Below are positions 1 to 64,000 of a DNA stretch of 64,000 bases, piece by piece (the stretch's first letter is position 1; every line of letters begins with the position of its first letter). The DNA is from Anaerolineales bacterium (GTDB lineage: Bacteria; Chloroflexota; Anaerolineae; Anaerolineales; E44-bin32), in NCBI GenBank assembly GCA_034430395.1, contig DAOUEQ010000012.1, positions 6,651 to 70,650 of the forward strand, in the 5' to 3' direction. Made by a program: the position numbers and the translations under genes. The notes beneath the pieces were generated by a model. It worked only from the letters and a program-made list of their open reading frames with translations, had not been told where the DNA came from and did not search any database.

Positions 1-28
1 AGCGCAATGCTTGAGAAAGGAGCCGACC

Positions 29-1018
29 ATGATTCCGATACTCGATTGGGGATACCCCATCATCTATTGGTTGCAAAGTCTGGGCGACTGGCTTACGCCT
101 GTCATGCAGTTCTTCACTTATTTAGGTAATGAGGAGTTCTTTTTGCTTGTTCTACCCGCGCTCCTGTGGTGTGTCGACATTGGACTGGGAGTTCGAATTG
201 GATTGATCCTCCTCACCAGCAACGGGGTCAATTCCTTGTTCAAGCTCGCCTTTGGGACACCGCGGCCATATTGGGTCAACCCGAAAGTCAAGGCATTAAG
301 CACGGGTACAGCCTTCGGCCTGCCCTCCGGCCACGCCCAAACCGCATTAGCTGTATGGGGACGTCTGGCTGCTTGGATCCGTCGCACCTTGGCAATCCTC
401 TTCTTCGGCGCCCTGATTCTGGTAATCTCGATCTCGCGCCCGTATCTTGGAGTCCATTACCCAACCGATACGCTCCTTGGCTGGCTCATCGGCGGCGTCC
501 TGCTGGCAGCCTTTCTCATCTTTGACAAGCCCATCAGTAAGTGGCTTTCAAGGCTTTCTGCGGGCAAGCAGAGCCTGCTCTCTTTTGTGATCAGCATTGC
601 CTTCATTTGTTTAGGTCTACTTGTATCCCAGGCTACGGCCAGCCGTCCGGTCCCCGTGGAGTGGTTCGCGGGAGCTGCAGCCGCTGCTCCCGGAAGCGAA
701 GCGATCGACCCCCTCAGCATCAATGGGTTCTTCTCCACCGCGGGTGTGTTTTTTGGCCTCGGCGCCGGCGCTGCCCTACTCTACCAATGGGGCGGTTTCC
801 ACGTCGGCGGTCCGTTGTGGCAGAGGCTACTTCGTTATCTCGTAGGCCTTGTTGGTGTGGTCCTGATCTATTTCGGTTTCAAAATGATCTTCCCCAGCGG
901 AGATGATCTTGCGGCCAACATTTTTCGATACGTCCGTTACGGTGGGGTCGGATTCTGGGTCGCCTACGTTGGGCCAAGAGTATTTAAACTTCTTCGTCTA
1001 GCAAATGAGGAGTCGTAG
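29..1018 (+). CDS. PAP2-family (type 2 phosphatidic acid phosphatase-like) integral membrane phosphatase
   Basis: The three PAP2 signature motifs are present in order: KLAFGTPRPYW, PSGH, SRPYLGVHYPTD. There are many hydrophobic segments. The ORF opens at TTG 11, but ATG 29 is preceded by AAGGAG at 16-21. Confidence 0.8.
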   Translation: MIPILDWGYPIIYWLQSLGDWLTPVMQFFTYLGNEEFFLLVLPALLWCVDIGLGVRIGLILLTSNGVNSLFKLAFGTPRPYWVNPKVKALSTGTAFGLPSGHAQTALAVWGRLAAWIRRTLAILFFGALILVISISRPYLGVHYPTDTLLGWLIGGVLLAAFLIFDKPISKWLSRLSAGKQSLLSFVISIAFICLGLLVSQATASRPVPVEWFAGAAAAAPGSEAIDPLSINGFFSTAGVFFGLGAGAALLYQWGGFHVGGPLWQRLLRYLVGLVGVVLIYFGFKMIFPSGDDLAANIFRYVRYGGVGFWVAYVGPRVFKLLRLANEES

Positions 1019-1079
1019 GAAGGCTGATACCTTCAACATCCGGAGCGCCAATTAAAGGAGATCCTCACGGAGGTATTAG

Positions 1080-1658
1080 ATGCTATCCATATTCGCTCAT
1101 AGAAACTATCTGCTGAAGCGGCAGGTTTTTGCACTGACTGGCAGGGTTCGCGTTTATACATCTTCCGGTATGCTATCGCTTTATTCCGAGCAGAAGATGT
1201 TCAAGCTGCGGGAGGATATTCGCGTCTACGAGGATGAGGCGAAAACACGCGAGGTGCTCTGGGTTCAAGCTCGGCAGATCATCGATTTTGCGGCTGCCTA
1301 CGACGTAACCGATCAGACGACGGGACAAAAAGTCGGCGCGCTGCGCAGAAAAGGGTGGCGGTCGATGATGCGTGATGCGTGGGAGGTGCTGGATCCCTAT
1401 GACCAGGTGATAGGTATCATCCAGGAAGACAGCCCGATGAAGGCTTTTCTGCGCCGAATATTGCTAGGATCGCTGCTGCCACAGAGCTATAAAGTTCTCA
1501 TCGGGGACCGTGTGGCAGCAACATTCCAGCAGCGGTTCCATCTCTTCCGCTACGAAATGGAGATCGACTTTCTACCAAATGAGCAAGACTTCGACCCCCG
1601 TCTGGGGCTCGCCGCCGCGATCCTTTTAGCGATTGTTGAGGGGAAACAGAAATCGTAA
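1080..1658 (+). CDS. hypothetical protein (possibly LURP-one/scramblase-like fold)
   Basis: 192-aa ORF. GGAGG lies 6 nt upstream of the ATG. I have only a weak recollection of a tubby-C/LURP1-like pattern and see no diagnostic motif. Confidence 0.45.
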   Translation: MLSIFAHRNYLLKRQVFALTGRVRVYTSSGMLSLYSEQKMFKLREDIRVYEDEAKTREVLWVQARQIIDFAAAYDVTDQTTGQKVGALRRKGWRSMMRDAWEVLDPYDQVIGIIQEDSPMKAFLRRILLGSLLPQSYKVLIGDRVAATFQQRFHLFRYEMEIDFLPNEQDFDPRLGLAAAILLAIVEGKQKS

Positions 1659-1788
1659 TCCAGGTTTGTTTGAAGTTCCGACTCAACCCAGCAAAACTGC
1701 TTCCCAAGCCATCTCAGAAGACGGGAGTTCGTTTTGATTCATCCCTTTATTCAAAAATTAGAGGAGAAGCAAAAACTCTCTTATAGAA

Positions 1789-2157
1789 TCAAGTAGATTC
1801 CATCTCCCGCCACAAGAACCAATGCCCTTTGTGGTCACCAGCGTCCTTAGGCGCCCGGTCGTAGTAAATGTCGAACACACGCCCCCCACGGATACGGACC
1901 CGGAAGTAAAAGCGGCCCACTCCGCGCGATCCCCGGCGCACCGCTTTCACCAGGTTCTCCGGTCTCATATTCAGCGCCATCCTGCCCTTGCGCGAGTAAT
2001 CAAACCAGGAGGAGATTACTTCCTCAACCTCGTAATTCTGCCCTTTCCAGAGGATGCTTTTCGGCGCTGTGGGTTTCTTGCTTAAAAGTGGGGTGGTCTC
2101 GTGCTCAACATCGACCCTCTCGCTGATGAAGCGGAGAGGCGACCAGTCACCCTTCAT
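1789..2157 (-). CDS. hypothetical small protein
   Basis: The ORF runs 1789..2247. Its 5' part overlaps the 2147..2572 gene. Internal Met (MKGDWSPL...) at 2157 leaves only an 11-nt overlap. No recognisable motif. Confidence 0.35.
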   Translation of the reverse strand: MKGDWSPLRFISERVDVEHETTPLLSKKPTAPKSILWKGQNYEVEEVISSWFDYSRKGRMALNMRPENLVKAVRRGSRGVGRFYFRVRIRGGRVFDIYYDRAPKDAGDHKGHWFLWREMEST

Positions 2158-2572
2158 AGGGAGATTCTGCTTCCTGGACCCAGCTACGGGTTGCGGGTGC
2201 AGCGATGCAAGCCAGATTGCAGAGCACGAAAAGTGTCGCCGGTCCAAAAAACATCAACGAAAGCACGTTTATCACAATCGCGGCTCCATAGCCCCATTGT
2301 TTGTGCAGCCAGATCCCCCATATCGCTCCCGACAAGCCGGCGCCGAGCACAACCGTAGGCCACGCCAGCGCTTCTGGGGAGAGTATTAACCATTGATCGA
2401 AGCCTTTTGAGAAAATGTGGAAGGGGTCCAACCAGGATGCCCCTGGCAGTATGACAATGGGATCCCAACCGAAGAGACGAATGGCAAGACCGTTAACGAC
2501 AAGGTAGATGCCGAGCAGGGCGCTAAAGAGAGTCAGAAGGCGCAACGTGATGGGGGGCTTAAGATCATCCAT
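2147..2572 (-). CDS. hypothetical membrane protein (about 4 TM segments)
   Basis: 141-aa ORF made of hydrophobic helices (LLTLFSALLGIYLVVNGLAI..., VVLGAGLSGAIWGIWL..., AAIVINVLSLMFFGP...). Confidence 0.5.
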   Translation of the reverse strand: MDDLKPPITLRLLTLFSALLGIYLVVNGLAIRLFGWDPIVILPGASWLDPFHIFSKGFDQWLILSPEALAWPTVVLGAGLSGAIWGIWLHKQWGYGAAIVINVLSLMFFGPATLFVLCNLACIAAPATRSWVQEAESPYEG

Positions 2573-2592
2573 AGTTATCGACTTAAAATGAA

Positions 2593-2613
2593 GGGCCGGG
2601 TTGCTCCCGGCCC
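2593..2613 (-). terminator. GC-rich hairpin downstream of the EF-G-like gene (bidirectional terminator candidate)
   Basis: GGGCCGGG-TTGCT-CCCGGCCC is a perfect 8-bp stem. It is flanked by T/A runs on both strands (TTCATTTT on the minus strand, ATTTTTA on the plus strand). Confidence 0.55.
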
Positions 2614-2633
2614 ATTTTTACCTCAGATTCCGA

Positions 2634-4709
2634 TCAGTCCTCTTCCTGCTTACTAATCTCCCTCGTGCGCGCGGCGATGAGCTCCTCCGCCACATGTGAA
2701 GGGACAATTTGATAGTGGCTCAATGACATTGAGAACACTCCGCGCCCACCAGTCATCGACCGGATGTCGGTCGTGTAACGTTGGATCTCGGCCAGCGGAA
2801 CTTGCGCGGTAACCACGCTCCGCCCTCGCTCGGTCTCCATCCCCTGGACGCGTGCTCGACGGGTGTTCAGATCCCCGAGGACATCGCCCATGTTCGCTTC
2901 CGGGACGGTGATGCGAAGATCCATGATCGGCTCAAGCATGACCGGGGCTGCTTTGTTCATTGCCTGTTTAAATGCTTCCCGACCGGCGACTTCAAAAGCC
3001 ACAGCCTTTGAGTCGACCGGATGCTCCTTGCCATCAACAATGAGGACCCTGACTTTTTCGACTGGATAACCGGCGATTACACCCTGCTTCATTACGCCCT
3101 TCACGCCCTTCTCGATGGCAGGCATATAGCCGGAAGAAATTGAGCCCCCGAAGACTTTATTAACAAATTCGAACTGTTCCTCTTCTAGTGGCTCGATATC
3201 CATGTGGACTTCTGCAAACTGTCCTGCGCCGCCCGTCTGCTTCTTATGTCGGTACTCGGCATGACCGGTCTTTGTGATCGTCTCCCGATAGGGAACTCGG
3301 GGCACTTCCGTATTGAGACCGACCTGGAACTTGGCATCTGCCTTACGTATGGCGACGTCGATATGCTGATCTCCCATCCCCTGTAAAATGGTTTGGTTTG
3401 TGCTTGGTTCCTGATGCCAGGATAGTGTTGGGTCCTCTTCGCAGAGGCGTGTCAGTGTGGGGCTGATCTTCGTTGAGTCCGCTTGAGTCTTTGGCGATAT
3501 CGAAACGGAGTAAAGTGCATTGGGGTATTCGGGCTCCGCGACTGTAAGTGGATGCCCTTTGTCGCCGAGGGTGTCGCCTGTTGCCGTCTCACCCAGCTTG
3601 GCGACCGCACCGATGTCCCCGGCATGGAGATTCTTAACTGCGAATTGTTCCTTACCCCGCAAAATATATAATGAACCCAATCGTTCCTCGGTTGCTTTAG
3701 TATGGTTCCACACTCGGCTGTCCGCAGAGAGAGTTCCCGAAAGCACGCGCATGTAGGTGAGCTTTCCCACGAATGGGTCAGCTGTTGTCTTCCACACTTT
3801 GACAACCAGAGGTCCGGAATCGGAAGCTTCTATGATCTCTTCTCCCGATGCGCCCTGTGCCTTCACCGGTTCAGCGTCAGCAGGGGAGGGGAAGAGTTCA
3901 ACCATCGCCTCCATCAGCGGTACTATACCTGTCGTTTTACCGGCTGCGCTCACGAAAACCGGTATAAACCGACCGGCGCGTACCACCGATTTAAATCCTT
4001 TAGAAATTTCTTCAGCGGATAGATCTTCACCTTCGAGGTATTTCTCAAGCAGAGCATCATCTCCCTCCGCCGCAGCTTCAACCAGAGCGATGCGAGCCTG
4101 TTCCGCCTGCTCTTGATATTCGTCGGGAATATCATCCATTGCTTCCCCCTCAGCCGGACGAGCTTTCATATTGAAGAGATCAATGACCCCTTTGAGTTCA
4201 CTCTTCTCCCCCCAAGGAAGCTGGACAGGGATGAAAGTTGCATTCGCGGAGAGATCGCTCGCCGCAGAGAGAGCCCTCTGGAAGTTGGCATTGTCGCGAT
4301 CCATCTTGCTAATGACAACAAACCGCGGCAGATTGAACGCTTCACAATACTCCCAGACGATTTCCGTGCCCACCTCGACTCCGGCAACAGAATCCACGAG
4401 GACAACTGCCGCATCGGCCACGCGTATTGTTGAGATCACTTCACCGATGAAATCCGTGTATCCAGGTGTGTCGAGGATATTTAGCTTATGCTCTTTGAAC
4501 TCAATAGGGAGGAGCGAGGTGGAGAGTGAGAGCGTGCGACGGATCTCCTCATCTTCAAAGTCGGAGACCGTATTCCCGTCCTCGACCTTCCCCATACGGG
4601 TGATCGCACCCGTGAAGAAAAGCATCGCCTCTCCCAGGATAGTCTTTCCGCCCCCGCCATGGGACACAAGGGCGATGTTACGAATAAATTCAGTTGCGTA
4701 TTCCTTCAT
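2634..4709 (-). CDS. elongation factor G-like translational GTPase (EF-G paralog)
   Basis: Full five-domain EF-G architecture by eye. G motifs: SHGGGGKT (G1), DTPGYTDF (G3), SKMD (G4). The C-terminal part reads ...YRHKKQTGGAGQFAEV.... The ORF opens at TTG 4745. ATG 4709 (MKEYATEF...) has an upstream AAGAAGGA. Confidence 0.85.
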   Translation of the reverse strand: MKEYATEFIRNIALVSHGGGGKTILGEAMLFFTGAITRMGKVEDGNTVSDFEDEEIRRTLSLSTSLLPIEFKEHKLNILDTPGYTDFIGEVISTIRVADAAVVLVDSVAGVEVGTEIVWEYCEAFNLPRFVVISKMDRDNANFQRALSAASDLSANATFIPVQLPWGEKSELKGVIDLFNMKARPAEGEAMDDIPDEYQEQAEQARIALVEAAAEGDDALLEKYLEGEDLSAEEISKGFKSVVRAGRFIPVFVSAAGKTTGIVPLMEAMVELFPSPADAEPVKAQGASGEEIIEASDSGPLVVKVWKTTADPFVGKLTYMRVLSGTLSADSRVWNHTKATEERLGSLYILRGKEQFAVKNLHAGDIGAVAKLGETATGDTLGDKGHPLTVAEPEYPNALYSVSISPKTQADSTKISPTLTRLCEEDPTLSWHQEPSTNQTILQGMGDQHIDVAIRKADAKFQVGLNTEVPRVPYRETITKTGHAEYRHKKQTGGAGQFAEVHMDIEPLEEEQFEFVNKVFGGSISSGYMPAIEKGVKGVMKQGVIAGYPVEKVRVLIVDGKEHPVDSKAVAFEVAGREAFKQAMNKAAPVMLEPIMDLRITVPEANMGDVLGDLNTRRARVQGMETERGRSVVTAQVPLAEIQRYTTDIRSMTGGRGVFSMSLSHYQIVPSHVAEELIAARTREISKQEED

Positions 4710-4869
4710 GGATTTGGGATCCTTCTTAAAGGTTTTATAGATCAACGAATTCTAAAGGAGGAGAGGGGTCTTGTAAAGACAAAACCCACAAAGATGCCAT
4801 TTTCGTAGCCATTCAACCACTTTTTAGGCATCGTTTTGGTTACAACTGAGAAGCGACACCATCTTCCCT

Positions 4870-4902
4870 AACCTCCCACAGGTTCCAAACCTGCGCGAGG
4901 TT
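4870..4902. repeat. imperfect copy of a 33-nt intergenic palindromic repeat (AACCTCCCGCAGGTT-n3-AACCTGCGGGAGGTT family)
   Basis: AACCTCCCACAGGTT-CCA-AACCTGCGCGAGGTT. There are two arm mismatches relative to the perfect copy at 15066..15098. Confidence 0.6.
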
Positions 4903-4965
4903 GTACCGCTCATCTCTTGATGCAACAGGATGATGTTACAATCGGCTTGGATAGTGGAGGGAATC

Positions 4966-5454
4966 ATGCAGCTGATCAACCAATATTCTTTTCCTTTCCT
5001 CGCCGGGGTTATCCTGCTCGTCCTCGCTGGCATTCTTCTGCGTAAAGGGGGAACGGATGGATTGCTCGTTCCACTGGCAGCAATGATTATGGGATTCCTT
5101 TTCGCATTCTGGCTCTTCAGCCCGGGGACGAGCGCCGAAACACCCGATGCAACCAAGGTCGAGGAAGTTATCGGTGCAGGGAAGGCTGTTCTCCTTGAAT
5201 TCCAGAGCCCCTATTGACTGGCGTGCATGGCCGCCAAACCCATCGTGGATGGGATCGAGAAGCAGCATGCAGACACCCTGAACGTGATCCGTGTAAATGT
5301 ACAAGACGACGCCATGCGCCCCCTGATGAAAACCTACGCCTTCCAGTTCACGCCCACCTTTGTTTTGTTTGACGCAGTGGGAGAGGAAATCTTCCGCACT
5401 GTCGGCGCGATTGACCCCGAAGCGATCGAAAAAGCCCTGGCTCCAATCCCGTGA
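4966..5454 (+). CDS. membrane-anchored thioredoxin-fold protein with in-frame TGA at the first active-site position (candidate U-x-x-C selenoprotein; otherwise a pseudogene)
   Basis: Track ORFs 4930..5217 and 5227..5454 share one frame. They are separated only by TGA(5215-5217) CTG GCG TGC. Read-through gives LLEFQSPY-[TGA]-LAC-MAAKPIVDG...TPTFVLFD, which matches Trx WCGPC...cis-Pro. GGAGGG lies 5 nt before ATG 4966. An N-terminal TM helix is present. Confidence 0.55.
5224..5271 (+). promoter_or_regulatory. candidate bacterial SECIS-like stem-loop
   Basis: The outer helix is TGCATG(5224-5229)/CATGCA(5266-5271). The apical hairpin is CCCATC-GTG-GATGGG (5239-5253). The loop starts 27 nt after the TGA and begins with G. 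Confidence 0.35.
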
Positions 5455-6023
5455 TCCGTCGTCTCATATTGGAACTGCGATATCTTCGTGATAGAACCCC
5501 GTGGGATACGGGGATCTCACCGCCCGAACTCTTGAAGTATCTTGCGGAGAGTTCCCCAGGTCACGCGCTGGACCTCGGTTGCGGGACAGGTACGAATGCC
5601 ATCACCTTGACGCAGCATGGTTGGCAGACCGTCGGGGTGGATCTGTCAGCGCTGGCAATTCGAACCGCCCGCTGCAAAGCTCGTCAAGCTGAACTTGAAA
5701 TTGACTTTCGGCGGGAAGATGTGGCGCGCCTCGCCTCTATTGAAGGCCCGTTCGATTTCGCCCTCGATATCGGCTGCTTCCACTCGCTAAGTCCCGCAGG
5801 GCAGCAAAACTACGTCCAAAACATAGCTCGCGTCCTCAAACCTGGTGGGACCTACTTGATCTACACCTGGCTCGCCGGCGAAGGGGATACATCGTCCAAA
5901 AGAATAACCGAAGCCAATATCTCATCCCTGTTCGAGCCCTACTTTGAAATCCGGACCTTCAAACAAGGTACTGAACGGCACCGCGCTTCCGCCTGGGTTC
6001 AGATGGTACGAAGACCAGAATGA
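5451..6023 (+). CDS. class I SAM-dependent methyltransferase
   Basis: Motif I is ALDLGCGTGTNAITL, followed by the acidic loop VGVDLS and a post-I/II pattern LKPGGTYLIY. The GTG start overlaps the upstream stop (GTGA). Confidence 0.75.
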   Translation: MIRRLILELRYLRDRTPWDTGISPPELLKYLAESSPGHALDLGCGTGTNAITLTQHGWQTVGVDLSALAIRTARCKARQAELEIDFRREDVARLASIEGPFDFALDIGCFHSLSPAGQQNYVQNIARVLKPGGTYLIYTWLAGEGDTSSKRITEANISSLFEPYFEIRTFKQGTERHRASAWVQMVRRPE

Positions 6024-6943
6024 GCCGTGTCCTCCTCCTCTTCATGGATGGCGTGGGGCTTGGCGCAAGTGATCCCGCCTGCAACCCTTTTGCCACTTGT
6101 GATATGCCTGCACTCGAGGCACTACTCGGCGGTCGAAAGCTCGTAATAGAAACGGCGCCTCATATCGGCGAAGTGGCGACGCTGCTCGCAATTGACCCCA
6201 CACTTGGACTGCCCGGCACGCCGCAATCAGCCTCCGGACAGGCTGCTTTACTCACGGGCCGAAATGTTCCGCAGGAAATTGGCGAGCATTACGGTCCAAA
6301 GCCGAACCCGCCCATCCGTCAAATCCTTCGTGAGGGAAATATCTTCTCCATCGTTACGCATCTCGGCCGGAAAGCTGCACTGCTCAACGCTTACCCTCCC
6401 CAATACTTCGAGGCCATCGACCGGGGACACCGTCTCTATTCTGCCATCCCCCTCGCCGTGACAGCCGCCGGGTTACCGCTGATGACCGCCAAAGACCTAC
6501 AAGAAGGTCATGCGCTCTCTGTCGATTTCACAGGGGAAGGCTGGGCTGCGAGACCTGAATTTCCACCGGTTCCAATTTATTCGCCATCTGATGCGGGTGC
6601 AAAACTCGCTCAATTAGCAGCCCAGTACGACCTCGCTTGGTTCGATTTTTGGCCCAGCGATTACGCCGGTCATCGTCAGGACATGAACTCCGCGATCGCT
6701 CTCCTGGAGACATTCGACGCCGTCCTCTCCGGTTTGCTGCAAACATGGGAAAGTAACCAGAACCTAATCGTTCTGACGTCTGATCATGGCAACCTGGAAG
6801 ACCTCAGCCAGCGTGGGCATACACGCAACCCGGTGCCTGCGCTTCTAATTGGCCCCGCAGAGCTTCGCCGGCGATTTGCGGAAGATCTTGAAAATCTCAC
6901 CCACATCGTTCCTGCGATATATAGAACGCTTTTCCCCGCGTAG
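6020..6943 (+). CDS. alkaline-phosphatase-superfamily metalloenzyme (cofactor-independent phosphoglycerate mutase/phosphopentomutase-like)
   Basis: The N-terminal LLLFMDGVGLG and C-terminal LTSDHGNLED...GHTRNPVP match the metal-ligand pattern of the iPGM/ApgM 'metalloenzyme' domain. There is an ATGA overlap with the upstream gene. Confidence 0.6.
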   Translation: MSRVLLLFMDGVGLGASDPACNPFATCDMPALEALLGGRKLVIETAPHIGEVATLLAIDPTLGLPGTPQSASGQAALLTGRNVPQEIGEHYGPKPNPPIRQILREGNIFSIVTHLGRKAALLNAYPPQYFEAIDRGHRLYSAIPLAVTAAGLPLMTAKDLQEGHALSVDFTGEGWAARPEFPPVPIYSPSDAGAKLAQLAAQYDLAWFDFWPSDYAGHRQDMNSAIALLETFDAVLSGLLQTWESNQNLIVLTSDHGNLEDLSQRGHTRNPVPALLIGPAELRRRFAEDLENLTHIVPAIYRTLFPA

Positions 6944-7092
6944 TCGTAGGTCTTAACCTGCCCATCCTTAGCGCTAAGCGCGAGCACACCGCCGGGATCT
7001 TTGAAATATTCCGACCGAAGCGTATTCCGATACCCAATCGTAAATCATCCTTGCTATACTTAGAACGGTGTTTTGAAGAATTAGCTGAGGAG

Positions 7093-7695
7093 ATGCGAGT
7101 GGAAACCCGATTGAGTGACCAAGAGAAACACATCCTTCTCGATCTTGCCCACCAATCCATCGTGGCTGCGGTTCATCAGGATCACCCCCATCGCCTCGAT
7201 CTTGACTCGCTGCCGAACCGCTTGCAGCAACCTGGGGCATCCTTCGTGACGCTGACCCGCAGCGGTCTTCTACGCGGCTGCATCGGCACTCTCAAGCACG
7301 AAATCCCACTTGCCCAGGATGTAGCGTTACGGGCGCGTGCCGCTGCGACCGACGATCCCCGCTTCCCCCCACTTCAAATTGACGAGATCGAGGACACGGA
7401 GATCGAAATCTCGGTTTTGACAACACCACAACCTCTTGAATACACCTCGGCAGATGAACTCCTCACCCTGCTTGTCCCTGGACTGGATGGTGTCACCATC
7501 ACCCATGGTCTCAAAAGAGCGACCTTCCTGCCCCAGGTTTGGGAGAAAGTGAATGGTCCCGAACACTTTCTCTCGATGCTCTGTCAAAAAGCTCAGCTTC
7601 CGGCCGATGCCTGGAGACGTGGCCAGCTGGAGATTTCAACCTATCGAGTGGAGAGTTTCCACCGCTCCCCACCGAAAAGAACTGCCGAGGAATAA
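7093..7695 (+). CDS. AMMECR1 domain protein
   Basis: GASFVTLTRSGLLRGCIGTL contains the AMMECR1 LRGCIG signature. The ORF opens at TTG 7051, and the start is uncertain (ATG 7093 or GTG 7099). Confidence 0.8.
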   Translation: MRVETRLSDQEKHILLDLAHQSIVAAVHQDHPHRLDLDSLPNRLQQPGASFVTLTRSGLLRGCIGTLKHEIPLAQDVALRARAAATDDPRFPPLQIDEIEDTEIEISVLTTPQPLEYTSADELLTLLVPGLDGVTITHGLKRATFLPQVWEKVNGPEHFLSMLCQKAQLPADAWRRGQLEISTYRVESFHRSPPKRTAEE

Positions 7696-7805
7696 ATCCA
7701 TGGGTCGACCTACGCCCTGATGTTACAACAGCCTCCGCCTTGGTAATATCAGTTGCTGCCCCACCAGAGCGCGCCCAAGCCAAACCCACATGAGAGAGCA
7801 ACCCC

Positions 7806-8357
7806 ATGTCAGAATTTCCGGTCCTCCATACCGAACGGCTCATCCTTCGGGCTTTCCAGATGGATGATGCACCCGCCGTACAGACGTATGTATCAAAAAA
7901 AGAAATCGCTGCTACCACATTGAATATCCCTCACCCTTACACTTTGGAGATGGCCGAGGAATGGATTGCGACACACAGAGATGCTTTTAATAACGGACAG
8001 GCGGTTCGTTTTGCGATCACGTTAAGAGATGGCGGGAGACTGGTCGGCGCGATCGGACTCGAGATCACAGCAGCGCATGAGAGGGCTGAGTTAGGCTACT
8101 GGATCGGAACACCTCATTGGGGCAAAGGGTACTGCACCGAAGCCGCGATAGCCGTGCTTCAGTATGGATTCGATTCCCTTGAGCTTGAACGGATATTCGC
8201 CACGCACTTTCACAAGAATCCCGCCTCCGGTCGAGTCATGCAGAAAGCGGGCATGAAACACGAAGGTCGGTTGAGACACCATATTAAGAAATGGGGGAAG
8301 TCTGAGGATCTGGAAATGTACTCGATCCTGAGGTCAAAAACGGGACGTGGTCACTAA
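7806..8357 (+). CDS. GNAT family N-acetyltransferase (RimJ/RimL-like)
   Basis: TERLILRAF...DA..., then GAIGLE....ELGYWIGTPHWGKGYCTEA is a typical RimJ-type acetyl-CoA binding core. Confidence 0.8.
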   Translation: MSEFPVLHTERLILRAFQMDDAPAVQTYVSKKEIAATTLNIPHPYTLEMAEEWIATHRDAFNNGQAVRFAITLRDGGRLVGAIGLEITAAHERAELGYWIGTPHWGKGYCTEAAIAVLQYGFDSLELERIFATHFHKNPASGRVMQKAGMKHEGRLRHHIKKWGKSEDLEMYSILRSKTGRGH

Positions 8358-8536
8358 ATAGATTTTTGTCTCAAGCGGGCAATCCCATCTGCTTGCTCCC
8401 CCTTTTTTTTAACTAACTGAACAGTCTCGATCCCAACAATATTCCGCGGAAAGGTCTGCAGCTTGCTCTAGATACGGCTCCTTTAAATACAACTCTTTCG
8501 ACTAACCCTCTGGGCTGCACACCCACTTTGTCAAGC

Positions 8537-10981
8537 TTAGATGTCCTCCGCTGAGTCTTCCTCCTCCACCGCCGGATCCGTTTCCAAGCTAAGAACCTGT
8601 TCAACGATTTGAGCTTCGACATCCTGAAGGGCCACTTCCTGGCCATCAGGGAATGTCACCCGCGTCTCACCTTGCTTACACCGCACGGTCAACCCCCGCC
8701 AACGCAGCGTTACAGGCCATGGATATGGGTTGACCGGTCTGATCCAGACCTTGTGGGGAGTGATTAGTCGAACGCCTAAAGTCTGCAGGAAAAGGCTCAG
8801 CGGCGCCACACCTTCGACATACCCACACCCACCTACGCCACCGCCTTTATCTGGGTTATAACGTGCACGGAAAGCTTTATCTTCCTTCAGCGCGACGACG
8901 ACACCCTGCATCAACCTGGTTACCAGTTCGGCAGCCTGCTCATGGAATCCATAACTAACCAGACCCTCTCCGAGCAGCAGATTCCAGAACATCCATACTG
9001 CGCCCGCACCGTCTTGATTATCCGGCGCGTAGGAAGGGTCCTTGGCAGAGCAAACAGGTATGCCAAAGGGTCGCCAGAACTGGTCGGGATCGGTCAGCGT
9101 TTTCGAGATGAGCCTTTCGGCGCGCGTCTGATCCGGAATCCCCGCCCAAAGTGGGAGAAGCAGGGATTGATCAATGCGTGTCGTATCCGGCAACCAGATT
9201 TCGGAGGAGACCTCATTGCCCAATCCCTGTACTTCGACCCGCTCAATCGTGGTGTTGAGTTTGTCGCTTGTAAATACCCCAGTATTCCAGAACCACTGAA
9301 ACTTGCGATGCGAGATCCGTTCGACACGTGAGCGCCCGCGACGTCCACGACTATGGATGAGGATCTTGAGCTTCCGGGCATCCTTCTCCGAACCATGGAT
9401 GCGGACAAGGACGCGCACCGGCGGGTCGAAGGAGCCCTTCACCTCGAATGAGTATTCTCCACGCCCTTTACCCAGACATTTTCCCGTGAAAGATGAGTCC
9501 AGATCCCGGTCTCGTTGCCGATAAATATTCCGCTGCGTCGACCAGGTCGACTCAACTGCCTCTTTGAGAATCGCCAAATGCGGTTCAATGCCTTCTAGTG
9601 CCCGCTCCCTCCCGATTTCGCGGGCGATGTAATTCAAAGATTGGATCTCACGATAAAGATAGGAGGCCAGATCGATCGTCTCAACCATCGAGATGTCCAG
9701 CCCCTGACTCCAGTGATGCCACCGGGCAAACGCAGGCCAGTCATCGAACCCAGAATGAACTGCGTAATCCCATTCCGGCCATCCATCTTGATCCCGGTCA
9801 TGGCGCTGGTCAAACCATGCTTGCACAAAGCGCCTGAGCGGCGTGAATATCTGCCGCAGCCAGCCGGTATCCTCAGTATGCTGATATACCATCCAAACCA
9901 ACGTTGCCAGGAGTGGAATACTCTGTAATCCGCTGCGCTTGCGGCTGATATTAGGGAGCCACTCTATCTCGCCTTCAGCATCCTGTGTTTTGAGGAAATT
10001 CCCAATAAGTCCCATAGAGAGAGACGGCGCCGCAGGAAGAATCTGGGAGATTGCCAGGAATGCATCCTCTGCTGTATACCCGGATCCTTGAGGGCTGAAT
10101 CCATCTCCGTCCTCACTCGGGGAGAAGCCATCATCCACCCCTCTGCGCTTAACCAAAATAGAGCCGGGCTGGAATTTCACCGGTCCGACGAAATTCCCTA
10201 AAATCTCTTTTTGCGATAACCAGAAAGTAGTATCCCAATCAGGCTCTCCTGATTCAATCTCCACTAAGCCGCTATTTTTCAGCTCCACTCGGGCGCGCTC
10301 CTTATCCCAATTACATTGAGTCCTTTCTCGCGCCTCAGTAAATGACTGATTCGTTGTGCCCTCGGCTGCCTGCGCCCAAATCCAAGAACCAACCTCTCCT
10401 GGTAAGAGACGTCCATGAACGCCCAGAGTTGGGTAGGGAGCCGGTTCAACACGAGCCCCGCCAGACAGAAATATTACGGGGTGCAGTCCAGCGGTTCGAC
10501 CGGACAACACGCTGACTCCTTGAAAAATGCTCTCACCAAGAACCTGGGGATCCTCTCCGGGTTGAAGCAGGCCAAATAACCTAAGGTGCATATCAAGAGG
10601 TTCCGCTCTTAGGTTCGAGATCGTGAACCTGCCCATAACAACATGCGAATCGGGGACCCAATATTCGGCACTGACACCCATACGGTTGAAGGGACTGAAG
10701 TCGAGTCTAACGTAGTCAGGCAGAATTGAACGGACCACCGGCATCGTGTGGAAAAGCGCTGGGTCCGTAATGAAGCGGTCTTCCAGCCCGAAACTCGGGA
10801 ATATTCGCATACCTCGCGCTCGTAACCCATACGTCGTATACAGAGAAAGAGAGGGGGGTTCCTCAGATGCAATCTTCAAATCCCAGATATGGTCATCGGC
10901 GATATCGATGTCTGAGAAGCGAGCGTCACAGGCTAAACGTAGAGCAACCGGTCCATCCAGTGGAAGTGACCACAGTTTCAT
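8537..10981 (-). CDS. large (alpha/alpha)6-barrel glycoside-hydrolase-like protein (GH63/GH15/debranching-like)
   Basis: 814-aa ORF. The C-terminal half has patterns I associate with six-hairpin glycosidases (WPEWDY, GAGAVWMFWNLLLGEGLVSYGF). The family assignment is from memory only. Confidence 0.5.
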   Translation of the reverse strand: MKLWSLPLDGPVALRLACDARFSDIDIADDHIWDLKIASEEPPSLSLYTTYGLRARGMRIFPSFGLEDRFITDPALFHTMPVVRSILPDYVRLDFSPFNRMGVSAEYWVPDSHVVMGRFTISNLRAEPLDMHLRLFGLLQPGEDPQVLGESIFQGVSVLSGRTAGLHPVIFLSGGARVEPAPYPTLGVHGRLLPGEVGSWIWAQAAEGTTNQSFTEARERTQCNWDKERARVELKNSGLVEIESGEPDWDTTFWLSQKEILGNFVGPVKFQPGSILVKRRGVDDGFSPSEDGDGFSPQGSGYTAEDAFLAISQILPAAPSLSMGLIGNFLKTQDAEGEIEWLPNISRKRSGLQSIPLLATLVWMVYQHTEDTGWLRQIFTPLRRFVQAWFDQRHDRDQDGWPEWDYAVHSGFDDWPAFARWHHWSQGLDISMVETIDLASYLYREIQSLNYIAREIGRERALEGIEPHLAILKEAVESTWSTQRNIYRQRDRDLDSSFTGKCLGKGRGEYSFEVKGSFDPPVRVLVRIHGSEKDARKLKILIHSRGRRGRSRVERISHRKFQWFWNTGVFTSDKLNTTIERVEVQGLGNEVSSEIWLPDTTRIDQSLLLPLWAGIPDQTRAERLISKTLTDPDQFWRPFGIPVCSAKDPSYAPDNQDGAGAVWMFWNLLLGEGLVSYGFHEQAAELVTRLMQGVVVALKEDKAFRARYNPDKGGGVGGCGYVEGVAPLSLFLQTLGVRLITPHKVWIRPVNPYPWPVTLRWRGLTVRCKQGETRVTFPDGQEVALQDVEAQIVEQVLSLETDPAVEEEDSAEDI

Positions 10982-11142
10982 GCGTAGATTGTATGAAGCT
11001 AATAAGAAATCGTCAAAGGAATCTATGAATAATCGCGCCCCTCCACAGTCCGAATTACCACACCACCGAACATCTGCTTGACGTGCTCACTTACATGCGT
11101 GTCATGCTAGAATAGCGTTACTTCCTTTTGGAGAAACGCTCG

Positions 11143-11616
11143 ATGCCCATGAAATTAACCAATAAAGGTATGTATTTCGAGGAGTTCGAAGTGGGGCAGC
11201 GAATCACCAGCCCCGCCCGGACGATCACCGAAGCCGATGTGGTTGCATTCGCCGGATTATCCGGTGATTTCAACTCAATCCACACCGACGCTGAGTCTGT
11301 AAAAGAGAGTTCCTTTGGTCAACGTGTCGCCCACGGTCTCCTGGTTATTTCCGTCGTCTCCGGCCTTGCCGTGCGAACCGGCATCATCGAGGGAACGGTG
11401 ATCGCCTTCCGCGAGATAAAAAACTGGAAATTCAGCCTACCGGTCTTCATCGGGGACACCGTTCACGTCATCCTGGAGGTGAAGGAAAAGAAAGCGATGC
11501 CCCGTTTGAACGGTGGCTCAATACTTCTGTCACTCGACGTCCGTAACCATGACGATCAAACGGTTATGAAGGGGATCTGGACCGTCCTCGTTGAAAGCCA
11601 GGCGGGTGAGGTGTAA
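11143..11616 (+). CDS. MaoC-like (R)-specific enoyl-CoA hydratase/dehydratase (hotdog fold)
   Basis: FEEFEVGQRITSPARTITEADVVAFAGLSGDFNSIHTD...AHG matches the MaoC dehydratase signature. ATG 11143 is preceded by GGAGAA. Confidence 0.8.
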   Translation: MPMKLTNKGMYFEEFEVGQRITSPARTITEADVVAFAGLSGDFNSIHTDAESVKESSFGQRVAHGLLVISVVSGLAVRTGIIEGTVIAFREIKNWKFSLPVFIGDTVHVILEVKEKKAMPRLNGGSILLSLDVRNHDDQTVMKGIWTVLVESQAGEV

Positions 11617-11709
11617 TCTAATAAGGCAGGAAAAGGACTTTCTGCCCCATTATCCTTAACATGCAGATCTCCCCTTCCCTTCATACACTGCATGCTATAA
11701 TCACGAGCC

Positions 11710-14700
11710 ATGAGCGATCCATCGGACGATCTCTCCAAAGATAAGGGACCGGTTCCCCCCGAGCCCGAAAACGACCGACCTCTGGAAACGGATGCCCATC
11801 CATCCAATCTTCACGACAATAATGGCAGCCCTCAAGAGCGGTTTAAACGTCTGCTGGAGGGAGATATCGCCTCCGAGAAACCATCCACTGTGGCGACCAC
11901 ACCCCCTGCGGATGATTCAGAACGCATGGGCGAGGGGATAGTTCAAGGCTCCCCCAACCTTTTCGAGACCGAACCATTCGAACATGACCTGACCGAATCG
12001 GATCAGGCGCGGGTGGCGGACTCCCCTCCCACGCAGGAGCCCTCTACCAACCCTCTCCCAGAACAGGGCTTAAAATCAGAGACCGATGTTTTACTTCAGC
12101 GTGTGCCAGAAACGGATATCGGCGCCACACAGGTTGGGCCCTCCGCCTACATCCCTCCCGCGCAACCCGAAGAACCGCGTGGTAAGGGTTGGAAGCGATG
12201 GGATACCTGCGGTGGATGCGCGCTGCGAATGGCTATTTTCGGAGCCTTTGTCTTAATCGCCATAGTGATCGGAATCGTCTCCTTCGGTGTTTACCAGTAC
12301 TACTCACTGGCCGCCAGCCTGCCCTCCGTCGAAGATCTGCACCAACATGCAGCGCAGTTTGAAACGACGCGCATCCTCGATCGTGAGGGAAATCTTCTGT
12401 ACGAAATCCTCGATCCCCAAGCAGGTCGTAGAACTTACGTCCCGCTGGGAGAGATCTCCCCCTACATGGTCGCGGGGATCATCGCCACAGAAGATTCCCA
12501 GTTTTACAGCCACCCCGGTTTTGATATCTGGGCAATTGTCAGGGCTTTCTGGCAGAATTACACACAGGGGGGTGTCGTCTCTGGGGCTTCCACCATCACC
12601 CAGCAGGTCGCGCGCAACTTGCTGCTATCACCGGAAGAACGGACACGGGTGACAGCACGCCGCAAGATGCGCGAGGTCCTACTCGCGGCGGAGATCACCC
12701 GCCGTTATTCGAAAGAGGAGATACTCGAGCTTTATCTCAACCAGCATTATTTCGGGAATCTCGCCTACGGTGTAGAAGCAGCAGCGGAAACATATTTCAA
12801 CACCACTGCCGACAAGTTGACTCTCGCTCAGGCGTCTTTCCTGGCAGGGCTCGTTCAGGCCCCCTCAGTCTACGATATCTACACGAACCGCGATGCCACC
12901 CTGAACCGCCATCGCCAGGTACTCACGCTTATGGTGGATACCAGCATTGAGGATGGATGCATCTTCGTGAGCAACGCACAGGTGCCAATCTGCATAACGC
13001 CCGAACAGGCGGGCAGCGCTGCAGCCGAGATCATCAATTACGAATTCCGGCAGCCTGACATCCAAATCAGATATCCTCATTGGGTGACTTTTGTGCGCAG
13101 TGAACTTGAGGAATTGTATGACCCGCAAACAATCTACCGCTCGGGTTTCACCGTTTACACAACCTTAGACCCGGTGCTGCAGTCTGAAGCTCAGGAGATT
13201 GTACGCGCACAGGTCGAAGCTCTGGCCGACCATCGCGCCACGAACGGCGCTCTAGTGACCATCCGTCCAAACACGGGCGAAATCCTTTCTATGATCGGTT
13301 CGGCAGACTATGAAGCCAACGACGGTCAGATCAATATGGCCGTTCGTCCCCGCCAGCCGGGATCCTCCATCAAACCCCTTACATACACCGCCGCATTTGA
13401 GCTGGGGTGGACACCGGCTACGCTCATCTGGGACGTCCCTTCAGAGTTCCCGCCTTCGGGAAATCCAAATGATCCCCGCCCCCCCTATGAGCCTGTGAAT
13501 TACGACGAGCGCTTCCATGGCCCGGTTACCGCTCGTTCGGCGTTAGCGAACTCATACAACATACCTGCCGTTAAGACACTTCAATTTGTCGGAATTTATG
13601 ACAACGCTGAAACATCCACAGAAGACGGGTTCATCGCCTTCGCTCGCCGCATAGGGATCACAACATTCGACCGCAATGATTACGGCCTCTCCCTTACGCT
13701 TGGGGGCGGAGATGTCACTTTGCTCGAGCTGACTTCAGCCTATGCAACCCTGGCGAACAGCGGGAATCGCATTCCCCCTACGAGCATTTTACGCATAGAA
13801 GATCGGGAGGGTGCCGTCGTCTATCAGTACGAAACTCCCGCAGGCGACCCTGTCATCCGCCCCGAACATGCCTACCTCATCACAGATATTCTCAGCGATA
13901 ATGCCGCTCGAACGCCTGCGTTTGGTCCCAACTCGCTGCTCAAATTACCCTTCAAGGCTGCCGCGAAGACGGGAACCACAAATGATTTCCGAGATAATTG
14001 GACGTTGGGTTACACCCCGGATATAGCTGTTGGCGTTTGGGTCGGCAACGCAGATTACACCCCGATGGAGAACACTTCAGGTCTGACAGGTGCAGCACCT
14101 ATCTGGAACCAATTCATGCAATATGCACAAAATCGCCTTACCGGTGGTCAACCCTCCATGGTTATCCGTCCCAGCGGCATCGTCGATCGCGTTGTTTGTA
14201 CCGTTTCCGGTGCTGAGCCCTCTGAGTGGTGCCCGTCACAGAACCGTGAGATTTTTGTCCACGACCAACTCCCGCTGCCAAAAGAACAAGATTTATGGCG
14301 GGAGGTGTGGGTGGACAGCTTCGCACTCGAACTGGCTTCCCCGGAGTGCGCGACGTACGTGGATGAGAAGTTAGGGCTGAATGTGCTCGATCCCTGGGCG
14401 CGTGAGTGGCTCGATGAGTCCTCTGCTGGGAAAAAATGGGCTGAGGATATGGGTTTTAAAGATCATCCGCTCTTTTTCATACCTGAGGTCGTATGTTCCA
14501 GCGACAGCCCCCATCCTATCCTGGCCTTCACCCATCCATCCGAAGGAGCGACGATCTCAACGAGTCCACTGGAGATATTCGGGCAAGCGGCAGCGACGAA
14601 TGACTTCAGAGATTGGATCCTCGAATATGGCCTCGGTAACAATCCTTCCTATTGGCCTGATATTGCCCATAGTGACTCGCCGATTAAGCAGCCAGAGCAA

Positions 14701-14952
14701 TTAATCAATTGGGATATCTCAGACTTGCTGAATGGACCGGTGACACTCCGGCTTGCGGTCCGCAGCAAGCGAGGTGGCGTCGCCTTTACTGAACTGCATC
14801 TGAATATTTTGATGCCGACCCCGACACCCACGCCCACTCCCACACCGACCACAACCGCAACACCCACGCCCACGCCCACAGTAACGCCCACCGAAACATT
14901 GACGCCCACCCCTAGCCCGACGTTTACACAAAACCCACCACCTACAGCATAA
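11710..14952 (+). CDS. class A penicillin-binding protein (PBP1A-type transglycosylase/transpeptidase) with long disordered N-terminus and Pro/Thr-rich C-terminal tail
   Basis: GT51 motifs are present: ATEDSQFYSHPGFD, GASTITQQVARN, RKMREVLLAAE. Transpeptidase motifs are present: SSIK (SxxK), SYN (SxN), KTGTT. A TM helix lies after about 180 low-complexity residues. Confidence 0.9.
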   Translation: MSDPSDDLSKDKGPVPPEPENDRPLETDAHPSNLHDNNGSPQERFKRLLEGDIASEKPSTVATTPPADDSERMGEGIVQGSPNLFETEPFEHDLTESDQARVADSPPTQEPSTNPLPEQGLKSETDVLLQRVPETDIGATQVGPSAYIPPAQPEEPRGKGWKRWDTCGGCALRMAIFGAFVLIAIVIGIVSFGVYQYYSLAASLPSVEDLHQHAAQFETTRILDREGNLLYEILDPQAGRRTYVPLGEISPYMVAGIIATEDSQFYSHPGFDIWAIVRAFWQNYTQGGVVSGASTITQQVARNLLLSPEERTRVTARRKMREVLLAAEITRRYSKEEILELYLNQHYFGNLAYGVEAAAETYFNTTADKLTLAQASFLAGLVQAPSVYDIYTNRDATLNRHRQVLTLMVDTSIEDGCIFVSNAQVPICITPEQAGSAAAEIINYEFRQPDIQIRYPHWVTFVRSELEELYDPQTIYRSGFTVYTTLDPVLQSEAQEIVRAQVEALADHRATNGALVTIRPNTGEILSMIGSADYEANDGQINMAVRPRQPGSSIKPLTYTAAFELGWTPATLIWDVPSEFPPSGNPNDPRPPYEPVNYDERFHGPVTARSALANSYNIPAVKTLQFVGIYDNAETSTEDGFIAFARRIGITTFDRNDYGLSLTLGGGDVTLLELTSAYATLANSGNRIPPTSILRIEDREGAVVYQYETPAGDPVIRPEHAYLITDILSDNAARTPAFGPNSLLKLPFKAAAKTGTTNDFRDNWTLGYTPDIAVGVWVGNADYTPMENTSGLTGAAPIWNQFMQYAQNRLTGGQPSMVIRPSGIVDRVVCTVSGAEPSEWCPSQNREIFVHDQLPLPKEQDLWREVWVDSFALELASPECATYVDEKLGLNVLDPWAREWLDESSAGKKWAEDMGFKDHPLFFIPEVVCSSDSPHPILAFTHPSEGATISTSPLEIFGQAAATNDFRDWILEYGLGNNPSYWPDIAHSDSPIKQPEQLINWDISDLLNGPVTLRLAVRSKRGGVAFTELHLNILMPTPTPTPTPTPTTTATPTPTPTVTPTETLTPTPSPTFTQNPPPTA
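14815..14949 (+). repeat. Pro/Thr-rich low-complexity coding repeat (PTPTPT...) at the PBP C-terminus
   Basis: CCN-ACN codon repeats encode PTPTPTPTPTPTTTATPTPTPTVTPTETLTPTPSPT.... Confidence 0.9.
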
Positions 14953-15013
14953 CAACCAATAAAATACCCCCGCGGCAGAGGGGAATGCCAACGCCCGACC
15001 ATAATCCCTGAAC

Positions 15014-15041
15014 GTAGAGACGCAGCTCGCTGCGTCTCTAC
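15014..15041. terminator. strong hairpin between convergent PBP1A and plsY
   Basis: GTAGAGACGCA(GC)-TC-(GC)TGCGTCTCTAC gives an 11-13 bp stem. There is no clear U-tract. Confidence 0.5.
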
Positions 15042-15065
15042 ACTATCGGTCGCATGGCATTAATA

Positions 15066-15098
15066 AACCTCCCGCAGGTTTAGAACCTGCGGGAGGTT
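15066..15098. repeat. perfect copy of the 33-nt intergenic palindromic repeat
   Basis: AACCTCCCGCAGGTT-TAG-AACCTGCGGGAGGTT has 15-nt arms that are exact reverse complements. Confidence 0.8.
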
Positions 15099-15146
15099 AT
15101 GGATAAAGAAGGTTTGCACTAACAGCACGCCCTACAAGCGGGGATC

Positions 15147-15752
15147 TTATTCTCGATCGAACCACAATTCGCGGTAGACACGATTCCAGTCAGATAAGGC
15201 GCGGCCAGAGATGACAAACCCAACCGCCAATGCCAAACCCAGTTGCGTCCCATTTGCCCCAAAGAGCGCCCATAAGGGCATCAGAAGCAATCCTGTGACG
15301 ACATTCCCCCGTGCGGAGTGCTTAATCAGGAGCTGGAGAGCAGAACCAAGTCCGACCGCCAGCACAAAACCCAGTGGCCAGACCGCTAGCAGTGCCCCTC
15401 CCCCGCTCGCCATTCCCATGCCACCCCGGAATCCTGCAAAGACCGGCCAGCAGTGACCGATCATAACGCATACCGCGGCGACAACCGGCGCTACCGCCGT
15501 ACCACCGAATCTGGTGGCCAACCACACCGCCAGGTACCCCTTGCCAACATCCGCCACGAGCACGAGTATACCGGCGGCCCAACCTGCTGCCCGCATAGTA
15601 TTGGTCGCGCCGGCATGACCCGAGCCTGAGCCGCGGACGTCAACTCCAGCCTTCGCGCGGGTGACCAATATTGCACAGGGAATGGACCCGAGCAGGTAAG
15701 CGATAATCGCGAAAGCGATAGTTTTCAGTACAGGTTCCATGGTTTCGATCAT
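15147..15752 (-). CDS. plsY: glycerol-3-phosphate acyltransferase PlsY
   Basis: GSIPCAILV...G.DVRGSGSGHAGATN matches the PlsY signature (GSGNxGATN-like). About 6 TM segments, about 200 aa. Confidence 0.85.
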   Translation of the reverse strand: MIETMEPVLKTIAFAIIAYLLGSIPCAILVTRAKAGVDVRGSGSGHAGATNTMRAAGWAAGILVLVADVGKGYLAVWLATRFGGTAVAPVVAAVCVMIGHCWPVFAGFRGGMGMASGGGALLAVWPLGFVLAVGLGSALQLLIKHSARGNVVTGLLLMPLWALFGANGTQLGLALAVGFVISGRALSDWNRVYRELWFDRE

Positions 15753-15803
15753 ACTAGGATTATCCAGACAAAGCCACCTGATGAAAGATCGGGCCTGGGG
15801 GGA

Positions 15804-18026
15804 TTAAAGCAGCGGCAGTTGAGGATCTTGATGTTCCGGCGGATCGATTGCCAATCGCTCCCGCAAATTCTCACGCGTTAGCGTCGTCTCTGCCATAAGG
15901 CGTCTGACAAGGCGGAATTTTATCACTGGTGGGCTGCCCTGAAGCCAATCCTGCAGCCGAGGATCTCGTCGTGCTTTCTCGGCCAACAACTCTGCGCGCC
16001 CACCTGGAATGACATACGTAATCCCATCTGGCGCATTAGGTTGAAGCACACCTGCCCAGACAGCCGTTTCCATGATTCGGAATGCATAGGCGACCTGCCC
16101 ATCATCCCTGATCCACTTAACCATCTCCCCTTCGTTCACCTCATACTCAAGCTGCGAGCCAAGGTTCACAAGCAGGCGCCTAATTTCGTCGCAATCCTGT
16201 TGGCGTGCAACGGCAGTGTCCTCCGCGCGCAATCTCCAACGGCCATTCGCGTCGGGTCCCACTGCGTATGAACGCAGACAGACAGCGATAAGTCGGCGGT
16301 CAGGTGAAAGTAGACCTTGAAACACCTCACAGATTTGTTTGTCGAGTTCGTATTCAAAGATCCAGCCATCTTCGCGCAATGACTCAAGAACCCGGCGCTC
16401 AACGAGATCCTTAAGGTCCGCCTCGGCGAACGGCGGGTCGTGAAGCCAGTACAACCCGCTCTCGACTTCCATGCCACGCCCCATGTGTATAAAGGTCTTC
16501 CGATCCCCTAAGACTCTCTCCAGCGAATCACCCATAACCTGCATGAACTGCCGCCCTTCTGCCTCCTGGATGCTCTCTAGCAACCCTTCAGCCACAAGGT
16601 CAGACCATGCAGCGGCATGCAACACCGGATAGGTCGATGGCTCAGCCCTCAAGTTGAGAATCTGCTTGCCAGAGGAGCGCATGCGCTCCTCTCTCTCCTC
16701 CTTCCCGCATGCCTTCTGTACACCTGCTTCAACAACCCAATGAAAGACTGCCTGTTCCTCACCTGCACGCAGAGCTCGCCCACGCAAGGCGAATCCCGCT
16801 GCGTCAAATCCGGAAAGGACAGCCGCGACAAAACCGGGTTCAGCTTCCGGGAGGTATGCGATCGCTGGGATCCCTGATCTTATCGAAGTCGCCAGGCCTT
16901 TAAGTACTGTGCGCAGTGCGGCAGCATGCCATGACCAGTCATAACGCCGGCGGCGCAATGCCACTTTGATCGGAGCTGCGGTCTCTCTCCCCCACAACCA
17001 TGCTGCCCATAGCGCCGAGAGGGTCCAAAAGGCTTGATTGTGGCGCGGAGGCACGGTGAGGAGCAGGCTTACCTCCGCGGGGTCAATCGTCTCCATCAGA
17101 TCCCGTACAGTGCCGGGGTAGATCGCTACCGATCCCGCCCGCAAAGAGCTGTCGCTCGGCCATGTGGTTACCTGCAAATCGGTAGGCTCCATCGCCCAAG
17201 TTTCGACTGCCTTCTCCAGCGCACGCCAGACATTTTGCTCGCGGTAGCGCTGTGAGGCACTCAATTGACGCGGCCGCTCGCGACCCTCAGGATAACTCCA
17301 TAGCGCATTCGCTCCATCAAAGGCAGATAACAGCACGGCATGAAGCGCTTTTAGAAGCGATCCATCAAGCGCCAGTTGGTCAATCTTGTTGATGATGGTT
17401 ACGAGCGCGTAGATGGCGCGGCCGGGATAAACAGAAAGGGCTGCCTCCGCATGTTGGCGGTCCGTATCGCCGGCAGGGGCGACTTGTTCGAGCGCCAGGG
17501 CATGCTGCAGTCCCCGCCGGGAGTAATCGAGGGCGCGATTCCAGTCATCCTCCGTCGCGGGAGATTCGCCCGTATAGGCACAATGATCGCAAGAGTAAAC
17601 CTTGTGAGTCGGACCGCCCAATTCCTGGTCCCATATAAAGTACTCGACGGATATAGCCTCACCACATCTCATACATGTGCTGCGATAGAGATCGAGGATG
17701 AACCGCTCCATGCGCGTATCATCCTTGGGAATTGCGGCCATGTGGGAGAGAGCCGCCTGCAGCTCGCCAAGCCCAAAAGGCTGAAGTGTGTGCTGAAGGA
17801 TGAAGCGGGTAACTGGGTTGTTCGCGGCAACCAGAACCGCACGCCCCGATTGAGCTGCCTCCAAAACCAGGCGTGGTGAAGCGCCAAAGGGATCCAATAC
17901 AAGCCCCGCGGGCAGGCGATCATCGGCCAGGACTTGCTCAATGACACCTTCCTCTAGTGGCGGCATGAACCGCTTGAGAGGACCCTGATGGCTATCTGGG
18001 TATCCAACCGGTAAAGGTATATCCAT
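15804..18026 (-). CDS. large conserved hypothetical protein; N-terminal Zn-ribbon DNA-methylase-like (COG1743-like) region with degenerate SAM-binding and catalytic motifs
   Basis: VLDPFGASPRLVLEAA...ANNPV resembles xLDPFAGGGxIPLEA...DLNPV. The Cys pairs CMRC...CDHC form a Zn ribbon. TVPPRHN sits where (D/N)PP(Y/F) is expected. Confidence 0.4.
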   Translation of the reverse strand: MDIPLPVGYPDSHQGPLKRFMPPLEEGVIEQVLADDRLPAGLVLDPFGASPRLVLEAAQSGRAVLVAANNPVTRFILQHTLQPFGLGELQAALSHMAAIPKDDTRMERFILDLYRSTCMRCGEAISVEYFIWDQELGGPTHKVYSCDHCAYTGESPATEDDWNRALDYSRRGLQHALALEQVAPAGDTDRQHAEAALSVYPGRAIYALVTIINKIDQLALDGSLLKALHAVLLSAFDGANALWSYPEGRERPRQLSASQRYREQNVWRALEKAVETWAMEPTDLQVTTWPSDSSLRAGSVAIYPGTVRDLMETIDPAEVSLLLTVPPRHNQAFWTLSALWAAWLWGRETAAPIKVALRRRRYDWSWHAAALRTVLKGLATSIRSGIPAIAYLPEAEPGFVAAVLSGFDAAGFALRGRALRAGEEQAVFHWVVEAGVQKACGKEEREERMRSSGKQILNLRAEPSTYPVLHAAAWSDLVAEGLLESIQEAEGRQFMQVMGDSLERVLGDRKTFIHMGRGMEVESGLYWLHDPPFAEADLKDLVERRVLESLREDGWIFEYELDKQICEVFQGLLSPDRRLIAVCLRSYAVGPDANGRWRLRAEDTAVARQQDCDEIRRLLVNLGSQLEYEVNEGEMVKWIRDDGQVAYAFRIMETAVWAGVLQPNAPDGITYVIPGGRAELLAEKARRDPRLQDWLQGSPPVIKFRLVRRLMAETTLTRENLRERLAIDPPEHQDPQLPLL

Positions 18027-18249
18027 CCTCTTGAGTATACGTCAACCCCGCTCTGCTTTTATCACCATTTTCAAAGGAAACACCGATCGACGTGTAGCTA
18101 TAAATGGTATGATTCACCCAGATGCTGCATCAATTCACGATCTTCATCCGGATAAGAAAACACAAGGACACGCCTGGGGTATGCCAGCAACCATAGTCAG
18201 CCGGAAAAGTGTGACCTAGACTCTGAACAGCTGTGCGAGTGAGACATCG

Positions 18250-19536
18250 ATGAGACTTCCAAAAATCATCCACGCAATAACCCTCACCCTGCTCGTCTCG
18301 GGATGCAACGTGGCTGATCCATCCACACTGCCGGCCTCACAAGGAATCCCGGCGACGGTCGCGATAGGAGATCAGCCTCAAACCCAGGCTCCGTATACGG
18401 CTCCGACGTTCTCAGCGCAGTCCTGCCCCATTCCTCCAGGATCACCGGATTTGCCAGACCTGAATGATCCACACACATGGGCTGCGGAGATCCTGGCCTA
18501 TCTCAATGCAGGTGGGTTTGTCAGTTCACTGCTCGATCACGTTCAAACATTGAATTCCATCGACCCATCAGCTAAGGTTGGTGAGAATCTCGACCTGAAC
18601 GGCGACGGATTTGAGGATCTTGCGCTCATTCTGATCCAAACCCCATCAGAACTCTCGCCATTACCATCGGGCTCTCTACTCATCTTTGTTTGCGCAGAGG
18701 AAGTGTTCCGTGCTGCATATGTTACCTCTCCCGCAAGCGAAGCTGGACAGCCAAAGCTGCAGGCAGCGCGCGATTTCACCGGCGACGGACATCCTGAGTT
18801 GTTTACTCTTTGGGAATCATGCGGGGCACACACGTGCTTCGCACAGGCTGAAATTCTGAAATGGGCTGGCTCTGGATTTGCGAATCTATGGCAGGGACGC
18901 AGCGATGACCTGCCCTCCCCGGAAATCGAACTACAAGGACCTCTTGCCAATGGCAGCACATCAATTTCGATCACAGCGAGGGGAATTGGGTCTGCAGGTG
19001 CGGGACCCTACCGCGAAATCCGGCGCACCTGGACCTGGCATGGCGAATCAGGAAAGTTCGAAGTCTCGGAAGAAACGCTCGCAGATCCGAAATACCGCAT
19101 CCACGTTCTACACGACGCTGATCTAGCTGCCCTGGAAGGAGACTACGAGGCGGCGGCAATTGGATATCGACGGGTTATGGAGGATGGAACCCTGGATGAT
19201 TGGTCCTCCGGCGAGGATGGTAGAGCAGCTCTCGGAGCTTATGCCGCTTACCGCCAGATCGTCATCGATGTTCGTTACGGAAATACAGCGGACGCTGAAG
19301 CTGGAATGCTTTTCCTTCAAGCCGCCTATCCACCCGAGTCACCTCAACACGCCTATGTCGACCTGGCGGGGAGCTTCTGGGAAACCTACCAGATCAGCGG
19401 GGATCTAGGAGAAGCATGTCTGGCCGCGCAAAGTTACGCCCACAGCAACCCTGAGGCTGTACTCGAACCGCTATACTATGGCTACGCTAACCGCACGTAT
19501 CTCGCGGCTGACATCTGCCCGTTCGATAGCCGATAG
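18250..19536 (+). CDS. lipoprotein with FG-GAP/VCBS-like Ca-binding repeats, function unknown
   Basis: The signal peptide has the lipobox LLVSGC. DLNGDGFEDL and DFTGDGHPEL are repeat motifs. Confidence 0.6.
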   Translation: MRLPKIIHAITLTLLVSGCNVADPSTLPASQGIPATVAIGDQPQTQAPYTAPTFSAQSCPIPPGSPDLPDLNDPHTWAAEILAYLNAGGFVSSLLDHVQTLNSIDPSAKVGENLDLNGDGFEDLALILIQTPSELSPLPSGSLLIFVCAEEVFRAAYVTSPASEAGQPKLQAARDFTGDGHPELFTLWESCGAHTCFAQAEILKWAGSGFANLWQGRSDDLPSPEIELQGPLANGSTSISITARGIGSAGAGPYREIRRTWTWHGESGKFEVSEETLADPKYRIHVLHDADLAALEGDYEAAAIGYRRVMEDGTLDDWSSGEDGRAALGAYAAYRQIVIDVRYGNTADAEAGMLFLQAAYPPESPQHAYVDLAGSFWETYQISGDLGEACLAAQSYAHSNPEAVLEPLYYGYANRTYLAADICPFDSR

Positions 19537-19576
19537 AAAACATCTACTCGATATGTGACCACCACAAAGGACTACA

Positions 19577-20707
19577 ATGCCTCCACTACCGATCACCCAG
19601 TTTGAAGCGCATATACCACAGCTTACAGCCTTAATCGAGAAACTCGTCCAGATCGAATCTCCAACAACCTCGAAATCGGGCGTTGACGAGATCGGACGCT
19701 TTGTAGCAACCGAGATGGAAATGCGCGGCGCCCATGTCCGCGTCGAACATCAAACGAAGGCAGGGGATCACAGGATTGGCACATGGGGCGAGGGTCAAGG
19801 GGGGGTGCTGCTCATGGTCCACCTCGACACGGTCCATCCTCTCGGCAGTTTGGAGCACATGCCCTTTACGAAACGTGAAAACCGCCTTTTCGGACCGGGC
19901 GTTTTGGACATGAAAGCCAGCATTGCGATGGCCCTCACTGCGATCGAGATCTTGCGCCAGGATGAGAGGCTAAGACAGGATCGGCTGACTTTGCTGTGCA
20001 CCTCCGATGAAGAAACTGGAAGCCGCACATCACGAGCGCTCATCGAGCAGATGGCGCAAGAACATGAACTCGTCATCTGCCTTGAACCGGCTCTGCCAGA
20101 CGGCAGCCTGAAGACATGGAGAAAAGGCACGCTCGCCTTCAGGGTTGATGTAGTGGGCAAAGCCGCACACGCAGGCAGCAATATCAAGGATGGCGTGAAT
20201 GCCATCCTCGAGATGGCTCACCAGATCCCAAGGATCGTCGCGCTAGCGGATGATGAAACTGAGACTACTGTAAATGTCGGTGTGATTCAGGGCGGGACTC
20301 GCTCAAACGTCGTCCCCGATCTCTGCTGGCTGCGGGTCGACGGGCGCGCCAAGATAAAGGCCGAAGGAGATCGAGTCTTGGCTGCAATGCTCGCGCTCGA
20401 ACCTATTCTTGAAGGTGCCGAAATCAGGGTCAGAGGTGGCTGGAATCGAGATCCCATGGAGCGCAACGAACAGATGATTAAGACATTCCAACGAGCCCAA
20501 GGTATCGCCCACGAACTGGGGCTTTCGTTATCAGAAGGGGGCACCGGTGGCGGTTCCGACGCCAATTTCGTCGCTGCGCTGGGGGTTCCTGTGCTGGATG
20601 GTCTCGGCGCTATTGGAACAGGAGCCCATACCAAACACGAACAAATCGAGACGGAAAGTCTTGCTGAACGGACCGCGCTGATCGCCGCCCTGATCAGCGA
20701 ATGGTAG
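19577..20707 (+). CDS. M20 family metallopeptidase (carboxypeptidase G2/ArgE/DapE-like)
   Basis: HLDTVHP, GPGVLDMKA and SDEETGS are the M20 metal-binding/catalytic motifs in canonical order. Confidence 0.8.
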   Translation: MPPLPITQFEAHIPQLTALIEKLVQIESPTTSKSGVDEIGRFVATEMEMRGAHVRVEHQTKAGDHRIGTWGEGQGGVLLMVHLDTVHPLGSLEHMPFTKRENRLFGPGVLDMKASIAMALTAIEILRQDERLRQDRLTLLCTSDEETGSRTSRALIEQMAQEHELVICLEPALPDGSLKTWRKGTLAFRVDVVGKAAHAGSNIKDGVNAILEMAHQIPRIVALADDETETTVNVGVIQGGTRSNVVPDLCWLRVDGRAKIKAEGDRVLAAMLALEPILEGAEIRVRGGWNRDPMERNEQMIKTFQRAQGIAHELGLSLSEGGTGGGSDANFVAALGVPVLDGLGAIGTGAHTKHEQIETESLAERTALIAALISEW

Positions 20708-21971
20708 CCAACCCATCAAGCGCAGCCAGTAGATCTGCGTAGTTGTTCATCCACGCCATCTTACGCAGGAAGTCCGCTGGAGAGGGGGAAAGCTCCCATA
20801 GAACTCGGACTGCCTCACCCACAGGATCGTCCCCCGCTGCCCCGCCAGGCTCGTCAGCGTAGGCTCCATGGAAGGCGAAGTAAGCCTGATTCAAGCGCCG
20901 GATCCGGTATCCATGCTCCCAGAATAATTCCCTTCTGGCTTCCATATAGCGCTCGGCGGCTTCAATCTCTCCCGCTTCCAGGAGTGCATCTGCCTGGACA
21001 CGTGTTTCGTGCATTTCTTTCCGAAAATCAAAAGCCGGTGGCTCCGTCTCACGCTCGCCTGAGGTAAAGACCGCCTGTTCCGGCAGCAGCTCAGGGTAGT
21101 ATCGCCGAATTACCTCCCAGCCGATCGCCTTGCCCATTAACGATGCGGTGGTCTCATTCATGGTTCGAAGCCCTGCATTTGCAAAATAATTCATACCAAG
21201 CGGGCGCAAGGTCAGGTAATTATGAATCCACTCGTGTCCGATCACTTCAACGATCCATGTCAGGGTGGTCGTCTCCTGCACCATGGTTGGATAGGTCCCC
21301 ATCCCGCCGATGGGCACGACAAGCGCCGAGACGTCTAGATTCTCTTCGATACCACTTTCGAGCTTCAGCTTCTGCTCGAGTGTCAGGTCAACGCTTAGGG
21401 TGATATTCGCGACCTGCTGAATAACCTCCCTCGGCGAGACGATGACTGCATTTGGGAGCGGGTCGAAGGTGAACACGACAGGCGGGAAAGGTGCGCCCCC
21501 TAGTTCCAAACCCATATCAGCGATCACAATCGCCACCTGCTCCTGAAGGATGCTCTCAGCCGGCGGTCTGAGCTGGTTCACCTCATTGTGGATGTTCTCC
21601 AGGTTTTCCAGACGCTCCTCGAGGGCAAAACCAGCTTGATCCGCATCCGGATCCCCCATCGCTTCCTGGACTTCCTGCTCGGCCTGCTGTGCAGTCCGCA
21701 CCATTTCAAGATAATCAAAGACCCATTGCACGCGCTCATCATCACTGGCATATGCTGTAGGGTGAAGACTGAGCTGACTGAGCTTCTCAAAGGAAGCCTC
21801 GATCGTCCAGCCAAGATAATTAAACTCCACCTGCCGGGTGAATAGCCGGGTCCGATCCACGATATCGTGCACATTCAGACTGCTTCCACCCAGAAGCAGG
21901 GTCGTAATCAAGAGCAGCGAACAACGCTTGATAACGCGCCAGATCTTTGTGAAGACATCGGTAAAACGCAT
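20694..21971 (-). CDS. membrane-anchored putative zinc metalloprotease (HExxH), uncharacterised family
   Basis: N-terminal TM helix. VIGHEWIHNYL contains HExxH. The 3' end overlaps the convergent M20 gene by 14 nt. Confidence 0.45.
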   Translation of the reverse strand: MRFTDVFTKIWRVIKRCSLLLITTLLLGGSSLNVHDIVDRTRLFTRQVEFNYLGWTIEASFEKLSQLSLHPTAYASDDERVQWVFDYLEMVRTAQQAEQEVQEAMGDPDADQAGFALEERLENLENIHNEVNQLRPPAESILQEQVAIVIADMGLELGGAPFPPVVFTFDPLPNAVIVSPREVIQQVANITLSVDLTLEQKLKLESGIEENLDVSALVVPIGGMGTYPTMVQETTTLTWIVEVIGHEWIHNYLTLRPLGMNYFANAGLRTMNETTASLMGKAIGWEVIRRYYPELLPEQAVFTSGERETEPPAFDFRKEMHETRVQADALLEAGEIEAAERYMEARRELFWEHGYRIRRLNQAYFAFHGAYADEPGGAAGDDPVGEAVRVLWELSPSPADFLRKMAWMNNYADLLAALDGLATIR

Positions 21972-22070
21972 AACGGCATGATACCAAGCAAGTGAAGGGT
22001 GTCAATAACGGTATGTTATAATCTCGACCTCTTCAGGTCGTTCGAAACAACCTGGAGTCTAATAAAACCG

Positions 22071-23012
22071 ATGAATTTCCTCGTAACCGGCGCTGCCGGA
22101 TTCCTTGGCTCTGCACTTGCCAACCGATTAGACCGCGAAAGACACCAGGTTCGTGGCTATGATGACCTCTCAGCCGGGGACCCGTCGCGGCTTTCTGCAG
22201 ATGTCCTCTTCACTCGTGGCGATGTAACCGATCGCCCCAAACTCTGGACGCTGCTACAGGAAGTCGATTGTGTCTACCATCTGGCTGCGAAAGTCTCTGT
22301 TCCCGAATCGATCCTCTACCCTCGTGAATACAACATCATCAACGTCGGCGGAACCGTCAGCGTCATGGAGGCGATGCGCGACGTCGGGGTCCGCAGGGTA
22401 ATATTAATCTCCTCCGGCGCGATTTACGGCGATCAAGGTCAACAGCCCCTGGTCGAGGACGCGCCCCCGAATCCGGGATCACCCTATGCTGTGTCAAAAT
22501 TAGCCGCCGAGCATTACGTTCATACGATCGGTAAGCTCTGGGGGATAGAGACCGTCGCGCTGCGCGTGTTCAACGCCTACGGGCCTGGCCAACCTCTCGC
22601 CGCGGCCCATCCAGCAGTCGTGCCGCATTTCTTGCGCCAGGTTGCCCATGGGGGGTCAATGGTCATACACGGGAAGGGAGAACAGACGCGCGATTTTGTC
22701 TACCTGGACGATGTCGTAGAGGCGATGGTCGCTGCCGCTTCCGCACCTACCATCAACCGCTCCGTGATCAACATCGGCAGTGGAATCGAGACGAGTATTC
22801 AAACTCTGGGTCAATACGTCCTGGAAGCCGTTGGTATTAAGTCGGAGTGGATCTACAAGGAAGATCAGGATTCTGGTCCCTCGCGCATGTGCGCCGACAT
22901 CCACCTTGCCAAAGAGAAACTTGGTTATAGACCGCACTTCAGCCTGCAGGAAGGCCTTGCGCGAATGATCAGCAAGGACCCACGGTTTCGCCCCGATACA
23001 CCCTCTGGGTGA
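22071..23012 (+). CDS. NAD-dependent epimerase/dehydratase (UDP-glucose 4-epimerase family SDR)
   Basis: MNFLVTGAAGFLGSAL is the Rossmann GxxGxxG motif. PYAVSKLAAE is the YxxxK motif. The start is placed at ATG 22071 rather than the ORF opening at 21999. Confidence 0.8.
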   Translation: MNFLVTGAAGFLGSALANRLDRERHQVRGYDDLSAGDPSRLSADVLFTRGDVTDRPKLWTLLQEVDCVYHLAAKVSVPESILYPREYNIINVGGTVSVMEAMRDVGVRRVILISSGAIYGDQGQQPLVEDAPPNPGSPYAVSKLAAEHYVHTIGKLWGIETVALRVFNAYGPGQPLAAAHPAVVPHFLRQVAHGGSMVIHGKGEQTRDFVYLDDVVEAMVAAASAPTINRSVINIGSGIETSIQTLGQYVLEAVGIKSEWIYKEDQDSGPSRMCADIHLAKEKLGYRPHFSLQEGLARMISKDPRFRPDTPSG

Positions 23013-23134
23013 ACCTCGTGCCAGTTTGATGGTTAACTCCGGGATCGGATTTCGGTGATCTTTCCTGACCGCTATAAGGGGATCCCGCTAGTACCACGAG
23101 ACTGTAGCTGGGATTCTTTTACCGGAATTCAAGG

Positions 23135-23722
23135 ATGACATCCAGTCCTGTGATCTCACGCAGCTTCTTTGAACGTCCCACATTGATGGTCGCTCGCGAG
23201 CTGCTCGGGCAGCGCCTCGTTAAACTCGAGGGTGATCAGCGCATCGCCGGTTTGATCACCGAAACCGAGGCATACATCGGCTCTGAGGACGACGGGTGCC
23301 ACGCTCGCGCAGGTCTCACAAAACGCAATCGTTCGATGTGGGGTCCACCCGGCCATGCCTATGTTTACTTCACTTACGGCATGCATTGGATGTTGAACAT
23401 CGTTACAGAGCGAGATGGTTTCCCGGCTGCAGTGCTTTTGCGAGCCGTGGAACCGGTTGAAGGCCACGAAATCATCCGGCGACGGAGAGCTGGTCGCCCC
23501 GAGTCGGAGTTAACCGACGGACCGGCGAAGTTATGCCAAGCATTCAGCCTGGACCGGAGCTTTGACGGTTTGGACCTGTGCCATCCAGAGAGCGTGCTAT
23601 TCATCGAGCGGGGTGTGAGTATCCCGGAACATTGCGTAACAACTAGACCGCGAGTGGGTTTCAATCAAGTAAGCGAACCTTGGAAGAGTATGCCCTGGCG
23701 CTTCCAAGGCACTCTGCGCTGA
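23135..23722 (+). CDS. mpg: DNA-3-methyladenine glycosylase (AAG/Mpg family)
   Basis: FFERPTLMVARELLGQRLV, ETEAYIG and GHAYVYFTYGMHWMLNIV match the Mpg family pattern. Confidence 0.8.
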   Translation: MTSSPVISRSFFERPTLMVARELLGQRLVKLEGDQRIAGLITETEAYIGSEDDGCHARAGLTKRNRSMWGPPGHAYVYFTYGMHWMLNIVTERDGFPAAVLLRAVEPVEGHEIIRRRRAGRPESELTDGPAKLCQAFSLDRSFDGLDLCHPESVLFIERGVSIPEHCVTTRPRVGFNQVSEPWKSMPWRFQGTLR

Positions 23723-23734
23723 CAAGGAGAATTA

Positions 23735-24529
23735 ATGATGCAACTACTGGATGGTAAGAATGTTCTGGTCTTTGGGGTAGCTAATGATCACTCGATCGCC
23801 TGGGGGATCGCCCAGGCCATGCACGAGCACGGTGCGCGACTTGCCTTTTCCTACGCCAGCAAAGCCCTTGAGCGGCGTGTTCGTCCACTAGCCGAATCGG
23901 TGGGCTCAGACTTTGTGGAACTATGCGACGTTGCCGAAGACGATCAGATAAAAGCGGTCTTCACCAAGGCAGGCGAGAAACTCGGGAACATTGATGTTCT
24001 CGTACACGCCGTCGCGTACGCTGACCGGGAGGACCTCAAGGGCGATTTCCACATGACGAGCCGTAGCGGCTTCCATCTGGCGATGGACATCAGTGTGTAC
24101 TCCTTTATCGCACTGGCACGCGCCGCCTTTCCGCTGATGAAACCCGGCAATTCGATGCTCACCCTGAGTTATTACGGCGGCCAAAAAGTGGTCCCGAATT
24201 ACAACGTGATGGGTGTGGCGAAGGCCGCGCTTGAAGCGACCACCCGCTACCTTGCAGCCGATCTCGGACCCAGAGGGATCCGCGTAAATGCCATCTCAGC
24301 CGGACCTATCCGCACCTTATCCGCCGCCGGTGTGAGCGGCTTCAAACGAATGCACCGAGAATTCTCCGCACTTGCCCCGCTGCGCAAGAGCATCACCATC
24401 GAGGATATCGGCGGTGCGGCTGTCTGGCTCGCCTCCGAATTGGCGAGTAAGGTCACGGGAGAGGTACTGTTTGTTGACTCAGGATACAATATTCTTGGAA
24501 TCCCTGATATCGAAGAAGGTCAAACCTAA
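23735..24529 (+). CDS. fabI: enoyl-[acyl-carrier-protein] reductase (NADH) FabI
   Basis: LLDGKNVLVFGVANDHSIAWGIA, SYYGGQKVVPNYNVMGVAKAALE (Y-x6-K) and NAISAGPIRT are present. Confidence 0.85.
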   Translation: MMQLLDGKNVLVFGVANDHSIAWGIAQAMHEHGARLAFSYASKALERRVRPLAESVGSDFVELCDVAEDDQIKAVFTKAGEKLGNIDVLVHAVAYADREDLKGDFHMTSRSGFHLAMDISVYSFIALARAAFPLMKPGNSMLTLSYYGGQKVVPNYNVMGVAKAALEATTRYLAADLGPRGIRVNAISAGPIRTLSAAGVSGFKRMHREFSALAPLRKSITIEDIGGAAVWLASELASKVTGEVLFVDSGYNILGIPDIEEGQT

Positions 24530-24549
24530 GCATTCCCTGGAAACCTGCA

Positions 24550-25710
24550 GTGGTAAACATCTCTCGTGCTGGTCCACTATTCCAAACCGATCCAGAACTG
24601 CGCGCGCTCCGCACGCAGCTCTCAAAACGCGCGGCCATCTTCGTCTATGTCATTTTCGGGATCTGGCTGGTAACCGACCTGCTCATCCGGCAATTCATCC
24701 CCTCAAGCGCACCCAATAACCTCCCTTTCGATCTGGTCGCGGCCATCGTTCTTGGGATCATGGGGGCCATTGCCCTGCGCCTCATTCACCTGGGGAACAC
24801 TTCACTCGCGGGCCACATTCTCACCAATTCTTTTCTCGCCTTCGCACTTATCATCTTGTTTTTCTTCACCCCGGGAATATTCATCCCAGCCGCACTTCTT
24901 TTCATCCCCATCGCGCTCGCAGGAATGATGATCGGTGGCAGATCACCTTTTATCTACTCGGTCTCAGCATCACTGGCGCTCGCCGCGAGATATTTCATAC
25001 ACGGCAGTGAATTCATCCTGCCTGGTTTCGAGCTTGGTGGTATCTCTGGGGTTCTTTTTCTGGGCTGTCAAATCGTTCTTCATCAGGGTTTGGCAACCAT
25101 GTTCATCATTATTTCAGCTCACGTTGAAGCCACAATCGAGCAATTACTTCATCAAACCGAACAGTTATCTCACCTGGCAAATACCGACCCGCTATCCGGG
25201 CTGGCGAACCGTCGCTTCTTTGTTGAGCAGCTCGAGCGCGAGTTTGCACGCGCCAAACGTTACCGCCGACCCCTCACGCTTCTTTACCTGGATCTGGATG
25301 ACTTCAAATCGATAAACGATCGTTTTGGACATGTGGTCGGGGATGATGTTATATGCAACTTGTCTTTATCGATGCGCGCCGTGCTGCGTTCAACGGACCT
25401 GTTAGCACGAATTGGAGGGGATGAATTTGCCGTTCTACTCCCCGAGACAACGATCAAGGGCGGCGTCGGTGTGACCCATAAACTGAAGCGTGCCCTGGTC
25501 GCTTTCACCTCTCGACCGGACTGCGTAATCCCCTCCTTGACCTTTTCAGCTGGGCTGGCCCAGTTTCGCTTCGAAGATGAATCGATCGACGACCTGCTCG
25601 CGCGCGCAGACCACGCCCAATATAAAGCTAAGGATGCAGGTAAGGGGCAGATTCGCACTCAGCATGACACCGTTCAGCTTGCTTTATTTGAGGAAGAACA
25701 GGCTCCATAA
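24550..25710 (+). CDS. membrane-bound diguanylate cyclase (GGDEF)
   Basis: About 6 N-terminal TM segments are followed by DPLSGLANRR...LDLDDFKSINDRFGH..GD...RIGGDEFAVLLPE. Confidence 0.8.
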   Translation: MVNISRAGPLFQTDPELRALRTQLSKRAAIFVYVIFGIWLVTDLLIRQFIPSSAPNNLPFDLVAAIVLGIMGAIALRLIHLGNTSLAGHILTNSFLAFALIILFFFTPGIFIPAALLFIPIALAGMMIGGRSPFIYSVSASLALAARYFIHGSEFILPGFELGGISGVLFLGCQIVLHQGLATMFIIISAHVEATIEQLLHQTEQLSHLANTDPLSGLANRRFFVEQLEREFARAKRYRRPLTLLYLDLDDFKSINDRFGHVVGDDVICNLSLSMRAVLRSTDLLARIGGDEFAVLLPETTIKGGVGVTHKLKRALVAFTSRPDCVIPSLTFSAGLAQFRFEDESIDDLLARADHAQYKAKDAGKGQIRTQHDTVQLALFEEEQAP

Positions 25711-25787
25711 GGCAACACTCTGACTCTCGCAGCATAGGCCTCATCCCCTTCTTGTCTTGAGAAACTGACAGCTCCAGAATATCGATC

Positions 25788-26219
25788 GTGAAAGGATCGC
25801 TGATGGTACATACGGGAAACATTGATCTGAGTTCCAGAGGACATGCCGACATGCATGACTTGACGAAAGCCGTCGCGGACATCGTAGAGAGCTCAGGGGT
25901 GCACTCCGGTTTGGTCACAGTATTCACCCCCTCCGCGACCAGCGCCATCACCACCATTGAGTTCGAGTCGGGTGCGTTGGAAGATCTGCGGCATGCGCTC
26001 GACGAGATCGCCCCACAGGACCGTGATTATCAACATAACCTTCGCTGGGGTGACGGGAATGGTCATTCCCATCTGCGGTCAGCGCTTATGAAGACCTCTT
26101 TTTCGATTCCGATTGTCGCTGGCAGCATGACGCTGGGAACATGGCAGCAGATCCTGTTCGTGGATTTCGACGTACGCCCTCGCCAGCGCAGCCTCATCGT
26201 CCAGGTCATCGGTGAGTGA
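25788..26219 (+). CDS. YjbQ/UPF0047 family protein (secondary thiamine-phosphate synthase-like)
   Basis: ...SSGVHSGLVTVFTPSATSAITTIEFESGALEDL...GNGHSHLRSALMKTS..IPIV.G.M.LGTWQQILFVDFD is the typical YjbQ pattern. Confidence 0.8.
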   Translation: MKGSLMVHTGNIDLSSRGHADMHDLTKAVADIVESSGVHSGLVTVFTPSATSAITTIEFESGALEDLRHALDEIAPQDRDYQHNLRWGDGNGHSHLRSALMKTSFSIPIVAGSMTLGTWQQILFVDFDVRPRQRSLIVQVIGE

Positions 26220-26282
26220 GTCTCGTGGTGTAGTAAGATGGGAACCCATCGCTGAGAAAGAGTAAAGGGGTATAGGAATGCA

Positions 26283-27131
26283 ATGGTGAAACGTCTTCTG
26301 GCAGTTCTGGCGCACCCAGATGATGAAAGTTTTGGTCCGGGCGGAACATTGGCGCTTTACGCCCAAGATGGCGTTGAAGTGCATCTCATCTGTGCCACGC
26401 GCGGTGAGGCCGGCGAAATCCCACCCGAGATGCAGCTCAACGCTGAAGAAACCGCCAGTATGCGCGAGGTTGAGCTGCGCTGCGCGGCATCGCAGCTTGG
26501 ATTGACGGGTGTGCACCTCCTGGGCTACCGTGATTCGGGCATGCTCGGCTCGAGTCATAACGGCCACCCCGAAGCGCTTGCCTCGGCCCCGGTTGCGGAA
26601 GTTGCCGAGAAGGTCGCCGGTCTGATCCGCCAGATACGCCCACAAGTTTTGATCACCCACGATCCGGTCGGAGGCTACCGTCACCCTGATCACATCGCCG
26701 TACACAAAGCAACGGTTGAGGCATTCAACATCGTAAGGCAGGAGATGGAGGGTGCACCCGCTCCCATAGATTCTCGCCCTCAGAAACTCTATTACCATAC
26801 CTTCCCGCGTCGATTCCTGCGCTTCATGGTGTGGCTGCTGCCTCTCTTCGGCAAGGATCCCAGGAAATTCGGGCAGAATGAAGATATCAATTTACTGGAA
26901 ATCAGCCGCGATGATTTCCCCATTCACGCCAGAATCGATTTCCGCCGGGTTGCCGATATAAAAGAGAAAGCATCCGCCTGCCACCAGAGCCAGCAGGGTC
27001 CAAGTTCCGGCGGGCTTTTCGGTGTACTCATTAGGCTTTTCAGCGGACCCGAGACTTTTACACGCGCCTACCCTCCTGCGCCTCATCGGCTGCGAGAGAG
27101 GGACCTCTTCGACGGCGTGGCTAGCGGCTGA
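26283..27131 (+). CDS. PIG-L/LmbE family N-acetylglucosaminyl deacetylase
   Basis: LAHPDDESFGPGGTLA and HPDH are the zinc-binding motifs of the PIG-L family. Confidence 0.8.
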   Translation: MVKRLLAVLAHPDDESFGPGGTLALYAQDGVEVHLICATRGEAGEIPPEMQLNAEETASMREVELRCAASQLGLTGVHLLGYRDSGMLGSSHNGHPEALASAPVAEVAEKVAGLIRQIRPQVLITHDPVGGYRHPDHIAVHKATVEAFNIVRQEMEGAPAPIDSRPQKLYYHTFPRRFLRFMVWLLPLFGKDPRKFGQNEDINLLEISRDDFPIHARIDFRRVADIKEKASACHQSQQGPSSGGLFGVLIRLFSGPETFTRAYPPAPHRLRERDLFDGVASG

Positions 27132-27448
27132 TTACACCAGGGGCACCCATGGGCGCCCCACTCGAGATGGAGCGAGGCCGTCCATCTCGACCGGATGTCG
27201 TGAGCAGCGCTGTCAGGTGCTCAGCTTGCATGGTAAGATTCCGCCATTGAGCAAATCCTCCTGGGGTAGATCGACTTCATCATGTCTATTTCCGAGCATT
27301 CAACGGTTGCCATTTCCAATTACGTTGACCTCCCCCGGAGGATCGATCCGGACGCTCGACGTTCCATCTGGTGTGACCATGGATAAAGGATCTCTGTGAT
27401 CTCCTCATACCGGCACTGCCCTTACTAAGAAAGGAATCGGATACTTCG

Positions 27449-27976
27449 ATGTTATCGTTATTGAACATCCCTGCAGCAGTTCTGCCGTTCGTTATCTTCG
27501 CCATGCGAGTCTCGGATATGTCGCTCGATACACTGCGAGTTCTCTTCGTCATTCGCGGGCGGAAACCTTTAGCCTGGCTCCTGGGTTTCTTCCAGTCGCT
27601 TCTCTGGGTTATTGCCATCACAAGCGTACTGAGCAATTTGGACAACTTGTGGAACATCATCGCGTATGCGGGAGGCTTTGCGACTGGGAATGTCGTTGGA
27701 ATGACAATCGAGGAACGTCTCGCCATCGGGCACAGCAATCTGCAGATCATCAGCTCCCGATGGGGCAGCTCAATCGCCGAAACCATCCGCCAGAAGGGAT
27801 ACGCCGCGACCGAGCTCCCGGCGCGTGGCAAGGATGGCACGGTCAGCCTGATCAGTTGCAGCATCCTACGCCGGGATATCGACGCAGTCCGGAAGGAGGT
27901 TAATGGGATCGATCCTGACGCTTTCATCACCGTGGAAGACATCCGTCCGCTCCACCGAGGCTTTTGGCGATCCTGA
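27449..27976 (+). CDS. UPF0316/DUF2179 family membrane protein, paralog 1
   Basis: Three N-terminal TM helices plus a C-terminal DUF2179-like domain (ATELPARGKDGTVSLISCSILRRD). It is clearly paralogous to 28070..28597. Confidence 0.65.
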   Translation: MLSLLNIPAAVLPFVIFAMRVSDMSLDTLRVLFVIRGRKPLAWLLGFFQSLLWVIAITSVLSNLDNLWNIIAYAGGFATGNVVGMTIEERLAIGHSNLQIISSRWGSSIAETIRQKGYAATELPARGKDGTVSLISCSILRRDIDAVRKEVNGIDPDAFITVEDIRPLHRGFWRS

Positions 27977-28069
27977 TGGTGGGGCAACCGCAGAAATGCT
28001 TTTGAAAGCATTCACTCCATAGGTTCACGATAAACTTTCGATGGTCTTAACCCCTAATCTCAAAATCCG

Positions 28070-28597
28070 ATGAGTCTGGATTGGAGCCTTATCCCCGCCG
28101 CGTTCGTCCCATTCGTGATCCTGGTCATCCGCATAGGCAATCTATCGCTTTCAACACTGCGTGTGTTCACGGTTGTGCGCGGTCGTAAACGCGCCGCCTG
28201 GGTTCTTGGTTTCGTGCAGAGCCTGCTTTATATCACTGTGATCGCTGGCGTCTTGAAGAACCTTGATAACCCATGGAACCTGGCTGCATATGCCGCGGGT
28301 TTCGCCACAGGAAACGTACTGGGAATAATCATTGATGGTCGTATCGCGCCTGGGCACAGCCTGCTGCGGATAACAAGCTCGAGTCGCGGGGCTGTCATCA
28401 TGGAAGCCTTGCATCAAGCCGGCTTGGGCGCAACGGAAGTTGCGGGGTCAGGCCGCGACGGCACAGTCAGCCTGATCTATTGCTACTCGCCTCGACGCAA
28501 TGTGCGGAAGATAAGAGAACTCGTGCTGCAGCACGACCCTCAAGCTTTTATGACGCTATTGCATGTGCGACAGCTCGGGGGCGGCTGGGAGGTTTAG
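28070..28597 (+). CDS. UPF0316/DUF2179 family membrane protein, paralog 2
   Basis: Same length (175 aa) and collinear similarity to paralog 1 (LSTLRVFTVVRGRK..AW.LGF.QSLL....I..VL.NLDN.WN..AYA.GFATGNV.G). Confidence 0.65.
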   Translation: MSLDWSLIPAAFVPFVILVIRIGNLSLSTLRVFTVVRGRKRAAWVLGFVQSLLYITVIAGVLKNLDNPWNLAAYAAGFATGNVLGIIIDGRIAPGHSLLRITSSSRGAVIMEALHQAGLGATEVAGSGRDGTVSLIYCYSPRRNVRKIRELVLQHDPQAFMTLLHVRQLGGGWEV

Positions 28598-28816
28598 CAT
28601 ACTCGCCTCATAGCGCATGCTGCGCCCGAGACCGGAAGCAGAGCTTCTTGAATCAAAACAAATCATTAGTAGTAAACCAGGTAAGGGCGACGCGTCGACG
28701 TACTCTTCTACTTGGTCAGCTCAAGGTGAATTGAAATTTAGACGCACAGATGGGCGCGCCCCCACATTAAATAATCGTAACAACCGATCCGCGTGTTGGC
28801 CCACATCACGCCATAC

Positions 28817-28852
28817 AACCTCCCGCAGGTTTTTGTTCCTTTCGGGAGGTTG
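28817..28852. repeat. degenerate copy of the intergenic palindromic repeat
   Basis: AACCTCCCGCAGGTT-TTTG-TTCCTTTCGGGAGGTT. The left arm is exact and the right arm is decayed. Confidence 0.55.
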
Positions 28853-29002
28853 TCTTTATCATTTCGAGGAGTGGGGTGGGCGAAGTCACCGATGATTTGC
28901 CCACCGACAATGCCGTAGAGATGCAGCATGCTGGGTCTTGTTGTCCGCACGGCATATTCGAACAAGGTTTACATCAAACGAACCACGAAAAACATTATGG
29001 CA

Positions 29003-30178
29003 TCACGGAATGTGAAAACGAATCGCCCACTGGCCGGCTTTGGGGTCAAATATCTCGGAGGACGTATTAACGAGCTCGATCCAAGTCGACCCAGGTTTCA
29101 AGGCATAGGGTTCTCCGTCTGGTATGTTGAAACGCAGCCTACCGCCCGGATCACGCCGCCATTCGACCTCGTACACGTACCCATCGCGGAACGCCAACGC
29201 TCTTCCTGCGCCATCCAAATGGATCTCCACGAGTCCCAATGTGCCCGACAAAAACGTATGCGGCACGATTACGACAATGACGTTCTCCGCATCTATCTGC
29301 TCACCATCGAGGGCATCCGCGAGCAGAGCAACTTCTTCATCATCCGCGCCAGTCTCCTGTGATCGAAGGTATACGCTTTGCTCGTCAGCGTATTCCCAGC
29401 GGTGAAAGTTAACATCCGCGTAACGAATGTCAAGAACATCCCCTCGCTCTCCGCCACCCGGAGCCTCAGCGGAGAAGACGAGTCCGCTCAGGTCTGGAGG
29501 CGTGTTATCCACACCCTGTGAGAGGATGTAGGTCTGCAGATCGATCGTACTCGTGATGAGGTGGTTGTAGTTCACCGGGTCGAAACGGCACATCGGCGGG
29601 CAGCGCGCTGGATACTCGGTCACCGTCCGCTCTGCAAACGCCGATTCGGCAATTCTCTCCCGGACCCGGAAATCCGCGCTTCCATAAGCGAAGACCGCCG
29701 CGTACATGTTAACCAATTCGATGTCAATGAAACGTGCGGATCGAATCGGACCCACGATCGCGGCATCCTGACCGTAGAATAAGGCTGAGAAGCGCGTCAA
29801 ACCACCTTCAGCGTAGTGTTCGAAAACGATGTCAGCGCGAGAAAGCCCCCATTGGGGACGATTGTTGCGTGGAAAGTTTGAGATCTTAATTAACATGGGA
29901 CGCCGCTGCAGGAGCGATGCGACGTCAATAACTTCGCCGGTCAGAGGATTGATGGCATTCTTAGCCGCATCCCCCTGCCCGCTGGGAGCGGATGGCCTTG
30001 CAGTGGTCGCTGTTTCCGTCAGCACCATGGTGCTTACCGCTGTGGGGGTGGCCGAAATGGAGGTGTAAAGAGGTGCAGTGGGTGATGGTTTTTCTAATCT
30101 GGGCGTCGCGAGGCTACTCGTGCATGCGCAAAGAAAGATGGAAATCAGGAAGAGAGAACCTGCTCTGGTGGCTTGCAT
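29003..30178 (-). CDS. DUF3048 family lipoprotein
   Basis: Lipobox SIFLCAC, then a Pro/Thr/Ala linker. PQWGLSRADIVFEHYAEGGLTRFSALF is typical of DUF3048. Confidence 0.7.
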   Translation of the reverse strand: MQATRAGSLFLISIFLCACTSSLATPRLEKPSPTAPLYTSISATPTAVSTMVLTETATTARPSAPSGQGDAAKNAINPLTGEVIDVASLLQRRPMLIKISNFPRNNRPQWGLSRADIVFEHYAEGGLTRFSALFYGQDAAIVGPIRSARFIDIELVNMYAAVFAYGSADFRVRERIAESAFAERTVTEYPARCPPMCRFDPVNYNHLITSTIDLQTYILSQGVDNTPPDLSGLVFSAEAPGGGERGDVLDIRYADVNFHRWEYADEQSVYLRSQETGADDEEVALLADALDGEQIDAENVIVVIVPHTFLSGTLGLVEIHLDGAGRALAFRDGYVYEVEWRRDPGGRLRFNIPDGEPYALKPGSTWIELVNTSSEIFDPKAGQWAIRFHIP

Positions 30179-30257
30179 CTTGCATCACTCATAAAACGGC
30201 GCGGGATTGTAACACACCACTGAGGCGAATATCTATGATGTAGGAGCAAGGGTTGGT

Positions 30258-30286
30258 TTGCAACGCCCCATCCCAAACGGTATAAT
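30258..30286 (+). promoter_or_regulatory. sigma-70-type promoter candidate for the DUF4388 operon
   Basis: TTGCAA, a 17-nt spacer, then TATAAT. It lies about 115 nt upstream of ATG 30403. Confidence 0.5.
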
Positions 30287-30402
30287 CCCGCGACCCTTAG
30301 TATGAGCGTATCTCGAGCAGATCAACACCTTGATCTGGTTGAGAAACAGTCATTATTGGTACACCTACTAGGTAAACCTGGAAGAATTAAAGAATAAATA
30401 GA

Positions 30403-31218
30403 ATGGCACTCAAGGGCAACCTACGCGACTTTAACGTCACCCAGCTTCTGAATCTGATCAACATTGCCCAGAAGACCGGCACGCTCACGGTCGAGGGTCC
30501 AGATGCTATATCCTGGATTTCCTTCCGCGCCGGAAAATTAATCTACGCACAAATGGGAAACGAGGACGGAAGTCTGACCGGCATCCTCACCCGCGCGGGA
30601 AAGATTACTCCCAAACAAGCTGACGTCATCAAGGAAAATGCTACAGAAAAGAGCGACCAAGGTCTTGGCCTGCTCCTAATAAACGCTGGCTATCTCTCTC
30701 AGCAAGTCATCCTGAGCAGCATCCAACAGTACATCCTTGACATCGTTTACCAACTCTTCACTTGGATCGATGGACTCTTCCGCTTCGACAATGACGTCCT
30801 ACCACCCACCGATGCAATCACGGTGCGCATGGACCTTGAAAACATCATCATGGAAGGCTCACGCCAGACACAGGAATGGGAACTGCTTAAAGATGAGATC
30901 CCTAGCCTTGATATGGCGCTAACTTTCGTAGACCGACCAGGCGCCAACATTCGTGATGTTCAACTCACGGTTGAGGAATGGAAGGTCGTGTCCTATATCA
31001 ACCCCAAGAACACCCTCAAACAGATCGGTAAAACCAATAAGATGAACGATCTTGAGATCCGGCGCATTGTCTATGGGTTGGTACAAGCCGGCTTGGTTGA
31101 AATCATCCGCCCAGAAGGTATGCCGCTGCCTCCAAAAGCCAAAAAACTACCACCCGTTGATAAGAAGCAGCAGACTTCACTCGTGAATAAGTTGATACAT
31201 AGAATCAGATCCCTATAG
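30403..31218 (+). CDS. DUF4388 (PATAN-like) domain protein
   Basis: The N-terminal LKGNLRDFNVTQLLNLINIAQKTGTLTV matches the DUF4388 signature. A second DUF4388-like repeat follows. Confidence 0.7.
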   Translation: MALKGNLRDFNVTQLLNLINIAQKTGTLTVEGPDAISWISFRAGKLIYAQMGNEDGSLTGILTRAGKITPKQADVIKENATEKSDQGLGLLLINAGYLSQQVILSSIQQYILDIVYQLFTWIDGLFRFDNDVLPPTDAITVRMDLENIIMEGSRQTQEWELLKDEIPSLDMALTFVDRPGANIRDVQLTVEEWKVVSYINPKNTLKQIGKTNKMNDLEIRRIVYGLVQAGLVEIIRPEGMPLPPKAKKLPPVDKKQQTSLVNKLIHRIRSL

Positions 31219-31230
31219 GGGAAGTGGCGT

Positions 31231-31761
31231 ATGCAAACAGTAAAGATGGTCGTCACCGGTCCATTCAACTCTGGCAAGACAGCGTTCATTCAATCTGTCA
31301 GTGAGATTGACGTTGTCTCGACAGAGCGTAAGATCAGCACCGAGGCCGAACGCATCAAAGAGACGACCACGGTTGCGATGGATTTTGGCCGCATTACCGT
31401 AGACGACGACCTGGTACTTTACCTGTTTGGCACGCCCGGGCAGAAGCGATTTGATTTCATGTGGGAGATCCTGGCTGAAGGGATGCTCGGCTTCGTCGTC
31501 ATGGTGGATAGCGCCCGACCTGAGACATTCCGTGAGGCACGCGGCATCCTCCAGACCTTCCGAGCGTACGCCCCTACACCATATGTTGTCGCCGCGAACA
31601 AGCAGGACCTCGATGATGCATGGGAAGTGGAGGACCTGCGTATCGCCCTCGGTCTCGATTCAAAAATCAAGATGCTCCCGTGTGTAGCAAATGATCGAGA
31701 GCAGGTGAAATCCGTTCTCCTAGAACTCCTATTTAGCATTCTTGAGGAGGCGAAAGAATAG
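31231..31761 (+). CDS. small Ras-like GTPase (COG2229/CvnD/MglA-like ATP/GTP-binding protein)
   Basis: G1 is GPFNSGKT, G3 is GTPGQ, G4 is NKQD. 176 aa. Confidence 0.75.
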   Translation: MQTVKMVVTGPFNSGKTAFIQSVSEIDVVSTERKISTEAERIKETTTVAMDFGRITVDDDLVLYLFGTPGQKRFDFMWEILAEGMLGFVVMVDSARPETFREARGILQTFRAYAPTPYVVAANKQDLDDAWEVEDLRIALGLDSKIKMLPCVANDREQVKSVLLELLFSILEEAKE

Positions 31762-31907
31762 AACGGACGTATCCGGTCTTTCGCGAAAACATCTGAGGCG
31801 CTAGCCACAAAAATGCGATTGTCCTATATTATTTATTCATGGAACCAATAACCACAGGACCCACTCTCCGTTAGGCACGGAGCCCATCTTTAAAAGGAGG
31901 GAGCGTT

Positions 31908-32804
31908 ATGAAGAAGGGCCGCATCCTTGTCGTTGAAGATGACTCTGACATTGGAAATATGCTCCGGATCTACTTCACCGGACAGGGGTATGATGTTGAC
32001 CTCGCCACAACCGGATCAGACGCGCTCTCCTCCACACACTCAAACATGCCCGATCTCATCGTCCTGGACATCCTGCTGCCCGATATGGATGGTTATTCAG
32101 TCTGCCAGGAACTGCGCGGATCCTCACGGACGCATCACATCCCAATCATTTTTCTAACCCAGAAGGATACACGCAGCGATCGTATTGCCGGGTTGGAGCT
32201 CGGCGCTGACGATTACATCACCAAACCCTTCGACATTGAAGAACTCAAACTGCGGGTGCAGAACGCCATCACCCGCGCTGCGCGTGAACGTCTGATCGAT
32301 CCGCGCACAGGTCTCCCTACCGGCGCCATCATCCAGGAGAAATTGCGCGATCTCGTCGATCAAAAAGAGTGGTCTTTGCTCGATTGCCGCCTTGAGAATT
32401 TCGAAGGCTTCAAAGAAGTCTACAGCTTCGTCACCGGCGATGAACTCTTGCGGATGACGGCGGCGATGTTCGGCGAAATTCTGGCGGAGTACGGGGATGA
32501 GAAGGATTTCCTCGGGCACGCCGGCGGGGGCGACTTCATCGTGATCACCGTCCCTGCTGCTGCAGATTCGATCAGCGAGCAGCTCAAAAAAATATTCACC
32601 GAACGGATTAGAGAACACTACGCAAAAGAAGATCTGGATCGGGGTCACTTAGTCGTACCCCAGGGCAGTGGTGATGGGGTACAAATTCCATTAATGGACA
32701 TGAGCATCGGTCGGATAGATTCAACCAAGAAGGAATTCAAAGACCCACATGAAATAACAGAGGCTGCCATGGAAGCACGGCGTATGGACGCGGCGACCTC
32801 TTAA
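31908..32804 (+). CDS. response regulator: REC domain plus degenerate GGDEF-like output domain
   Basis: RILVVEDD...DLIVLDILLPDMDG...ITKPF is the REC domain. The C-terminal domain has HAGGGDFIVI in place of GGDEF/GGEEF. Confidence 0.7.
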   Translation: MKKGRILVVEDDSDIGNMLRIYFTGQGYDVDLATTGSDALSSTHSNMPDLIVLDILLPDMDGYSVCQELRGSSRTHHIPIIFLTQKDTRSDRIAGLELGADDYITKPFDIEELKLRVQNAITRAARERLIDPRTGLPTGAIIQEKLRDLVDQKEWSLLDCRLENFEGFKEVYSFVTGDELLRMTAAMFGEILAEYGDEKDFLGHAGGGDFIVITVPAAADSISEQLKKIFTERIREHYAKEDLDRGHLVVPQGSGDGVQIPLMDMSIGRIDSTKKEFKDPHEITEAAMEARRMDAATS

Positions 32805-32807
32805 AGC

Positions 32808-35750
32808 ATGCTCGCAGAAGATCTCCTTGTTTCCATTTTCATCGCACTTACGCTGCTCCTCATCGGGATCGGCATCGACTGGCGTCTCCGTTCGTCAAGG
32901 AAAACCAAGGCGAACGGCGCTGATGGGGCGATTGATGCCACCTCACCAGCTGTGAGCGTAGAAAAACCGGCTTCTCCCGATGGCGAGCTTCCGTTTGCGC
33001 TCCAATCTCTGCATGCCGCACTGAGCCATCCCGAAAATTTATCCGCCCTCGTCGAAGATGCCCTTCAAGGGATCTCCCACCTGCTCCCGTTCGATATCAT
33101 TGAGCTCAACCTGTTCGATCGGACGACCGGCCACTTCATCCCGCATCGGTTCTGTTCGCCACGCACTTCTGACTTTGTCGCCAACATGGGGGATGAGGTT
33201 TACCGCCTGGGGGAGGGCTACACTGGTTGGCTGGTCGAGCATCGCCAATCCTTGCTGCTCCCCGACGTTGGCGAGAGGGGCGATGTTCAACCAAAGGTAT
33301 GGCGTGGGGCATTCCCATTTAAATCCTACTTGGGCACCGCATTAACAGACCGGGATGAAATCGTAGGCACGCTGGAGTTGGCGCACCAGGAACCACACAC
33401 GTATGGCCACCGCCATCAAGCGCTGCTCGAAACCGCCAGCACAGCCATTGCCCTGTCGATCACGAACCTCAAACTCCACAGTCAGCATCAGCAGTTTGTC
33501 GATGAATTTGTCGGGATAACCGACATCCAAGAAGCCGCAGCCTGGGTTCACGAACCAGAAAAGTTAATGGGGAAGCTTTCCAAAACGCTCTCAGCCCGAG
33601 TCGGTGCAGATGTCCTCGGTTTGCTGTTATACGAAGAAGATTCACAATCTCTCTTCGGTCAACCGCCATTCTTCGGTGTGCCCGCGTCCTTCCTAACGGA
33701 GGAATTCGCCCTTCCCTCTCCGCCCGAGAACCCGCTTTCGACAATCTGGCAAACCCAGAAATACTGGATTTCAAACACTGCAAGGGAGGAGCAGCTCATC
33801 GACCAGATGGGGCTTCGATCCTTTGTGGAGAAGGCGGAAATCCACACGCTTCTGATCACTCCCTTAGGGGGTGATGATCAGCGGATCGGCGCTATCCTGG
33901 CGGGGAATACAGACGCAGAGTCAAAGTTCTCCGAGGGAGATGCCGAAGTCCTGGCCTCGCTCTCGCGGCTTTGCCCGCCCCTTATCACGGCATCGAAGAA
34001 TCTAACCGGAGATCAAGGCGTTGACACGCCCGATGCCGTAGACGTTACCACCCCGGGTGCATCTCTCGATTCTTCGGTTCCGCCCGCGGCGGATACCCCA
34101 ACCGGCGCTCTCGAATGGGCAGAGGCACTGCTTAGGATCTCAGCAGAATTGTCCTCCAGCCTCGATGTCGATCGTGTACTCGAGAGAACGCTTGCCCTCA
34201 CCAGCGAACTTATCGGCGCCGCCAATGCATACATCCTGTTGCTTTCGCCAGAGGGCGACCATCTGCAACTGCGCGCTTCTTTTGGCGAAGGGGATCCCGG
34301 AAGCCTGCATACGGACCTGGAGCCACAGGATGGTCTTGCTAGCTGGGCCATGTCACGCAGCCAGTCCGTGCTAATCGATGATCTTACCCAGGACGCAAGA
34401 TGGGAGGTTCTCGAAAGCGATGCACAGGAGCAACGCAGCGCCATTGCTGCACCGATTATCGGCGGGGATGATGCAATCGGAGCGATGCTCTTCACCCATC
34501 ATGATCTGGCGGCTTTCGCTCCTGAACAACAAAGGTTGGTGCGCGCGGTTGCCGGTCAGGTCGGCGGGGCAATTAAAAACGCCGAGTTGTACCATGTTAT
34601 AAGCGATCAAGCTGAGCGCCTAGGTTCCATGCTGCGGTCCCAGCAGGTCGAAGCCAGCCAATCGCGCGGGATACTCAACTCTATTGCTGATGGCGTTATC
34701 GTAACCGATGCGAATCACGAAATCATTCTCTTCAGCCCTTCCGCCGAACGGATCCTCGGACTTGGCAGTGAGGACGTGTTGGGACACCCCGTTTTCGATT
34801 TCATCGGAGTCTACGGCGCCGGTGGGACTCGCTGGGCAGATGCGATTCGCACCTGGAGCCAGAACCCGACCTCGATTGGCAGGGTGGCATTCCTTACCGA
34901 GCAGCTTGAGCTTGAAGACGGTCGTGTGATCTCGATTCACCCGGCGCCCGTCCTCCTGGGCGACGAATTCCTGGGAACGGTCTCGATCTTCCGTGATATC
35001 TCCCGTGAGGTCGAGGTTGATCGTCTAAAGTCCGAGTTCGTTGCCACCGTCAGTCACGAACTGCGCACGCCGATGACTTCGATTAAGGGCTTCGTCGATC
35101 TGCTTTTGATGGATGTCTCCGGCGATCTGGATGACGAACAGAGGCGTTTCCTCGAAATCGTCCGCAACAATACCTTCCGCTTGGAAATCCTGGTGAACGA
35201 TCTCCTGGACATCTCCCATCTCGAATCTGGAAAAGCCACGCTCTCTTTCCAAGCGCTGGATGTTCACCAGCTTCTTGACGAGATGAGCGAATACGTCGAG
35301 CACAGGAGCCAGGAGGAAGACAAGCAAATCAGCTTCCAGGTCGAAGCCCCGCAGAGCCTCCCCAAACTCAGGGGCGATCTCGAACGTGTGCGGCAGATCC
35401 TTGCTAATCTGGTCGAGAACAGCTTCAACTTCACACCGGCAGGGGGTTTGATCCGCATACTCGTCAGGCATGTGGGGAATCAGATTGAGATCGATGTCAT
35501 CGACAACGGCATGGGCATCTCGCTGGCGGAACAAGAGCGCATCTTCGAACGTTTTTTCCGTGGCGAGCAATCACTCCTCCTGGGCATCTCGGGCACTGGT
35601 CTTGGCCTGTCCATTGTGCTTAATCTGGTGGAAATGCACGGGGGGCGTATCTGGGTCACTTCGGACGGAATCCCGGGAAAGGGATCCACCTTCACAGTGT
35701 CGCTGCCGGCAGTAACCACAGATGATGAAGCAGCAGGGGGTATGGAATAG
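32808..35750 (+). CDS. multi-domain sensor histidine kinase (TM, GAF x2-3, PAS, HisKA, HATPase_c)
   Basis: The H-box is FVATVSHELRTPMTSIKGF. The N/G boxes are NLVENSFNFT, DNGMGI and GTGLGLSIV. There is a PAS-like region ILNSIADGVIVTD and GAF-like regions upstream. Confidence 0.85.
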   Translation: MLAEDLLVSIFIALTLLLIGIGIDWRLRSSRKTKANGADGAIDATSPAVSVEKPASPDGELPFALQSLHAALSHPENLSALVEDALQGISHLLPFDIIELNLFDRTTGHFIPHRFCSPRTSDFVANMGDEVYRLGEGYTGWLVEHRQSLLLPDVGERGDVQPKVWRGAFPFKSYLGTALTDRDEIVGTLELAHQEPHTYGHRHQALLETASTAIALSITNLKLHSQHQQFVDEFVGITDIQEAAAWVHEPEKLMGKLSKTLSARVGADVLGLLLYEEDSQSLFGQPPFFGVPASFLTEEFALPSPPENPLSTIWQTQKYWISNTAREEQLIDQMGLRSFVEKAEIHTLLITPLGGDDQRIGAILAGNTDAESKFSEGDAEVLASLSRLCPPLITASKNLTGDQGVDTPDAVDVTTPGASLDSSVPPAADTPTGALEWAEALLRISAELSSSLDVDRVLERTLALTSELIGAANAYILLLSPEGDHLQLRASFGEGDPGSLHTDLEPQDGLASWAMSRSQSVLIDDLTQDARWEVLESDAQEQRSAIAAPIIGGDDAIGAMLFTHHDLAAFAPEQQRLVRAVAGQVGGAIKNAELYHVISDQAERLGSMLRSQQVEASQSRGILNSIADGVIVTDANHEIILFSPSAERILGLGSEDVLGHPVFDFIGVYGAGGTRWADAIRTWSQNPTSIGRVAFLTEQLELEDGRVISIHPAPVLLGDEFLGTVSIFRDISREVEVDRLKSEFVATVSHELRTPMTSIKGFVDLLLMDVSGDLDDEQRRFLEIVRNNTFRLEILVNDLLDISHLESGKATLSFQALDVHQLLDEMSEYVEHRSQEEDKQISFQVEAPQSLPKLRGDLERVRQILANLVENSFNFTPAGGLIRILVRHVGNQIEIDVIDNGMGISLAEQERIFERFFRGEQSLLLGISGTGLGLSIVLNLVEMHGGRIWVTSDGIPGKGSTFTVSLPAVTTDDEAAGGME

Positions 35751-35752
35751 GG

Positions 35753-36118
35753 ATGGCAAAGATACTTGTCGTGGAGGATGAACGCGATATCCGCGAGCTC
35801 ATCGAGTTTGCGCTTCACTATAACGGCCATGAAGTCCTGACCTCGATCGACGGTGTGAGCGCGTGGGAGCTTGTGAGGGCAGAACAGCCCGATTTGGTGC
35901 TGCTTGACGTGCGCATGCCGCGCATGGACGGATACGAGGTGTGTCGCAGGATCAAACGCAGCGAAAAATTGCGCCATATCCCCGTTGCCTTCCTCTCGGC
36001 GAAAGGACAGGAAAGCGAAGTTCAGGCAGGTCTGGATGCCGGAGCAGAGGAGTACATTCTTAAACCTTTCTCTATGGATCAACTTATCCAGGCGATCGCA
36101 CGACTGCTGAACAATTGA
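35753..36118 (+). CDS. single-domain CheY-like response regulator
   Basis: KILVVEDERDI...DLVLLDVRMPRMDGYEV...LKPF. 121 aa. Confidence 0.85.
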   Translation: MAKILVVEDERDIRELIEFALHYNGHEVLTSIDGVSAWELVRAEQPDLVLLDVRMPRMDGYEVCRRIKRSEKLRHIPVAFLSAKGQESEVQAGLDAGAEEYILKPFSMDQLIQAIARLLNN

Positions 36119-36187
36119 TAGTTAGAAAATTCCGAAGAAAACCATATCCGATTAAATAATGTTATACTGCTAATAACATTTACGATT

Positions 36188-36282
36188 AGACGCACGGGGA
36201 GTCCAACCGGACTGAGAGGAGGGCTACGACCCTCGACCCGCAGAACCTGATCCGGATCATACCGGCGTAGGGATGGCAGCAC
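36188..36282 (+). promoter_or_regulatory. TPP (THI-box) riboswitch aptamer
   Basis: ACGGGGAGTCC...CTGAGA...ACCC...GAACCTGATCCGGATCATACCGGCGTAGGGA matches the THI element consensus almost perfectly. It is followed by the hairpin GCCACTCC(36301-08)/GGAGTGGC(36317-24), which covers the AAGGAG SD. Confidence 0.9.
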
Positions 36283-36331
36283 ACGATGCACCAAACAGCA
36301 GCCACTCCCTGCCCAAGGAGTGGCATTTTCC

Positions 36332-36985
36332 ATGCTACATCGTACGCTCATCCTCACAAACGGAGAACTCCTAAATGGCCCCGCGCTCAAGGCGCGCATA
36401 GACGCCTGGAACCCCGATCAGGTGATTGCCGCAGATGGCGGCAGCCGCCACGCGTCCACACTTGGATTAAGGATCGACCTTGTAGTTGGTGACCTCGATT
36501 CAATTAAGGTCTCACAGCGCGAGACCCTCCGTGCGCAAGGCACGCAATTCGAACATTTTAATGCCCAGAAGGACGAGACCGACCTCGAATTGGCGCTGCT
36601 GCATGCCGTCGATCAAGGTGCAACCGAAATTGCAGTCGTCGGCATTATCGGAGACCGGCTGGATATGGTTCTGGCGAATATGCATCTCCTCACGCTCAAT
36701 GCGTTATCCCTAATCCGCGTTGAACTCTGGCTTGGGCGCCAAACCGCCTGGCTGATTCGCCCTCCCGGCGAGGAGTTTGAGGGCGCTCCGGGAGATACGC
36801 TAAGCCTGGTCCCCCTAAAAGGGGATGTAACCGGTGTTACCACCAACGGACTGGCCTATCCGCTGCAAGGGGAGAAGCTTTTCTTCGGACCTACCCGGGG
36901 TGTCAGCAACGTAATGGAAAAGGATGTTTGCCGCGTGGATTTGGAAGCAGGGATATTGCTTGCGGTGCATACTCGGGCGGTGTAG
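36332..36985 (+). CDS. thiN: thiamine pyrophosphokinase
   Basis: ILTNGE...VIAADGG...VVGDLDSI...QKDETDLELAL...VVGIIGDRLDMVLANMHLL is the TPK pattern. The alternative start GTG 36320 lies inside the SD-sequestering helix. Confidence 0.8.
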   Translation: MLHRTLILTNGELLNGPALKARIDAWNPDQVIAADGGSRHASTLGLRIDLVVGDLDSIKVSQRETLRAQGTQFEHFNAQKDETDLELALLHAVDQGATEIAVVGIIGDRLDMVLANMHLLTLNALSLIRVELWLGRQTAWLIRPPGEEFEGAPGDTLSLVPLKGDVTGVTTNGLAYPLQGEKLFFGPTRGVSNVMEKDVCRVDLEAGILLAVHTRAV

Positions 36986-37073
36986 CCCCTGCGGATCCAC
37001 CGCTGCGCACCTCGAAATTTGTGGTTATCTCTTTGTTTTGTGAGTAACTGGAGGCAATGGAGGGCTGCATAAC

Positions 37074-37376
37074 ATGACCATCGATCCCGAACGTACAGTG
37101 AATGTCGCTGTTCAGGTGCTGCCTCTGCATGAGGATGTGTACCGAATTGTTGGCCGCGCCATCGGTGTCATCGCAGAGAGCGGCGTTAAATACGAGGTCG
37201 GCCCAATGGAGACCGTAATGGAGGGGCATCTGGACACCCTGCTTGAGATCGCGAAACAGGCTCACCTGGCCTGTTTCGAAGCCGGTGCAGAAAAAGTGGT
37301 AACGGTGATCAAAATCGGCGATAGCACAACTGGTACCTCAATCGAAGAGAAGGTCGCCAAATACCGTAGTAGTTGA
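37074..37376 (+). CDS. MTH1187/YkoF family thiamine-binding protein (UPF0045)
   Basis: 100 aa. VNVAVQVLPL....Y..V..AI.VI..SG.KYEVGPMETV.EG..D.L is the YkoF/MTH1187 fold pattern. It sits in a thiamine operon. Confidence 0.7.
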   Translation: MTIDPERTVNVAVQVLPLHEDVYRIVGRAIGVIAESGVKYEVGPMETVMEGHLDTLLEIAKQAHLACFEAGAEKVVTVIKIGDSTTGTSIEEKVAKYRSS

Positions 37377-37412
37377 CTCTGACTTCAACACCAGCCCGGG
37401 AGATCACAGCAA

Positions 37413-38237
37413 ATGGACGGCGGAACCAAAGGCAGCCAACATCGAGCGACTCGCTTCTGGCATGATGCTCTTCCACCACTCCTGCTCGTCTGCTTCGTTT
37501 TACTTGTATGGCAAACCGTCGCCGTTCGCAGCGGTCTCTCCGCCTTCATCCTCCCCTCACCTATCCGGGTTGCACAGGCCACATACGAAACCTGGCACAT
37601 ACTGCTCCCCGCGATCTGGACGACGATGGTGGAGACAGCCATCGGCCTGGGTATCGCCATATTGTTCGGCGTGGCTATTGCCGCAATGATGGACCTCTCG
37701 AACTTACTGCGCAGGGCGCTCTATCCTCTCCTGGTCGCTTCACAGACAGTGCAGATCCTGGCGATCGCTCCACTGCTCATTATCTGGTTCGGTTTTGGGC
37801 TTCTGCCAAAGGTCCTCATCGTGATCCTGATTTGCTTCTTCCCGCTGGCGGTTAATACGGCGGATGGACTCTCCTCAGCAGACCCGGACCTGGTCGCCCT
37901 CCTGCGCTCTATGGGAGCCAGGCGCGTCCAGATCTGGCGCGTGGTTCGGTTTCCCGCCGCGCTGCCCTCATTCTTCTCTGGCCTGCGTATTGCCGTTACC
38001 TATAGCGTTGTCGGCGCGACGATCGCGGAATGGGTGGGCGGTTCGGCAGGACTTGGTCTCTACATGCTGCGGTCGAAGAACGCGCTGGCTACAGATCAGG
38101 TTTTCGTCGCCATCGTCGTGACCTCGGTCATCAGCATTGGACTCTACACGCTTGTCTATGCCCTCGAGCGCACCGTGCTTCCCTGGTACCACACCACCCA
38201 GCGCGAAGAACACTGGGAGGGCGCCGGCATATATTAA
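37413..38237 (+). CDS. ABC transporter permease (NitT/TauT family; ThiX-like HMP/thiamine-precursor uptake)
   Basis: About 6 TM segments. The EAA-like loop is SMGARRVQIWRVVRFPAALP. Riboswitch context. Confidence 0.8.
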   Translation: MDGGTKGSQHRATRFWHDALPPLLLVCFVLLVWQTVAVRSGLSAFILPSPIRVAQATYETWHILLPAIWTTMVETAIGLGIAILFGVAIAAMMDLSNLLRRALYPLLVASQTVQILAIAPLLIIWFGFGLLPKVLIVILICFFPLAVNTADGLSSADPDLVALLRSMGARRVQIWRVVRFPAALPSFFSGLRIAVTYSVVGATIAEWVGGSAGLGLYMLRSKNALATDQVFVAIVVTSVISIGLYTLVYALERTVLPWYHTTQREEHWEGAGIY

Positions 38238-38288
38238 AGTGCCGGGGTGATCGATCCGGTGTATTTGTCTTTTATATGGAGCATTATC

Positions 38289-39290
38289 ATGCGAATCAAA
38301 AACTTGACCTTCCTTTCATTCATACTCGCGCTCACCCTGACCGGATGTGCAGGACAGGGAGAGACGCACCTTCCCTCCACCCTACAGGATGTAGCGTTAA
38401 TGCTGGATTGGGTTCCGAACACAAACCACACAGGCATTTTTGTCGCCCAGGCTAATGGTTACTTCGAGGACGCGGGCTTGAAGGTCGCGATCATCGAACC
38501 CGGCGAGGTCTATGCTGAACATGCTGTCGCTGCGGGGGCAGTCGACTTCGGCGTCAGTTTCCAAGAGCAGATAACGCTCGCCCGCGCCGATGATGTGCCT
38601 ATCGTGTCAATCGCAGCGATCATCCAGCACAACTCCTCCGGCTTCGCTTCCCGTGCCGAGCTAGGTGCCCACTCCCCTCGTGATTGGGAAGGTCTGCGCT
38701 ACGGTTCATTCGGCAGCCCATTTGAAGCGCCGACGCTGGATGTACTGATGAGCTGCGACGGAGGTGAATTTACAGCGCTTGAGGTCATCGACACAGGTTT
38801 TTCAGATCCTCTGGCGCTGCTCGACGAGGCCCAGACCGATCTGGCCTGGATTTTCTACGGCTGGCAGGGCATCCAGGCCGAGGATAAAGGCATTGACTTG
38901 CAGATCGTGATGATGGAGGACTGGTTCGATTGCATCCCGGATTACTACACGCCGGTCTTCATCGCCAACGAAAAAACCATCAGGGAACGCCCAACTGTCG
39001 TGAGCGCTTTCCTCGAGGCGATTGCCCGCGGTTATCGCTATGCGATCGACAACCCTGACCAGGCTGCAGATATCCTGCTCGAGGCTGTACCGGAGTTAAA
39101 CGAGGAACTCGTTCGCAAAAGCCAAGCCTGGATTTCACCCAGGTATCAGGCTGACGCCGCTCAGTGGGGGGAGCAGGACCCCCAGGTTTGGAAGGCATAT
39201 TCAGCGTGGATGGTTGAGAACGGGATCCTAGCCGAATCCTTCCAATCCGAAAACGCCTTCACCAACGAATATCTTCCAGGGAGCCAGTAA
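38289..39290 (+). CDS. ABC transporter substrate-binding lipoprotein (NMT1/THI5-like; ThiY-like)
   Basis: Lipobox LTLTGC. LMLDWVPNTNHTGIFVAQANGYF is the NMT1/THI5 signature. ATG 38289 is preceded by GGAG. Confidence 0.8.
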   Translation: MRIKNLTFLSFILALTLTGCAGQGETHLPSTLQDVALMLDWVPNTNHTGIFVAQANGYFEDAGLKVAIIEPGEVYAEHAVAAGAVDFGVSFQEQITLARADDVPIVSIAAIIQHNSSGFASRAELGAHSPRDWEGLRYGSFGSPFEAPTLDVLMSCDGGEFTALEVIDTGFSDPLALLDEAQTDLAWIFYGWQGIQAEDKGIDLQIVMMEDWFDCIPDYYTPVFIANEKTIRERPTVVSAFLEAIARGYRYAIDNPDQAADILLEAVPELNEELVRKSQAWISPRYQADAAQWGEQDPQVWKAYSAWMVENGILAESFQSENAFTNEYLPGSQ

Positions 39291-39294
39291 TCTT

Positions 39295-40059
39295 ATGAGT
39301 AAGATAAGCGTCGAGCTCCGGGGGATTAGCAAGACCTTCCGTGCAGATGGTCGATCAGTTAGGGCTCTCGATGATGTTGCCTTGCGCATCGAGGAGGGCG
39401 AGTTTCTCACGCTGATCGGTCCCTCAGGGTGCGGGAAGAGTACACTTTTTAACCTGGTCGTGGGGTTGTTAGACCCCGACGAGGGGGATATATATCTCGA
39501 AGGGGAAATCTGCCCCAATCGGATTGGCCGGGTAAGCTACATGCCCCAGCGTGATCTTCTACTCCCCTGGCGGAACATCCTCGACAATGTGATCATCCCT
39601 CTTGAGCTTGCGGGGGTGCCGCGGGGAGAAGCGCGCGCACGCGCTCGGTCGATGCTGCCTCTCTTCGGACTGGAGAGTTTCGCCAACAGCTTCCCTGGCG
39701 AGCTCTCGGGCGGTATGCGCCAGCGAGCTGCGCTACAGCGCACGATTCTCGCCGAGAAGAGGATCTTGCTCTTAGACGAACCATTCGGAGCCCTCGATGC
39801 GCTCACCCGCCGTGAGCTTCAGGACTGGCTACTCGAGGTTTGGCGTCGTTTCGGTCAAACCGTCATTTTCATCACGCATGATGTTGAGGAAGCCATATAC
39901 CTCGGCGATCGCGTCGCCGCGATGAGCCCTCGACCAGGGCGAATTGTCAAGACGGTCGAGGTCCCTTTGCCTCGCCCGCGCCGGCAAGTTATGATCACCG
40001 AACCGGTCTTCTCCTCGCTCCTTGCCGAGCTCCTCGAAGCGCTCGGGGTAACGACCTAG
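39295..40059 (+). CDS. ABC transporter ATP-binding protein (ThiZ-like)
   Basis: Walker A is GPSGCGKST, the signature is LSGGMRQR, Walker B is ILLLDEPFGALD. Confidence 0.85.
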   Translation: MSKISVELRGISKTFRADGRSVRALDDVALRIEEGEFLTLIGPSGCGKSTLFNLVVGLLDPDEGDIYLEGEICPNRIGRVSYMPQRDLLLPWRNILDNVIIPLELAGVPRGEARARARSMLPLFGLESFANSFPGELSGGMRQRAALQRTILAEKRILLLDEPFGALDALTRRELQDWLLEVWRRFGQTVIFITHDVEEAIYLGDRVAAMSPRPGRIVKTVEVPLPRPRRQVMITEPVFSSLLAELLEALGVTT

Positions 40060-40096
40060 CCTCGACCTGGTGGCGGGCACAGTAAAAGGCTGATGG

Positions 40097-40591
40097 ATGG
40101 GCAGCGTCATAACGGTTCACAAACTCAATGAGCGGGGCGTTGAAGTCTTCCGCTATAGCGGCACACTTGTTGGTAAACAGGGAACCAGTCTTACACTCGA
40201 AGCATACTTCGAGCGTTCAGATATTCAATTCTTTGGGCTGACATTTCGGGAGGGCGATCGCTTTATCGAGATCTACTACAGCGATCGTTGGTTTAACATC
40301 TTCGAGATTCACGATGCCGGCGACGACCACCTCAAAGGCTGGTACTGCAACATCACCCGCCCGGCTCGCATTGACCAGGGGCACATCTACGCAGAGGACT
40401 TAGCGCTCGATCTGCTTGTCTACCCTGATGGGCGTGTGCAGGTGTTGGATGAAGATGAGTTTGAGGAAATCGCCCTCGGCGAGTCCGATCGCAAGAACGC
40501 TCTTTCGGCGCTCGAGGAACTAAAACAAAGGGTCAAGACACGCAAATGGCCATTCTCCAAGCTTTCGGTGGAGAACCGCCCGGCGGTGTGA
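40097..40591 (+). CDS. DUF402 domain protein (FomD-like nucleoside di/triphosphatase family)
   Basis: ...DRWFNIFEIHD......KGWYCNITRPA......I.AEDLALDLLVYPDG is characteristic of DUF402. Confidence 0.7.
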   Translation: MGSVITVHKLNERGVEVFRYSGTLVGKQGTSLTLEAYFERSDIQFFGLTFREGDRFIEIYYSDRWFNIFEIHDAGDDHLKGWYCNITRPARIDQGHIYAEDLALDLLVYPDGRVQVLDEDEFEEIALGESDRKNALSALEELKQRVKTRKWPFSKLSVENRPAV

Positions 40592-40647
40592 CATGATTCA
40601 AATCCCCCACATTTCCCGAATCCTATTATAAAGAATCGCCTTGAACG

Positions 40648-41217
40648 TCAGAGCGCTTTTTGTGCATTCGCTCGACGCCATAAAAGCCAGACGATATACG
40701 CTGTTACCACAATCAGAATCGAGGCGATGAGCACCGGCACTACAATGGCCAGGATGGAGACGACCGTCGCCGTCAAATCCTCGGCTATGCTAACCGGCAC
40801 ATTCCCGATGCCTCCCGTCGTAGCGGTGACCGCCGGGCGAACGACGGCGGATTTAGCAGCGTGCACGCCCCCGGCGATGAACAGCCCGGCGACAACGCTC
40901 AAAACTGGGCTTACATCTGTGATCACATCCGCGCTCGCAGCAAAGGCGATGGCTCCCGCCGCAGGGCGGACGAAGGTTTGAATGGCATCATTGATGTGAT
41001 TCACTGCCGGGATCTTATCGGCGAAGAACTCAACCACGCTGAGAACCACCAGGATACCGATCACCCACCAATTGCTGATTGCATCCCAGGGAGTGGTGAG
41101 TGTTATCAAATCCGTAAAGCGGGCGAGCAACGCCAGGATCAACATTGGGATGTAGGCGTTCAGACCGGCGCTGGCAGCCAGTCCGAATGCAGCGAAAACA
41201 CCACTTAATGGGTCCAT
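40648..41217 (-). CDS. DUF4126 family membrane protein
   Basis: The N-terminal FGLAASAGLNAYIPMLILALLARF and overall Gly/Ala-rich TM architecture match DUF4126. Confidence 0.6.
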   Translation of the reverse strand: MDPLSGVFAAFGLAASAGLNAYIPMLILALLARFTDLITLTTPWDAISNWWVIGILVVLSVVEFFADKIPAVNHINDAIQTFVRPAAGAIAFAASADVITDVSPVLSVVAGLFIAGGVHAAKSAVVRPAVTATTGGIGNVPVSIAEDLTATVVSILAIVVPVLIASILIVVTAYIVWLLWRRANAQKAL

Positions 41218-41228
41218 TGTCTTCTCCT

Positions 41229-42134
41229 CTATAAGTGGAACCCGCCCCAGGTTCCGGTCAAAGTATAACGCAACAAATCGATCAACCCAATCTGAAGCAA
41301 ACCAAGCATCAATCCCGCTGCGATCGGGACGATCAGATCGCGCCAGGTGTGTGCCTTCTGTGTTCTGCGCAGGAGCGGGATCGTGATCAGCGTGTACGCT
41401 AGCGCAAGAAGCAGCAGAACCCCGAGGCTGCTCAACAGAGCCAAAGGATAAAGCAGAAGCGGATTCTCGGTCAACACAGCCACGTCAACAACGCCAGCAA
41501 AAGCCAGCAGCACGATCAGTTCGCGCGGCGAGCGCAAGATCCGCTCTGCTTTCCAGTCTTTCCATGCGTATTGGCTGAAAACGGGGTAGACCAGCGTCAC
41601 GAGCGCAACCCCAACCAGGCTGCCGGTGAATAAGCGCAGGGTGTTGTGAGGTGTGTAGAGCCGCATCGCCGAGGGAAGCATTGAGAGGAAGGAATTCACC
41701 CCATCCACAACCCAGGTCAGCCCTAGCACAATGACTGCCGCCAGCACGCCCCCGGTTGGAAAGAGGCTGGCTTTCGTACGCCGAAGCGCGTAATAAGCAA
41801 AAGCGACCAACGCTCCCAGAAACATCCCCGTGCAGCGCGCGCAGAGCGGGAGCGGTCGTGCTCCCAGATGGAAGGAGCGCAGGTCGATTCGATGACAAAC
41901 CGCATAGCCGACGGCATCTGCCTTCCCTAGGAGTCCATCTGGGGTGTAGTCCAACCACAACCCAGCCACGAGCGCCGTTAGGGCGAACACAATCGCATTC
42001 GCCAGGCGGTTTCGCCGGATGCTCTTCAAAGAAGTTACGCTTTCGCTGGTCACGCGGTGATTATAATCGAGCGCGGGTGGGATTGAGGGTCCAGGGGGAC
42101 ACCACTGCGGTTGATATGCCTTCTTGACGGGCAA
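41229..42134 (-). CDS. DUF2085 family membrane protein (start uncertain)
   Basis: CHRIDLRSFHLGARPLPLCARCTGMFLG is the DUF2085 Cys motif. A TTG start at 42134 would overlap the tRNA promoter. The alternative GTG 42053 is preceded by TATAAT on the minus strand. Confidence 0.6.
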   Translation of the reverse strand: MPVKKAYQPQWCPPGPSIPPALDYNHRVTSESVTSLKSIRRNRLANAIVFALTALVAGLWLDYTPDGLLGKADAVGYAVCHRIDLRSFHLGARPLPLCARCTGMFLGALVAFAYYALRRTKASLFPTGGVLAAVIVLGLTWVVDGVNSFLSMLPSAMRLYTPHNTLRLFTGSLVGVALVTLVYPVFSQYAWKDWKAERILRSPRELIVLLAFAGVVDVAVLTENPLLLYPLALLSSLGVLLLLALAYTLITIPLLRRTQKAHTWRDLIVPIAAGLMLGLLQIGLIDLLRYTLTGTWGGFHL

Positions 42135-42153
42135 AAACAGGGACGGTTATAAT
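42124..42153 (+). promoter_or_regulatory. sigma-70-type promoter candidate for tRNA-Asn
   Basis: TTGACG (42124-29), an 18-nt spacer, then TATAAT (42148-53). The tRNA 5' end is 11 nt downstream. Confidence 0.55.
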
Positions 42154-42163
42154 CCCTGCACGT

Positions 42164-42236
42164 TCCTCGGTAGCTCAATCGGCAGAGCAACCGGCTGTTA
42201 ACCGGTAGGTTAGTGGTTCGAGTCCACTCCGAGGAG
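42164..42236 (+). tRNA. tRNA-Asn (anticodon GTT)
   Basis: Hand-folded cloverleaf. Acceptor is TCCTCGG/CCGAGGA and D stem is GCTC/GAGC. The anticodon stem is ACCGG/CCGGT with loop CTGTTAA. The T arm is AGTGG-TTCGAGT-CCACT, and the discriminator is G. CCA is not encoded. Confidence 0.95.
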
Positions 42237-42241
42237 CCTTT
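42205..42241 (+). repeat. att-type direct repeat copy 1 (3' 32 nt of tRNA-Asn plus 5 nt)
   Basis: GTAGGTTAGTGGTTCGAGTCCACTCCGAGGAGCCTTT is identical to 48271..48307. Confidence 0.85.
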
Positions 42242-42592
42242 GGTCAATCCACACGTCCGCATTCTGGCTTAAAGAAACAGTAGTCTCTATATAGAAACAC
42301 AAGGGCTTTTAGGCCCAATGGGAACAGGTTCGATTCCTGTCCAGGCCCTAATGTTGCCTCCTCGTTCCCACACAACTAAGTGTTGATTCTCCGTATGGCG
42401 CACCTCGTCATAAGGTTCTTATCCTTTATAGGCAGCGGGATTTTTACATGCAATATATCGACTCGAGAAAACCACAATTAGAAATATCTTTACCTAACCC
42501 ATGGTACATTTGTGGTTTCCAATAAATGATGCTAAAAAACAACCTCGGATCCTTTAACTCAACGTTTCGTTAATTGATTGAGGAGGGCTCGC

Positions 42593-42763
42593 ATGAAATT
42601 ATCTGCACCCAAAAAAAATACTTGGTGGATTGCGCTGATTGTCGGATTGGCCGGGATTCTTGGTAACTTCGTGACAATACCATTTATAAGTGATTACGCT
42701 TTCTGGTTTGTCGTGGTTGGTTTTGTGCTGCTTGCCCTGGCAACATATCTCAAGGATCTCTAG
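42593..42763 (+). CDS. small two-TM membrane protein
   Basis: GGAGGG lies 7 nt before ATG 42593. MKLSAPKKNTWWIALIVGLAGILGNF...FWFVVVGFVLLALATYL. It is followed by a canonical terminator. Confidence 0.5.
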   Translation: MKLSAPKKNTWWIALIVGLAGILGNFVTIPFISDYAFWFVVVGFVLLALATYLKDL

Positions 42764-42780
42764 CCTTCTGTACGCATAGA

Positions 42781-42811
42781 GGCGGAGTAAGGGTCCGGCT
42801 CCGCCTTTTTT
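42781..42811 (+). terminator. rho-independent terminator
   Basis: GGCGGAG-11 nt-CTCCGCC is followed by TTTTTT. Confidence 0.75.
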
Positions 42812-43063
42812 CCAAGAAGCTATGTTTAACAAAGTCTTACAAACTCAGAATACGCCTTTTTTTTAACTCGGAACGGGATATTTAAAGCTTCGGATATTAC
42901 TCTTGGAACCAGATTGCTACCTCGGTCACATAAGGGCTTGTAATCCCATTGTTACAAAGCACATCCCTGAGACCCAGGGATGTTTCTTTAGATACGGCTC
43001 TTATCGAAAAATTGTTGCCAATTTTTCTTTCCAAACAATATCGAATAACATACGCTCAGCACA

Positions 43064-43602
43064 TTGAATCAATCATTTGCTACGGATCATCTAATAATGA
43101 ATAGACACTCAGAACATTCCTCATATCGCGAAAAACTCATTGAGCATCTATTTATCGGTGAATTACTAAAGCTCTCTTGGCAAAAGGGAGATTGTCAACT
43201 CGAGGTATCAAAACCTGAGTTTGATAACTCCGGATACGATGTCGTCGCAGAGTCGAATGGGATCATTAGACATATCAGGTAAAGGCATCATACATCGGAG
43301 GAAAAACCAACCGCCAGAAAGTTCAAGTAAAACTTGCAGAAAAACCATCTGGTTGTGTTATCTGGGTGTACTTCAATGAGGATACCCTTGAATTAGGTCC
43401 ATTTTACTTTTTCGGTGGCAATCCCGGAGAACCGCTTCCTGATCTAGAAGGATCAAAGATTGCCCGACATACTAAAGGGGATCAGTTTGGTACCAAAGCA
43501 GAGCGCCCGAATATCAGAGAGTTAAATAAGGGTATGTTTACTCTCTATGAGTCAATTGATGATGTTTACAATGTGCTGTTCCAAATCAATTCAGAGATAT
43601 GA
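43064..43602 (+). pseudogene. frameshifted PD-(D/E)xK nuclease-like gene (DUF4365-like)
   Basis: The frame-2 ORF ends ...GYDVVAESNGIIRHIR*. The frame-1 continuation reads (Q)VKASYIGGK...SGCVIWVYFNEDTLELGPFYFFGG. One missing nt at about 43077-43078 would restore D-x(n)-(E/Q)-V-K. Confidence 0.5.
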
Positions 43603-43684
43603 TATCCATTGAAAGCGCAAATATTCATTGCAAGTTTAGAGTAGTTCGCAATATTGAGAATTAGCAGCTTAAAAGGACATCCGA

Positions 43685-44305
43685 ATGAATTCCAAAACCA
43701 ATCCAGGTGCTTATGATGTTTTAATGAATCCTAAGGTTGATGTATTTATAAGCAAAGCCAAAAAGTGGCAGGAAGAATTTGAGAAATTGAGAATGATCAT
43801 TCTTGGCTGTCAGCTGACCGAAGAATTGAAGTGGGGTAAACCTAGTTACGCGTTTCAGAAAAGTAACATAGTTTTAATACAAGGATTTAAAGAATACTGT
43901 GCGCTTATGTTTTTCAAAGGTTCCTTGTTAAAGGATGACAAAGGTATTCTAATCACACAAACGGAGAATGTGCAGGCGGCGCGCCAGATTCGGTTCACCA
44001 ATGTTCGAGAAATTGTTGAGATGGAACCCATCTTGAAGGCCTATATTTATGAAGCCATTGAAGTGGAAAAAGCCGGTTTGAAAGTGAATTATAAAAAGCC
44101 TTCAGAATTCAAAATTGCTGAAGAATTTCAAAATAAATTAGATGAAATCCCTGCCTTGAAGACTGCTTTTGATGCATTGACGCCAGGACGGCAAAGAGCA
44201 TACCTTCTTTATTTTTCTGCACCCAAACAATCCAAAACTCGGGAGTCAAGGGTTGAAAAATGCATGCAGCAAATTCTCAATGGAAAGGGATTAAATGATC
44301 GGTAG
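43685..44305 (+). CDS. DUF1801 (YdhG-like) plus YdeI/OmdA C-terminal domain protein
   Basis: ...KWGKPSYAF.KSNIVLIQGFKEYCALMFFKG is DUF1801-like. ...LTPGRQRAYLLYFSAPKQSKTRESRVEK is the YdeI-type tail. Confidence 0.65.
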   Translation: MNSKTNPGAYDVLMNPKVDVFISKAKKWQEEFEKLRMIILGCQLTEELKWGKPSYAFQKSNIVLIQGFKEYCALMFFKGSLLKDDKGILITQTENVQAARQIRFTNVREIVEMEPILKAYIYEAIEVEKAGLKVNYKKPSEFKIAEEFQNKLDEIPALKTAFDALTPGRQRAYLLYFSAPKQSKTRESRVEKCMQQILNGKGLNDR

Positions 44306-44352
44306 CTTCGATGAGAAAATAAATTGATCAAACTTTAAGATAAACCCTCACT

Positions 44353-44535
44353 TTGCGTTCTTTCGAATCTATTGATAATAAGTACGTGCAACCAATGAAT
44401 TTCTGGTTTGATCAGCTGAAGCAAGTCGCTGACAAAAAGCAAATGGAGCAGGTTGCATTTCCAAATGAGAACGTCGGGATGGGCCATGGGCATGCCAACG
44501 CGGTTGTGTCTTATACAAGAGGAGTATGTGGCTAA
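44353..44535 (+). CDS. possible DUF4287-like fragment
   Basis: The only recognisable piece is GMGHGHANAVV. It starts at TTG and overlaps the next gene by 10 nt. It may be a remnant. Confidence 0.3.
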   Translation: MRSFESIDNKYVQPMNFWFDQLKQVADKKQMEQVAFPNENVGMGHGHANAVVSYTRGVCG

Positions 44536-44891
44536 TGGCTGCTAAGAAATTTGAAACCGTGGATCAGTATCTTGCCAGCCTTGATGAGACTAAGCGCAAG
44601 ACGATGAGCGAAATCCTGAACCTAATTACTTCAGAATTCCCAGAGTTGGAAGTCAAGATTGCCTGGAATACCCCAATGCTTCACACCCAGGGCAAATATA
44701 TTGTGGGCCTGGCCGCCTATAAGAATCATCTGTCTTTCGCGCCTTGGAGTGCAGTTGTTATTGAGAGCTTTGCCACGCGTCTTTCTGATTACGTAACCAA
44801 AAAAAACCTATTCCAGATTCCGGTTGATTGGCAAATAGACGTTTCGCTTGTGTGTGACTTAGTTTCCGCGAGATTGGCAGAAGTCCAGTAG
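44526..44891 (+). CDS. DUF1801 (YdhG-like) domain protein
   Basis: FETVDQYLASLDETKRKTMSEILNLI...EVKIAWNTPML...GKYIVGLAAYKNHLSFAPWS is the typical YdhG-like pattern. Confidence 0.65.
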   Translation: MWLMAAKKFETVDQYLASLDETKRKTMSEILNLITSEFPELEVKIAWNTPMLHTQGKYIVGLAAYKNHLSFAPWSAVVIESFATRLSDYVTKKNLFQIPVDWQIDVSLVCDLVSARLAEVQ

Positions 44892-45199
44892 GAAGATTGC
44901 CAGCACCTAACGTCTCGCTGGAGGCAGTTAGGTTATATCAAGATTTTGTATACGAATAGGACTATCACCTCTGTCCGGTGGATTAACAGCCTACATTCGT
45001 CTCAGACACCAGGGCTTTTAAGCCCCATGTGAATAGCAGATCCCGCATATCGCGGGATTTGTGTTTTGATAAGGGCTCTTATCGAAAAAAATTTTAATAT
45101 TCTTCTTTTCCCTCTTTTTAGAATATCGTCTGAGGTAGTTTTCTTGATATTCAATTGTTATGCGGAATGATAGATCATGAAAAAAGTATCTGTTTCGGT

Positions 45200-47665
45200 T
45201 CAGGCTTTTATTCTCTCCATTTTGGGATCATACATTGGATTGAGGGAAACCACAGCCGGATAGATCTTTCCGGCGATATTCACTTCCCATTTCCCGCTGG
45301 ACACATACTCTTCATCAATAGGCCGATCAGCGTTAATTTTAAACAGCCCTGCGGCGCCGCCTAAAGTAAATGCGTAAGAACCTGATGTAACATAGCCTGT
45401 CGGTTTACCGTCCCGCAGGACTATTTCGGCGTGGAAAAGGAAGGGTTCCGGATCCTTAATCAGAACCTGGGCCAACCGCTTTGTCTTATCGTCCTCCTGC
45501 TTAATCTTGATGCAGGCCTGTTTACCAATAAAATCATCCTCTTTTTTCAGCTTTACAAACATTCCCAGACCGGCCTCATAGGCGTTATCTGTATTGTCCA
45601 TATCATGGCCATAATCACGGTAGCCTTTTTCCATCCTCAGGCTGTTCAGGGCTTTTAGGCCGGCGTGCCGAAGGTCAAACTGTTTTCCCGCCTCGACGAT
45701 AAAATCATATACATGGATAGCATGCTCGGTGGGTATATAAAGTTCGTAACCGAGCTCTCCCACATAGGAGATTCTGATACACAATACGCGGGCATAACCA
45801 ATTTCGATTTCCTGGACGTGCCGGTAGGGAAAAGCTTGGTTGGACATGTCGGCGGTTGTCAGCGCCTGCATCAACTTACGGGAATTGGGCCCAAGAATAT
45901 TCAGCTGACTGTAGGCTGAGGTCATGTCGGTTACAAAACAATGGGCCTCTTCTAGAATATTTCGCTTGAGCCAAGTTTCAGCATGCCGGTGCATGGTATC
46001 AGCAACCACAACCATAAATTTGTCTTCCTTGAGCTTGGTTACAGTAAGATCTGCCTCCAGAGTCCCGCGATGGTTAAGCCACTGGGTGTAGGTAATCTGA
46101 TTTACCTTGGCATTTACCTCGTTGGCCGATATATAGTTCAGGACCTTACCAGCGTCCCGCCCCTGGACCATGAAATTTGACATAAATGACATGTCCATCA
46201 TAACAACATTTTCACGGGCGGCCTTATGTTCCGCTTCCCAGAAAGGAAACCAGTTTTCCCTTCCCCAGGCATGTTTTTCAACTTTCGCTTCCCGGCCCTC
46301 TGGCGCATACCAGTCCGCCCCTTCCCATCCGCTGACATCTTTAAAGTAAGCGCCGTGGGCGGCCAGCCGGTCAAAGAAGGGTGGCTTTTTCGCTCCTCTG
46401 GCGGTCTTTAAGGTTTTATACGGATAATGGCATTGATATGCCAATCCTAATGATTCAACGGTTCTGTCTCTGCGGTATTGGGGATTGTTCTGAAAGGTGT
46501 GAAGCCTGTCAATGTTAAAACCGGTAATATCCACATCCGGATTGCCGTTTATTATCCAATAGGCCATCAGGCGGCCCAGTCCGCCGCCTATGATGATCCC
46601 GATTGAGTTAAGGCCGGCAGCAACAAAATAATTCTTTACCTCCGGGGCCTCGCCGACAATCGGCGCAAAATCAGCCGTAAAACTCTCCGGACCGCAAAAG
46701 AAAGTTTTAATGCCGGATTCCAGAGTGATTGGCACCCGGGACATGGCTTTTTCAACAAAGGGCTCCATCCTATCCCAGTCGGGAGTGATTTCACCAAAAG
46801 AAAAAGTATTGGGAATACCATCTACATGCCAGGGAGCGCAGACCGGTTCAAACAACCCGACCATAATACCCCCAACCTCTTCACGATAGTACCCGTAGTG
46901 GGAGGGGTCTTCAAGAATGGGCATATTGGGAGGCAGATCTTTTATTTGTTCTGTAATGACATAATAGTGTTCAGCCGCCTGGTTCGGGATATTAACACCT
47001 GAAACATCACCAAGCTGCCTGGCCCACATACCAGCGCAATTCACTACATATTCAGCCTGGATATCACCCTGCAGTGTCTTAACCCCGGTTACATGCCCGT
47101 TTTTCTTATATGTGCCCGTGGCGGTAACTCCTTCCATAATCCTGGCCCCTTTCATTCGGGCGCCCTTAGCAATTGCCATGGTTGCGTCAACCGGGTTCAC
47201 TGTTCCGTCATCCTTTACATAAAACCCCGCCAACAGATCATCGACCTTGGCCAGAGGAAAAAGCTCTTTAATCTCGTTAGGGGAAATTTCCTGAACATCC
47301 ACTCCGCAATAGCGGTTAAAGGCAGCTACGCGCCGGTATTCTTCCAGGCGGTCTTTATCAGCTGCGGCTTCAATGAACCCAATCGGTTTAAATCCTGTGG
47401 ACAAACCTGTTTCAGCTTCCAGGCTGCAGTAGAGGTCGCGGGTATATTTTCTCATTGCCGTGTTGACTTCAGAAGATGAGCCAAAGGTGCACATTAAACC
47501 GGCTGCATGCCAGGTAGTGCCTGAGGTCAGCTGGTCCCGTTCAATAAGGACCACATCTTTGAGACCCATGTCAGCCAAATGATAAGCCACCGAACAGCCG
47601 ATCACACCGCCTCCAATGATGACTACTTGAGCATGTTGAGGAACACTATTGTTTTTTTCTTGCAT
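45200..47665 (-). CDS. FAD-dependent dimethylglycine/sarcosine dehydrogenase-like oxidoreductase fused to a GcvT (aminomethyltransferase) folate-binding domain
   Basis: VVIIGGGVIGCSVAYHLA is the DAO-type GxGxxG motif, followed by TSGTTWHAAGL. The C-terminal 400 aa are GcvT-like (GYELYIP...LRMEKGYR..G.D). The start is placed at ATG 47665 (MQEKNN...). Confidence 0.85.
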   Translation of the reverse strand: MQEKNNSVPQHAQVVIIGGGVIGCSVAYHLADMGLKDVVLIERDQLTSGTTWHAAGLMCTFGSSSEVNTAMRKYTRDLYCSLEAETGLSTGFKPIGFIEAAADKDRLEEYRRVAAFNRYCGVDVQEISPNEIKELFPLAKVDDLLAGFYVKDDGTVNPVDATMAIAKGARMKGARIMEGVTATGTYKKNGHVTGVKTLQGDIQAEYVVNCAGMWARQLGDVSGVNIPNQAAEHYYVITEQIKDLPPNMPILEDPSHYGYYREEVGGIMVGLFEPVCAPWHVDGIPNTFSFGEITPDWDRMEPFVEKAMSRVPITLESGIKTFFCGPESFTADFAPIVGEAPEVKNYFVAAGLNSIGIIIGGGLGRLMAYWIINGNPDVDITGFNIDRLHTFQNNPQYRRDRTVESLGLAYQCHYPYKTLKTARGAKKPPFFDRLAAHGAYFKDVSGWEGADWYAPEGREAKVEKHAWGRENWFPFWEAEHKAARENVVMMDMSFMSNFMVQGRDAGKVLNYISANEVNAKVNQITYTQWLNHRGTLEADLTVTKLKEDKFMVVVADTMHRHAETWLKRNILEEAHCFVTDMTSAYSQLNILGPNSRKLMQALTTADMSNQAFPYRHVQEIEIGYARVLCIRISYVGELGYELYIPTEHAIHVYDFIVEAGKQFDLRHAGLKALNSLRMEKGYRDYGHDMDNTDNAYEAGLGMFVKLKKEDDFIGKQACIKIKQEDDKTKRLAQVLIKDPEPFLFHAEIVLRDGKPTGYVTSGSYAFTLGGAAGLFKINADRPIDEEYVSSGKWEVNIAGKIYPAVVSLNPMYDPKMERIKA

Positions 47666-47950
47666 TGGATTTCCTTCTTTGGAATTTACGGATAGGGATT
47701 TTAATTGTCCAATCATCAAAAAATCAATTTAGCCCCGACCCCTGGATAAAGCAAGCGCAAGTCCAGCTAACCGAAGCCGAAAGCAAGCTTGAAGGAGCAT
47801 AGCGACGCCCAATCACCTAATTCTCGCAAAAGTTGTGCTTCTGGTAGAAGCACCTTGCCTGGTGCACAAAGGGAAACCTTAAAATAAATAACCAATAAAC
47901 GTAAATTTTAGACCGACGTCAATTAAAAAACGCCGGTAAGTACGGATTAA

Positions 47951-48172
47951 TCAGAAATAATCCCCTTCTAACAATTCCAATTCCCGGCTAGGCGACCCGC
48001 GCTGTTGCCTTTCTATCCAGAGCCCACAGTGCCGTAAGATTTTCTCAATAACGTCCTTCTGTTCTCTTTCGACAAAGGAGACAATCCGCATCTTATCCCC
48101 ACAATCCGGGCACTTGTGTTCGGGGACGGTGTTCGGTGATGAAGACCGACCCTTCAACGCAATCCTGGGCAA
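47951..48172 (-). mobile_element. IS91-family (Y2) transposase C-terminal remnant
   Basis: HKCPDCGDKMRIVSFVE..QKDVIEKILRHCGLW matches the conserved C-terminal Zn-finger/tail I recall from IS91/ISCR transposases. The catalytic N-terminal roughly 300 aa are absent. Confidence 0.5.
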
Positions 48173-48270
48173 TATCCAACCAAGACACGGATTGCTACGA
48201 AGGGCGGCTTATCCTAAACATTAGACTTCGTCAAAAATCTGTATACGAATAGGAACAACACCTCTATCCC

Positions 48271-48307
48271 GTAGGTTAGTGGTTCGAGTCCACTCCGAGG
48301 AGCCTTT
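48271..48307 (+). repeat. att-type direct repeat copy 2 (tRNA-Asn 3' end)
   Basis: 37/37 identical to 42205..42241. Confidence 0.85.
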
Positions 48308-48639
48308 ATAAGATTTGCGAGGGCGATTCTCATAATTGAATTGCTTTTTTTTTCCAATCTACTCGGGACATTATTGATAATTTGGTTTTTCCCACTATAA
48401 AGTTCGCCTTATTCTATCCTCTGGTTCATCGCTGAAGAATTCTTCGGCCCTCCGAGTACGTAGATCTATAACATTCACCTTCACATCAGCTCCCTCTAAT
48501 CGACTGTAAATTCAGTCTGTTTTTACCTCCCTTATGTATATAACGGATAATTGATGTGCGCGGACACAAAAAAGAGGAAACTCTGAACGAGCGGGGGTGG
48601 TAAAGCTAGTGATAGGCTTCCCCGGCTTTCCGGGTTGCG

Positions 48640-50079
48640 TTATGCCAGCTGTAATATCAAGGCTGCGATATCAGTTATATAAAAGGCGATCAGTCCCATG
48701 GAGAGTATCATGATGATCATGCTTACCATCCTCTGCCACCTTCCTGACAGAGCAAGGATTGATTCTACTGCCCTACTAAAAAGCACAAGGTAGGACAGCA
48801 AACCCGGGAAGATGAAGATTGCCTTTATCACAGAATGATCCCGGTAGATCAGAGCGTAAAATATCAAGAAAAGTATATAACCGAAGAATACCAGTGAGGA
48901 CAAGCCAAAGTCTGCTTTTCTGACCTGACCACCATCCCTAGTAACAAGACCCAATAGTAACAACCTAAGTTCGATACAAGCGCCAAGAAGTACGATGAAA
49001 GTAGGGGGGATTGCGAGAAGAAGAATCGCTCGTGACAGTGGGAAGAGATTGCTATCACTCGTTGACCAGGTCGAAGGCCAGTTATCGAAATGGATCGAGT
49101 GAGCGCGGCCGTAAAGCAAGGACCAGAACGACGTCTGGAACGGGGGTATCTTCTCTTCATCAAATTCTACGCGGGGATGTTGCATGAGCTCCCCGAAGCG
49201 AAACGTCAAAAAGCCATCTGTGACCGAAAGAATACCCGGTCTGGTAATGGTGGTCCTTGTGAATAGATGAGGGAGTGGTTGAGCAGGTAGGTTGGTAACG
49301 ATCGGTGAACGATACTCTTGAAGGTTGGGGATGTATTGGTTCAAGGGACTGAGTACAGCAATAATGGTGATGCTGGCAGAAAAGAAAATCACCTGCTGAC
49401 TATATTTCCTGCGCTGCTCTCGACCGGTCCAGGCCATTACTTCTAGGCAAATAAAAATTGCAATGGCAGTTACCAAAACATTCGTCTTCGAAGAAATGCC
49501 TAGACTTACCGAAGTAAGGATAATCAGTAAGGCTTTTGTATTTGGTTTTCGTAGGAAATCGTAGGTGTAATATAGGCCGAGAGTTGAAAAGAAGACTGCA
49601 AAGGAATCATTTGTCGCTTGAGCGTGGATCGCCGTCAAGGGGGGATTCAGGGCAAACAAGCTGAATAGGATAAGCTGTTTCCAATTATCTAATCGCATGC
49701 GCCTCACGAAACGCCAGACCAGAACCAGCGTGGAAGTGCCTGCTGCAAAGCTCAATAACTGACCGATGATGTTCAATTTAGATGGGGGAAGGTGGGCAAG
49801 ACCTAGGATTTGTATAAATTTTGCGAAAACAACATGGTACAGCTTAGGTTGGAAGCACTCCCAGCAATCTGATTTTAATGGAAGAGAGCCCGCTTCAATG
49901 ATCACCATAGCGACATCCCAGTGCGGGTCGTTTGCCTCGCGGTTAATGATTGCCAGAGCTAGCCGAAGGCATATGGCGAGGATAAACAAGGCCAAAAAGA
50001 GTATTCGAGTACTTTTATTTCCGATCACTGCATATTCACGGCGGGATGATGGTATGAAGTTGATGACTTCCTCAGACAT
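48640..50079 (-). CDS. polytopic membrane protein, GT-C fold glycosyltransferase-like (GT39/ArnT-like)
   Basis: 479 aa with 10 or more TM segments. The first extracytoplasmic loop has an acidic motif (REANDPHWD) and ...FQPKLYH, reminiscent of ArnT/PMT families. Low GC. Confidence 0.45.
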   Translation of the reverse strand: MSEEVINFIPSSRREYAVIGNKSTRILFLALFILAICLRLALAIINREANDPHWDVAMVIIEAGSLPLKSDCWECFQPKLYHVVFAKFIQILGLAHLPPSKLNIIGQLLSFAAGTSTLVLVWRFVRRMRLDNWKQLILFSLFALNPPLTAIHAQATNDSFAVFFSTLGLYYTYDFLRKPNTKALLIILTSVSLGISSKTNVLVTAIAIFICLEVMAWTGREQRRKYSQQVIFFSASITIIAVLSPLNQYIPNLQEYRSPIVTNLPAQPLPHLFTRTTITRPGILSVTDGFLTFRFGELMQHPRVEFDEEKIPPFQTSFWSLLYGRAHSIHFDNWPSTWSTSDSNLFPLSRAILLLAIPPTFIVLLGACIELRLLLLGLVTRDGGQVRKADFGLSSLVFFGYILFLIFYALIYRDHSVIKAIFIFPGLLSYLVLFSRAVESILALSGRWQRMVSMIIMILSMGLIAFYITDIAALILQLA

Positions 50080-50483
50080 AGGATCAGTCCTCTTTTAATA
50101 CATACCTATCAAGATTTGGCTGGATCCTACATCATCAGGGAGCTTATCATACGGAAATCGATAGGCAGATAACGGGGTGGTATGGACTTGCCGAAAAGCT
50201 TGATCACCAAAATGCGAAATACCCTTCCTAAAAAGGCGTGCCTATCGCTTTTCATATATGTCCTTTCCTGTTGTTTGAATGTTTCCAGTTGGCAATCCTG
50301 GTCTGCGCCCCCAGTTTCATCATCCCTGGAATCTTAATTCGTAGGATCTTAGGGAAGGATACACTATAATCCAGGACCTGTCCGATTTTAATGCATACAT
50401 TCGGATGGGATTGTTGAGCTCAGTGGAGTGGATGGTTAACTCCATCAAGAACTTGTGTACGATAAGGAATTCCCCCTTGTGCA

Positions 50484-50518
50484 GTAGGTTAGTGGTTCGA
50501 GACCACTCCGAGGAGCCT
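50484..50518 (+). repeat. att-type direct repeat copy 3 (tRNA-Asn 3' end, 1 mismatch)
   Basis: GTAGGTTAGTGGTTCGAGaCCACTCCGAGGAGCCT has a single T>A change at 50502. GC composition returns to core values just downstream. Confidence 0.8.
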
Positions 50519-50716
50519 GGTGCCAGGCATCAGGGTGTATCCCAAGCAGGAATGCGCCCTTTCTCTGTGCCCCATTTCATCAAAGTCCGGAATGAGATGG
50601 TCCCGTTATGCATACGCTAAACTCGATTAGATCAATATAATATCGAACACTTGAAGCGCCCGGGATACAACGCTGCACGAAGCTCGACACCGATAGGCAA
50701 CCTGAGGTAATTCTCG

Positions 50717-51235
50717 ATGTTACGGAAAAGGGATTTACTCTGGATACTCGCATACCCGATCTACCAGATCATTGGCACCTTTCGACACGAAGGAAGTCAC
50801 GCACTTGTTGCGCTGCTGCAAGGCGCCAGGGTCACTGAATTTGTGTTTTGGCCGTCTCTTACGAAATATGGTTTTTATTGGGGTTACGTTCGAATTACCG
50901 GCTCGACCGACTGGGTATTCTATGCCGCTCCCTACCTGGTTGATCTGATAACATTTACCATCTTCTTCATTATTTGTATGTGGTTGTTGATCCGCAAAAA
51001 ATGGATTTGGCTCAACCTTGTGATCATTGGCTTGATATCGCCGTTCGCGAACTCCCTTTATAACTACTGGGGCAACGCAGGATCAAGCAACGACGTAGGG
51101 AAGTTGTTGGAAGTACTGCCAACCAATGCCGTTCATGTGTATTTCTTGCTGACCTTGCCGATCTACATCCTGGGTATCTTCATGGTATTCAGGTCTTCCA
51201 GGACAGCACGCTTCATGAAGACCCGCACGGTTTGA
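50717..51235 (+). CDS. membrane protein with HExxH motif (M50B/DUF3267-like putative zinc peptidase)
   Basis: FRHEGSHALVA contains HExxH near the N-terminus, followed by 3-4 TM helices. Confidence 0.45.
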   Translation: MLRKRDLLWILAYPIYQIIGTFRHEGSHALVALLQGARVTEFVFWPSLTKYGFYWGYVRITGSTDWVFYAAPYLVDLITFTIFFIICMWLLIRKKWIWLNLVIIGLISPFANSLYNYWGNAGSSNDVGKLLEVLPTNAVHVYFLLTLPIYILGIFMVFRSSRTARFMKTRTV

Positions 51236-51378
51236 AATCCATGATTAACCATTGCTGCACTTCGCGGAACACTCATCCGCAATGGAACTCTTTTTAAGCA
51301 AGGGGCGAGGGCGACTCTCGGAATTGGAACTTCAGTGTACGCAGACTACAAACCACTCAAAGACAATGGAGGATCTCA

Positions 51379-52056
51379 ATGGCACAAGCAGGAATACACG
51401 GCATGGTTGCTATGGCAGTGCGCAAATGGACTCCAAGTCGGAAATGGCTAATGCTCGGCATTGTTCTCGGCAACATCCTTCCTGATGCCGACAATATCGC
51501 CGTAGCCATCGCCACATTAACCGGAAAATCTACGGAAGGACTACACCGAACCTTTACCCACAGCCTTTTCTTTGTCGCCGCAATCATCCTCCTGGGCTAC
51601 ATCGTGGCCGCTATTACCAAGCGCTCCACATGGAGCAACATGGGGGTTGGATTAGGTGTAGGGGTATTAATGCATATCCTGATTGACCTGTTGATCTGGT
51701 TCAATGGTGTAGAAATCCTATGGCCGATTCCCTCTTGGATCAACTTCTGGGGTGGTGTCACCCCTCCGGAGTGGTGGAGCAAGTTGATGATGCCGACCGA
51801 GTTTCTGTTTTTCGCTCTGCTTTTTCTCTTGTTCGCAAAACTTGCTCGCAAACAGAGCACGGATACGGACTACTTACGTACGCTCTCCATATGGACCTAT
51901 ATCCAGCTTTTTCTTTTTGCAGTCTTTACCGTGCTGGTCTACACAATGCAGAAAGGGTTCATGACTCCCTATGGTGCAATCTATCTTCTGTCCCTTGGGC
52001 TCGCCTTTGCAGTGACAATTAGAATGCGTGAGACGATAGAAACTGCCAAGCAATAA
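51379..52056 (+). CDS. membrane-bound metal-dependent hydrolase (DUF457/YdjM-like)
   Basis: His-rich TM pattern (GIHGM..., LPDADN, HRTFTHS, HILIDL) typical of DUF457. Confidence 0.55.
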   Translation: MAQAGIHGMVAMAVRKWTPSRKWLMLGIVLGNILPDADNIAVAIATLTGKSTEGLHRTFTHSLFFVAAIILLGYIVAAITKRSTWSNMGVGLGVGVLMHILIDLLIWFNGVEILWPIPSWINFWGGVTPPEWWSKLMMPTEFLFFALLFLLFAKLARKQSTDTDYLRTLSIWTYIQLFLFAVFTVLVYTMQKGFMTPYGAIYLLSLGLAFAVTIRMRETIETAKQ

Positions 52057-52082
52057 AGAGGCGGATCATCGCCGATCCGCCT
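52057..52082. terminator. bidirectional terminator hairpin between convergent genes
   Basis: GAGGCGGATC-ATCGCC-GATCCGCCTC is a perfect 10-bp stem. On the minus strand it is followed by TTTATT. Confidence 0.55.
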
Positions 52083-52116
52083 CTCCCATTAAGTTCAGCC
52101 AATACCTGGAGATAAA

Positions 52117-54327
52117 TTAACTCAATTCCTTCAGTAAGCTGCGCACTTCGGACGGATCCGAGAGAAAGAATCGAGCCTTCGACCGCTCGGGGACACCAAC
52201 CTTCACTGTCCAACCCGGATCAGGGACCACTTCGAAGAGCGCCTCATCGGTAACATCATCGCCAACCGCCAAGATGAAATCATACGGTGGTTTCGCGGAC
52301 AGCCATGGATGTGCCGCCCGCCCCTTGCTTACGGTGCTCGGTTTCACCTCTACCACTTTATGCCCCTGCAAGATGTGCAGTGATGTGTTGGCAATATACC
52401 CTTCGATGGTATCGATCAACTCAGCGGCACGCTGAGAACCCAGGCCGGGGTCAGAGCGACGGTAATGCCACACCAGCGCCGCTCCTTTCTCTTCCAAGAG
52501 AGCACCAGGGGTGCGATCGACGAACATTTCAAATACCGGCCTTAATTGCTCCTTCCAATCGTCTGTGAACTCATCATCAACCTGCTCCCACTGGTTCTGG
52601 TCGGCATAGCGGACCATCCCTCCGTGTTCAGCAACGAGATCCATTCCCACCTCACCCAGCCAGGCATTGAGAGTCTCCACATCTCGACCGCTGATTACAA
52701 CCATCGTGTTTTTTGGATCACGTGCGAGCGGCGTCAGCACTGCGATTAATTCCTCGTCAGGTTTAGCCTTCTTTGGAGTGGAAGCGAATGGGACAAGCGT
52801 CCCGTCGTAGTCAAGAAGGAGCAAACGGCGTTCCGAGTCATCATATGCTTGAACTAACGCCTGTTTCAGTTCCCCCTGTAGGCGCTTGGGAAGGTGGAGT
52901 CTGCGCACCTCCTGCACCCTGGCAAGCTGGCTCAGGAAATCATCTGCCCAACGTTCCGTATCATAGCGGCGAAGCCGGGCACGCATGGTCGCGTTGCGCG
53001 CCTCTTGTTCCTCAACGGGCATTTCCAGGGCTTGATGCAGAGCGTCCACGAGCATTTCTTCATCGTGCGGGTTGACAATGATCGCTTCACCCAATTCCGC
53101 CGCTGCACCGGCTGTTTCACTCAGGACGAGAACACCCGTCCCATCCGGTCGTGAGATGAGATACTCCTTCGCCACTAGATTCATCCCGTCCCTCAAGGGT
53201 GTGACCAGAGTGACATCCGCCATGAGATATAGCGCAATAAGCTGCTCAAAAGGAACTGATCGGTAGAGATAGGTGATCGGCACCCAGCCAGGTTGGCTGA
53301 ACCGCCCATTGATACGTCCGATTAACTCATCGACCTGGCTTTTTAGATTCTGATACTCCGGGACTCGCGTTCGCGAGGGGACCAACAACGACAGCAAGGT
53401 CACGCGCCCTAACCAGTCCGGATGGCGAGAGAGAAATTCAGCAAAGGCGTTTAGACGCTGGATAATGCCCTTCGAGAAGTCCAACCGATCTACGGTGAGA
53501 ACAATCTTGCGCTCCCCGACTTGCTGGCGCAACGCTTCAAGTTCATGTTTGACTTCCGGCCTTTCGTGGGCGGTGCTATAGCGGTTAATGTCCACACCAA
53601 GCGGGAAGGTATCTACTTTAATGGAACGATCGCCAACGGTTACTCGACCAAAGTCTTGCTCCAATCCCTGGATGCGCAGCAAACTGCTCAGGAAGTGTCG
53701 TGCGTAATCATAGGTATGAAAACCAATCAGATCCGACCCAATTAAACCCTTGAGAATCTCCTCTCTCCAGGGGAGCATTCGGAAAATCTCATACGATGGA
53801 AAGGGTATGTGCAGGAAAAATCCGATTGCCGCATCCGGTAGTGATTCGCGTAACATGGCGGGCAACAACAGCAGGTGGTAATCGTGAACCCAGATTTTGT
53901 CACCGGGGAGGATAACCTCGAGGACTTTCTCACAAAATCGCGCATTCACATCCTGGTATGCCTGCCATTCCACATGATCGTAATGTGCATATTGTGGGAA
54001 ATAGTGAAAGAGCGGCCATATTGACCCGTTCGAGAAGCCGTTATAGTAGAGATCGAATTGCTTCCTTGGCAGGAAAATCGGAACGCTGCCGAACTCCTCG
54101 GACAATCTCTCGTTGATTTTCGCCTGCAGTTTAGGGTTATCCTCGTGAATTCCTGGCGCCCCCAGCCAGAGCATATCCATCTCCTCCCGCACTGCATTCA
54201 GAGCCGTCGCCAGGCCACCAACACTGGGATTATAGAGGTATCCACCGTCATCTCGTTCCAGGCTAACAGGAAGACGATTGGATACCACGATCAACCGCTG
54301 TAACCTATCATCGGTTTTAGCATGCAT
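52117..54327 (-). CDS. bifunctional trehalose-6-phosphate synthase (GT20) / trehalose-6-phosphate phosphatase (HAD) fusion
   Basis: LIVVSNRLPV...GGLA... is GT20 OtsA-like. The C-terminal LLLLDYDGTLVP...GDDVTDE is the HAD motif I/IV, OtsB-like. The start is placed at ATG 54327 (MHAKTDD...), and the ORF opens at 54423. Confidence 0.85.
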   Translation of the reverse strand: MHAKTDDRLQRLIVVSNRLPVSLERDDGGYLYNPSVGGLATALNAVREEMDMLWLGAPGIHEDNPKLQAKINERLSEEFGSVPIFLPRKQFDLYYNGFSNGSIWPLFHYFPQYAHYDHVEWQAYQDVNARFCEKVLEVILPGDKIWVHDYHLLLLPAMLRESLPDAAIGFFLHIPFPSYEIFRMLPWREEILKGLIGSDLIGFHTYDYARHFLSSLLRIQGLEQDFGRVTVGDRSIKVDTFPLGVDINRYSTAHERPEVKHELEALRQQVGERKIVLTVDRLDFSKGIIQRLNAFAEFLSRHPDWLGRVTLLSLLVPSRTRVPEYQNLKSQVDELIGRINGRFSQPGWVPITYLYRSVPFEQLIALYLMADVTLVTPLRDGMNLVAKEYLISRPDGTGVLVLSETAGAAAELGEAIIVNPHDEEMLVDALHQALEMPVEEQEARNATMRARLRRYDTERWADDFLSQLARVQEVRRLHLPKRLQGELKQALVQAYDDSERRLLLLDYDGTLVPFASTPKKAKPDEELIAVLTPLARDPKNTMVVISGRDVETLNAWLGEVGMDLVAEHGGMVRYADQNQWEQVDDEFTDDWKEQLRPVFEMFVDRTPGALLEEKGAALVWHYRRSDPGLGSQRAAELIDTIEGYIANTSLHILQGHKVVEVKPSTVSKGRAAHPWLSAKPPYDFILAVGDDVTDEALFEVVPDPGWTVKVGVPERSKARFFLSDPSEVRSLLKELS

Positions 54328-54540
54328 AGAGCACCTACATTCTGACTTGAGTTGCCAAAATCTGGACAGATCGTTTTGAGCGCAGCGAGTGGGAGAGTGC
54401 CTCTTTATTACAGCATAGTTCATTTCGCTGTAGCCAAATAGGATCGAGAATCACACACCGACTACACCGAGAGGTTGGTTTTCTTTCTTCTTTAAAACTC
54501 GATAAAATGTCTACTCTGTCGGGAAGCGTTCCCCGATGGC

Positions 54541-54708
54541 TTATTCTTCCGGACCCTCCCACCAAGGTTGATAACGGCGGACCTTCTCTATCAGTTTCTT
54601 CTTCGTCTTGGTGTCTGTCGCTTCTGCTAAAGCCTTCTTCAATAACTTCACTTTCTTTTGACGGCGTTGTCGGCGCCTTCGTTTGCGATCTTTTTCGGTC
54701 AATGGCAT
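54541..54708 (-). CDS. unannotated 55-aa highly basic small protein
   Basis: It is below the track's 60-aa cutoff. The sequence is MPLTEKDRKRRRRQRRQKKVKLLKKALAEATDTKTKKKLIEKVRRYQPWWEGPEE*. GGAGG lies 9 nt upstream of the ATG. It lies directly upstream of, and co-oriented with, the otsA-otsB fusion gene. Confidence 0.45.
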   Translation of the reverse strand: MPLTEKDRKRRRRQRRQKKVKLLKKALAEATDTKTKKKLIEKVRRYQPWWEGPEE

Positions 54709-55136
54709 TCGTTCCACACCTCCGTTAATGGTTGGATGATGCTTCCTCCAAGCCAGCGTTTATTAAACATATGATAACGCATCTACGATGATAGTATTGG
54801 ATCTTTAAAGCACATCACTTAAAAAGTCCGCCCTTGCTCGCTCATTACCAGCAACTATCCATCGGAAATCCACGGGCCGGCGATGGGTGGGCAATCATGT
54901 CTATTTTTCAAAAACATCTTGTTTCATTCGTGTGACAGTCCCCGATTATTAACCATTTATTAATCGTTTTGTTGTATGATATTCATGGTGGGGAACGGTT
55001 TCTCAGGCATTGTTTGAAGTAACTCCTTTATGAATATCCAACTTCGCCACAAGTAATTATCCCTTCCATTGGTTTTGCATAAAAATCCTGATCCATTTCT
55101 TGTTTATATGGATCATCTTAAGGGCGTGACCTGCGT

Positions 55137-56381
55137 ATGATTAATGAGTTCGAGTTACTCGCAAACAAAGTGATCGAGGCGACAGAAGAGGTATCGCTCT
55201 CGGAAGAAGAGCAATCCTCCATTCAGCAGTTATTCAAGCTCGGGGGAGAACAGGGGTTCATCACCCTGAATGATATTGCCGCTCAATTTCCCGAATCCGA
55301 ATCTTCCCTCCCCGTGATCGAACGCGTCTATGATATGTTACTTAATGCAGGTATTGAAATCCTTGATGACGAAGAAGTATCTGAGAAGAAACCTGCTCTT
55401 CTGCTCAAGGAAGCTGAGGTAGAGAAGGAAAATGAAAACAAGCTCGCCGAGGTAAGTGCGATCGACGCAATTGATTCGGGCGATTCGGTAGGTTTATACC
55501 TAAGCCAGGTAGGCAGAGTGCCTCTGCTCACACGCGATGAAGAAGTTGAACTTGCCAAGCGGATTGAGCGCGGCCGTCGCGTACGCGATAATCTTGCACG
55601 GGGCCCTGTCTCTCCAAAACAACGGGTAAAATTCGAAAGGTTGATTCAAGACGGCATGGCCGCTCGTGAACACCTGATCATGGCTAACTCCCGTCTTGTA
55701 ATCAGTGTAGCTAAGAAATACGTCGGCCGCGGGGTCCCACTTCTCGACATGATCCAGGAAGGTCACGTCGGGTTAATGCGCGCCGTGAAGAAATTCGATT
55801 ACCGACGCGGACACAAATTCTCCACGTATGCCACCTGGTGGATCCGCCAGGCTGTGACAAGGCTGGTCGCAGACCACGGCCGCACCATTCGCATTCCCGT
55901 TCATATGGGCGATCGCATTAACCGCATGCTGCGCAGCCGGCACAAACTAACGCAGGAACTGGGACGTGAACCCGTCAGGGAGGAGCTTGCAGAATGCCTG
56001 GAGGTCTCTCCTCAGGATGTTGACTACATGCTTCGCGTTGCACAGCGCCCGCTCTCCTTGGAAAAACCAACAGAGCAGGAAGGGGACGCCGTAATCGGGG
56101 ATTTTATCGAGGATCTTGACGCCCCAGCACCGGAAGAGATCACCTTACAGGAGATTTTGGAGGATCGAGTGCAGGAGCTGTTAGAAACCCTGCCTCATCG
56201 TGAGGCGCTCGTTCTGCGCTTGCGTTATGGTCTTGAATCCGGGGAAGTGCATACTCTTAAAGAGATCGGCGAGAAGATGGGGATCACGCGCGAACGTGTG
56301 CGACAAATTGAAGCTCAGGCTTTGCGCCGTCTGCGCAATCCGGGCCTACGTAGGGAACTCGTGGATTTCGTGCGTACCTGA
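55137..56381 (+). CDS. rpoD: primary RNA polymerase sigma factor (sigma-70/RpoD/SigA)
   Basis: Region 1.2 is [27 protein letters not shown]. Region 2.4 is [14 protein letters not shown]. Region 4.2 is [27 protein letters not shown]. Confidence 0.9.
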
Positions 56382-56411
56382 TATTTCTTCGTTCAACTAC
56401 GTTAATAAATT

Positions 56412-56447
56412 CGCACCTCTGGAGAAAACCCGGAGGTGCGTTTCTTT
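56412..56447 (+). terminator. rho-independent terminator of rpoD
   Basis: CGCACCTCTGG-AGAAAAC-CCGGAGGTGCG gives an 11-bp stem with one G-U pair, followed by TTTCTTT. Confidence 0.75.
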
Positions 56448-56514
56448 CCCGCCTTTAAATATCGTCCCCCTCCGCAACGGCTCTGGTCAAACCGACATCT
56501 ATTGGCAATTCCCA

Positions 56515-58044
56515 CTACGTTTCAATTCCCAAAGATTTTTGCTCCCGGCGCATGTTCTTCGCTTGATCACGAACTCGGCTCCAAGCTTCTTCTACCTTCT
56601 TGATATCCCTGCGTAACTCTGGCAGTTCTCCGTAGCGTACGCGATTGTAAGCATCCGTGATCAATTCGATCTCGCCGAAGTGATTCGGGAAAAGCCCTTT
56701 CAAAGTGGGCAAGAACTCCAGGGGTGTCTGTACTCTTCGCCTTGGGCTCCCTAACTCCTCACAAATACGCATGAGGCTTGTGTAGATCACTCGAATACGC
56801 ATGGCACTGAATAAATGTCCTCCTCGCCGGAGTCGCGAAAGGCGTTCTGATAGAGCTCCAACATTCATTTGAATTATTTGACGGAACCAGGCACCCATCC
56901 CCCCTGAATCGGAAATCGATTCCATTGCGTCCGCAACACCATCTCCGAATACGCTACGCCCACGTCGAATACTCGCCATGCGCAGGACCAGCATCAGCAG
57001 CAAAACCACAAAGAGCCAGAGCACTGCTGATTTTAAAAAAGGTAGATTCGGCAACGATTCCCAGAAACCTTGTAGCAAGCTACCGATTCCAATAAGGATT
57101 TCCATAACTTGCTTGAATACCAATACAGCCTGCTCTAGAATCTCCCGAAAAAGAGTTGATGTCCCGAATATTCCCTCAAACAACAATAATAGAAGCATGG
57201 CCATGACCACAAGTGGGCTTATGATTAAGAAGCCCAGGATCAATAAAACCCGAAGTAGAAAGTCAAAAGCTACGACAACAAGGTTTCCAAATTCCGCGGT
57301 TGCAAAACTCCCAAATAACCAAGCGATAACCGCAACACCCGTAGAGGCAGCTGTCATCCTTATCAACCACCCTATTCCAAGAAGCCGAGTGCGCCCACCA
57401 CGGAGTAAAGCGATCGATGATACACGCGCAGCACCGATGGCGAGTAAACTCGAAAATAAGTACAGCACAATGCCTAAAGTCAGACCTTCCACACGCCGCA
57501 TCACGGTACATATCCCAAGGGCAAGTAGCATTAAAGCTCCTAGACGAAAACGACGAGCCGCGTACCTGGTATCAATCCATGCGCTTGCGAGGTTAACGCC
57601 TCGATTCCAGAGATAGCCGGCAAAGGTGATAACGATAATTTCAACGGGGAGGATCTGCTCTTCATTCTTGAAGGCTTCGTTAATGCCCTCGAGGATGGTT
57701 CCCACCTTTATCAATCTATCTGGGTAAAAAAACATCTTCATAAGGGTGAATACACCCACAACGAAGACAGCAAGCACCACGGCCCGCTGTACGTTCTCGT
57801 ATAAACGTAAAAAGCGTATTCCTCTCGCCAAAGAATAGGCAATCATGATCCATAATCCCAGGAAGATGAAAGATTTACCAAGGGTCAAGGACAATTCTGG
57901 GGCTGCAAAAAAATGAAAACAGGCGACACTCCAACTGAGTTCCATAAGCATCAAAGCAATCGCACTTAATTCTCTCCACGGATGCCAATCTAAGAGTAGG
58001 AAGCCACCGAAGATCTCATGGATTTCGTAGGATTTCCTGACCAC
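56515..58044 (-). CDS. polytopic membrane protein with C-terminal DUF4129 domain, paralog B
   Basis: About 10 TM segments. The C-terminal tail reads ...IRVIYTSLMRICEELGSPRRRVQTPLEFL......AYNRVRYGELPE, which is the DUF4129 pattern. Paralogous to 58218..59711. Confidence 0.6.
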   Translation of the reverse strand: MVRKSYEIHEIFGGFLLLDWHPWRELSAIALMLMELSWSVACFHFFAAPELSLTLGKSFIFLGLWIMIAYSLARGIRFLRLYENVQRAVVLAVFVVGVFTLMKMFFYPDRLIKVGTILEGINEAFKNEEQILPVEIIVITFAGYLWNRGVNLASAWIDTRYAARRFRLGALMLLALGICTVMRRVEGLTLGIVLYLFSSLLAIGAARVSSIALLRGGRTRLLGIGWLIRMTAASTGVAVIAWLFGSFATAEFGNLVVVAFDFLLRVLLILGFLIISPLVVMAMLLLLLFEGIFGTSTLFREILEQAVLVFKQVMEILIGIGSLLQGFWESLPNLPFLKSAVLWLFVVLLLMLVLRMASIRRGRSVFGDGVADAMESISDSGGMGAWFRQIIQMNVGALSERLSRLRRGGHLFSAMRIRVIYTSLMRICEELGSPRRRVQTPLEFLPTLKGLFPNHFGEIELITDAYNRVRYGELPELRRDIKKVEEAWSRVRDQAKNMRREQKSLGIET

Positions 58045-58217
58045 AGTCAGACCTCACTTCCCGGAGAATTTAACTCTTGAGCAGGTGCTGGACAAATGGT
58101 TGCGGGATGATGGATACAAGATGGTTCACTTCCATGATTAATTGCATAAAGTATGCGCTACGGGGGTTATACACCTTCAGATCGATGCATGTCAGTGCTT
58201 ATCAATTATGAAATAAC

Positions 58218-59711
58218 TTATCCAGCCTCCTCATTATGTCGCCCCCGCTCGCGAACAAGCTCCCAGGCGGCCTCAACTTCCTCAACCTGCCCGTGAGTTT
58301 CAGGCAGTTCTCCATAACGAACCCGAAGGTAAGCATGTGTGATCGTCGCCAACTCCACCTGAGAGGCTGGGAATATCCTCGCAAGGTTTTCCATGAATTC
58401 TAGCGGAGTCTCAGAAGGCGATCGGGGTTCCCCCAAGCGCGCGCTCAGTCTAAGAAGACTTGCATAAATCCGTCGGATGCGAGCCGCGGCGATGAAGCGC
58501 GCTGCCGGGTTTAGGCGAGTTATTCCTTCGATCGCCCGCCTCGCTCTGCCTTGCAGCAGAGAGCGCAGGTAATCAAGCGACGATCCTGACAGGCGGATCC
58601 GCTCAGCTTCCTGGGGACCCGTGATCAAAATTCCGCTCCTGTATTTTCGCACTGCGTAAAGGATGATCCAAATTAGGAAAATTAAGCTCCCAACTGCTAA
58701 GGCTGTGCTCAAAATCGAACCTACCGGAGGAGCCCAAGGGATTGCCTGTATTTCCTCGAGACCCTCGATTGCCTCCTGCATTCCGATGGGAGCGAGTAAT
58801 TCAATCGGTTCCACCTGCAATCTTTGAAGTAATGGTTCAATAAAAAACCCTATTAACCAGGCCAAGACACGTACAACCTGATATAGGAGCGGTCCTAGTA
58901 TCAGCAACAGCACACGCGAAACGAACTGACCGACGATTGATAGAAGATTACCAATCCATATCGATAGCAGACTCCCTGCTAGCAGGCCCACTCCACCAGC
59001 GATAGTCAACATACCAATTGCGAGAAGAATCAAACCAGCGACCCATTCTCGCTCAAAAGGGATCCCCCTGCCGCCGCGCAAATGACTCAGTGAATAGAGT
59101 TGTGCAGCGCCCATTGCAATTAAGCCCGAGAAAAGGAAGAGAGCCGCTTCGAGAGTGGGAAGGCTGAGACCGAGGCCCACTGCAACAATACCTACCGCCA
59201 GGAGCACCAAGAAGCCGCCATTGAACGCACGCCTTATGACTCGGGGACCAACGGTATGCTGAGCAATCGATAGGCCTCGGCGCCACAGGAATATCACGGT
59301 GATGGTTAACAGGAATTCAGAATTAAAAAGTACGGAAAGGCTCCCAAAACTGCTCAGGTAGCGGGCGATCACTCCGGCGATATTCAACTGCTCGTCATGA
59401 TATATTATATTGCCTGCCGCCCAGAGTATCCCCGAGATGGCTATCGTGAGTAGTAATACTTGAACGATCCCATCATCCAATTCCAAGAATTGGAGTGCGT
59501 TTGCGACCAAATACGTCGCCAGGTATATCAGCCCAAAAACCAAGAAAAACCACCCCACATGCAAGTCCAGTAATTTCACCACCAGAAGTGAAAAGACCGC
59601 CGTAATCCAGCTTAAGTCCATCAACATCAGAGCCAGAACCGTGAACACTTGCCAGATGGATATTCGCTGCAAACACAAAGTCGAGCGTATGCTGCCTGCA
59701 TTCGTGTTCAT
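58218..59711 (-). CDS. polytopic membrane protein with C-terminal DUF4129 domain, paralog A
   Basis: ...IRRIYASLLRLSARLGEPRSPSETPLEFM......AYLRVRYGELPE. ATG 59711 overlaps the DUF58 stop (TGATG), indicating translational coupling. Confidence 0.6.
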   Translation of the reverse strand: MNTNAGSIRSTLCLQRISIWQVFTVLALMLMDLSWITAVFSLLVVKLLDLHVGWFFLVFGLIYLATYLVANALQFLELDDGIVQVLLLTIAISGILWAAGNIIYHDEQLNIAGVIARYLSSFGSLSVLFNSEFLLTITVIFLWRRGLSIAQHTVGPRVIRRAFNGGFLVLLAVGIVAVGLGLSLPTLEAALFLFSGLIAMGAAQLYSLSHLRGGRGIPFEREWVAGLILLAIGMLTIAGGVGLLAGSLLSIWIGNLLSIVGQFVSRVLLLILGPLLYQVVRVLAWLIGFFIEPLLQRLQVEPIELLAPIGMQEAIEGLEEIQAIPWAPPVGSILSTALAVGSLIFLIWIILYAVRKYRSGILITGPQEAERIRLSGSSLDYLRSLLQGRARRAIEGITRLNPAARFIAAARIRRIYASLLRLSARLGEPRSPSETPLEFMENLARIFPASQVELATITHAYLRVRYGELPETHGQVEEVEAAWELVRERGRHNEEAG

Positions 59712-60943
59712 CACTCGCTGCTTATCCCCCAATTTGACGATATCCTCACTTCATCTTGCTCCTGAAAAGGTCGATGTAAGATCTCCATACCGGGAATTTC
59801 CCTCGGTGGCTCTTCCGCCAAGGAGAGCAAGGTAATTTTCCGATTGTGTCGTTTAAGACGGACCAATGTTTCCATCAAGATCGGAGACGTTATTGCGGAA
59901 ATGACGAGCAGGCTTGCTCCATAATGTACACGCGGCATCTCGCGAATAAGCATTTGCTCAAATGGGACTAACACAATCGGTGTAATCCCCGCCAGGGCTT
60001 CGAGCAAAACTCCAAGCTGTTTCGGTGAACGGCCGGGGGGAATATTCAGGGGTCGGTCGGCATAAGCGAGACATCCATTTGAAATCAAGCCGACTTGATA
60101 GCCATCCTGGATATATCGAGTAGCGAGGGTGGCGGAGACGCTTACCAGATACTCCAATAACTTGGAATAAACGCCCTCCCAATGCCGATCGAATGTGCTC
60201 GTATTGAGACAGATCATCGCAACCTGCGCTGATGTAGGTTGAAAGACCCTGACCTGCAGTTGACCCGTTCGAGCCGTCGCTGGCCAATGGACCCGCCGAA
60301 ACCCGTCCTCGGATCGATACTCCCGCACGCCCATGGGTTGGTTCGGGTCTTCGAAGATACGACGTCTTGACCGGCGATCACCAAACGGGTCCTCCGCTGG
60401 TAGGTCTAGGTGGTTGAGCGGTAAGATCTCCGGGAAAACAGTCAGATAATCAACCTGCTCCTCTTTTCGAGAGAGTTCATACATACCAAACACATCGCCG
60501 GATTGAAGTGTCGCCGGACCGACCTTGTATAAACCGCGTTTTCGGAAAAGCAGGGTGTATTTCCTGCTCGTCTTCTCAAACCAGCGTAGACTAAATATAT
60601 TCTTTAGCAGTCCCTGTTCCGGCAAATGTGAGGGCGCCAAGATAGCGTCGTCTTCCGGTCCTACAGCCCATGGCCAGGGGTCTTCAATCCGCAACCAGGA
60701 GAGCGGAAGCGGCTTCTTATTTTCCACTTCTACTTGCAAGGGAACGCGTTCCCCTGGGAAAGCGCGATGATAATACGGGCGTCGGCGGTACGTGACACCA
60801 TCAAGAGAGTGTCTACGCCACCAGGAAGTGATGCCCAGGAGCACCGCAAGTGCTGCTGAAAAGGTCGATAAATAGGGAATATTGGCGATCGCCCCGAAAA
60901 GGAAGACGATACCCAAGAACGGCAGCCAGCGCTCTGGCGACAT
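59711..60943 (-). CDS. DUF58 domain protein (vWA-like, MoxR partner)
   Basis: There are two N-terminal TM helices. GVREYRSEDGFRRVHWPATARTGQLQVRVFQPT is the DUF58 signature. Confidence 0.8.
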   Translation of the reverse strand: MSPERWLPFLGIVFLFGAIANIPYLSTFSAALAVLLGITSWWRRHSLDGVTYRRRPYYHRAFPGERVPLQVEVENKKPLPLSWLRIEDPWPWAVGPEDDAILAPSHLPEQGLLKNIFSLRWFEKTSRKYTLLFRKRGLYKVGPATLQSGDVFGMYELSRKEEQVDYLTVFPEILPLNHLDLPAEDPFGDRRSRRRIFEDPNQPMGVREYRSEDGFRRVHWPATARTGQLQVRVFQPTSAQVAMICLNTSTFDRHWEGVYSKLLEYLVSVSATLATRYIQDGYQVGLISNGCLAYADRPLNIPPGRSPKQLGVLLEALAGITPIVLVPFEQMLIREMPRVHYGASLLVISAITSPILMETLVRLKRHNRKITLLSLAEEPPREIPGMEILHRPFQEQDEVRISSNWGISSE

Positions 60944-60944
60944 T

Positions 60945-61886
60945 TTAATCTTCTACAGGAACCGGAACGGAATCGACGATATCCGCCACCATTTCTTCCG
61001 GTCGCCGACCACGCAATTGTGCCTGAGGGGAGATCATCAATCGATGTGTGAGCACATGCGGTGCCATGAATTTAACATCATCCGGGAGGACATAGTCACG
61101 ACCTTGTATCGCTGCCCACGCCTGCGATGTTTGATAGAGCGCCAGTGTAGCCCGGGGGCTTGCTCCAAGTTCAATCTCTGCATGTTCGCGAGTCGCACGA
61201 GCCACCTTAACAATATAATTGCGAATTGATTCTTCAACACGGATGTTCTTGCGTTGTTCCTGGAGTCTTATGACCTCCTCGGGTGTGGTTACCGCTTCGA
61301 CTTCCTCCAGCGGATCATCCGTACGGAAACGCTCAAGGATGTTATTCTCCTCAACCTCCGAAGGGTAACCGATTTCCACTCGCAGCAAAAAGCGGTCAAT
61401 CTGCGCTTCAGGCAAAGGAAAAGTCCCTTCAAGCTCAATCGGGTTCTGAGTCGCGAGCACAAGGAAGGGCCGCGGCTGTGGGCGCGTCACACCGTCTACA
61501 GTCACTTGACGCTCCTGCATCGCCTCCAACAATGCGGATTGCGTGCGCGGGGTCGCCCGGTTAATTTCATCTGCAAGCACGACCTGGCTCATCACTGGAC
61601 CAGGTCGGAATTCGAACTCCTGTTTTTTTTGATTGAACCAGCTTAACCCGGTGACATCCGACGGTAGAAGATCTGGGGTGAATTGAATGCGGCGGTAGCT
61701 TAATCCGAGTGAACTAGCCAGGGCGCGTGCGAGTGTTGTCTTGCCAATCCCGGGAACGTCTTCAATCAATACATGCCCTTCACAGAGCACGGAGACCAAA
61801 GTCAATAGGATGGGATCATCTTTTCCAACAATTACTTTTTGGATGTTTTCCCGCAGTCGGCGGGTCGTTTCTGCAATCATTGTCAC
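60945..61886 (-). CDS. MoxR-family AAA+ ATPase
   Basis: Walker A is EDVPGIGKTTLARALA. LLPSDVTG is present. Walker B is VVLADEINRATPRTQSALLEAMQE. This is the AAA_3/MoxR pattern. Confidence 0.9.
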   Translation of the reverse strand: MTMIAETTRRLRENIQKVIVGKDDPILLTLVSVLCEGHVLIEDVPGIGKTTLARALASSLGLSYRRIQFTPDLLPSDVTGLSWFNQKKQEFEFRPGPVMSQVVLADEINRATPRTQSALLEAMQERQVTVDGVTRPQPRPFLVLATQNPIELEGTFPLPEAQIDRFLLRVEIGYPSEVEENNILERFRTDDPLEEVEAVTTPEEVIRLQEQRKNIRVEESIRNYIVKVARATREHAEIELGASPRATLALYQTSQAWAAIQGRDYVLPDDVKFMAPHVLTHRLMISPQAQLRGRRPEEMVADIVDSVPVPVED

Positions 61887-62073
61887 CTCAAATTAAACCG
61901 GGGATCTCGGGATATAAACTATACCAGAGGCGATGCAGATATGTTCATCAAGGGGTTTTCCAGATTGCGCATTAATCGAGCCCATTTTTTCAAGGACGGT
62001 ATGAATCTCTACCGCCCACGACCGCTCGAATGTTTGTTTTATAATGATTGGGATTCGTTGGGAAGAGGAAAGA

Positions 62074-63480
62074 TCAGGCTACATATCCCGCCTGGTGAAG
62101 CTTCTCTGCCGCCTCAATTGTGGCCGGGATCGTTACCAGGATGCGAGTACCGCGCCCTGGTTGCGAATCGATTTTCAAGATCCCGTTTACGAGCTCAGCC
62201 CGTTCATACAGATTGACCATCCCTAGGCTGCCGCGTTTTTCATAGTTACCTTGAACTTGTTCAACGTTAAACCCGACGCCATCATCTTCGATTTCCAGCA
62301 GTATATTATCTCCCCGGCGTTTCAACCGGATCCAGATATGTTTTGCATTTGCGTGCTTGCGGGCATTATTTACAGCTTCTTCAACGATGAAAAATATCAC
62401 TCCCTGCTTGCCGACCTCCATGTCGTCGACAATCCCGTTCTTTGCTTCGACAATGACATTATGGCCGTGATTCTCCATCATCTTCTCAGAGAGTTGCTCC
62501 AGTGCCCCCAACAACCCTTCCGATTCAAGGACAAGAGGTCGGAGTGTAAAGAGCATTTGCCGGATCTCTTTTGTTGTGCGACGGGCAAGTTCTTCAATCT
62601 TAAAGAGTTCTTCTGCAGCTTGATCTGGCTCGCGCTGGAGGAGCCGCCGGGCGAAGTTCACCCTCATAGCAATCGCTCCGATGGATTGCGTTGGCCCGTC
62701 ATGCAGATCGCGGGCAAGCTTGTTGCGCGCGTTTTCCTGGATCTCGGCGATGCGCTCCTTTTCCTGCTCCAAATCGCTATACAGACGAGCATTCTGCAGG
62801 GCAACCATCGCCTGTTGAGCGATTGCATCGAGCAACTCGATCTGCTGCGGATTAAAATACTCCTCATCCGCATGCGCGAAGAGCAGCACACCATAGAGGT
62901 CCAGGCCCACAACAAGTGGGATGCAAACAGCTGTGCGGCAGTTGTGCAAGGTGATGATCCGCTTCAGCTCAACATCCTGGCCTGGATTCTTGCAGAGCTG
63001 GGACTGTACATTAGCCAATGCCTCCCCCACTACACCTCGCTCTCCAGGCAACGTAACCCGTAAATCCGCAGCTGATAATCCTCGTGCTGAGGTGATAATG
63101 AGTTCCTGATTCTCGAAGAGCATCAACGCGCTGATTAACTTATTCTCTCTCTCATCTTCAAGTGCACTATTGGCGAGGTCAAGTGTCATTTCAAGCACAC
63201 GCTCGTAATTAAGCGTTGCGTTTAAATTCGCCGTCATCACCAGAAGAGATCTGAGCTTCTCGATCTCACGCTCCAAGGAGGCGACTCGATCCGTCTTATC
63301 CCCTCCGTGATTTTTACCTGAGTTGGATGATTTATTTCGATCATGGCGCGAGCGATCTGAGAGCCAAGCAACCGGGGGCAATGCCAAGAGTAGAAATGCG
63401 GGATTAAGCGCGGAAACCATCTTCGGCGCTGTCATTGATAGGGCTTTTAGTAGTAAGTGTCCCATTTCAATCTGGTACAC
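62074..63480 (-). CDS. GAF-domain sensor histidine kinase, NarL/DesK class (HisKA_3 + HATPase_c)
   Basis: The H-box is LARDLHDGPTQSI (HisKA_3). NNARKHA, DDGVGF and GSLGMVNLYERA are the ATPase boxes. A GAF-like region lies upstream. No cognate LuxR-type regulator is in the window. Confidence 0.8.
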   Translation of the reverse strand: MYQIEMGHLLLKALSMTAPKMVSALNPAFLLLALPPVAWLSDRSRHDRNKSSNSGKNHGGDKTDRVASLEREIEKLRSLLVMTANLNATLNYERVLEMTLDLANSALEDERENKLISALMLFENQELIITSARGLSAADLRVTLPGERGVVGEALANVQSQLCKNPGQDVELKRIITLHNCRTAVCIPLVVGLDLYGVLLFAHADEEYFNPQQIELLDAIAQQAMVALQNARLYSDLEQEKERIAEIQENARNKLARDLHDGPTQSIGAIAMRVNFARRLLQREPDQAAEELFKIEELARRTTKEIRQMLFTLRPLVLESEGLLGALEQLSEKMMENHGHNVIVEAKNGIVDDMEVGKQGVIFFIVEEAVNNARKHANAKHIWIRLKRRGDNILLEIEDDGVGFNVEQVQGNYEKRGSLGMVNLYERAELVNGILKIDSQPGRGTRILVTIPATIEAAEKLHQAGYVA

Positions 63481-63730
63481 AACCGCATCCTCAGCAAGCT
63501 AGTGTATTATGCAGCGACATCCCGCTTCACCTTCACCTCACATACTCTGAGATTTAGCGTCAGGCAGTCAGTCGAGCCACAGTTCTTGAATGTAGTATCG
63601 CTCAAAAAACCGAGAAAATCCCTTACAGTTCCCCTACAACACGAAGGCGGTTTTGTCTCTCACTGCCGGGAGATCCATGGTAAACATCCCAATCGATTGA
63701 GAAAGAGATTTAATGCTGAACGGGAACCGT

Positions 63731-64000
63731 TCACACAGACGTTTGTTTCATCTCCTCCTTATTATTCCGCGCTAATACATGAAGGGCAATTAGTGCGAAG
63801 ATCATCACCACAAAGCTGATGAGTTGCGCACCGCGGATGCTGCCGAAAACAATCATACTATCTCCGCGAAAACCTTCGAGAAACAGTCGTGAAATAGCCG
63901 AAAGCGCGACGAAAAGGGTGAAGCAGAAGCCCGAGAAAATTCTTATGTTACGTATCTGCAGGATCACCAGCGTGATGCCCGTGGCGATCAAGAGTTCGTA
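63731..64000 (-). CDS. lgt: prolipoprotein diacylglyceryl transferase, C-terminal part (gene runs off the window)
   Basis: ...FTLFVALSAISRLFLEGFRGDS...GSIRGAQLISFVVM resembles the Lgt C-terminal RF..E..R.D/..Q..S pattern. The reading frame is open to the window edge. Confidence 0.5.
   Translation of the reverse strand, partial: YELLIATGITLVILQIRNIRIFSGFCFTLFVALSAISRLFLEGFRGDSMIVFGSIRGAQLISFVVMIFALIALHVLARNNKEEMKQTSV

Follow-up and report, generated by a model that had tools for sequence, protein, structure and literature searches.

A probable selenocysteine-containing, membrane-anchored thioredoxin-fold protein with a compact candidate SECIS hairpin in Anaerolineales

The window (the whole 64,000-nucleotide stretch of Anaerolineales DNA that was analysed here) carries on its forward strand a single gene of 162 codons, at positions 4966 to 5454, with an in-frame TGA at codon 84 that is directly followed by CTG GCG TGC (Table 1). 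The list of open reading frames splits this gene into two in-frame pieces (4930..5217 and 5227..5454), and the gene calls of NCBI, JGI and Logan cut it in two as well. An earlier note, based on the letters of this DNA and its open reading frames, had joined the two pieces into a candidate U-x-x-C selenoprotein; the coordinates, the in-frame TGA with its CTG-GCG-TGC and the terminal TGA all turned out to be exact when the sequence was read again. The ATG at 4966, which is preceded by the motif GGAGGG, is favoured as start codon over the ATG at 4930, because the orthologues begin at an equivalent M-x-x-x-N-Q-Y-S. The part of the gene located 3′ of the TGA is translated in the same frame, as its variation is greatest at the third position of codons.

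Table 1. Coordinates of the features of the thioredoxin locus (positions refer to the window)
Feature	Position	Strand	Evidence
Shine-Dalgarno-like GGAGGG	4956..4961	+	4 nt 5′ of the ATG; direct sequence reading
Complete probable selenoprotein gene for a thioredoxin-fold protein with membrane anchor, Sec at codon 84	4966..5454	+	translation; PF00085 and PF13098 above cut-off; 133 orthologous loci
Two predicted transmembrane helices (residues about 9–25 and 33–51) with the short basic loop RKGGTDG between them	4990..5118	+	hydropathy, charge count, AlphaFold model of an orthologue
In-frame TGA, probably read as selenocysteine (U84), attacking residue of the U-L-A-C redox motif	5215..5217	+	aligns with the first Cys of CGPC; TGA in 101/133 loci, TGC/TGT in 32/133
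TGC, resolving Cys (C87) of UxxC	5224..5226	+	invariant in all aligned family members
Candidate SECIS core: 6-bp stem CCCAUC/GAUGGG, loop GUG	5239..5253	+	loop starts 27 nt after the UGA; comparative evidence
CCC, cis-proline (P130) of the thioredoxin fold, in FTPTF	5353..5355	+	aligns with the IPT cis-Pro of solved thioredoxins
TGA, true stop of the selenoprotein gene	5452..5454	+	overlaps the GTG start (5451–5453) of the next gene as GTGA
SAM-dependent methyltransferase, TPMT/TehB type, translationally coupled	5451..6023	+	Pfam matches; stop/start overlap

The 162-residue read-through product, searched with a Cys substituted at the TGA, matches the Pfam families Thioredoxin (PF00085; 37.3 bits for a cut-off of 23.5, residues 67–158) and Thioredoxin_2 (PF13098; 35.7 bits for a cut-off of 27). 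In phmmer alignments to solved thioredoxins, the segment VLLEFQSPY-U-LAC pairs with VLVDFWAPW-C-GPC and FTPTF pairs with the cis-proline segment SIPTL. The proposal that the TGA falls on the attacking Cys of the CxxC motif, made by eye in the earlier note, is thus borne out, and so is the conservation of the second Cys and of the cis-Pro: TPT aligns with the IPT of solved thioredoxins, C87 is invariant in the family, and P130, T131 and F132 are invariant or nearly so across the thioredoxin family aligned here. The structure was modelled for a Cys orthologue (P0001) that is 52% identical to the window protein. This AlphaFold model (mean pLDDT 80.8) presents two N-terminal helices (8–27 and 31–51) and a thioredoxin fold with the CxxC at the start of a helix (84–99), and its best PDB matches in Foldseek are classical thioredoxins, with target-normalised TM-scores of 0.7–0.8. 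Profile score, redox motif, cis-Pro loop and the fold of the orthologue model all place the protein in the thioredoxin family PF00085. Judged by its profiles, the protein shares the thioredoxin fold without being an orthologue of TrxA: in the NCBIfam search, the thioredoxin equivalog TIGR01068 scored 43.1 bits, below its cut-off of 96.8, and the dsbE model TIGR00385 and the ResA model NF002854 scored 20.2 and 17.1 bits, for cut-offs of 123 and 170, respectively. The sole match among the selenoprotein-specific NCBIfam models was seleno_TsoB (16.5 bits for a cut-off of 805), and there is no dedicated NCBIfam model for this Anaerolineales thioredoxin clade.

The N-terminal transmembrane anchor announced in the earlier note is present as a hydrophobic segment, but both hydropathy and the orthologue model divide it into two helices instead of one. 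Among 61 family members, the loop between the helices contains on average 2.8 Lys or Arg in about 8 residues, versus 0.05 at the N-terminus. According to the positive-inside rule, this charge distribution points to a topology in which both the N- and the C-terminus would face outwards, with the thioredoxin domain outside the cytoplasmic membrane.

The family was collected in two scans that covered a single genome for each GTDB species. They yielded 133 distinct loci with products down to about 37% identical to the window product; almost all of these loci carry the label Anaerolineales, Anaerolineae or Chloroflexota. The codon that follows QSP[YF] is TGA in 101 of the loci and TGC or TGT in the other 32; TAA, TAG, TGG, CGA and GGA are all absent from this column among the 133 loci, as is any other codon. 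The earlier note had named Cys or another in-frame TGA as the states to look for in orthologues, and the column holds nothing else, a pattern well beyond what chance would give. Coding conservation is observed on both sides of the in-frame UGA in the 101 genomes, and the Cys homologues aligned to the UGA column include, besides the 32 loci, all 15 full-length database homologues (about 160 residues) recovered by protein search, which read EFQSPYC-x-x-C. Two other database homologues reflect the same codon indirectly. One of them (P0017) stops exactly at ...EFQSPY, and its DNA (L001), a second public record with the same TGA, has TGA at the next codon. The other (P0009) displays a Trp at this column followed by a long nonsensical tail; its DNA (L002) has TGA there, which JGI translated as Trp, running through the true stop as well and producing a nonsensical fusion of 283 residues. 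When the first 83 loci are placed on a neighbour-joining tree, the root state is inferred to be Sec and the Cys forms are scattered, corresponding to about ten Sec-to-Cys changes.

The product of the neighbouring gene matches Methyltransf_25 (77 bits), TPMT (PF05724, 50.5 bits for a cut-off of 26) and TehB (PF03848, 38.8 bits). Of the first 83 loci, 73 have this methyltransferase gene immediately after the thioredoxin gene, in Sec and Cys forms alike, within a conserved gene order composed of an EF-G-like gene on the opposite strand, the thioredoxin, the methyltransferase and a gene of the metalloenzyme superfamily. In 73 of 130 loci, the thioredoxin stop overlaps, as NTGA, the start of a following ORF that is 120 codons long or longer. 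This arrangement suggests that thioredoxin and methyltransferase may be co-expressed; that they are also functionally linked is a matter of speculation. The entire neighbourhood is syntenic, and the methyltransferase has no export signal. One apparent fusion between the thioredoxin and the methyltransferase (L055) was discarded as evidence for such a link, its methyltransferase part being frame-shifted in a manner that suggests an indel error of long reads. A screen of the window for a second selenoprotein gene, combining TGA, hairpin and flanking ORFs, produced three matches, all of them in non-coding frames of other genes and therefore rejected. A Sec/Cys homology scan of all loci similarly detected clean U-to-C columns at the thioredoxin site only, the rest being antisense-frame artefacts.

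Downstream of the TGA, the earlier note had described an apical hairpin at 5239–5253, with a loop 27 nt past the UGA, nested in an outer helix. All loci align gap-free from the TGA to +60 nt, with the apical stem in columns 25–30/34–39 (5239–5244/5248–5253). In the 63 distinct TGA-form rows of this alignment, the stem is paired in 95.2% of cells. Pair 27–37 is C-G in 60 rows, U-A in two and G-C in one, while pair 28–36 is A-U in 34 rows, G-C in 27 and G-U in one, and is unpaired in the last one; when all 101 TGA forms are considered, the latter pair is G-C in 61, A-U in 38, G-U in one and A-C in one. Further compensatory variants of the TGA forms are CCU/AGG and CCGG/CCGG. Pair 28–36 has switched between A-U and G-C about 9–11 separate times, with 11 state changes on a tree of 65 TGA forms, so that these counts cannot be attributed to one inherited event. 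Furthermore, one side of this pair is the first position of an Ile/Val codon and the other is the third, silent position of an Asp codon; selection at the protein level therefore cannot explain its covariation. In the loop, G31 and U32 stay unchanged across the 63 TGA-form rows; this conservation by itself says little, because the loop G-U also opens a conserved Val codon.

The Cys forms behave differently. In the 18 Cys-form rows first aligned, only 51% of the stem cells are paired, a value equal to that of the shuffled control. The Cys forms have thus lost the hairpin, whereas the TGA forms keep it through compensatory changes, and such a conservation was one of the checks that the earlier note had put forward for its candidate. 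Silent-site diversity follows the same pattern: in TGA forms it amounts to 0.03–0.12 inside the hairpin, except for the covarying column (0.50) and the third loop position (0.26), versus 0.27–0.71 outside, whereas in Cys forms it reaches 0.58–0.70 at the hairpin positions and 0.39–0.75 elsewhere. These values indicate that a constraint at the RNA level exists on the hairpin region only in the company of the TGA codon.

The published model of the bacterial SECIS element comprises a small apical loop of 3–9 nt that starts with G then U, a stem of 4–16 bp, a spacing of 16–37 nt from the UGA and a minimum free energy (MFE) of −7.5 kcal/mol or lower (PMC13188914, Fig. 2 legend). With its GUG loop (or a pentaloop C-GUG-G if the closing C-G pair opens), its 6 bp, its spacing of 27 nt and an MFE of −7.9 kcal/mol for 5235–5258, the hairpin lies within the published values on all four counts, in agreement with the match to this model described in the earlier note. 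The support for the hairpin is comparative and not thermodynamic, since single-sequence folding of 5215–5290 gave an energy no better than that of shuffled sequences (z = 0.11). No Rfam family was found at the hairpin site with either gathering or permissive thresholds. The proposed outer helix TGCATG/CATGCA (5224–29/5266–71) did not survive the family alignment: only 52.6% of its cells are paired, and it is specific to the close relatives of the window. A 10-bp extension of the stem was also discarded, the added pairs holding in subgroups only, and the family alignment showed no conserved lower stem within 60 nt of the TGA.

The genes for selenocysteine machinery were searched by tblastn with E. 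coli SelA, SelB and SelD and by ARAGORN for tRNA-Sec, and none was detected in the 64-kb window or in the flanks that were fetched. We first reached the SelA of Chloroflexota by a pattern scan for the pyridoxal-phosphate motif GDKLLGGPQAG; among the matches listed, an ORF of Anaerolineales origin (in L181) is clearly identified as SelA (TIGR00474, 544 bits for a cut-off of 268). A scan seeded with Chloroflexota SelA sequences then located SelA, among its best 80 matches, in at least four assemblies that contain the TGA form of the thioredoxin (JASFRG01, JAIWHF01, DAOUTT01 and DUEW01), and a protein search added a fifth one (JBARSI01), bringing the total to at least five. The SelA homologues of these five assemblies share 42–46% identity with E. 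coli SelA over the full length. Three of these assemblies (JAIWHF01, DAOUTT01 and JBARSI01) fall in the same clade as the window and have thioredoxins 83–87% identical to that of the window. Among the matches listed, SelA is also present in two Cys-form assemblies (CAWEKL01 and JASFLN01), which is compatible with the selenoprotein assignment. In the SelA-bearing genomes found, no selB, selD or tRNA-Sec lies within 6 kb of selA, and selB, selC and selD were not located in related genomes over the stretches covered (the window, the fetched flanks and these 6 kb around selA). SelA candidates also occur among protein clusters from related sequencing runs (P0160 and P0164). The Sec-decoding trait has been reported in some Chloroflexi (PMC5322559), and Dehalococcoidia include very selenoprotein-rich genomes (PMC13326102).

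Alternatives to selenocysteine have to be weighed against these data. In a pseudogene or a true two-gene arrangement, the TGA would terminate a short membrane peptide and the 75-codon ORF starting at ATG 5227 would be either dead or translated separately, without its nucleophile. The three gene callers that split the locus and the position of this ATG, 9 nt past the TGA, would agree with such a scenario, but the ATG is missing in most other TGA forms, which read C-T-x-x-K-P, and the interruption affects the identical codon in 101 genomes, always as TGA and never as TAA, TAG or a frameshift. Moreover, coding constraint persists in both halves even where identity has dropped to about 37%, and a covarying hairpin specific to the TGA forms would have no role in a pseudogene or in a pair of genes. 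The conservation pattern (101/133) in practice refutes this explanation, which we consider extremely improbable. Another possibility is that the gene encodes an ordinary Cys thioredoxin whose TGC or TGT, one base away from TGA, was altered by a sequencing or assembly error, as might be suspected in a metagenome-assembled genome. However, the bases around the TGA are identical in the NCBI assembly GCA_964445415.1 (contig CAYUKV010000016.1) and in the independent Logan assemblies SRR9700687 and SRR8556427. The TGA is not an assembly error, because these Logan assemblies derive from other sequencing runs, and TGA is found in 100 other genomes assembled from short or long reads; the error that the earlier note had feared is thus left with a negligible probability.

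Near-cognate decoding or a local recoding that needs no Sec machinery could also place Trp, Cys or Gly at the UGA, the hairpin acting only as a generic stimulator of read-through. The lack of selA, selB, selC and selD in the window and in the flanks searched would fit this explanation, and so would the JGI translation of one orthologue with Trp at the TGA; this translation, however, overruns the real stop to yield the nonsensical fusion mentioned above. What speaks against a standard amino acid at the UGA is that TGA serves as an ordinary stop in the window, as the earlier note had stated: of the 52 longest non-overlapping ORFs, 18 terminate with it, as does the thioredoxin gene itself, and so do 73 of the 99 TGA-form family genes with a readable stop. 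UGA is thus used in two senses within one gene, and the hairpin accompanies the internal UGA only. In addition, Cys is the sole amino acid encoded by a sense codon at this column, the hallmark of a Sec/Cys pair, whereas TGG, CGA and GGA, which are one step from TGA, are absent; the position and the loop of the hairpin correspond to a SECIS of the SelB type, and SelA co-occurs with the TGA form in at least five assemblies. Decoding as a standard amino acid is therefore very unlikely in our view.

On the basis of the gene structure, the column shared by Sec and Cys, the thioredoxin fold, the covarying hairpin that is specific to TGA forms, the role of TGA as an ordinary stop and the presence of SelA in related TGA-form genomes, we interpret 4966–5454 as a gene for a SECIS-dependent UxxC selenoprotein with a membrane-anchored thioredoxin fold (probability about 0.93). 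In the mechanism that we propose, a ribosome arriving at the UGA would meet the GUG-loop hairpin, which would serve as bacterial SECIS and be bound by SelB carrying Sec-tRNA(Sec). Selenocysteine would then be inserted in place of termination and translation would run on to the stop at the end of the gene. In the resulting U-L-A-C active site, Sec would be the attacking nucleophile and Cys87 the resolving residue, and the thioredoxin domain, most likely located outside the cytoplasmic membrane, would act on disulfides or other chalcogen bonds of its putative substrates, by reduction or exchange. A bolder version can be imagined, in which Sec is ancestral and dominant (about 76% of the species-level genomes) in an outward-facing Anaerolineales thioredoxin whose coupling to the methyltransferase marks a module dedicated to the handling of chalcogens (Se or Te) or to a specific redox substrate of the envelope, and not a mere thioredoxin with interchangeable Sec and Cys; we regard this version as unlikely.

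The selenoprotein reading has consequences for annotation, with gene calls that cut the gene in two, one JGI record that is a false fusion and no selenoprotein model in NCBIfam. It would also mean that Sec decoding appears widespread in Anaerolineales, which are abundant and little cultured in sediments, soils and wastewater sludge, and that a Sec-thioredoxin, probably outward-facing, has been kept in this order over long evolutionary time. A very compact putative SECIS with clear compensatory changes emerges from the 101 natural variants, which could be used to train or test predictors of bacterial SECIS elements. The understanding of selenoproteins as such is not changed by this gene.

UxxC thioredoxin-fold proteins are the commonest class of bacterial selenoprotein. 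The gene described here works like the known members of this class and is of the same kind, which will not surprise a specialist; BSepDB and similar homology-based resources may already list it under thioredoxin. In the literature on selenoproteins of Anaerolineae and Chloroflexota, we found no description of this thioredoxin family. The nearest known system is the thioredoxin selenoprotein (PF00085, UxxC) listed in Table 1 of PMC13188914 and experimentally shown for the Trx of Treponema denticola. The window family resembles it in Pfam family, in fold, in the replacement of the attacking Cys of CxxC by a predicted Sec, in the existence of Cys homologues and in the location of the SECIS hairpin just 3′ of the UGA, within the coding sequence. 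It differs from it by the two-helix anchor and the probable outward orientation of the protein, by the motif SPY-U-[LIMVG]-x-C in place of W-U-G-P-C, and by forming a separate clade that is limited, as far as seen, to Anaerolineales and Chloroflexota.

[quoted passage not shown] However, the profiles and the P0001 model set the window family apart from the larger TlpA/ResA type and bring it structurally nearest to classical thioredoxins. Finally, compared with the bSECIS consensus (bSECISearch; E. coli fdhF type), the candidate SECIS is alike in being a hairpin within the ORF and in its spacing, loop G-U, stem and MFE, but it is very compact, with a GUG triloop, and has neither a conserved lower stem nor an Rfam model.

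A few Cys-form thioredoxin genes, in which a Cys codon stands at the selenocysteine column, still have a fully or mostly paired SECIS hairpin (L056, L051 and L058; CCGGTC-GTG-GACCGG in L056), consistent with recent Sec-to-Cys conversions after which the SECIS element has not yet decayed.

Several orthologue records appear misannotated or faulty (see table). In P0009, the JGI gene call translated the TGA as Trp, placing Trp at the Sec column, and read through the true stop, producing a false fusion of 283 residues with an out-of-frame methyltransferase region. The 878-nt contig L001 looks chimeric; its AT-rich 5′ part codes for an unrelated peptide and switches abruptly, in mid-sequence, to an Anaerolineales thioredoxin gene, a junction that gives the derived protein P0017 a false N-terminus. 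We also set aside a natural thioredoxin-methyltransferase fusion at L055, since its methyltransferase part is frame-shifted around the SAM-binding motif and the fusion is therefore probably a long-read indel artefact. Two loci, L009 and L305, come from JAIWHF01, a bin labelled 'Methanosarcinales archaeon isolate JL_US_07_21'. Its thioredoxin locus shares 83% protein identity and the same synteny with the window, and the bin also carries a bacterial selA; it is probably contaminated or mislabelled.

Coordinates of the features discussed
Feature	Sequence	Position	Strand	Details
EF-G paralogue	window	2634-4745	-	703 residues; complete set of EF-G domains
TPMT/TehB-like methyltransferase	window	5451-6023		GTGA overlap with thioredoxin stop; conserved downstream gene
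Metalloenzyme-superfamily protein	window	6020-6943		ATGA overlap; conserved downstream gene
AmmeMemoRadiSam system protein A	window	7051-7695		TIGR04335, 188 bits; conserved downstream gene
TPP riboswitch	window	36185-36290	+	RF00059, 66 bits
Thioredoxin orthologue (P0009)	L002	353-1204		JGI 3300062715, Ga0599240_0044544
Odd 5′ part	L001	1-235		NCBI GCA_003704815.1, RCND010199180.1
Thioredoxin ORF continuing in frame into methyltransferase	L055	3001-4044		CAWGMC010000004.1
132-residue conserved ORF before selA	L367	3900-4298
	L369	5606-6004
	L371	5621-6019

In three selA loci of the window's clade, selA is preceded by a conserved ORF without a Pfam match, whose end lies at least 4 nt inside the selA start; this overlap suggests that the two are co-translated.

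Elsewhere in the window, the next long ORF after the TPP riboswitch (36320-36985) starts about 30 nt downstream of it, and an ABC ATPase-like ORF farther downstream (39295-40059) suggests an ABC transporter cluster.

The EF-G paralogue, transcribed divergently from the thioredoxin gene, keeps the same position in most related loci; it is not SelB. Among the genes downstream, the metalloenzyme-superfamily protein is kin to phosphopentomutase and cofactor-independent phosphoglycerate mutase.

Follow-up and report, generated by a model that had tools for sequence, protein, structure and literature searches.

How did a stack of cassettes come to adjoin a tRNA-Asn gene in a marine-sediment Anaerolineales bacterium, with copies of that gene's 3' end along the stack and no recombinase gene in it? 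The window, which is the whole 64,000-nt stretch of contig DAOUEQ010000012.1 that was analysed, carries an intact tRNA-Asn(GTT) gene, and the repeat consists of its last ~32-34 nt together with 3-5 flanking nt. A pattern search found the 37-mer GTAGGTTAGTGGTTCGAGTCCACTCCGAGGAGCCTTT perfectly at 42205-42241 (att copy 1, the 3' end of the tRNA itself, TTT included) and at 48271-48307, and a third copy at 50484-50518 with one mismatch in 35 nt. All copies have the same orientation, and the 37-mer was matched in none of 100 shuffled sequences. The initial annotation had reported these three copies correctly and had taken them as the borders of a tandem array inserted site-specifically at the tRNA 3' end. 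Tandem insertion is supported by the comparisons below, but the junctions number at least four, a degenerate one at 44902-45090 having been overlooked.

The repeat forms just the last part of a conserved unit of ~110-190 nt, in which conservation is confined to ~110-130 nt. The unit consists, in order, of an integron-type attC hairpin (RYYYAAC...GTTRRRY), a near-invariant 60-nt block with a mean conservation of 0.92 in an alignment of 36 instances, and a tRNA-derived core. The units in the window are degenerate, with nhmmer scores of 54, 65 and 23 bits versus 66-89 bits elsewhere. The features of the region, in window coordinates, are the following.

42124-42153, +: promoter-like site of the tRNA-Asn gene, TTGACG-18-TATAAT (consensus scan, 11/12 positions)
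42164-42238, +: tRNA-Asn(GTT), intact, anchor of the array (ARAGORN; Rfam tRNA, 70 bits)
42239-42275, +: 'type iii' flank remnant, 37 nt, TTTGrTCAmT... and half of the GCGCATCC/GGATGCGC hairpin (BLAST, junction listing)
42297-42350, +: tRNA-Lys(UUU) 3'-half-like fragment (repeat family D3; 86% match to L027)
42578-42763, +: small membrane ORF, 61 aa, cargo (ORF list; sub-threshold Pfam/NCBIfam matches only)
42928-42990, +: second decayed leader remnant, GGGCTTGTAATCCC stem-loop, then terminator-like hairpin (family D3, 68% identity)
43064-43602, +: two short ORFs, 72 and 78 aa (faint PDDEXK_5 match, E 0.23)
43685-44305, +: YdeI-type protein (DUF1801 + OmdA), cargo (Pfam 1.2e-19, 4.2e-18)
44526-44891, +: DUF1801 protein, cargo (Pfam 1.8e-08)
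44905-44933, +: attC-type site with its centre deleted, start of unit 1 (motif analysis; DNA fold)
44913-44915, unstranded: insertion point of an IS110/IS1111-type IS, TCT on both sides; the IS is absent from the window (mapping of L016, L011)
44934-44985, +: conserved 60-nt block of unit 1, tRNA-Asn-like CCGGTGGATTA at its end (nhmmer 54 bits, E 3e-15)
44986-45090, +: Lys-type ('B2') leader (79-82% identity to L032, L027; instance listing; terminator scan)
45200-47719, -: dimethylglycine/sarcosine dehydrogenase-like protein, an FAD oxidoreductase fused to a folate-binding aminomethyltransferase (Pfam, NCBIfam)
47951-48172, -: zinc-ribbon ORF, 73 aa (sub-threshold zinc-finger matches only)
48197-48307, +: unit 2, with decayed attC part, conserved 60-nt block and perfect tRNA-Asn copy at 48271-48307 (nhmmer 65 bits)
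48308-48348, +: 'type ii' leader, ATAAGATTTGCGAGGGCGATTCTC... and terminator-like hairpin, start of cassette 3 (instance listing; terminator scan)
48640-50079, -: PMT_2 GT-C family membrane glycosyltransferase, cassette 3 cargo (Pfam 2.5e-11)
50409-50518, +: unit 3, strongly degenerate, with the 1-mismatch tRNA-Asn copy at 50484-50518 (nhmmer 23.5 bits, E 1e-5)
50519-52056, +: right flank 'type i', TGGTGCCAGGCATCAGGGTGTATCCC..., then M50B-like and YdjM genes (BLAST to L002, L006)

The attC-type site of unit 1 is made up of R'' ACCTAAC (44905-44911), 15 nt and R' GTTAGGT (44927-44933). Its cores are perfectly complementary, its DNA fold has an energy of -7.4 kcal/mol (z -3.6), and full-length hairpins homologous to it are found in L045, L033 and other loci. 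Unit 1 (44905-44985) and the 'B2' leader after it (44986-45090), which comprises a GGGCTTTTAAGCCCC stem-loop, an intrinsic terminator (45036-45062 and a T run) and a GATAAGGGCTCTTATC hairpin, together form the fourth junction. In unit 2, R' reads ATTAGAC, a G-to-A change, and the 'type ii' start that follows is also found 3' of Asn-type units in L035, L047, L063 and L067. Unit 3 is the right end of the array and shares 79% identity with unit 2 over 81 nt, well past the tRNA-derived stretch. At the left end, the 'type iii' flank also lies 3' of the tRNA in three relatives (L001, L002 and L006). The fragment at 42297-42350, with a GGGCTTTTAGGCCC stem-loop, the T-arm ACAGGTTCGATTCCTGT and an acceptor strand, was compared with the real tRNA-Lys of L060 and is a remnant of a Lys-type cassette leader; in the second leader remnant, the terminator-like hairpin occupies 42961-42983 and is followed by a T run. 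Since this leftmost segment starts with 37 nt of 'type iii' flank and has no clean cassette start, its history involves rearrangement.

The cargo is largely as initially annotated: the DUF1801/YdeI proteins, the DMGDH-like protein, the GT-C glycosyltransferase and the small membrane ORF are all borne out by Pfam/NCBIfam searches and the ORF list. The YdeI-type gene has ~86% nucleotide identity to genes on Bacillaceae plasmids (megablast; Metabacillus/Bacillus). In other assemblies, the small membrane ORF is annotated as a 56-aa gene, and a DUF4287-like ORF of 46 aa is called at ~44395-44535, just 5' of the DUF1801 gene (L013). The gene at 45200-47719, with DAO (2e-66), GCV_T (2e-72), FAO_M and GCV_T_C domains in Pfam, constitutes the cassette 2 cargo, on the strand opposite to the unit orientation. 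At the position equivalent to that of the cassette 3 glycosyltransferase gene, relatives L002 and L006 carry an unrelated PMT_2 gene (Pfam); BLASTP found no similarity between the GT-C proteins of the window and L002. The frameshifted nuclease-like gene of the initial annotation is present as two short ORFs at 43064-43602, possibly a disrupted nuclease gene, whose nuclease trace is the faint PDDEXK_5 match; an NCBIfam search of them gave no match. The supposed IS91 transposase stump at 47951-48172 is unsupported, having only weak zinc-ribbon matches and none to a transposase family. GC is indeed lower inside the array than outside, but the contrast had been overstated at 32-38% against 57-63%: the measured mean is 0.45 inside (0.41, 0.475 and 0.45 segment by segment; 60-nt lines have a median of 0.47) and 0.55 outside (median of lines 0.57). 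Nor does core-like composition resume right after copy 3, where GC is only 0.49 over 50519-52100, although synteny with relatives does resume there. Despite this GC, the right flank at 50519-52056, being common to relatives, lies outside the array.

The comparison with relatives that had been proposed as a way of finding an empty site was carried out by BLAST. In relatives with 84-88% identity, homology ends at the tRNA (42253-42275) and resumes 11-170 nt past copy 3, at window position 50531 in L002 and 50689 in L006. Both flanks are thus common, with different low-GC inserts between them, and in L003 the tRNA is followed directly by sequence resembling that 3' of copy 3. Next to the same tRNA in L004 there is a tyrosine integrase. 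At least nine samples, processed by different pipelines, yielded the array itself as one contiguous and identical (99.9-100%) assembly. Relatives with the same flanks and other inserts, together with this identical array in at least nine assemblies, show that it is a genuine tandem insertion array. In the window's population, the assemblies compared contained neither an empty site nor a partial array, and no circular junction of the kind suggested earlier. Given this uniformity and the degeneracy of the units, the copy in this genome looks fixed and not currently mobile.

That no recombinase ORF lies in any frame, as first noted, was confirmed in several ways. Pfam searches of the ORFs found no tyrosine or serine recombinase in the island, a six-frame Pfam scan of its non-genic DNA found no recombinase fragment, and tblastn with IntI1 and an Xer-like integrase found no recombinase there. 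Across 552 kb of related loci, the only recombinase found was one truncated gene, to which the sole IntI1 tblastn match, of 38 aa, was made. Full-length relatives of this gene, the one remnant nearby, are Xer-like and show no association with units; they score 52-77 bits on the integron-integrase model versus a cutoff of 265.

The unit is present in 38 metagenome contigs, where ~0.5 would be expected by chance, and in two genome contigs, and apparently marks a widespread cassette family undescribed so far. Gene contexts vary between loci, and no recurrent neighbouring protein was found beside the units. In eight further loci, units of the same orientation lie in tandem 1.1-3.8 kb apart, one of them directly 3' of a real tRNA-Lys; the arrays sit at tRNA-Asn or tRNA-Lys. 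In Lys-type units, the anticodon loop is precisely where identity to tRNA-Lys begins. Three flanks recur 3' of Asn-type units, and each of the three is found elsewhere too, either behind a genuine tRNA-Asn or at the start of another cassette. Where a cassette is complete, with a unit on either side, it measures 1.05-3.7 kb and holds 1-3 cargo ORFs. Of 46 units, 32 have R' (GTTRRRY) at one and the same position, with a YTAAC core upstream. The two attC cores pair in 7 of 10 folds, extra bases being confined to the 5' arm, and for four hairpins the alignment to the verified attC of aadA1 in R100 lies beyond the 99th percentile of shuffled sequences. Some members of the window's population (L016 and L011) carry, at the site listed above, an IS of 1,504 nt with a DEDD transposase, and in L040, an unrelated contig, that IS (97.3% identity) is found at the identical attC position. 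Its site lies 2-5 nt past the AAC of R'', at one particular end of the hairpin. The initial reading as decayed or non-autonomous, CIME-like elements with foreign cargo holds at its core. Because each repeat merely ends a larger unit with an attC-type hairpin, however, the family resembles a cassette system more than it does decayed classical islands.

It is fairly likely that 42239-50518 is a fossil tandem array of non-autonomous cassettes that accreted at the 3' end of tRNA-Asn(GTT) through a trans-acting recombinase and then decayed and became fixed. There would be at least three cassettes, and probably four or five. Each would carry at its distal end a composite recombination unit of attC-type hairpin, 60-nt block and tRNA copy. 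The tRNA copy runs from ~position 39 of tRNA-Asn through its 3' end; in sister cassettes it derives from tRNA-Lys and starts at the anticodon loop. A circular cassette would recombine through the tRNA-derived core with the identical sequence in a genuine tRNA or a resident unit, with the crossover probably at ...CCGGTAGG|TTA..., a point placed only by where the alternative continuations diverge. The incoming copy would restore the tRNA and the older copy would be shifted downstream, so that repeated rounds build an array. The recombinase, presumably a tyrosine recombinase, would be supplied in trans and not by the window. In this genome, the units would since have decayed and the array become fixed in the population. 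In metagenome cassettes the ORFs are co-oriented with attC, whereas the main genes of cassettes 2 and 3 run opposite to the unit, which speaks against this reading. So do the degeneracy of the window's units, the leftmost segment with its rearranged start, the failure of the searches to turn up a cognate recombinase, and the population's lack of any observed empty site, partial array or circular junction.

The same features might instead belong to an integron cassette array lacking its integrase, or CALIN, defined as a cluster of attC sites without an integron integrase (PMC4889954). An IntI-type integrase encoded elsewhere would then recombine attC with attC at G|TT of R'. The 60-nt block, tRNA-like piece included, would be a conserved 5' cassette leader or an attI-like simple site, and the tRNA would be an attI equivalent or a secondary site. 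Integrons are known from Chloroflexi, and CALINs are common (PMC4889954). The attC architecture of the hairpins and their significant similarity to a classical attC fit such an array, as do the same-orientation units less than 4 kb apart, the co-oriented ORFs, the mixing of leader classes inside a single array, and the targeting of one hairpin end by an IS1111-type IS (PMC11187229 for such elements). Every alternative continuation past ...CCGGTAGG also starts with TT, as at integron crossover points. However, the next cassette of an integron begins directly at R', whereas here the near-invariant 60 nt and a tRNA-derived segment come after every attC; crossover at R' alone cannot make direct repeats of a tRNA 3' end; and no IntI was found, the short IntI1 match leading to a gene whose relatives fall far below the integron-integrase cutoff. 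We therefore consider this rather unlikely.

Formerly autonomous tRNA-integrating islands, each with its own, later deleted integrase and with conserved arms that are the shared attP arms of one family, are a less probable source still. CIMEs (PMC5704250) and tycheposon remnants (bioRxiv 10.1101/2020.12.28.424599) are well-documented cases of elements that accreted in tandem and then decayed, and L004 carries an integrase-bearing island at the same tRNA-Asn. However, that tyrosine integrase, ~90 nt from the tRNA, has no unit nearby, no cassette of the ~46 units, from 40 loci, contains an integrase or a remnant of one, the six-frame scan of the window's array is devoid of recombinase fragments, and complete cassettes span only 1.05-3.7 kb with 1-3 cargo ORFs. 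That the repeats are artefactual or trivial, produced by an assembler that joined strain variants or left over from tandem duplication of tRNA-Asn genes, is highly improbable. Several relatives have contigs that stop at the tRNA or a repeat copy, as do Logan contigs, so these repeats do confuse assemblers, but assembly of the whole array in identical form across samples and pipelines shows that it is not an artefact. As for duplicated genes, the relatives carry a single tRNA-Asn, and the sequence 5' of copies 2 and 3 is the widespread unit and not a tRNA 5' half or promoter.

Tandem arrays of this general layout occur in the phylum of the window's host. The ssrA-specific islands of Dehalococcoides (Chloroflexota) are bordered by direct repeats of a small RNA gene 3' end; they target the tmRNA gene and encode their own serine recombinases. 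CIMEs, such as the tRNA-Lys islands of Streptococcus, are by definition decayed ICEs or IMEs that depend on a related resident ICE (PMC5704250), whereas no parent ICE or conjugation context is seen here, and the family is made up of cassettes of 1-4 kb whose conserved composite site has an attC-type hairpin among its parts. Integron cassettes and CALINs (PMC4889954) share with it the R''/R' cores, unpaired spacer, extra bases on one arm and variable tip, as well as promoter-poor cassettes that all point one way at distances below 4 kb, no integrase nearby and an IS1111-type IS at the site. Unlike CALINs, the family has a 60-nt block and tRNA-derived core after each attC and tRNA-anchored arrays bordered by tRNA 3'-end repeats, and its cassettes are larger than typical, perhaps with 2-3 ORFs, no IntI or attI having been found. 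Like the IS1111-attC group, for example ISKpn4 and ISPst6 (PMC11187229), the 1.5-kb DEDD (IS110-type) IS sits at a defined end of the hairpin, a likeness that concerns a parasite of the units and not the units themselves. The tycheposons of Prochlorococcus are likewise cargo elements found back to back at tRNA genes with only a partial tRNA copy between them, newer arrivals displacing earlier ones inward and an island forming from degenerate remnants and the partial tRNAs scattered among them. Tycheposons, however, themselves encode a tyrosine (or serine) recombinase and, in most cases, a replication module (bioRxiv 10.1101/2020.12.28.424599). An attC-like structure is unreported for tycheposons, which also belong to another host phylum and habitat.

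A single tRNA-Asn(GTT) gene is found at 42164-42238 by ARAGORN and Rfam, and the last 34 nt of this gene plus TTT make up a 37-mer that is present perfectly at 42205-42241 and again at 48271-48307. A third copy at 50484-50518 carries one mismatch in 35 nt, while none of 100 shuffled sequences yielded a match. The three copies of the tRNA 3' end described in the initial annotation are thus borne out, and they constitute direct repeats containing the 3' end of the target gene (at 42205, 48271 and 50484), as in cis-mobilizable elements (CIMEs). The accompanying drop in GC content is real, at 0.45 across the array (42239-50518; 0.41, 0.475 and 0.45 by segment) versus 0.55 over the 42 kb to its left, but weaker than the 32-38% against 57-63% originally claimed. 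Nor does core-like composition resume straight after copy 3, as had been proposed, since GC is still 0.49 over the next 1.6 kb. Additional dips (0.41-0.46) occur at 54400-55400 and 57000-58000, one upstream of an RpoD-like sigma factor gene and one inside a DUF4129 gene region.

The left-flank DUF2085 protein is 84-88% identical in six related Anaerolineales contigs, and in each of these the DNA homology to the window reaches the tRNA. In two of them, L002 and L006, homology resumes at window 50531 and 50689, respectively, 11-170 nt beyond copy 3. The inserts between these breaks are 2.4-2.5 kb long with a GC content of 0.47-0.48, differ from those of the window and encode a PMT_2 glycosyltransferase, unrelated to the window's own, and a DUF3592 protein. 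In L003, the tRNA is directly followed by TCGGACCAGTAATCAGGGT, resembling the window after copy 3 (TGGTGCCAGGCATCAGGGT), at which point the contig ends, and in L004 a 292-aa Xer-like tyrosine recombinase lies about 90 nt from the tRNA. No significant second att copy was found in any relative. A decayed attR was considered in L002, L006 and L004, where the best local matches score 16-28, with shuffles reaching 28 and the window copies 64-68; a suggestive match at the L002 junction is not significant. Since synteny stops at the tRNA and resumes past copy 3 with different inserts in between, the comparison indicates that the 3' side of tRNA-Asn is a variable insertion hotspot and that the window's array truly ends, on its right side, at copy 3.

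Mutually unrelated GT-C membrane glycosyltransferases of the PMT_2 or STT3 type recur beside tRNA-Asn or beside the conserved units described below in several genomes, and it looks like a cell-surface glycosylation gene has been repeatedly replaced at the tRNA-Asn hotspot:

Window 48640-50079, GT-C gene at tRNA-Asn or a unit
L002 3578-5122, GT-C gene at tRNA-Asn or a unit
L006 7624-9174, GT-C gene at tRNA-Asn or a unit
L032 (a unit-bearing contig) 3258-5360, GT-C gene at tRNA-Asn or a unit
L044, L045, L053 and L065 (unit-bearing contigs), GT-C gene downstream of a unit

The right flank has features of its own. The motif GCGAGGGCGAyTCTC, found at the start of cassette 3 (48317-48338), appears again with 86% identity at 51305-51326, between the M50B-like and YdjM genes. 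A trehalose-6-phosphate synthase/phosphatase fusion at 52117-54423, a 768-aa ORF here and called as 736 aa elsewhere, sits in the conserved flank common to the window and L006.

The same array, at 99.9-100% identity, was retrieved by exact-protein look-ups from one NCBI MAG, six JGI metagenomes and two Logan assemblies, and several of these contigs extend from the tRNA across every cassette into the right flank. No empty or partial variants are present among the assembled contigs of the population. The array is no assembly artefact and appears to be fixed in this population, the sole polymorphism being a 1,504-nt insertion sequence (IS) at 44913-44915 in two of the contigs (L016 and L011). In assembly GCA_964445415.1, the array is split within the YdeI gene onto contigs CAYUKV010000011.1 and CAYUKV010000016.1 (L007/L017, L024), whose ends, at window 43826 and 43880, share an overlap of about 55 nt and could therefore be joined. 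The YdeI gene and about 60 nt past it (43723-44367) share 85-86% nucleotide identity with YdeI genes on Metabacillus and Bacillus plasmids, which suggests fairly recent gene flow between the Bacillota and this Chloroflexota lineage. Other parts of the cargo are less distinct than first described: the “IS91 stump” gives only weak zinc-ribbon matches, and the “nuclease” gene only a faint PDDEXK_5 trace. Taken by itself, the window tells a more modest story: the island is decayed and fixed, and its cargo includes a Bacillaceae-like YdeI gene, a DMGDH-like enzyme and a GT-C glycosyltransferase.

Besides the three copies, the window has a fourth junction. In the repeat analysis, copies 2 and 3 proved to be preceded by similar stretches of about 46 nt, and this “arm” is present once more at 44938, where a truncated tRNA-like piece comes after it. 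A scan for the arm motif found it in 2 genome contigs and 38 metagenome contigs, with about 0.5 expected by chance, and it is absent from viral contigs. One of the genome contigs belongs to a MAG whose tRNA-Asn contig breaks at the tRNA. An alignment of 36 instances has a near-invariant stretch of about 55 nt (mean column conservation 0.92) that ends ...CACCTCTGTCCGGTAGGTTA, with weaker conservation over 60-70 nt further upstream and none beyond. A profile search places three such units in the window:

44902-44985, unit 1 (54 bits)
48197-48278, unit 2 (65 bits)
50409-50491, unit 3 (23 bits)

Eight other loci carry two units in the same orientation, 1.1-3.8 kb apart. The complete cassettes between units are 1.05-3.7 kb in length, with a GC content of 0.40-0.50 and one to three ORFs on the strand of the unit. 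Two bin labels among the contigs are probably wrong, which makes the host range of the unit uncertain: L002 (JAIWHF010000107.1), labelled “Methanosarcinales archaeon”, shares about 85% identity with the window over bacterial housekeeping genes, and L027 (JAFDFH010000413.1), a 3-kb scaffold binned as “Deltaproteobacteria”, carries the conserved unit.

The unit does not correspond to a known RNA, as Rfam at permissive thresholds reports nothing other than the tRNA, in the window as in ten full-length instances. Arm and core together are similar in length to a tRNA, but the 5' part has about 35% identity to tRNA and lacks acceptor pairing, and the idea of a pseudo-tRNA was dropped; a weak D-arm-like resemblance (AGCTCAA) remains.

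Past ...GGTTA, the sequence continues in several ways. In the Asn type, the tRNA-Asn 3' end is followed by one of three recurrent flanks: that found after window copy 3, the leader found after copy 2, or the flank of the genuine tRNA (as in the window, L001, L002 and L006). In the Lys type, ACAGCTAAC... leads into the 3' half of a tRNA-Lys(UUU) and a terminator. One unit-bearing contig, L060, has a real tRNA-Lys directly upstream of its array, and identity between this gene and the Lys-type units, which takes in the same terminator, sets in precisely at C32 in the anticodon loop. The Lys-type core is thus an att core of the classic anticodon-loop type. The fourth junction of the window, at 44902-45090, is a unit of the Lys type from which the T-arm is missing, and Lys-type remnants are also found at 42297-42350 and 42928-42990. 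There are other continuations as well, and every alternative continuation after ...CCGGTAGG begins with TT, which would fit a G|TT crossover as at integron sites.

The 5' half of the unit has the character of an attC site, the architecture of which has been described together with the definition of attC clusters lacking an integron integrase (CALINs) (PMC4889954). Of 46 non-redundant units, 32 have a GTTRRRY motif (R') at a fixed position, 20-22 nt ahead of the invariant block, and at least 15 units have a YTAAC core 55-125 nt upstream. The two cores bound an imperfect inverted repeat with compensatory differences among instances, and seven of ten DNA folds pair both cores (z-scores -0.5 to -3.6). 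Inward from the cores, the predicted folds have a spacer that stays unpaired, then a long stem whose 5' arm alone contains an unpaired base, and finally a tip that varies, so that R''/R' cores, spacer, extrahelical bases and variable terminal structure all recur across the unit family. As a verified reference, the 58-60-nt attC starting 4-7 nt after aadA1 in the R100 class 1 integron was used, a site present in 2,515 plasmids. In global alignment to it, all four unit hairpins compared scored above the 99th percentile of 500 shuffles (for L052, 63.5 against a shuffle maximum of 52), sharing CTAAC, CG..CAGC.GAC and CGTTAGAY. Direct BLAST of the hairpin against plasmids gave only chance matches; the likeness emerges only in full-length global alignment. 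Judged by these sequence and fold features and this one reference alignment, the 5' half of the unit is a site of the attC type. Of the window's units, only the first is still recognizable as such, its ACCTAAC-15 nt-GTTAGGT corresponding to a central deletion of an attC; R' and the hairpin are gone from units 2 and 3.

The polymorphic IS is of the DEDD/IS110 type (DEDD_Tnp_IS110 and Transposase_20 in the precomputed Pfam annotation of L011 and L016). The copy in L016, from the window's population, is 97.3% identical to one in the unrelated contig L040, and in either contig the IS adjoins the hairpin immediately past R'', at an identical ...TTCCAA|TCTCGCTGGAGG junction. Such site-specific insertion at one end of an attC is typical of IS1111-attC-type elements.

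No tyrosine or serine recombinase had been noticed in the island, and this holds up: in the window array, nothing came up in Pfam and NCBIfam searches of all ORFs or in six-frame Pfam searches of the DNA outside genes, and tblastn was equally negative with IntI1 and with the L004 integrase, both of them tyrosine recombinases. As in CIMEs, there are no integration or transfer genes inside it, and no conjugation genes were seen. L004, with its integrase at the same tRNA, lacks a unit, and no homolog of this integrase is found near any unit. Across the 552 kb of unit-bearing loci, the only trace of any recombinase is a truncated tyrosine recombinase gene with an in-frame stop in L057, divergently oriented from cargo genes that end in a unit; it is also the target of the only IntI1 tblastn match, of 38 aa. 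Between this gene and a unit lies a 1,037-aa cargo protein (L057 7479-10592), by eye with a SIR2-like N-terminus and TPR-like repeats, that may be defence-related. Full-length relatives of the L057 recombinase are Xer-like, with TIGR02249 (integron-integrase) scores of 52-77 bits against a cutoff of 265. Their contexts are ordinary integrase and Prim-Pol elements without units. Among intact relatives, only the L075 gene has a tRNA beside it: at L075 4746-5921, a tRNA-Ala(CGC) is directly followed by a 338-aa tyrosine integrase, a Prim-Pol gene and restriction-modification cargo. This is an autonomous tRNA-integrated island of the textbook kind, in contrast to the integrase-less cassettes. ORFs that stand where an integrase would be expected look, by eye, like an ABC-F ATPase, an APH-type kinase and IS110 and ISL3 transposases, and all-against-all clustering of the 766 ORFs of the unit-bearing loci gave no protein that recurs as a neighbour of the unit.

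The best-supported reading is that non-autonomous cassettes accreted at the tRNA via the tRNA-derived core and then decayed and became fixed in the lineage. That they are instead classical islands that have lost their integrases is very unlikely, as this gives no account of the absence of an integrase from every one of about 46 cassettes. An integron cassette array without its integrase would account for the attC, the array geometry and the IS. At least two clustered attC in the same orientation (<4 kb) with no nearby intI are indeed found in L036, L056, L060, L062, L067, L068 and L069. However, this leaves the invariant 60-nt block and the tRNA 3'-end repeats unexplained. Integron cassettes meet at a G|TT boundary with no conserved sequence between them, whereas here each R' is succeeded first by some 60 near-invariant nt and then by a segment derived from a tRNA; nor did tblastn with IntI1 reveal an IntI with its specific extra domain in the 552 kb. 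On balance, an integron alone seems unlikely.

Beyond accretion, we tentatively propose, as a possibility that we still hold to be doubtful, that the unit marks a so far undescribed, tRNA-anchored cassette system of sediment Anaerolineales, a hybrid of integron and tRNA island. Each mobile cassette would carry an attC-type folded site fused to a simple site mimicking a tRNA, and an essential tRNA gene (Asn or Lys) would provide, in its 3' part, an attI-like docking site. Only cassettes bringing a replacement tRNA 3' end could dock at the tRNA, and others would enter at resident units of the array. The enzyme would be a dedicated recombinase acting in trans from another locus of the genome.

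Integrons and tRNA-targeting islands are regarded as two distinct ways in which bacteria acquire foreign genes. In the present case, a single short conserved site bears the hallmarks of both, an attC hairpin and a tRNA 3'-end core, and marks integrase-less cassette arrays in abundant, poorly studied sediment bacteria. If the two halves cooperate, this would reveal a way of anchoring cassette capture at an essential gene that leaves the gene intact, would make the 60-nt block a sequence handle for mining cassette cargo in sediment metagenomes, and would bear on the origin of attC sites and CALINs.

A literature search of limited coverage found no description of attC sites coupled to tRNA cores. 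Like tycheposons, the elements integrate at a tRNA gene, carry partial-tRNA repeats and stack in tandem, but the window array and the cassettes between units lack the element-encoded tyrosine or serine recombinase and the replication module of tycheposons. The nearest known kinds are accretion of CIMEs (PMC5704250), tycheposon stacking (bioRxiv 10.1101/2020.12.28.424599) and CALINs (PMC4889954).
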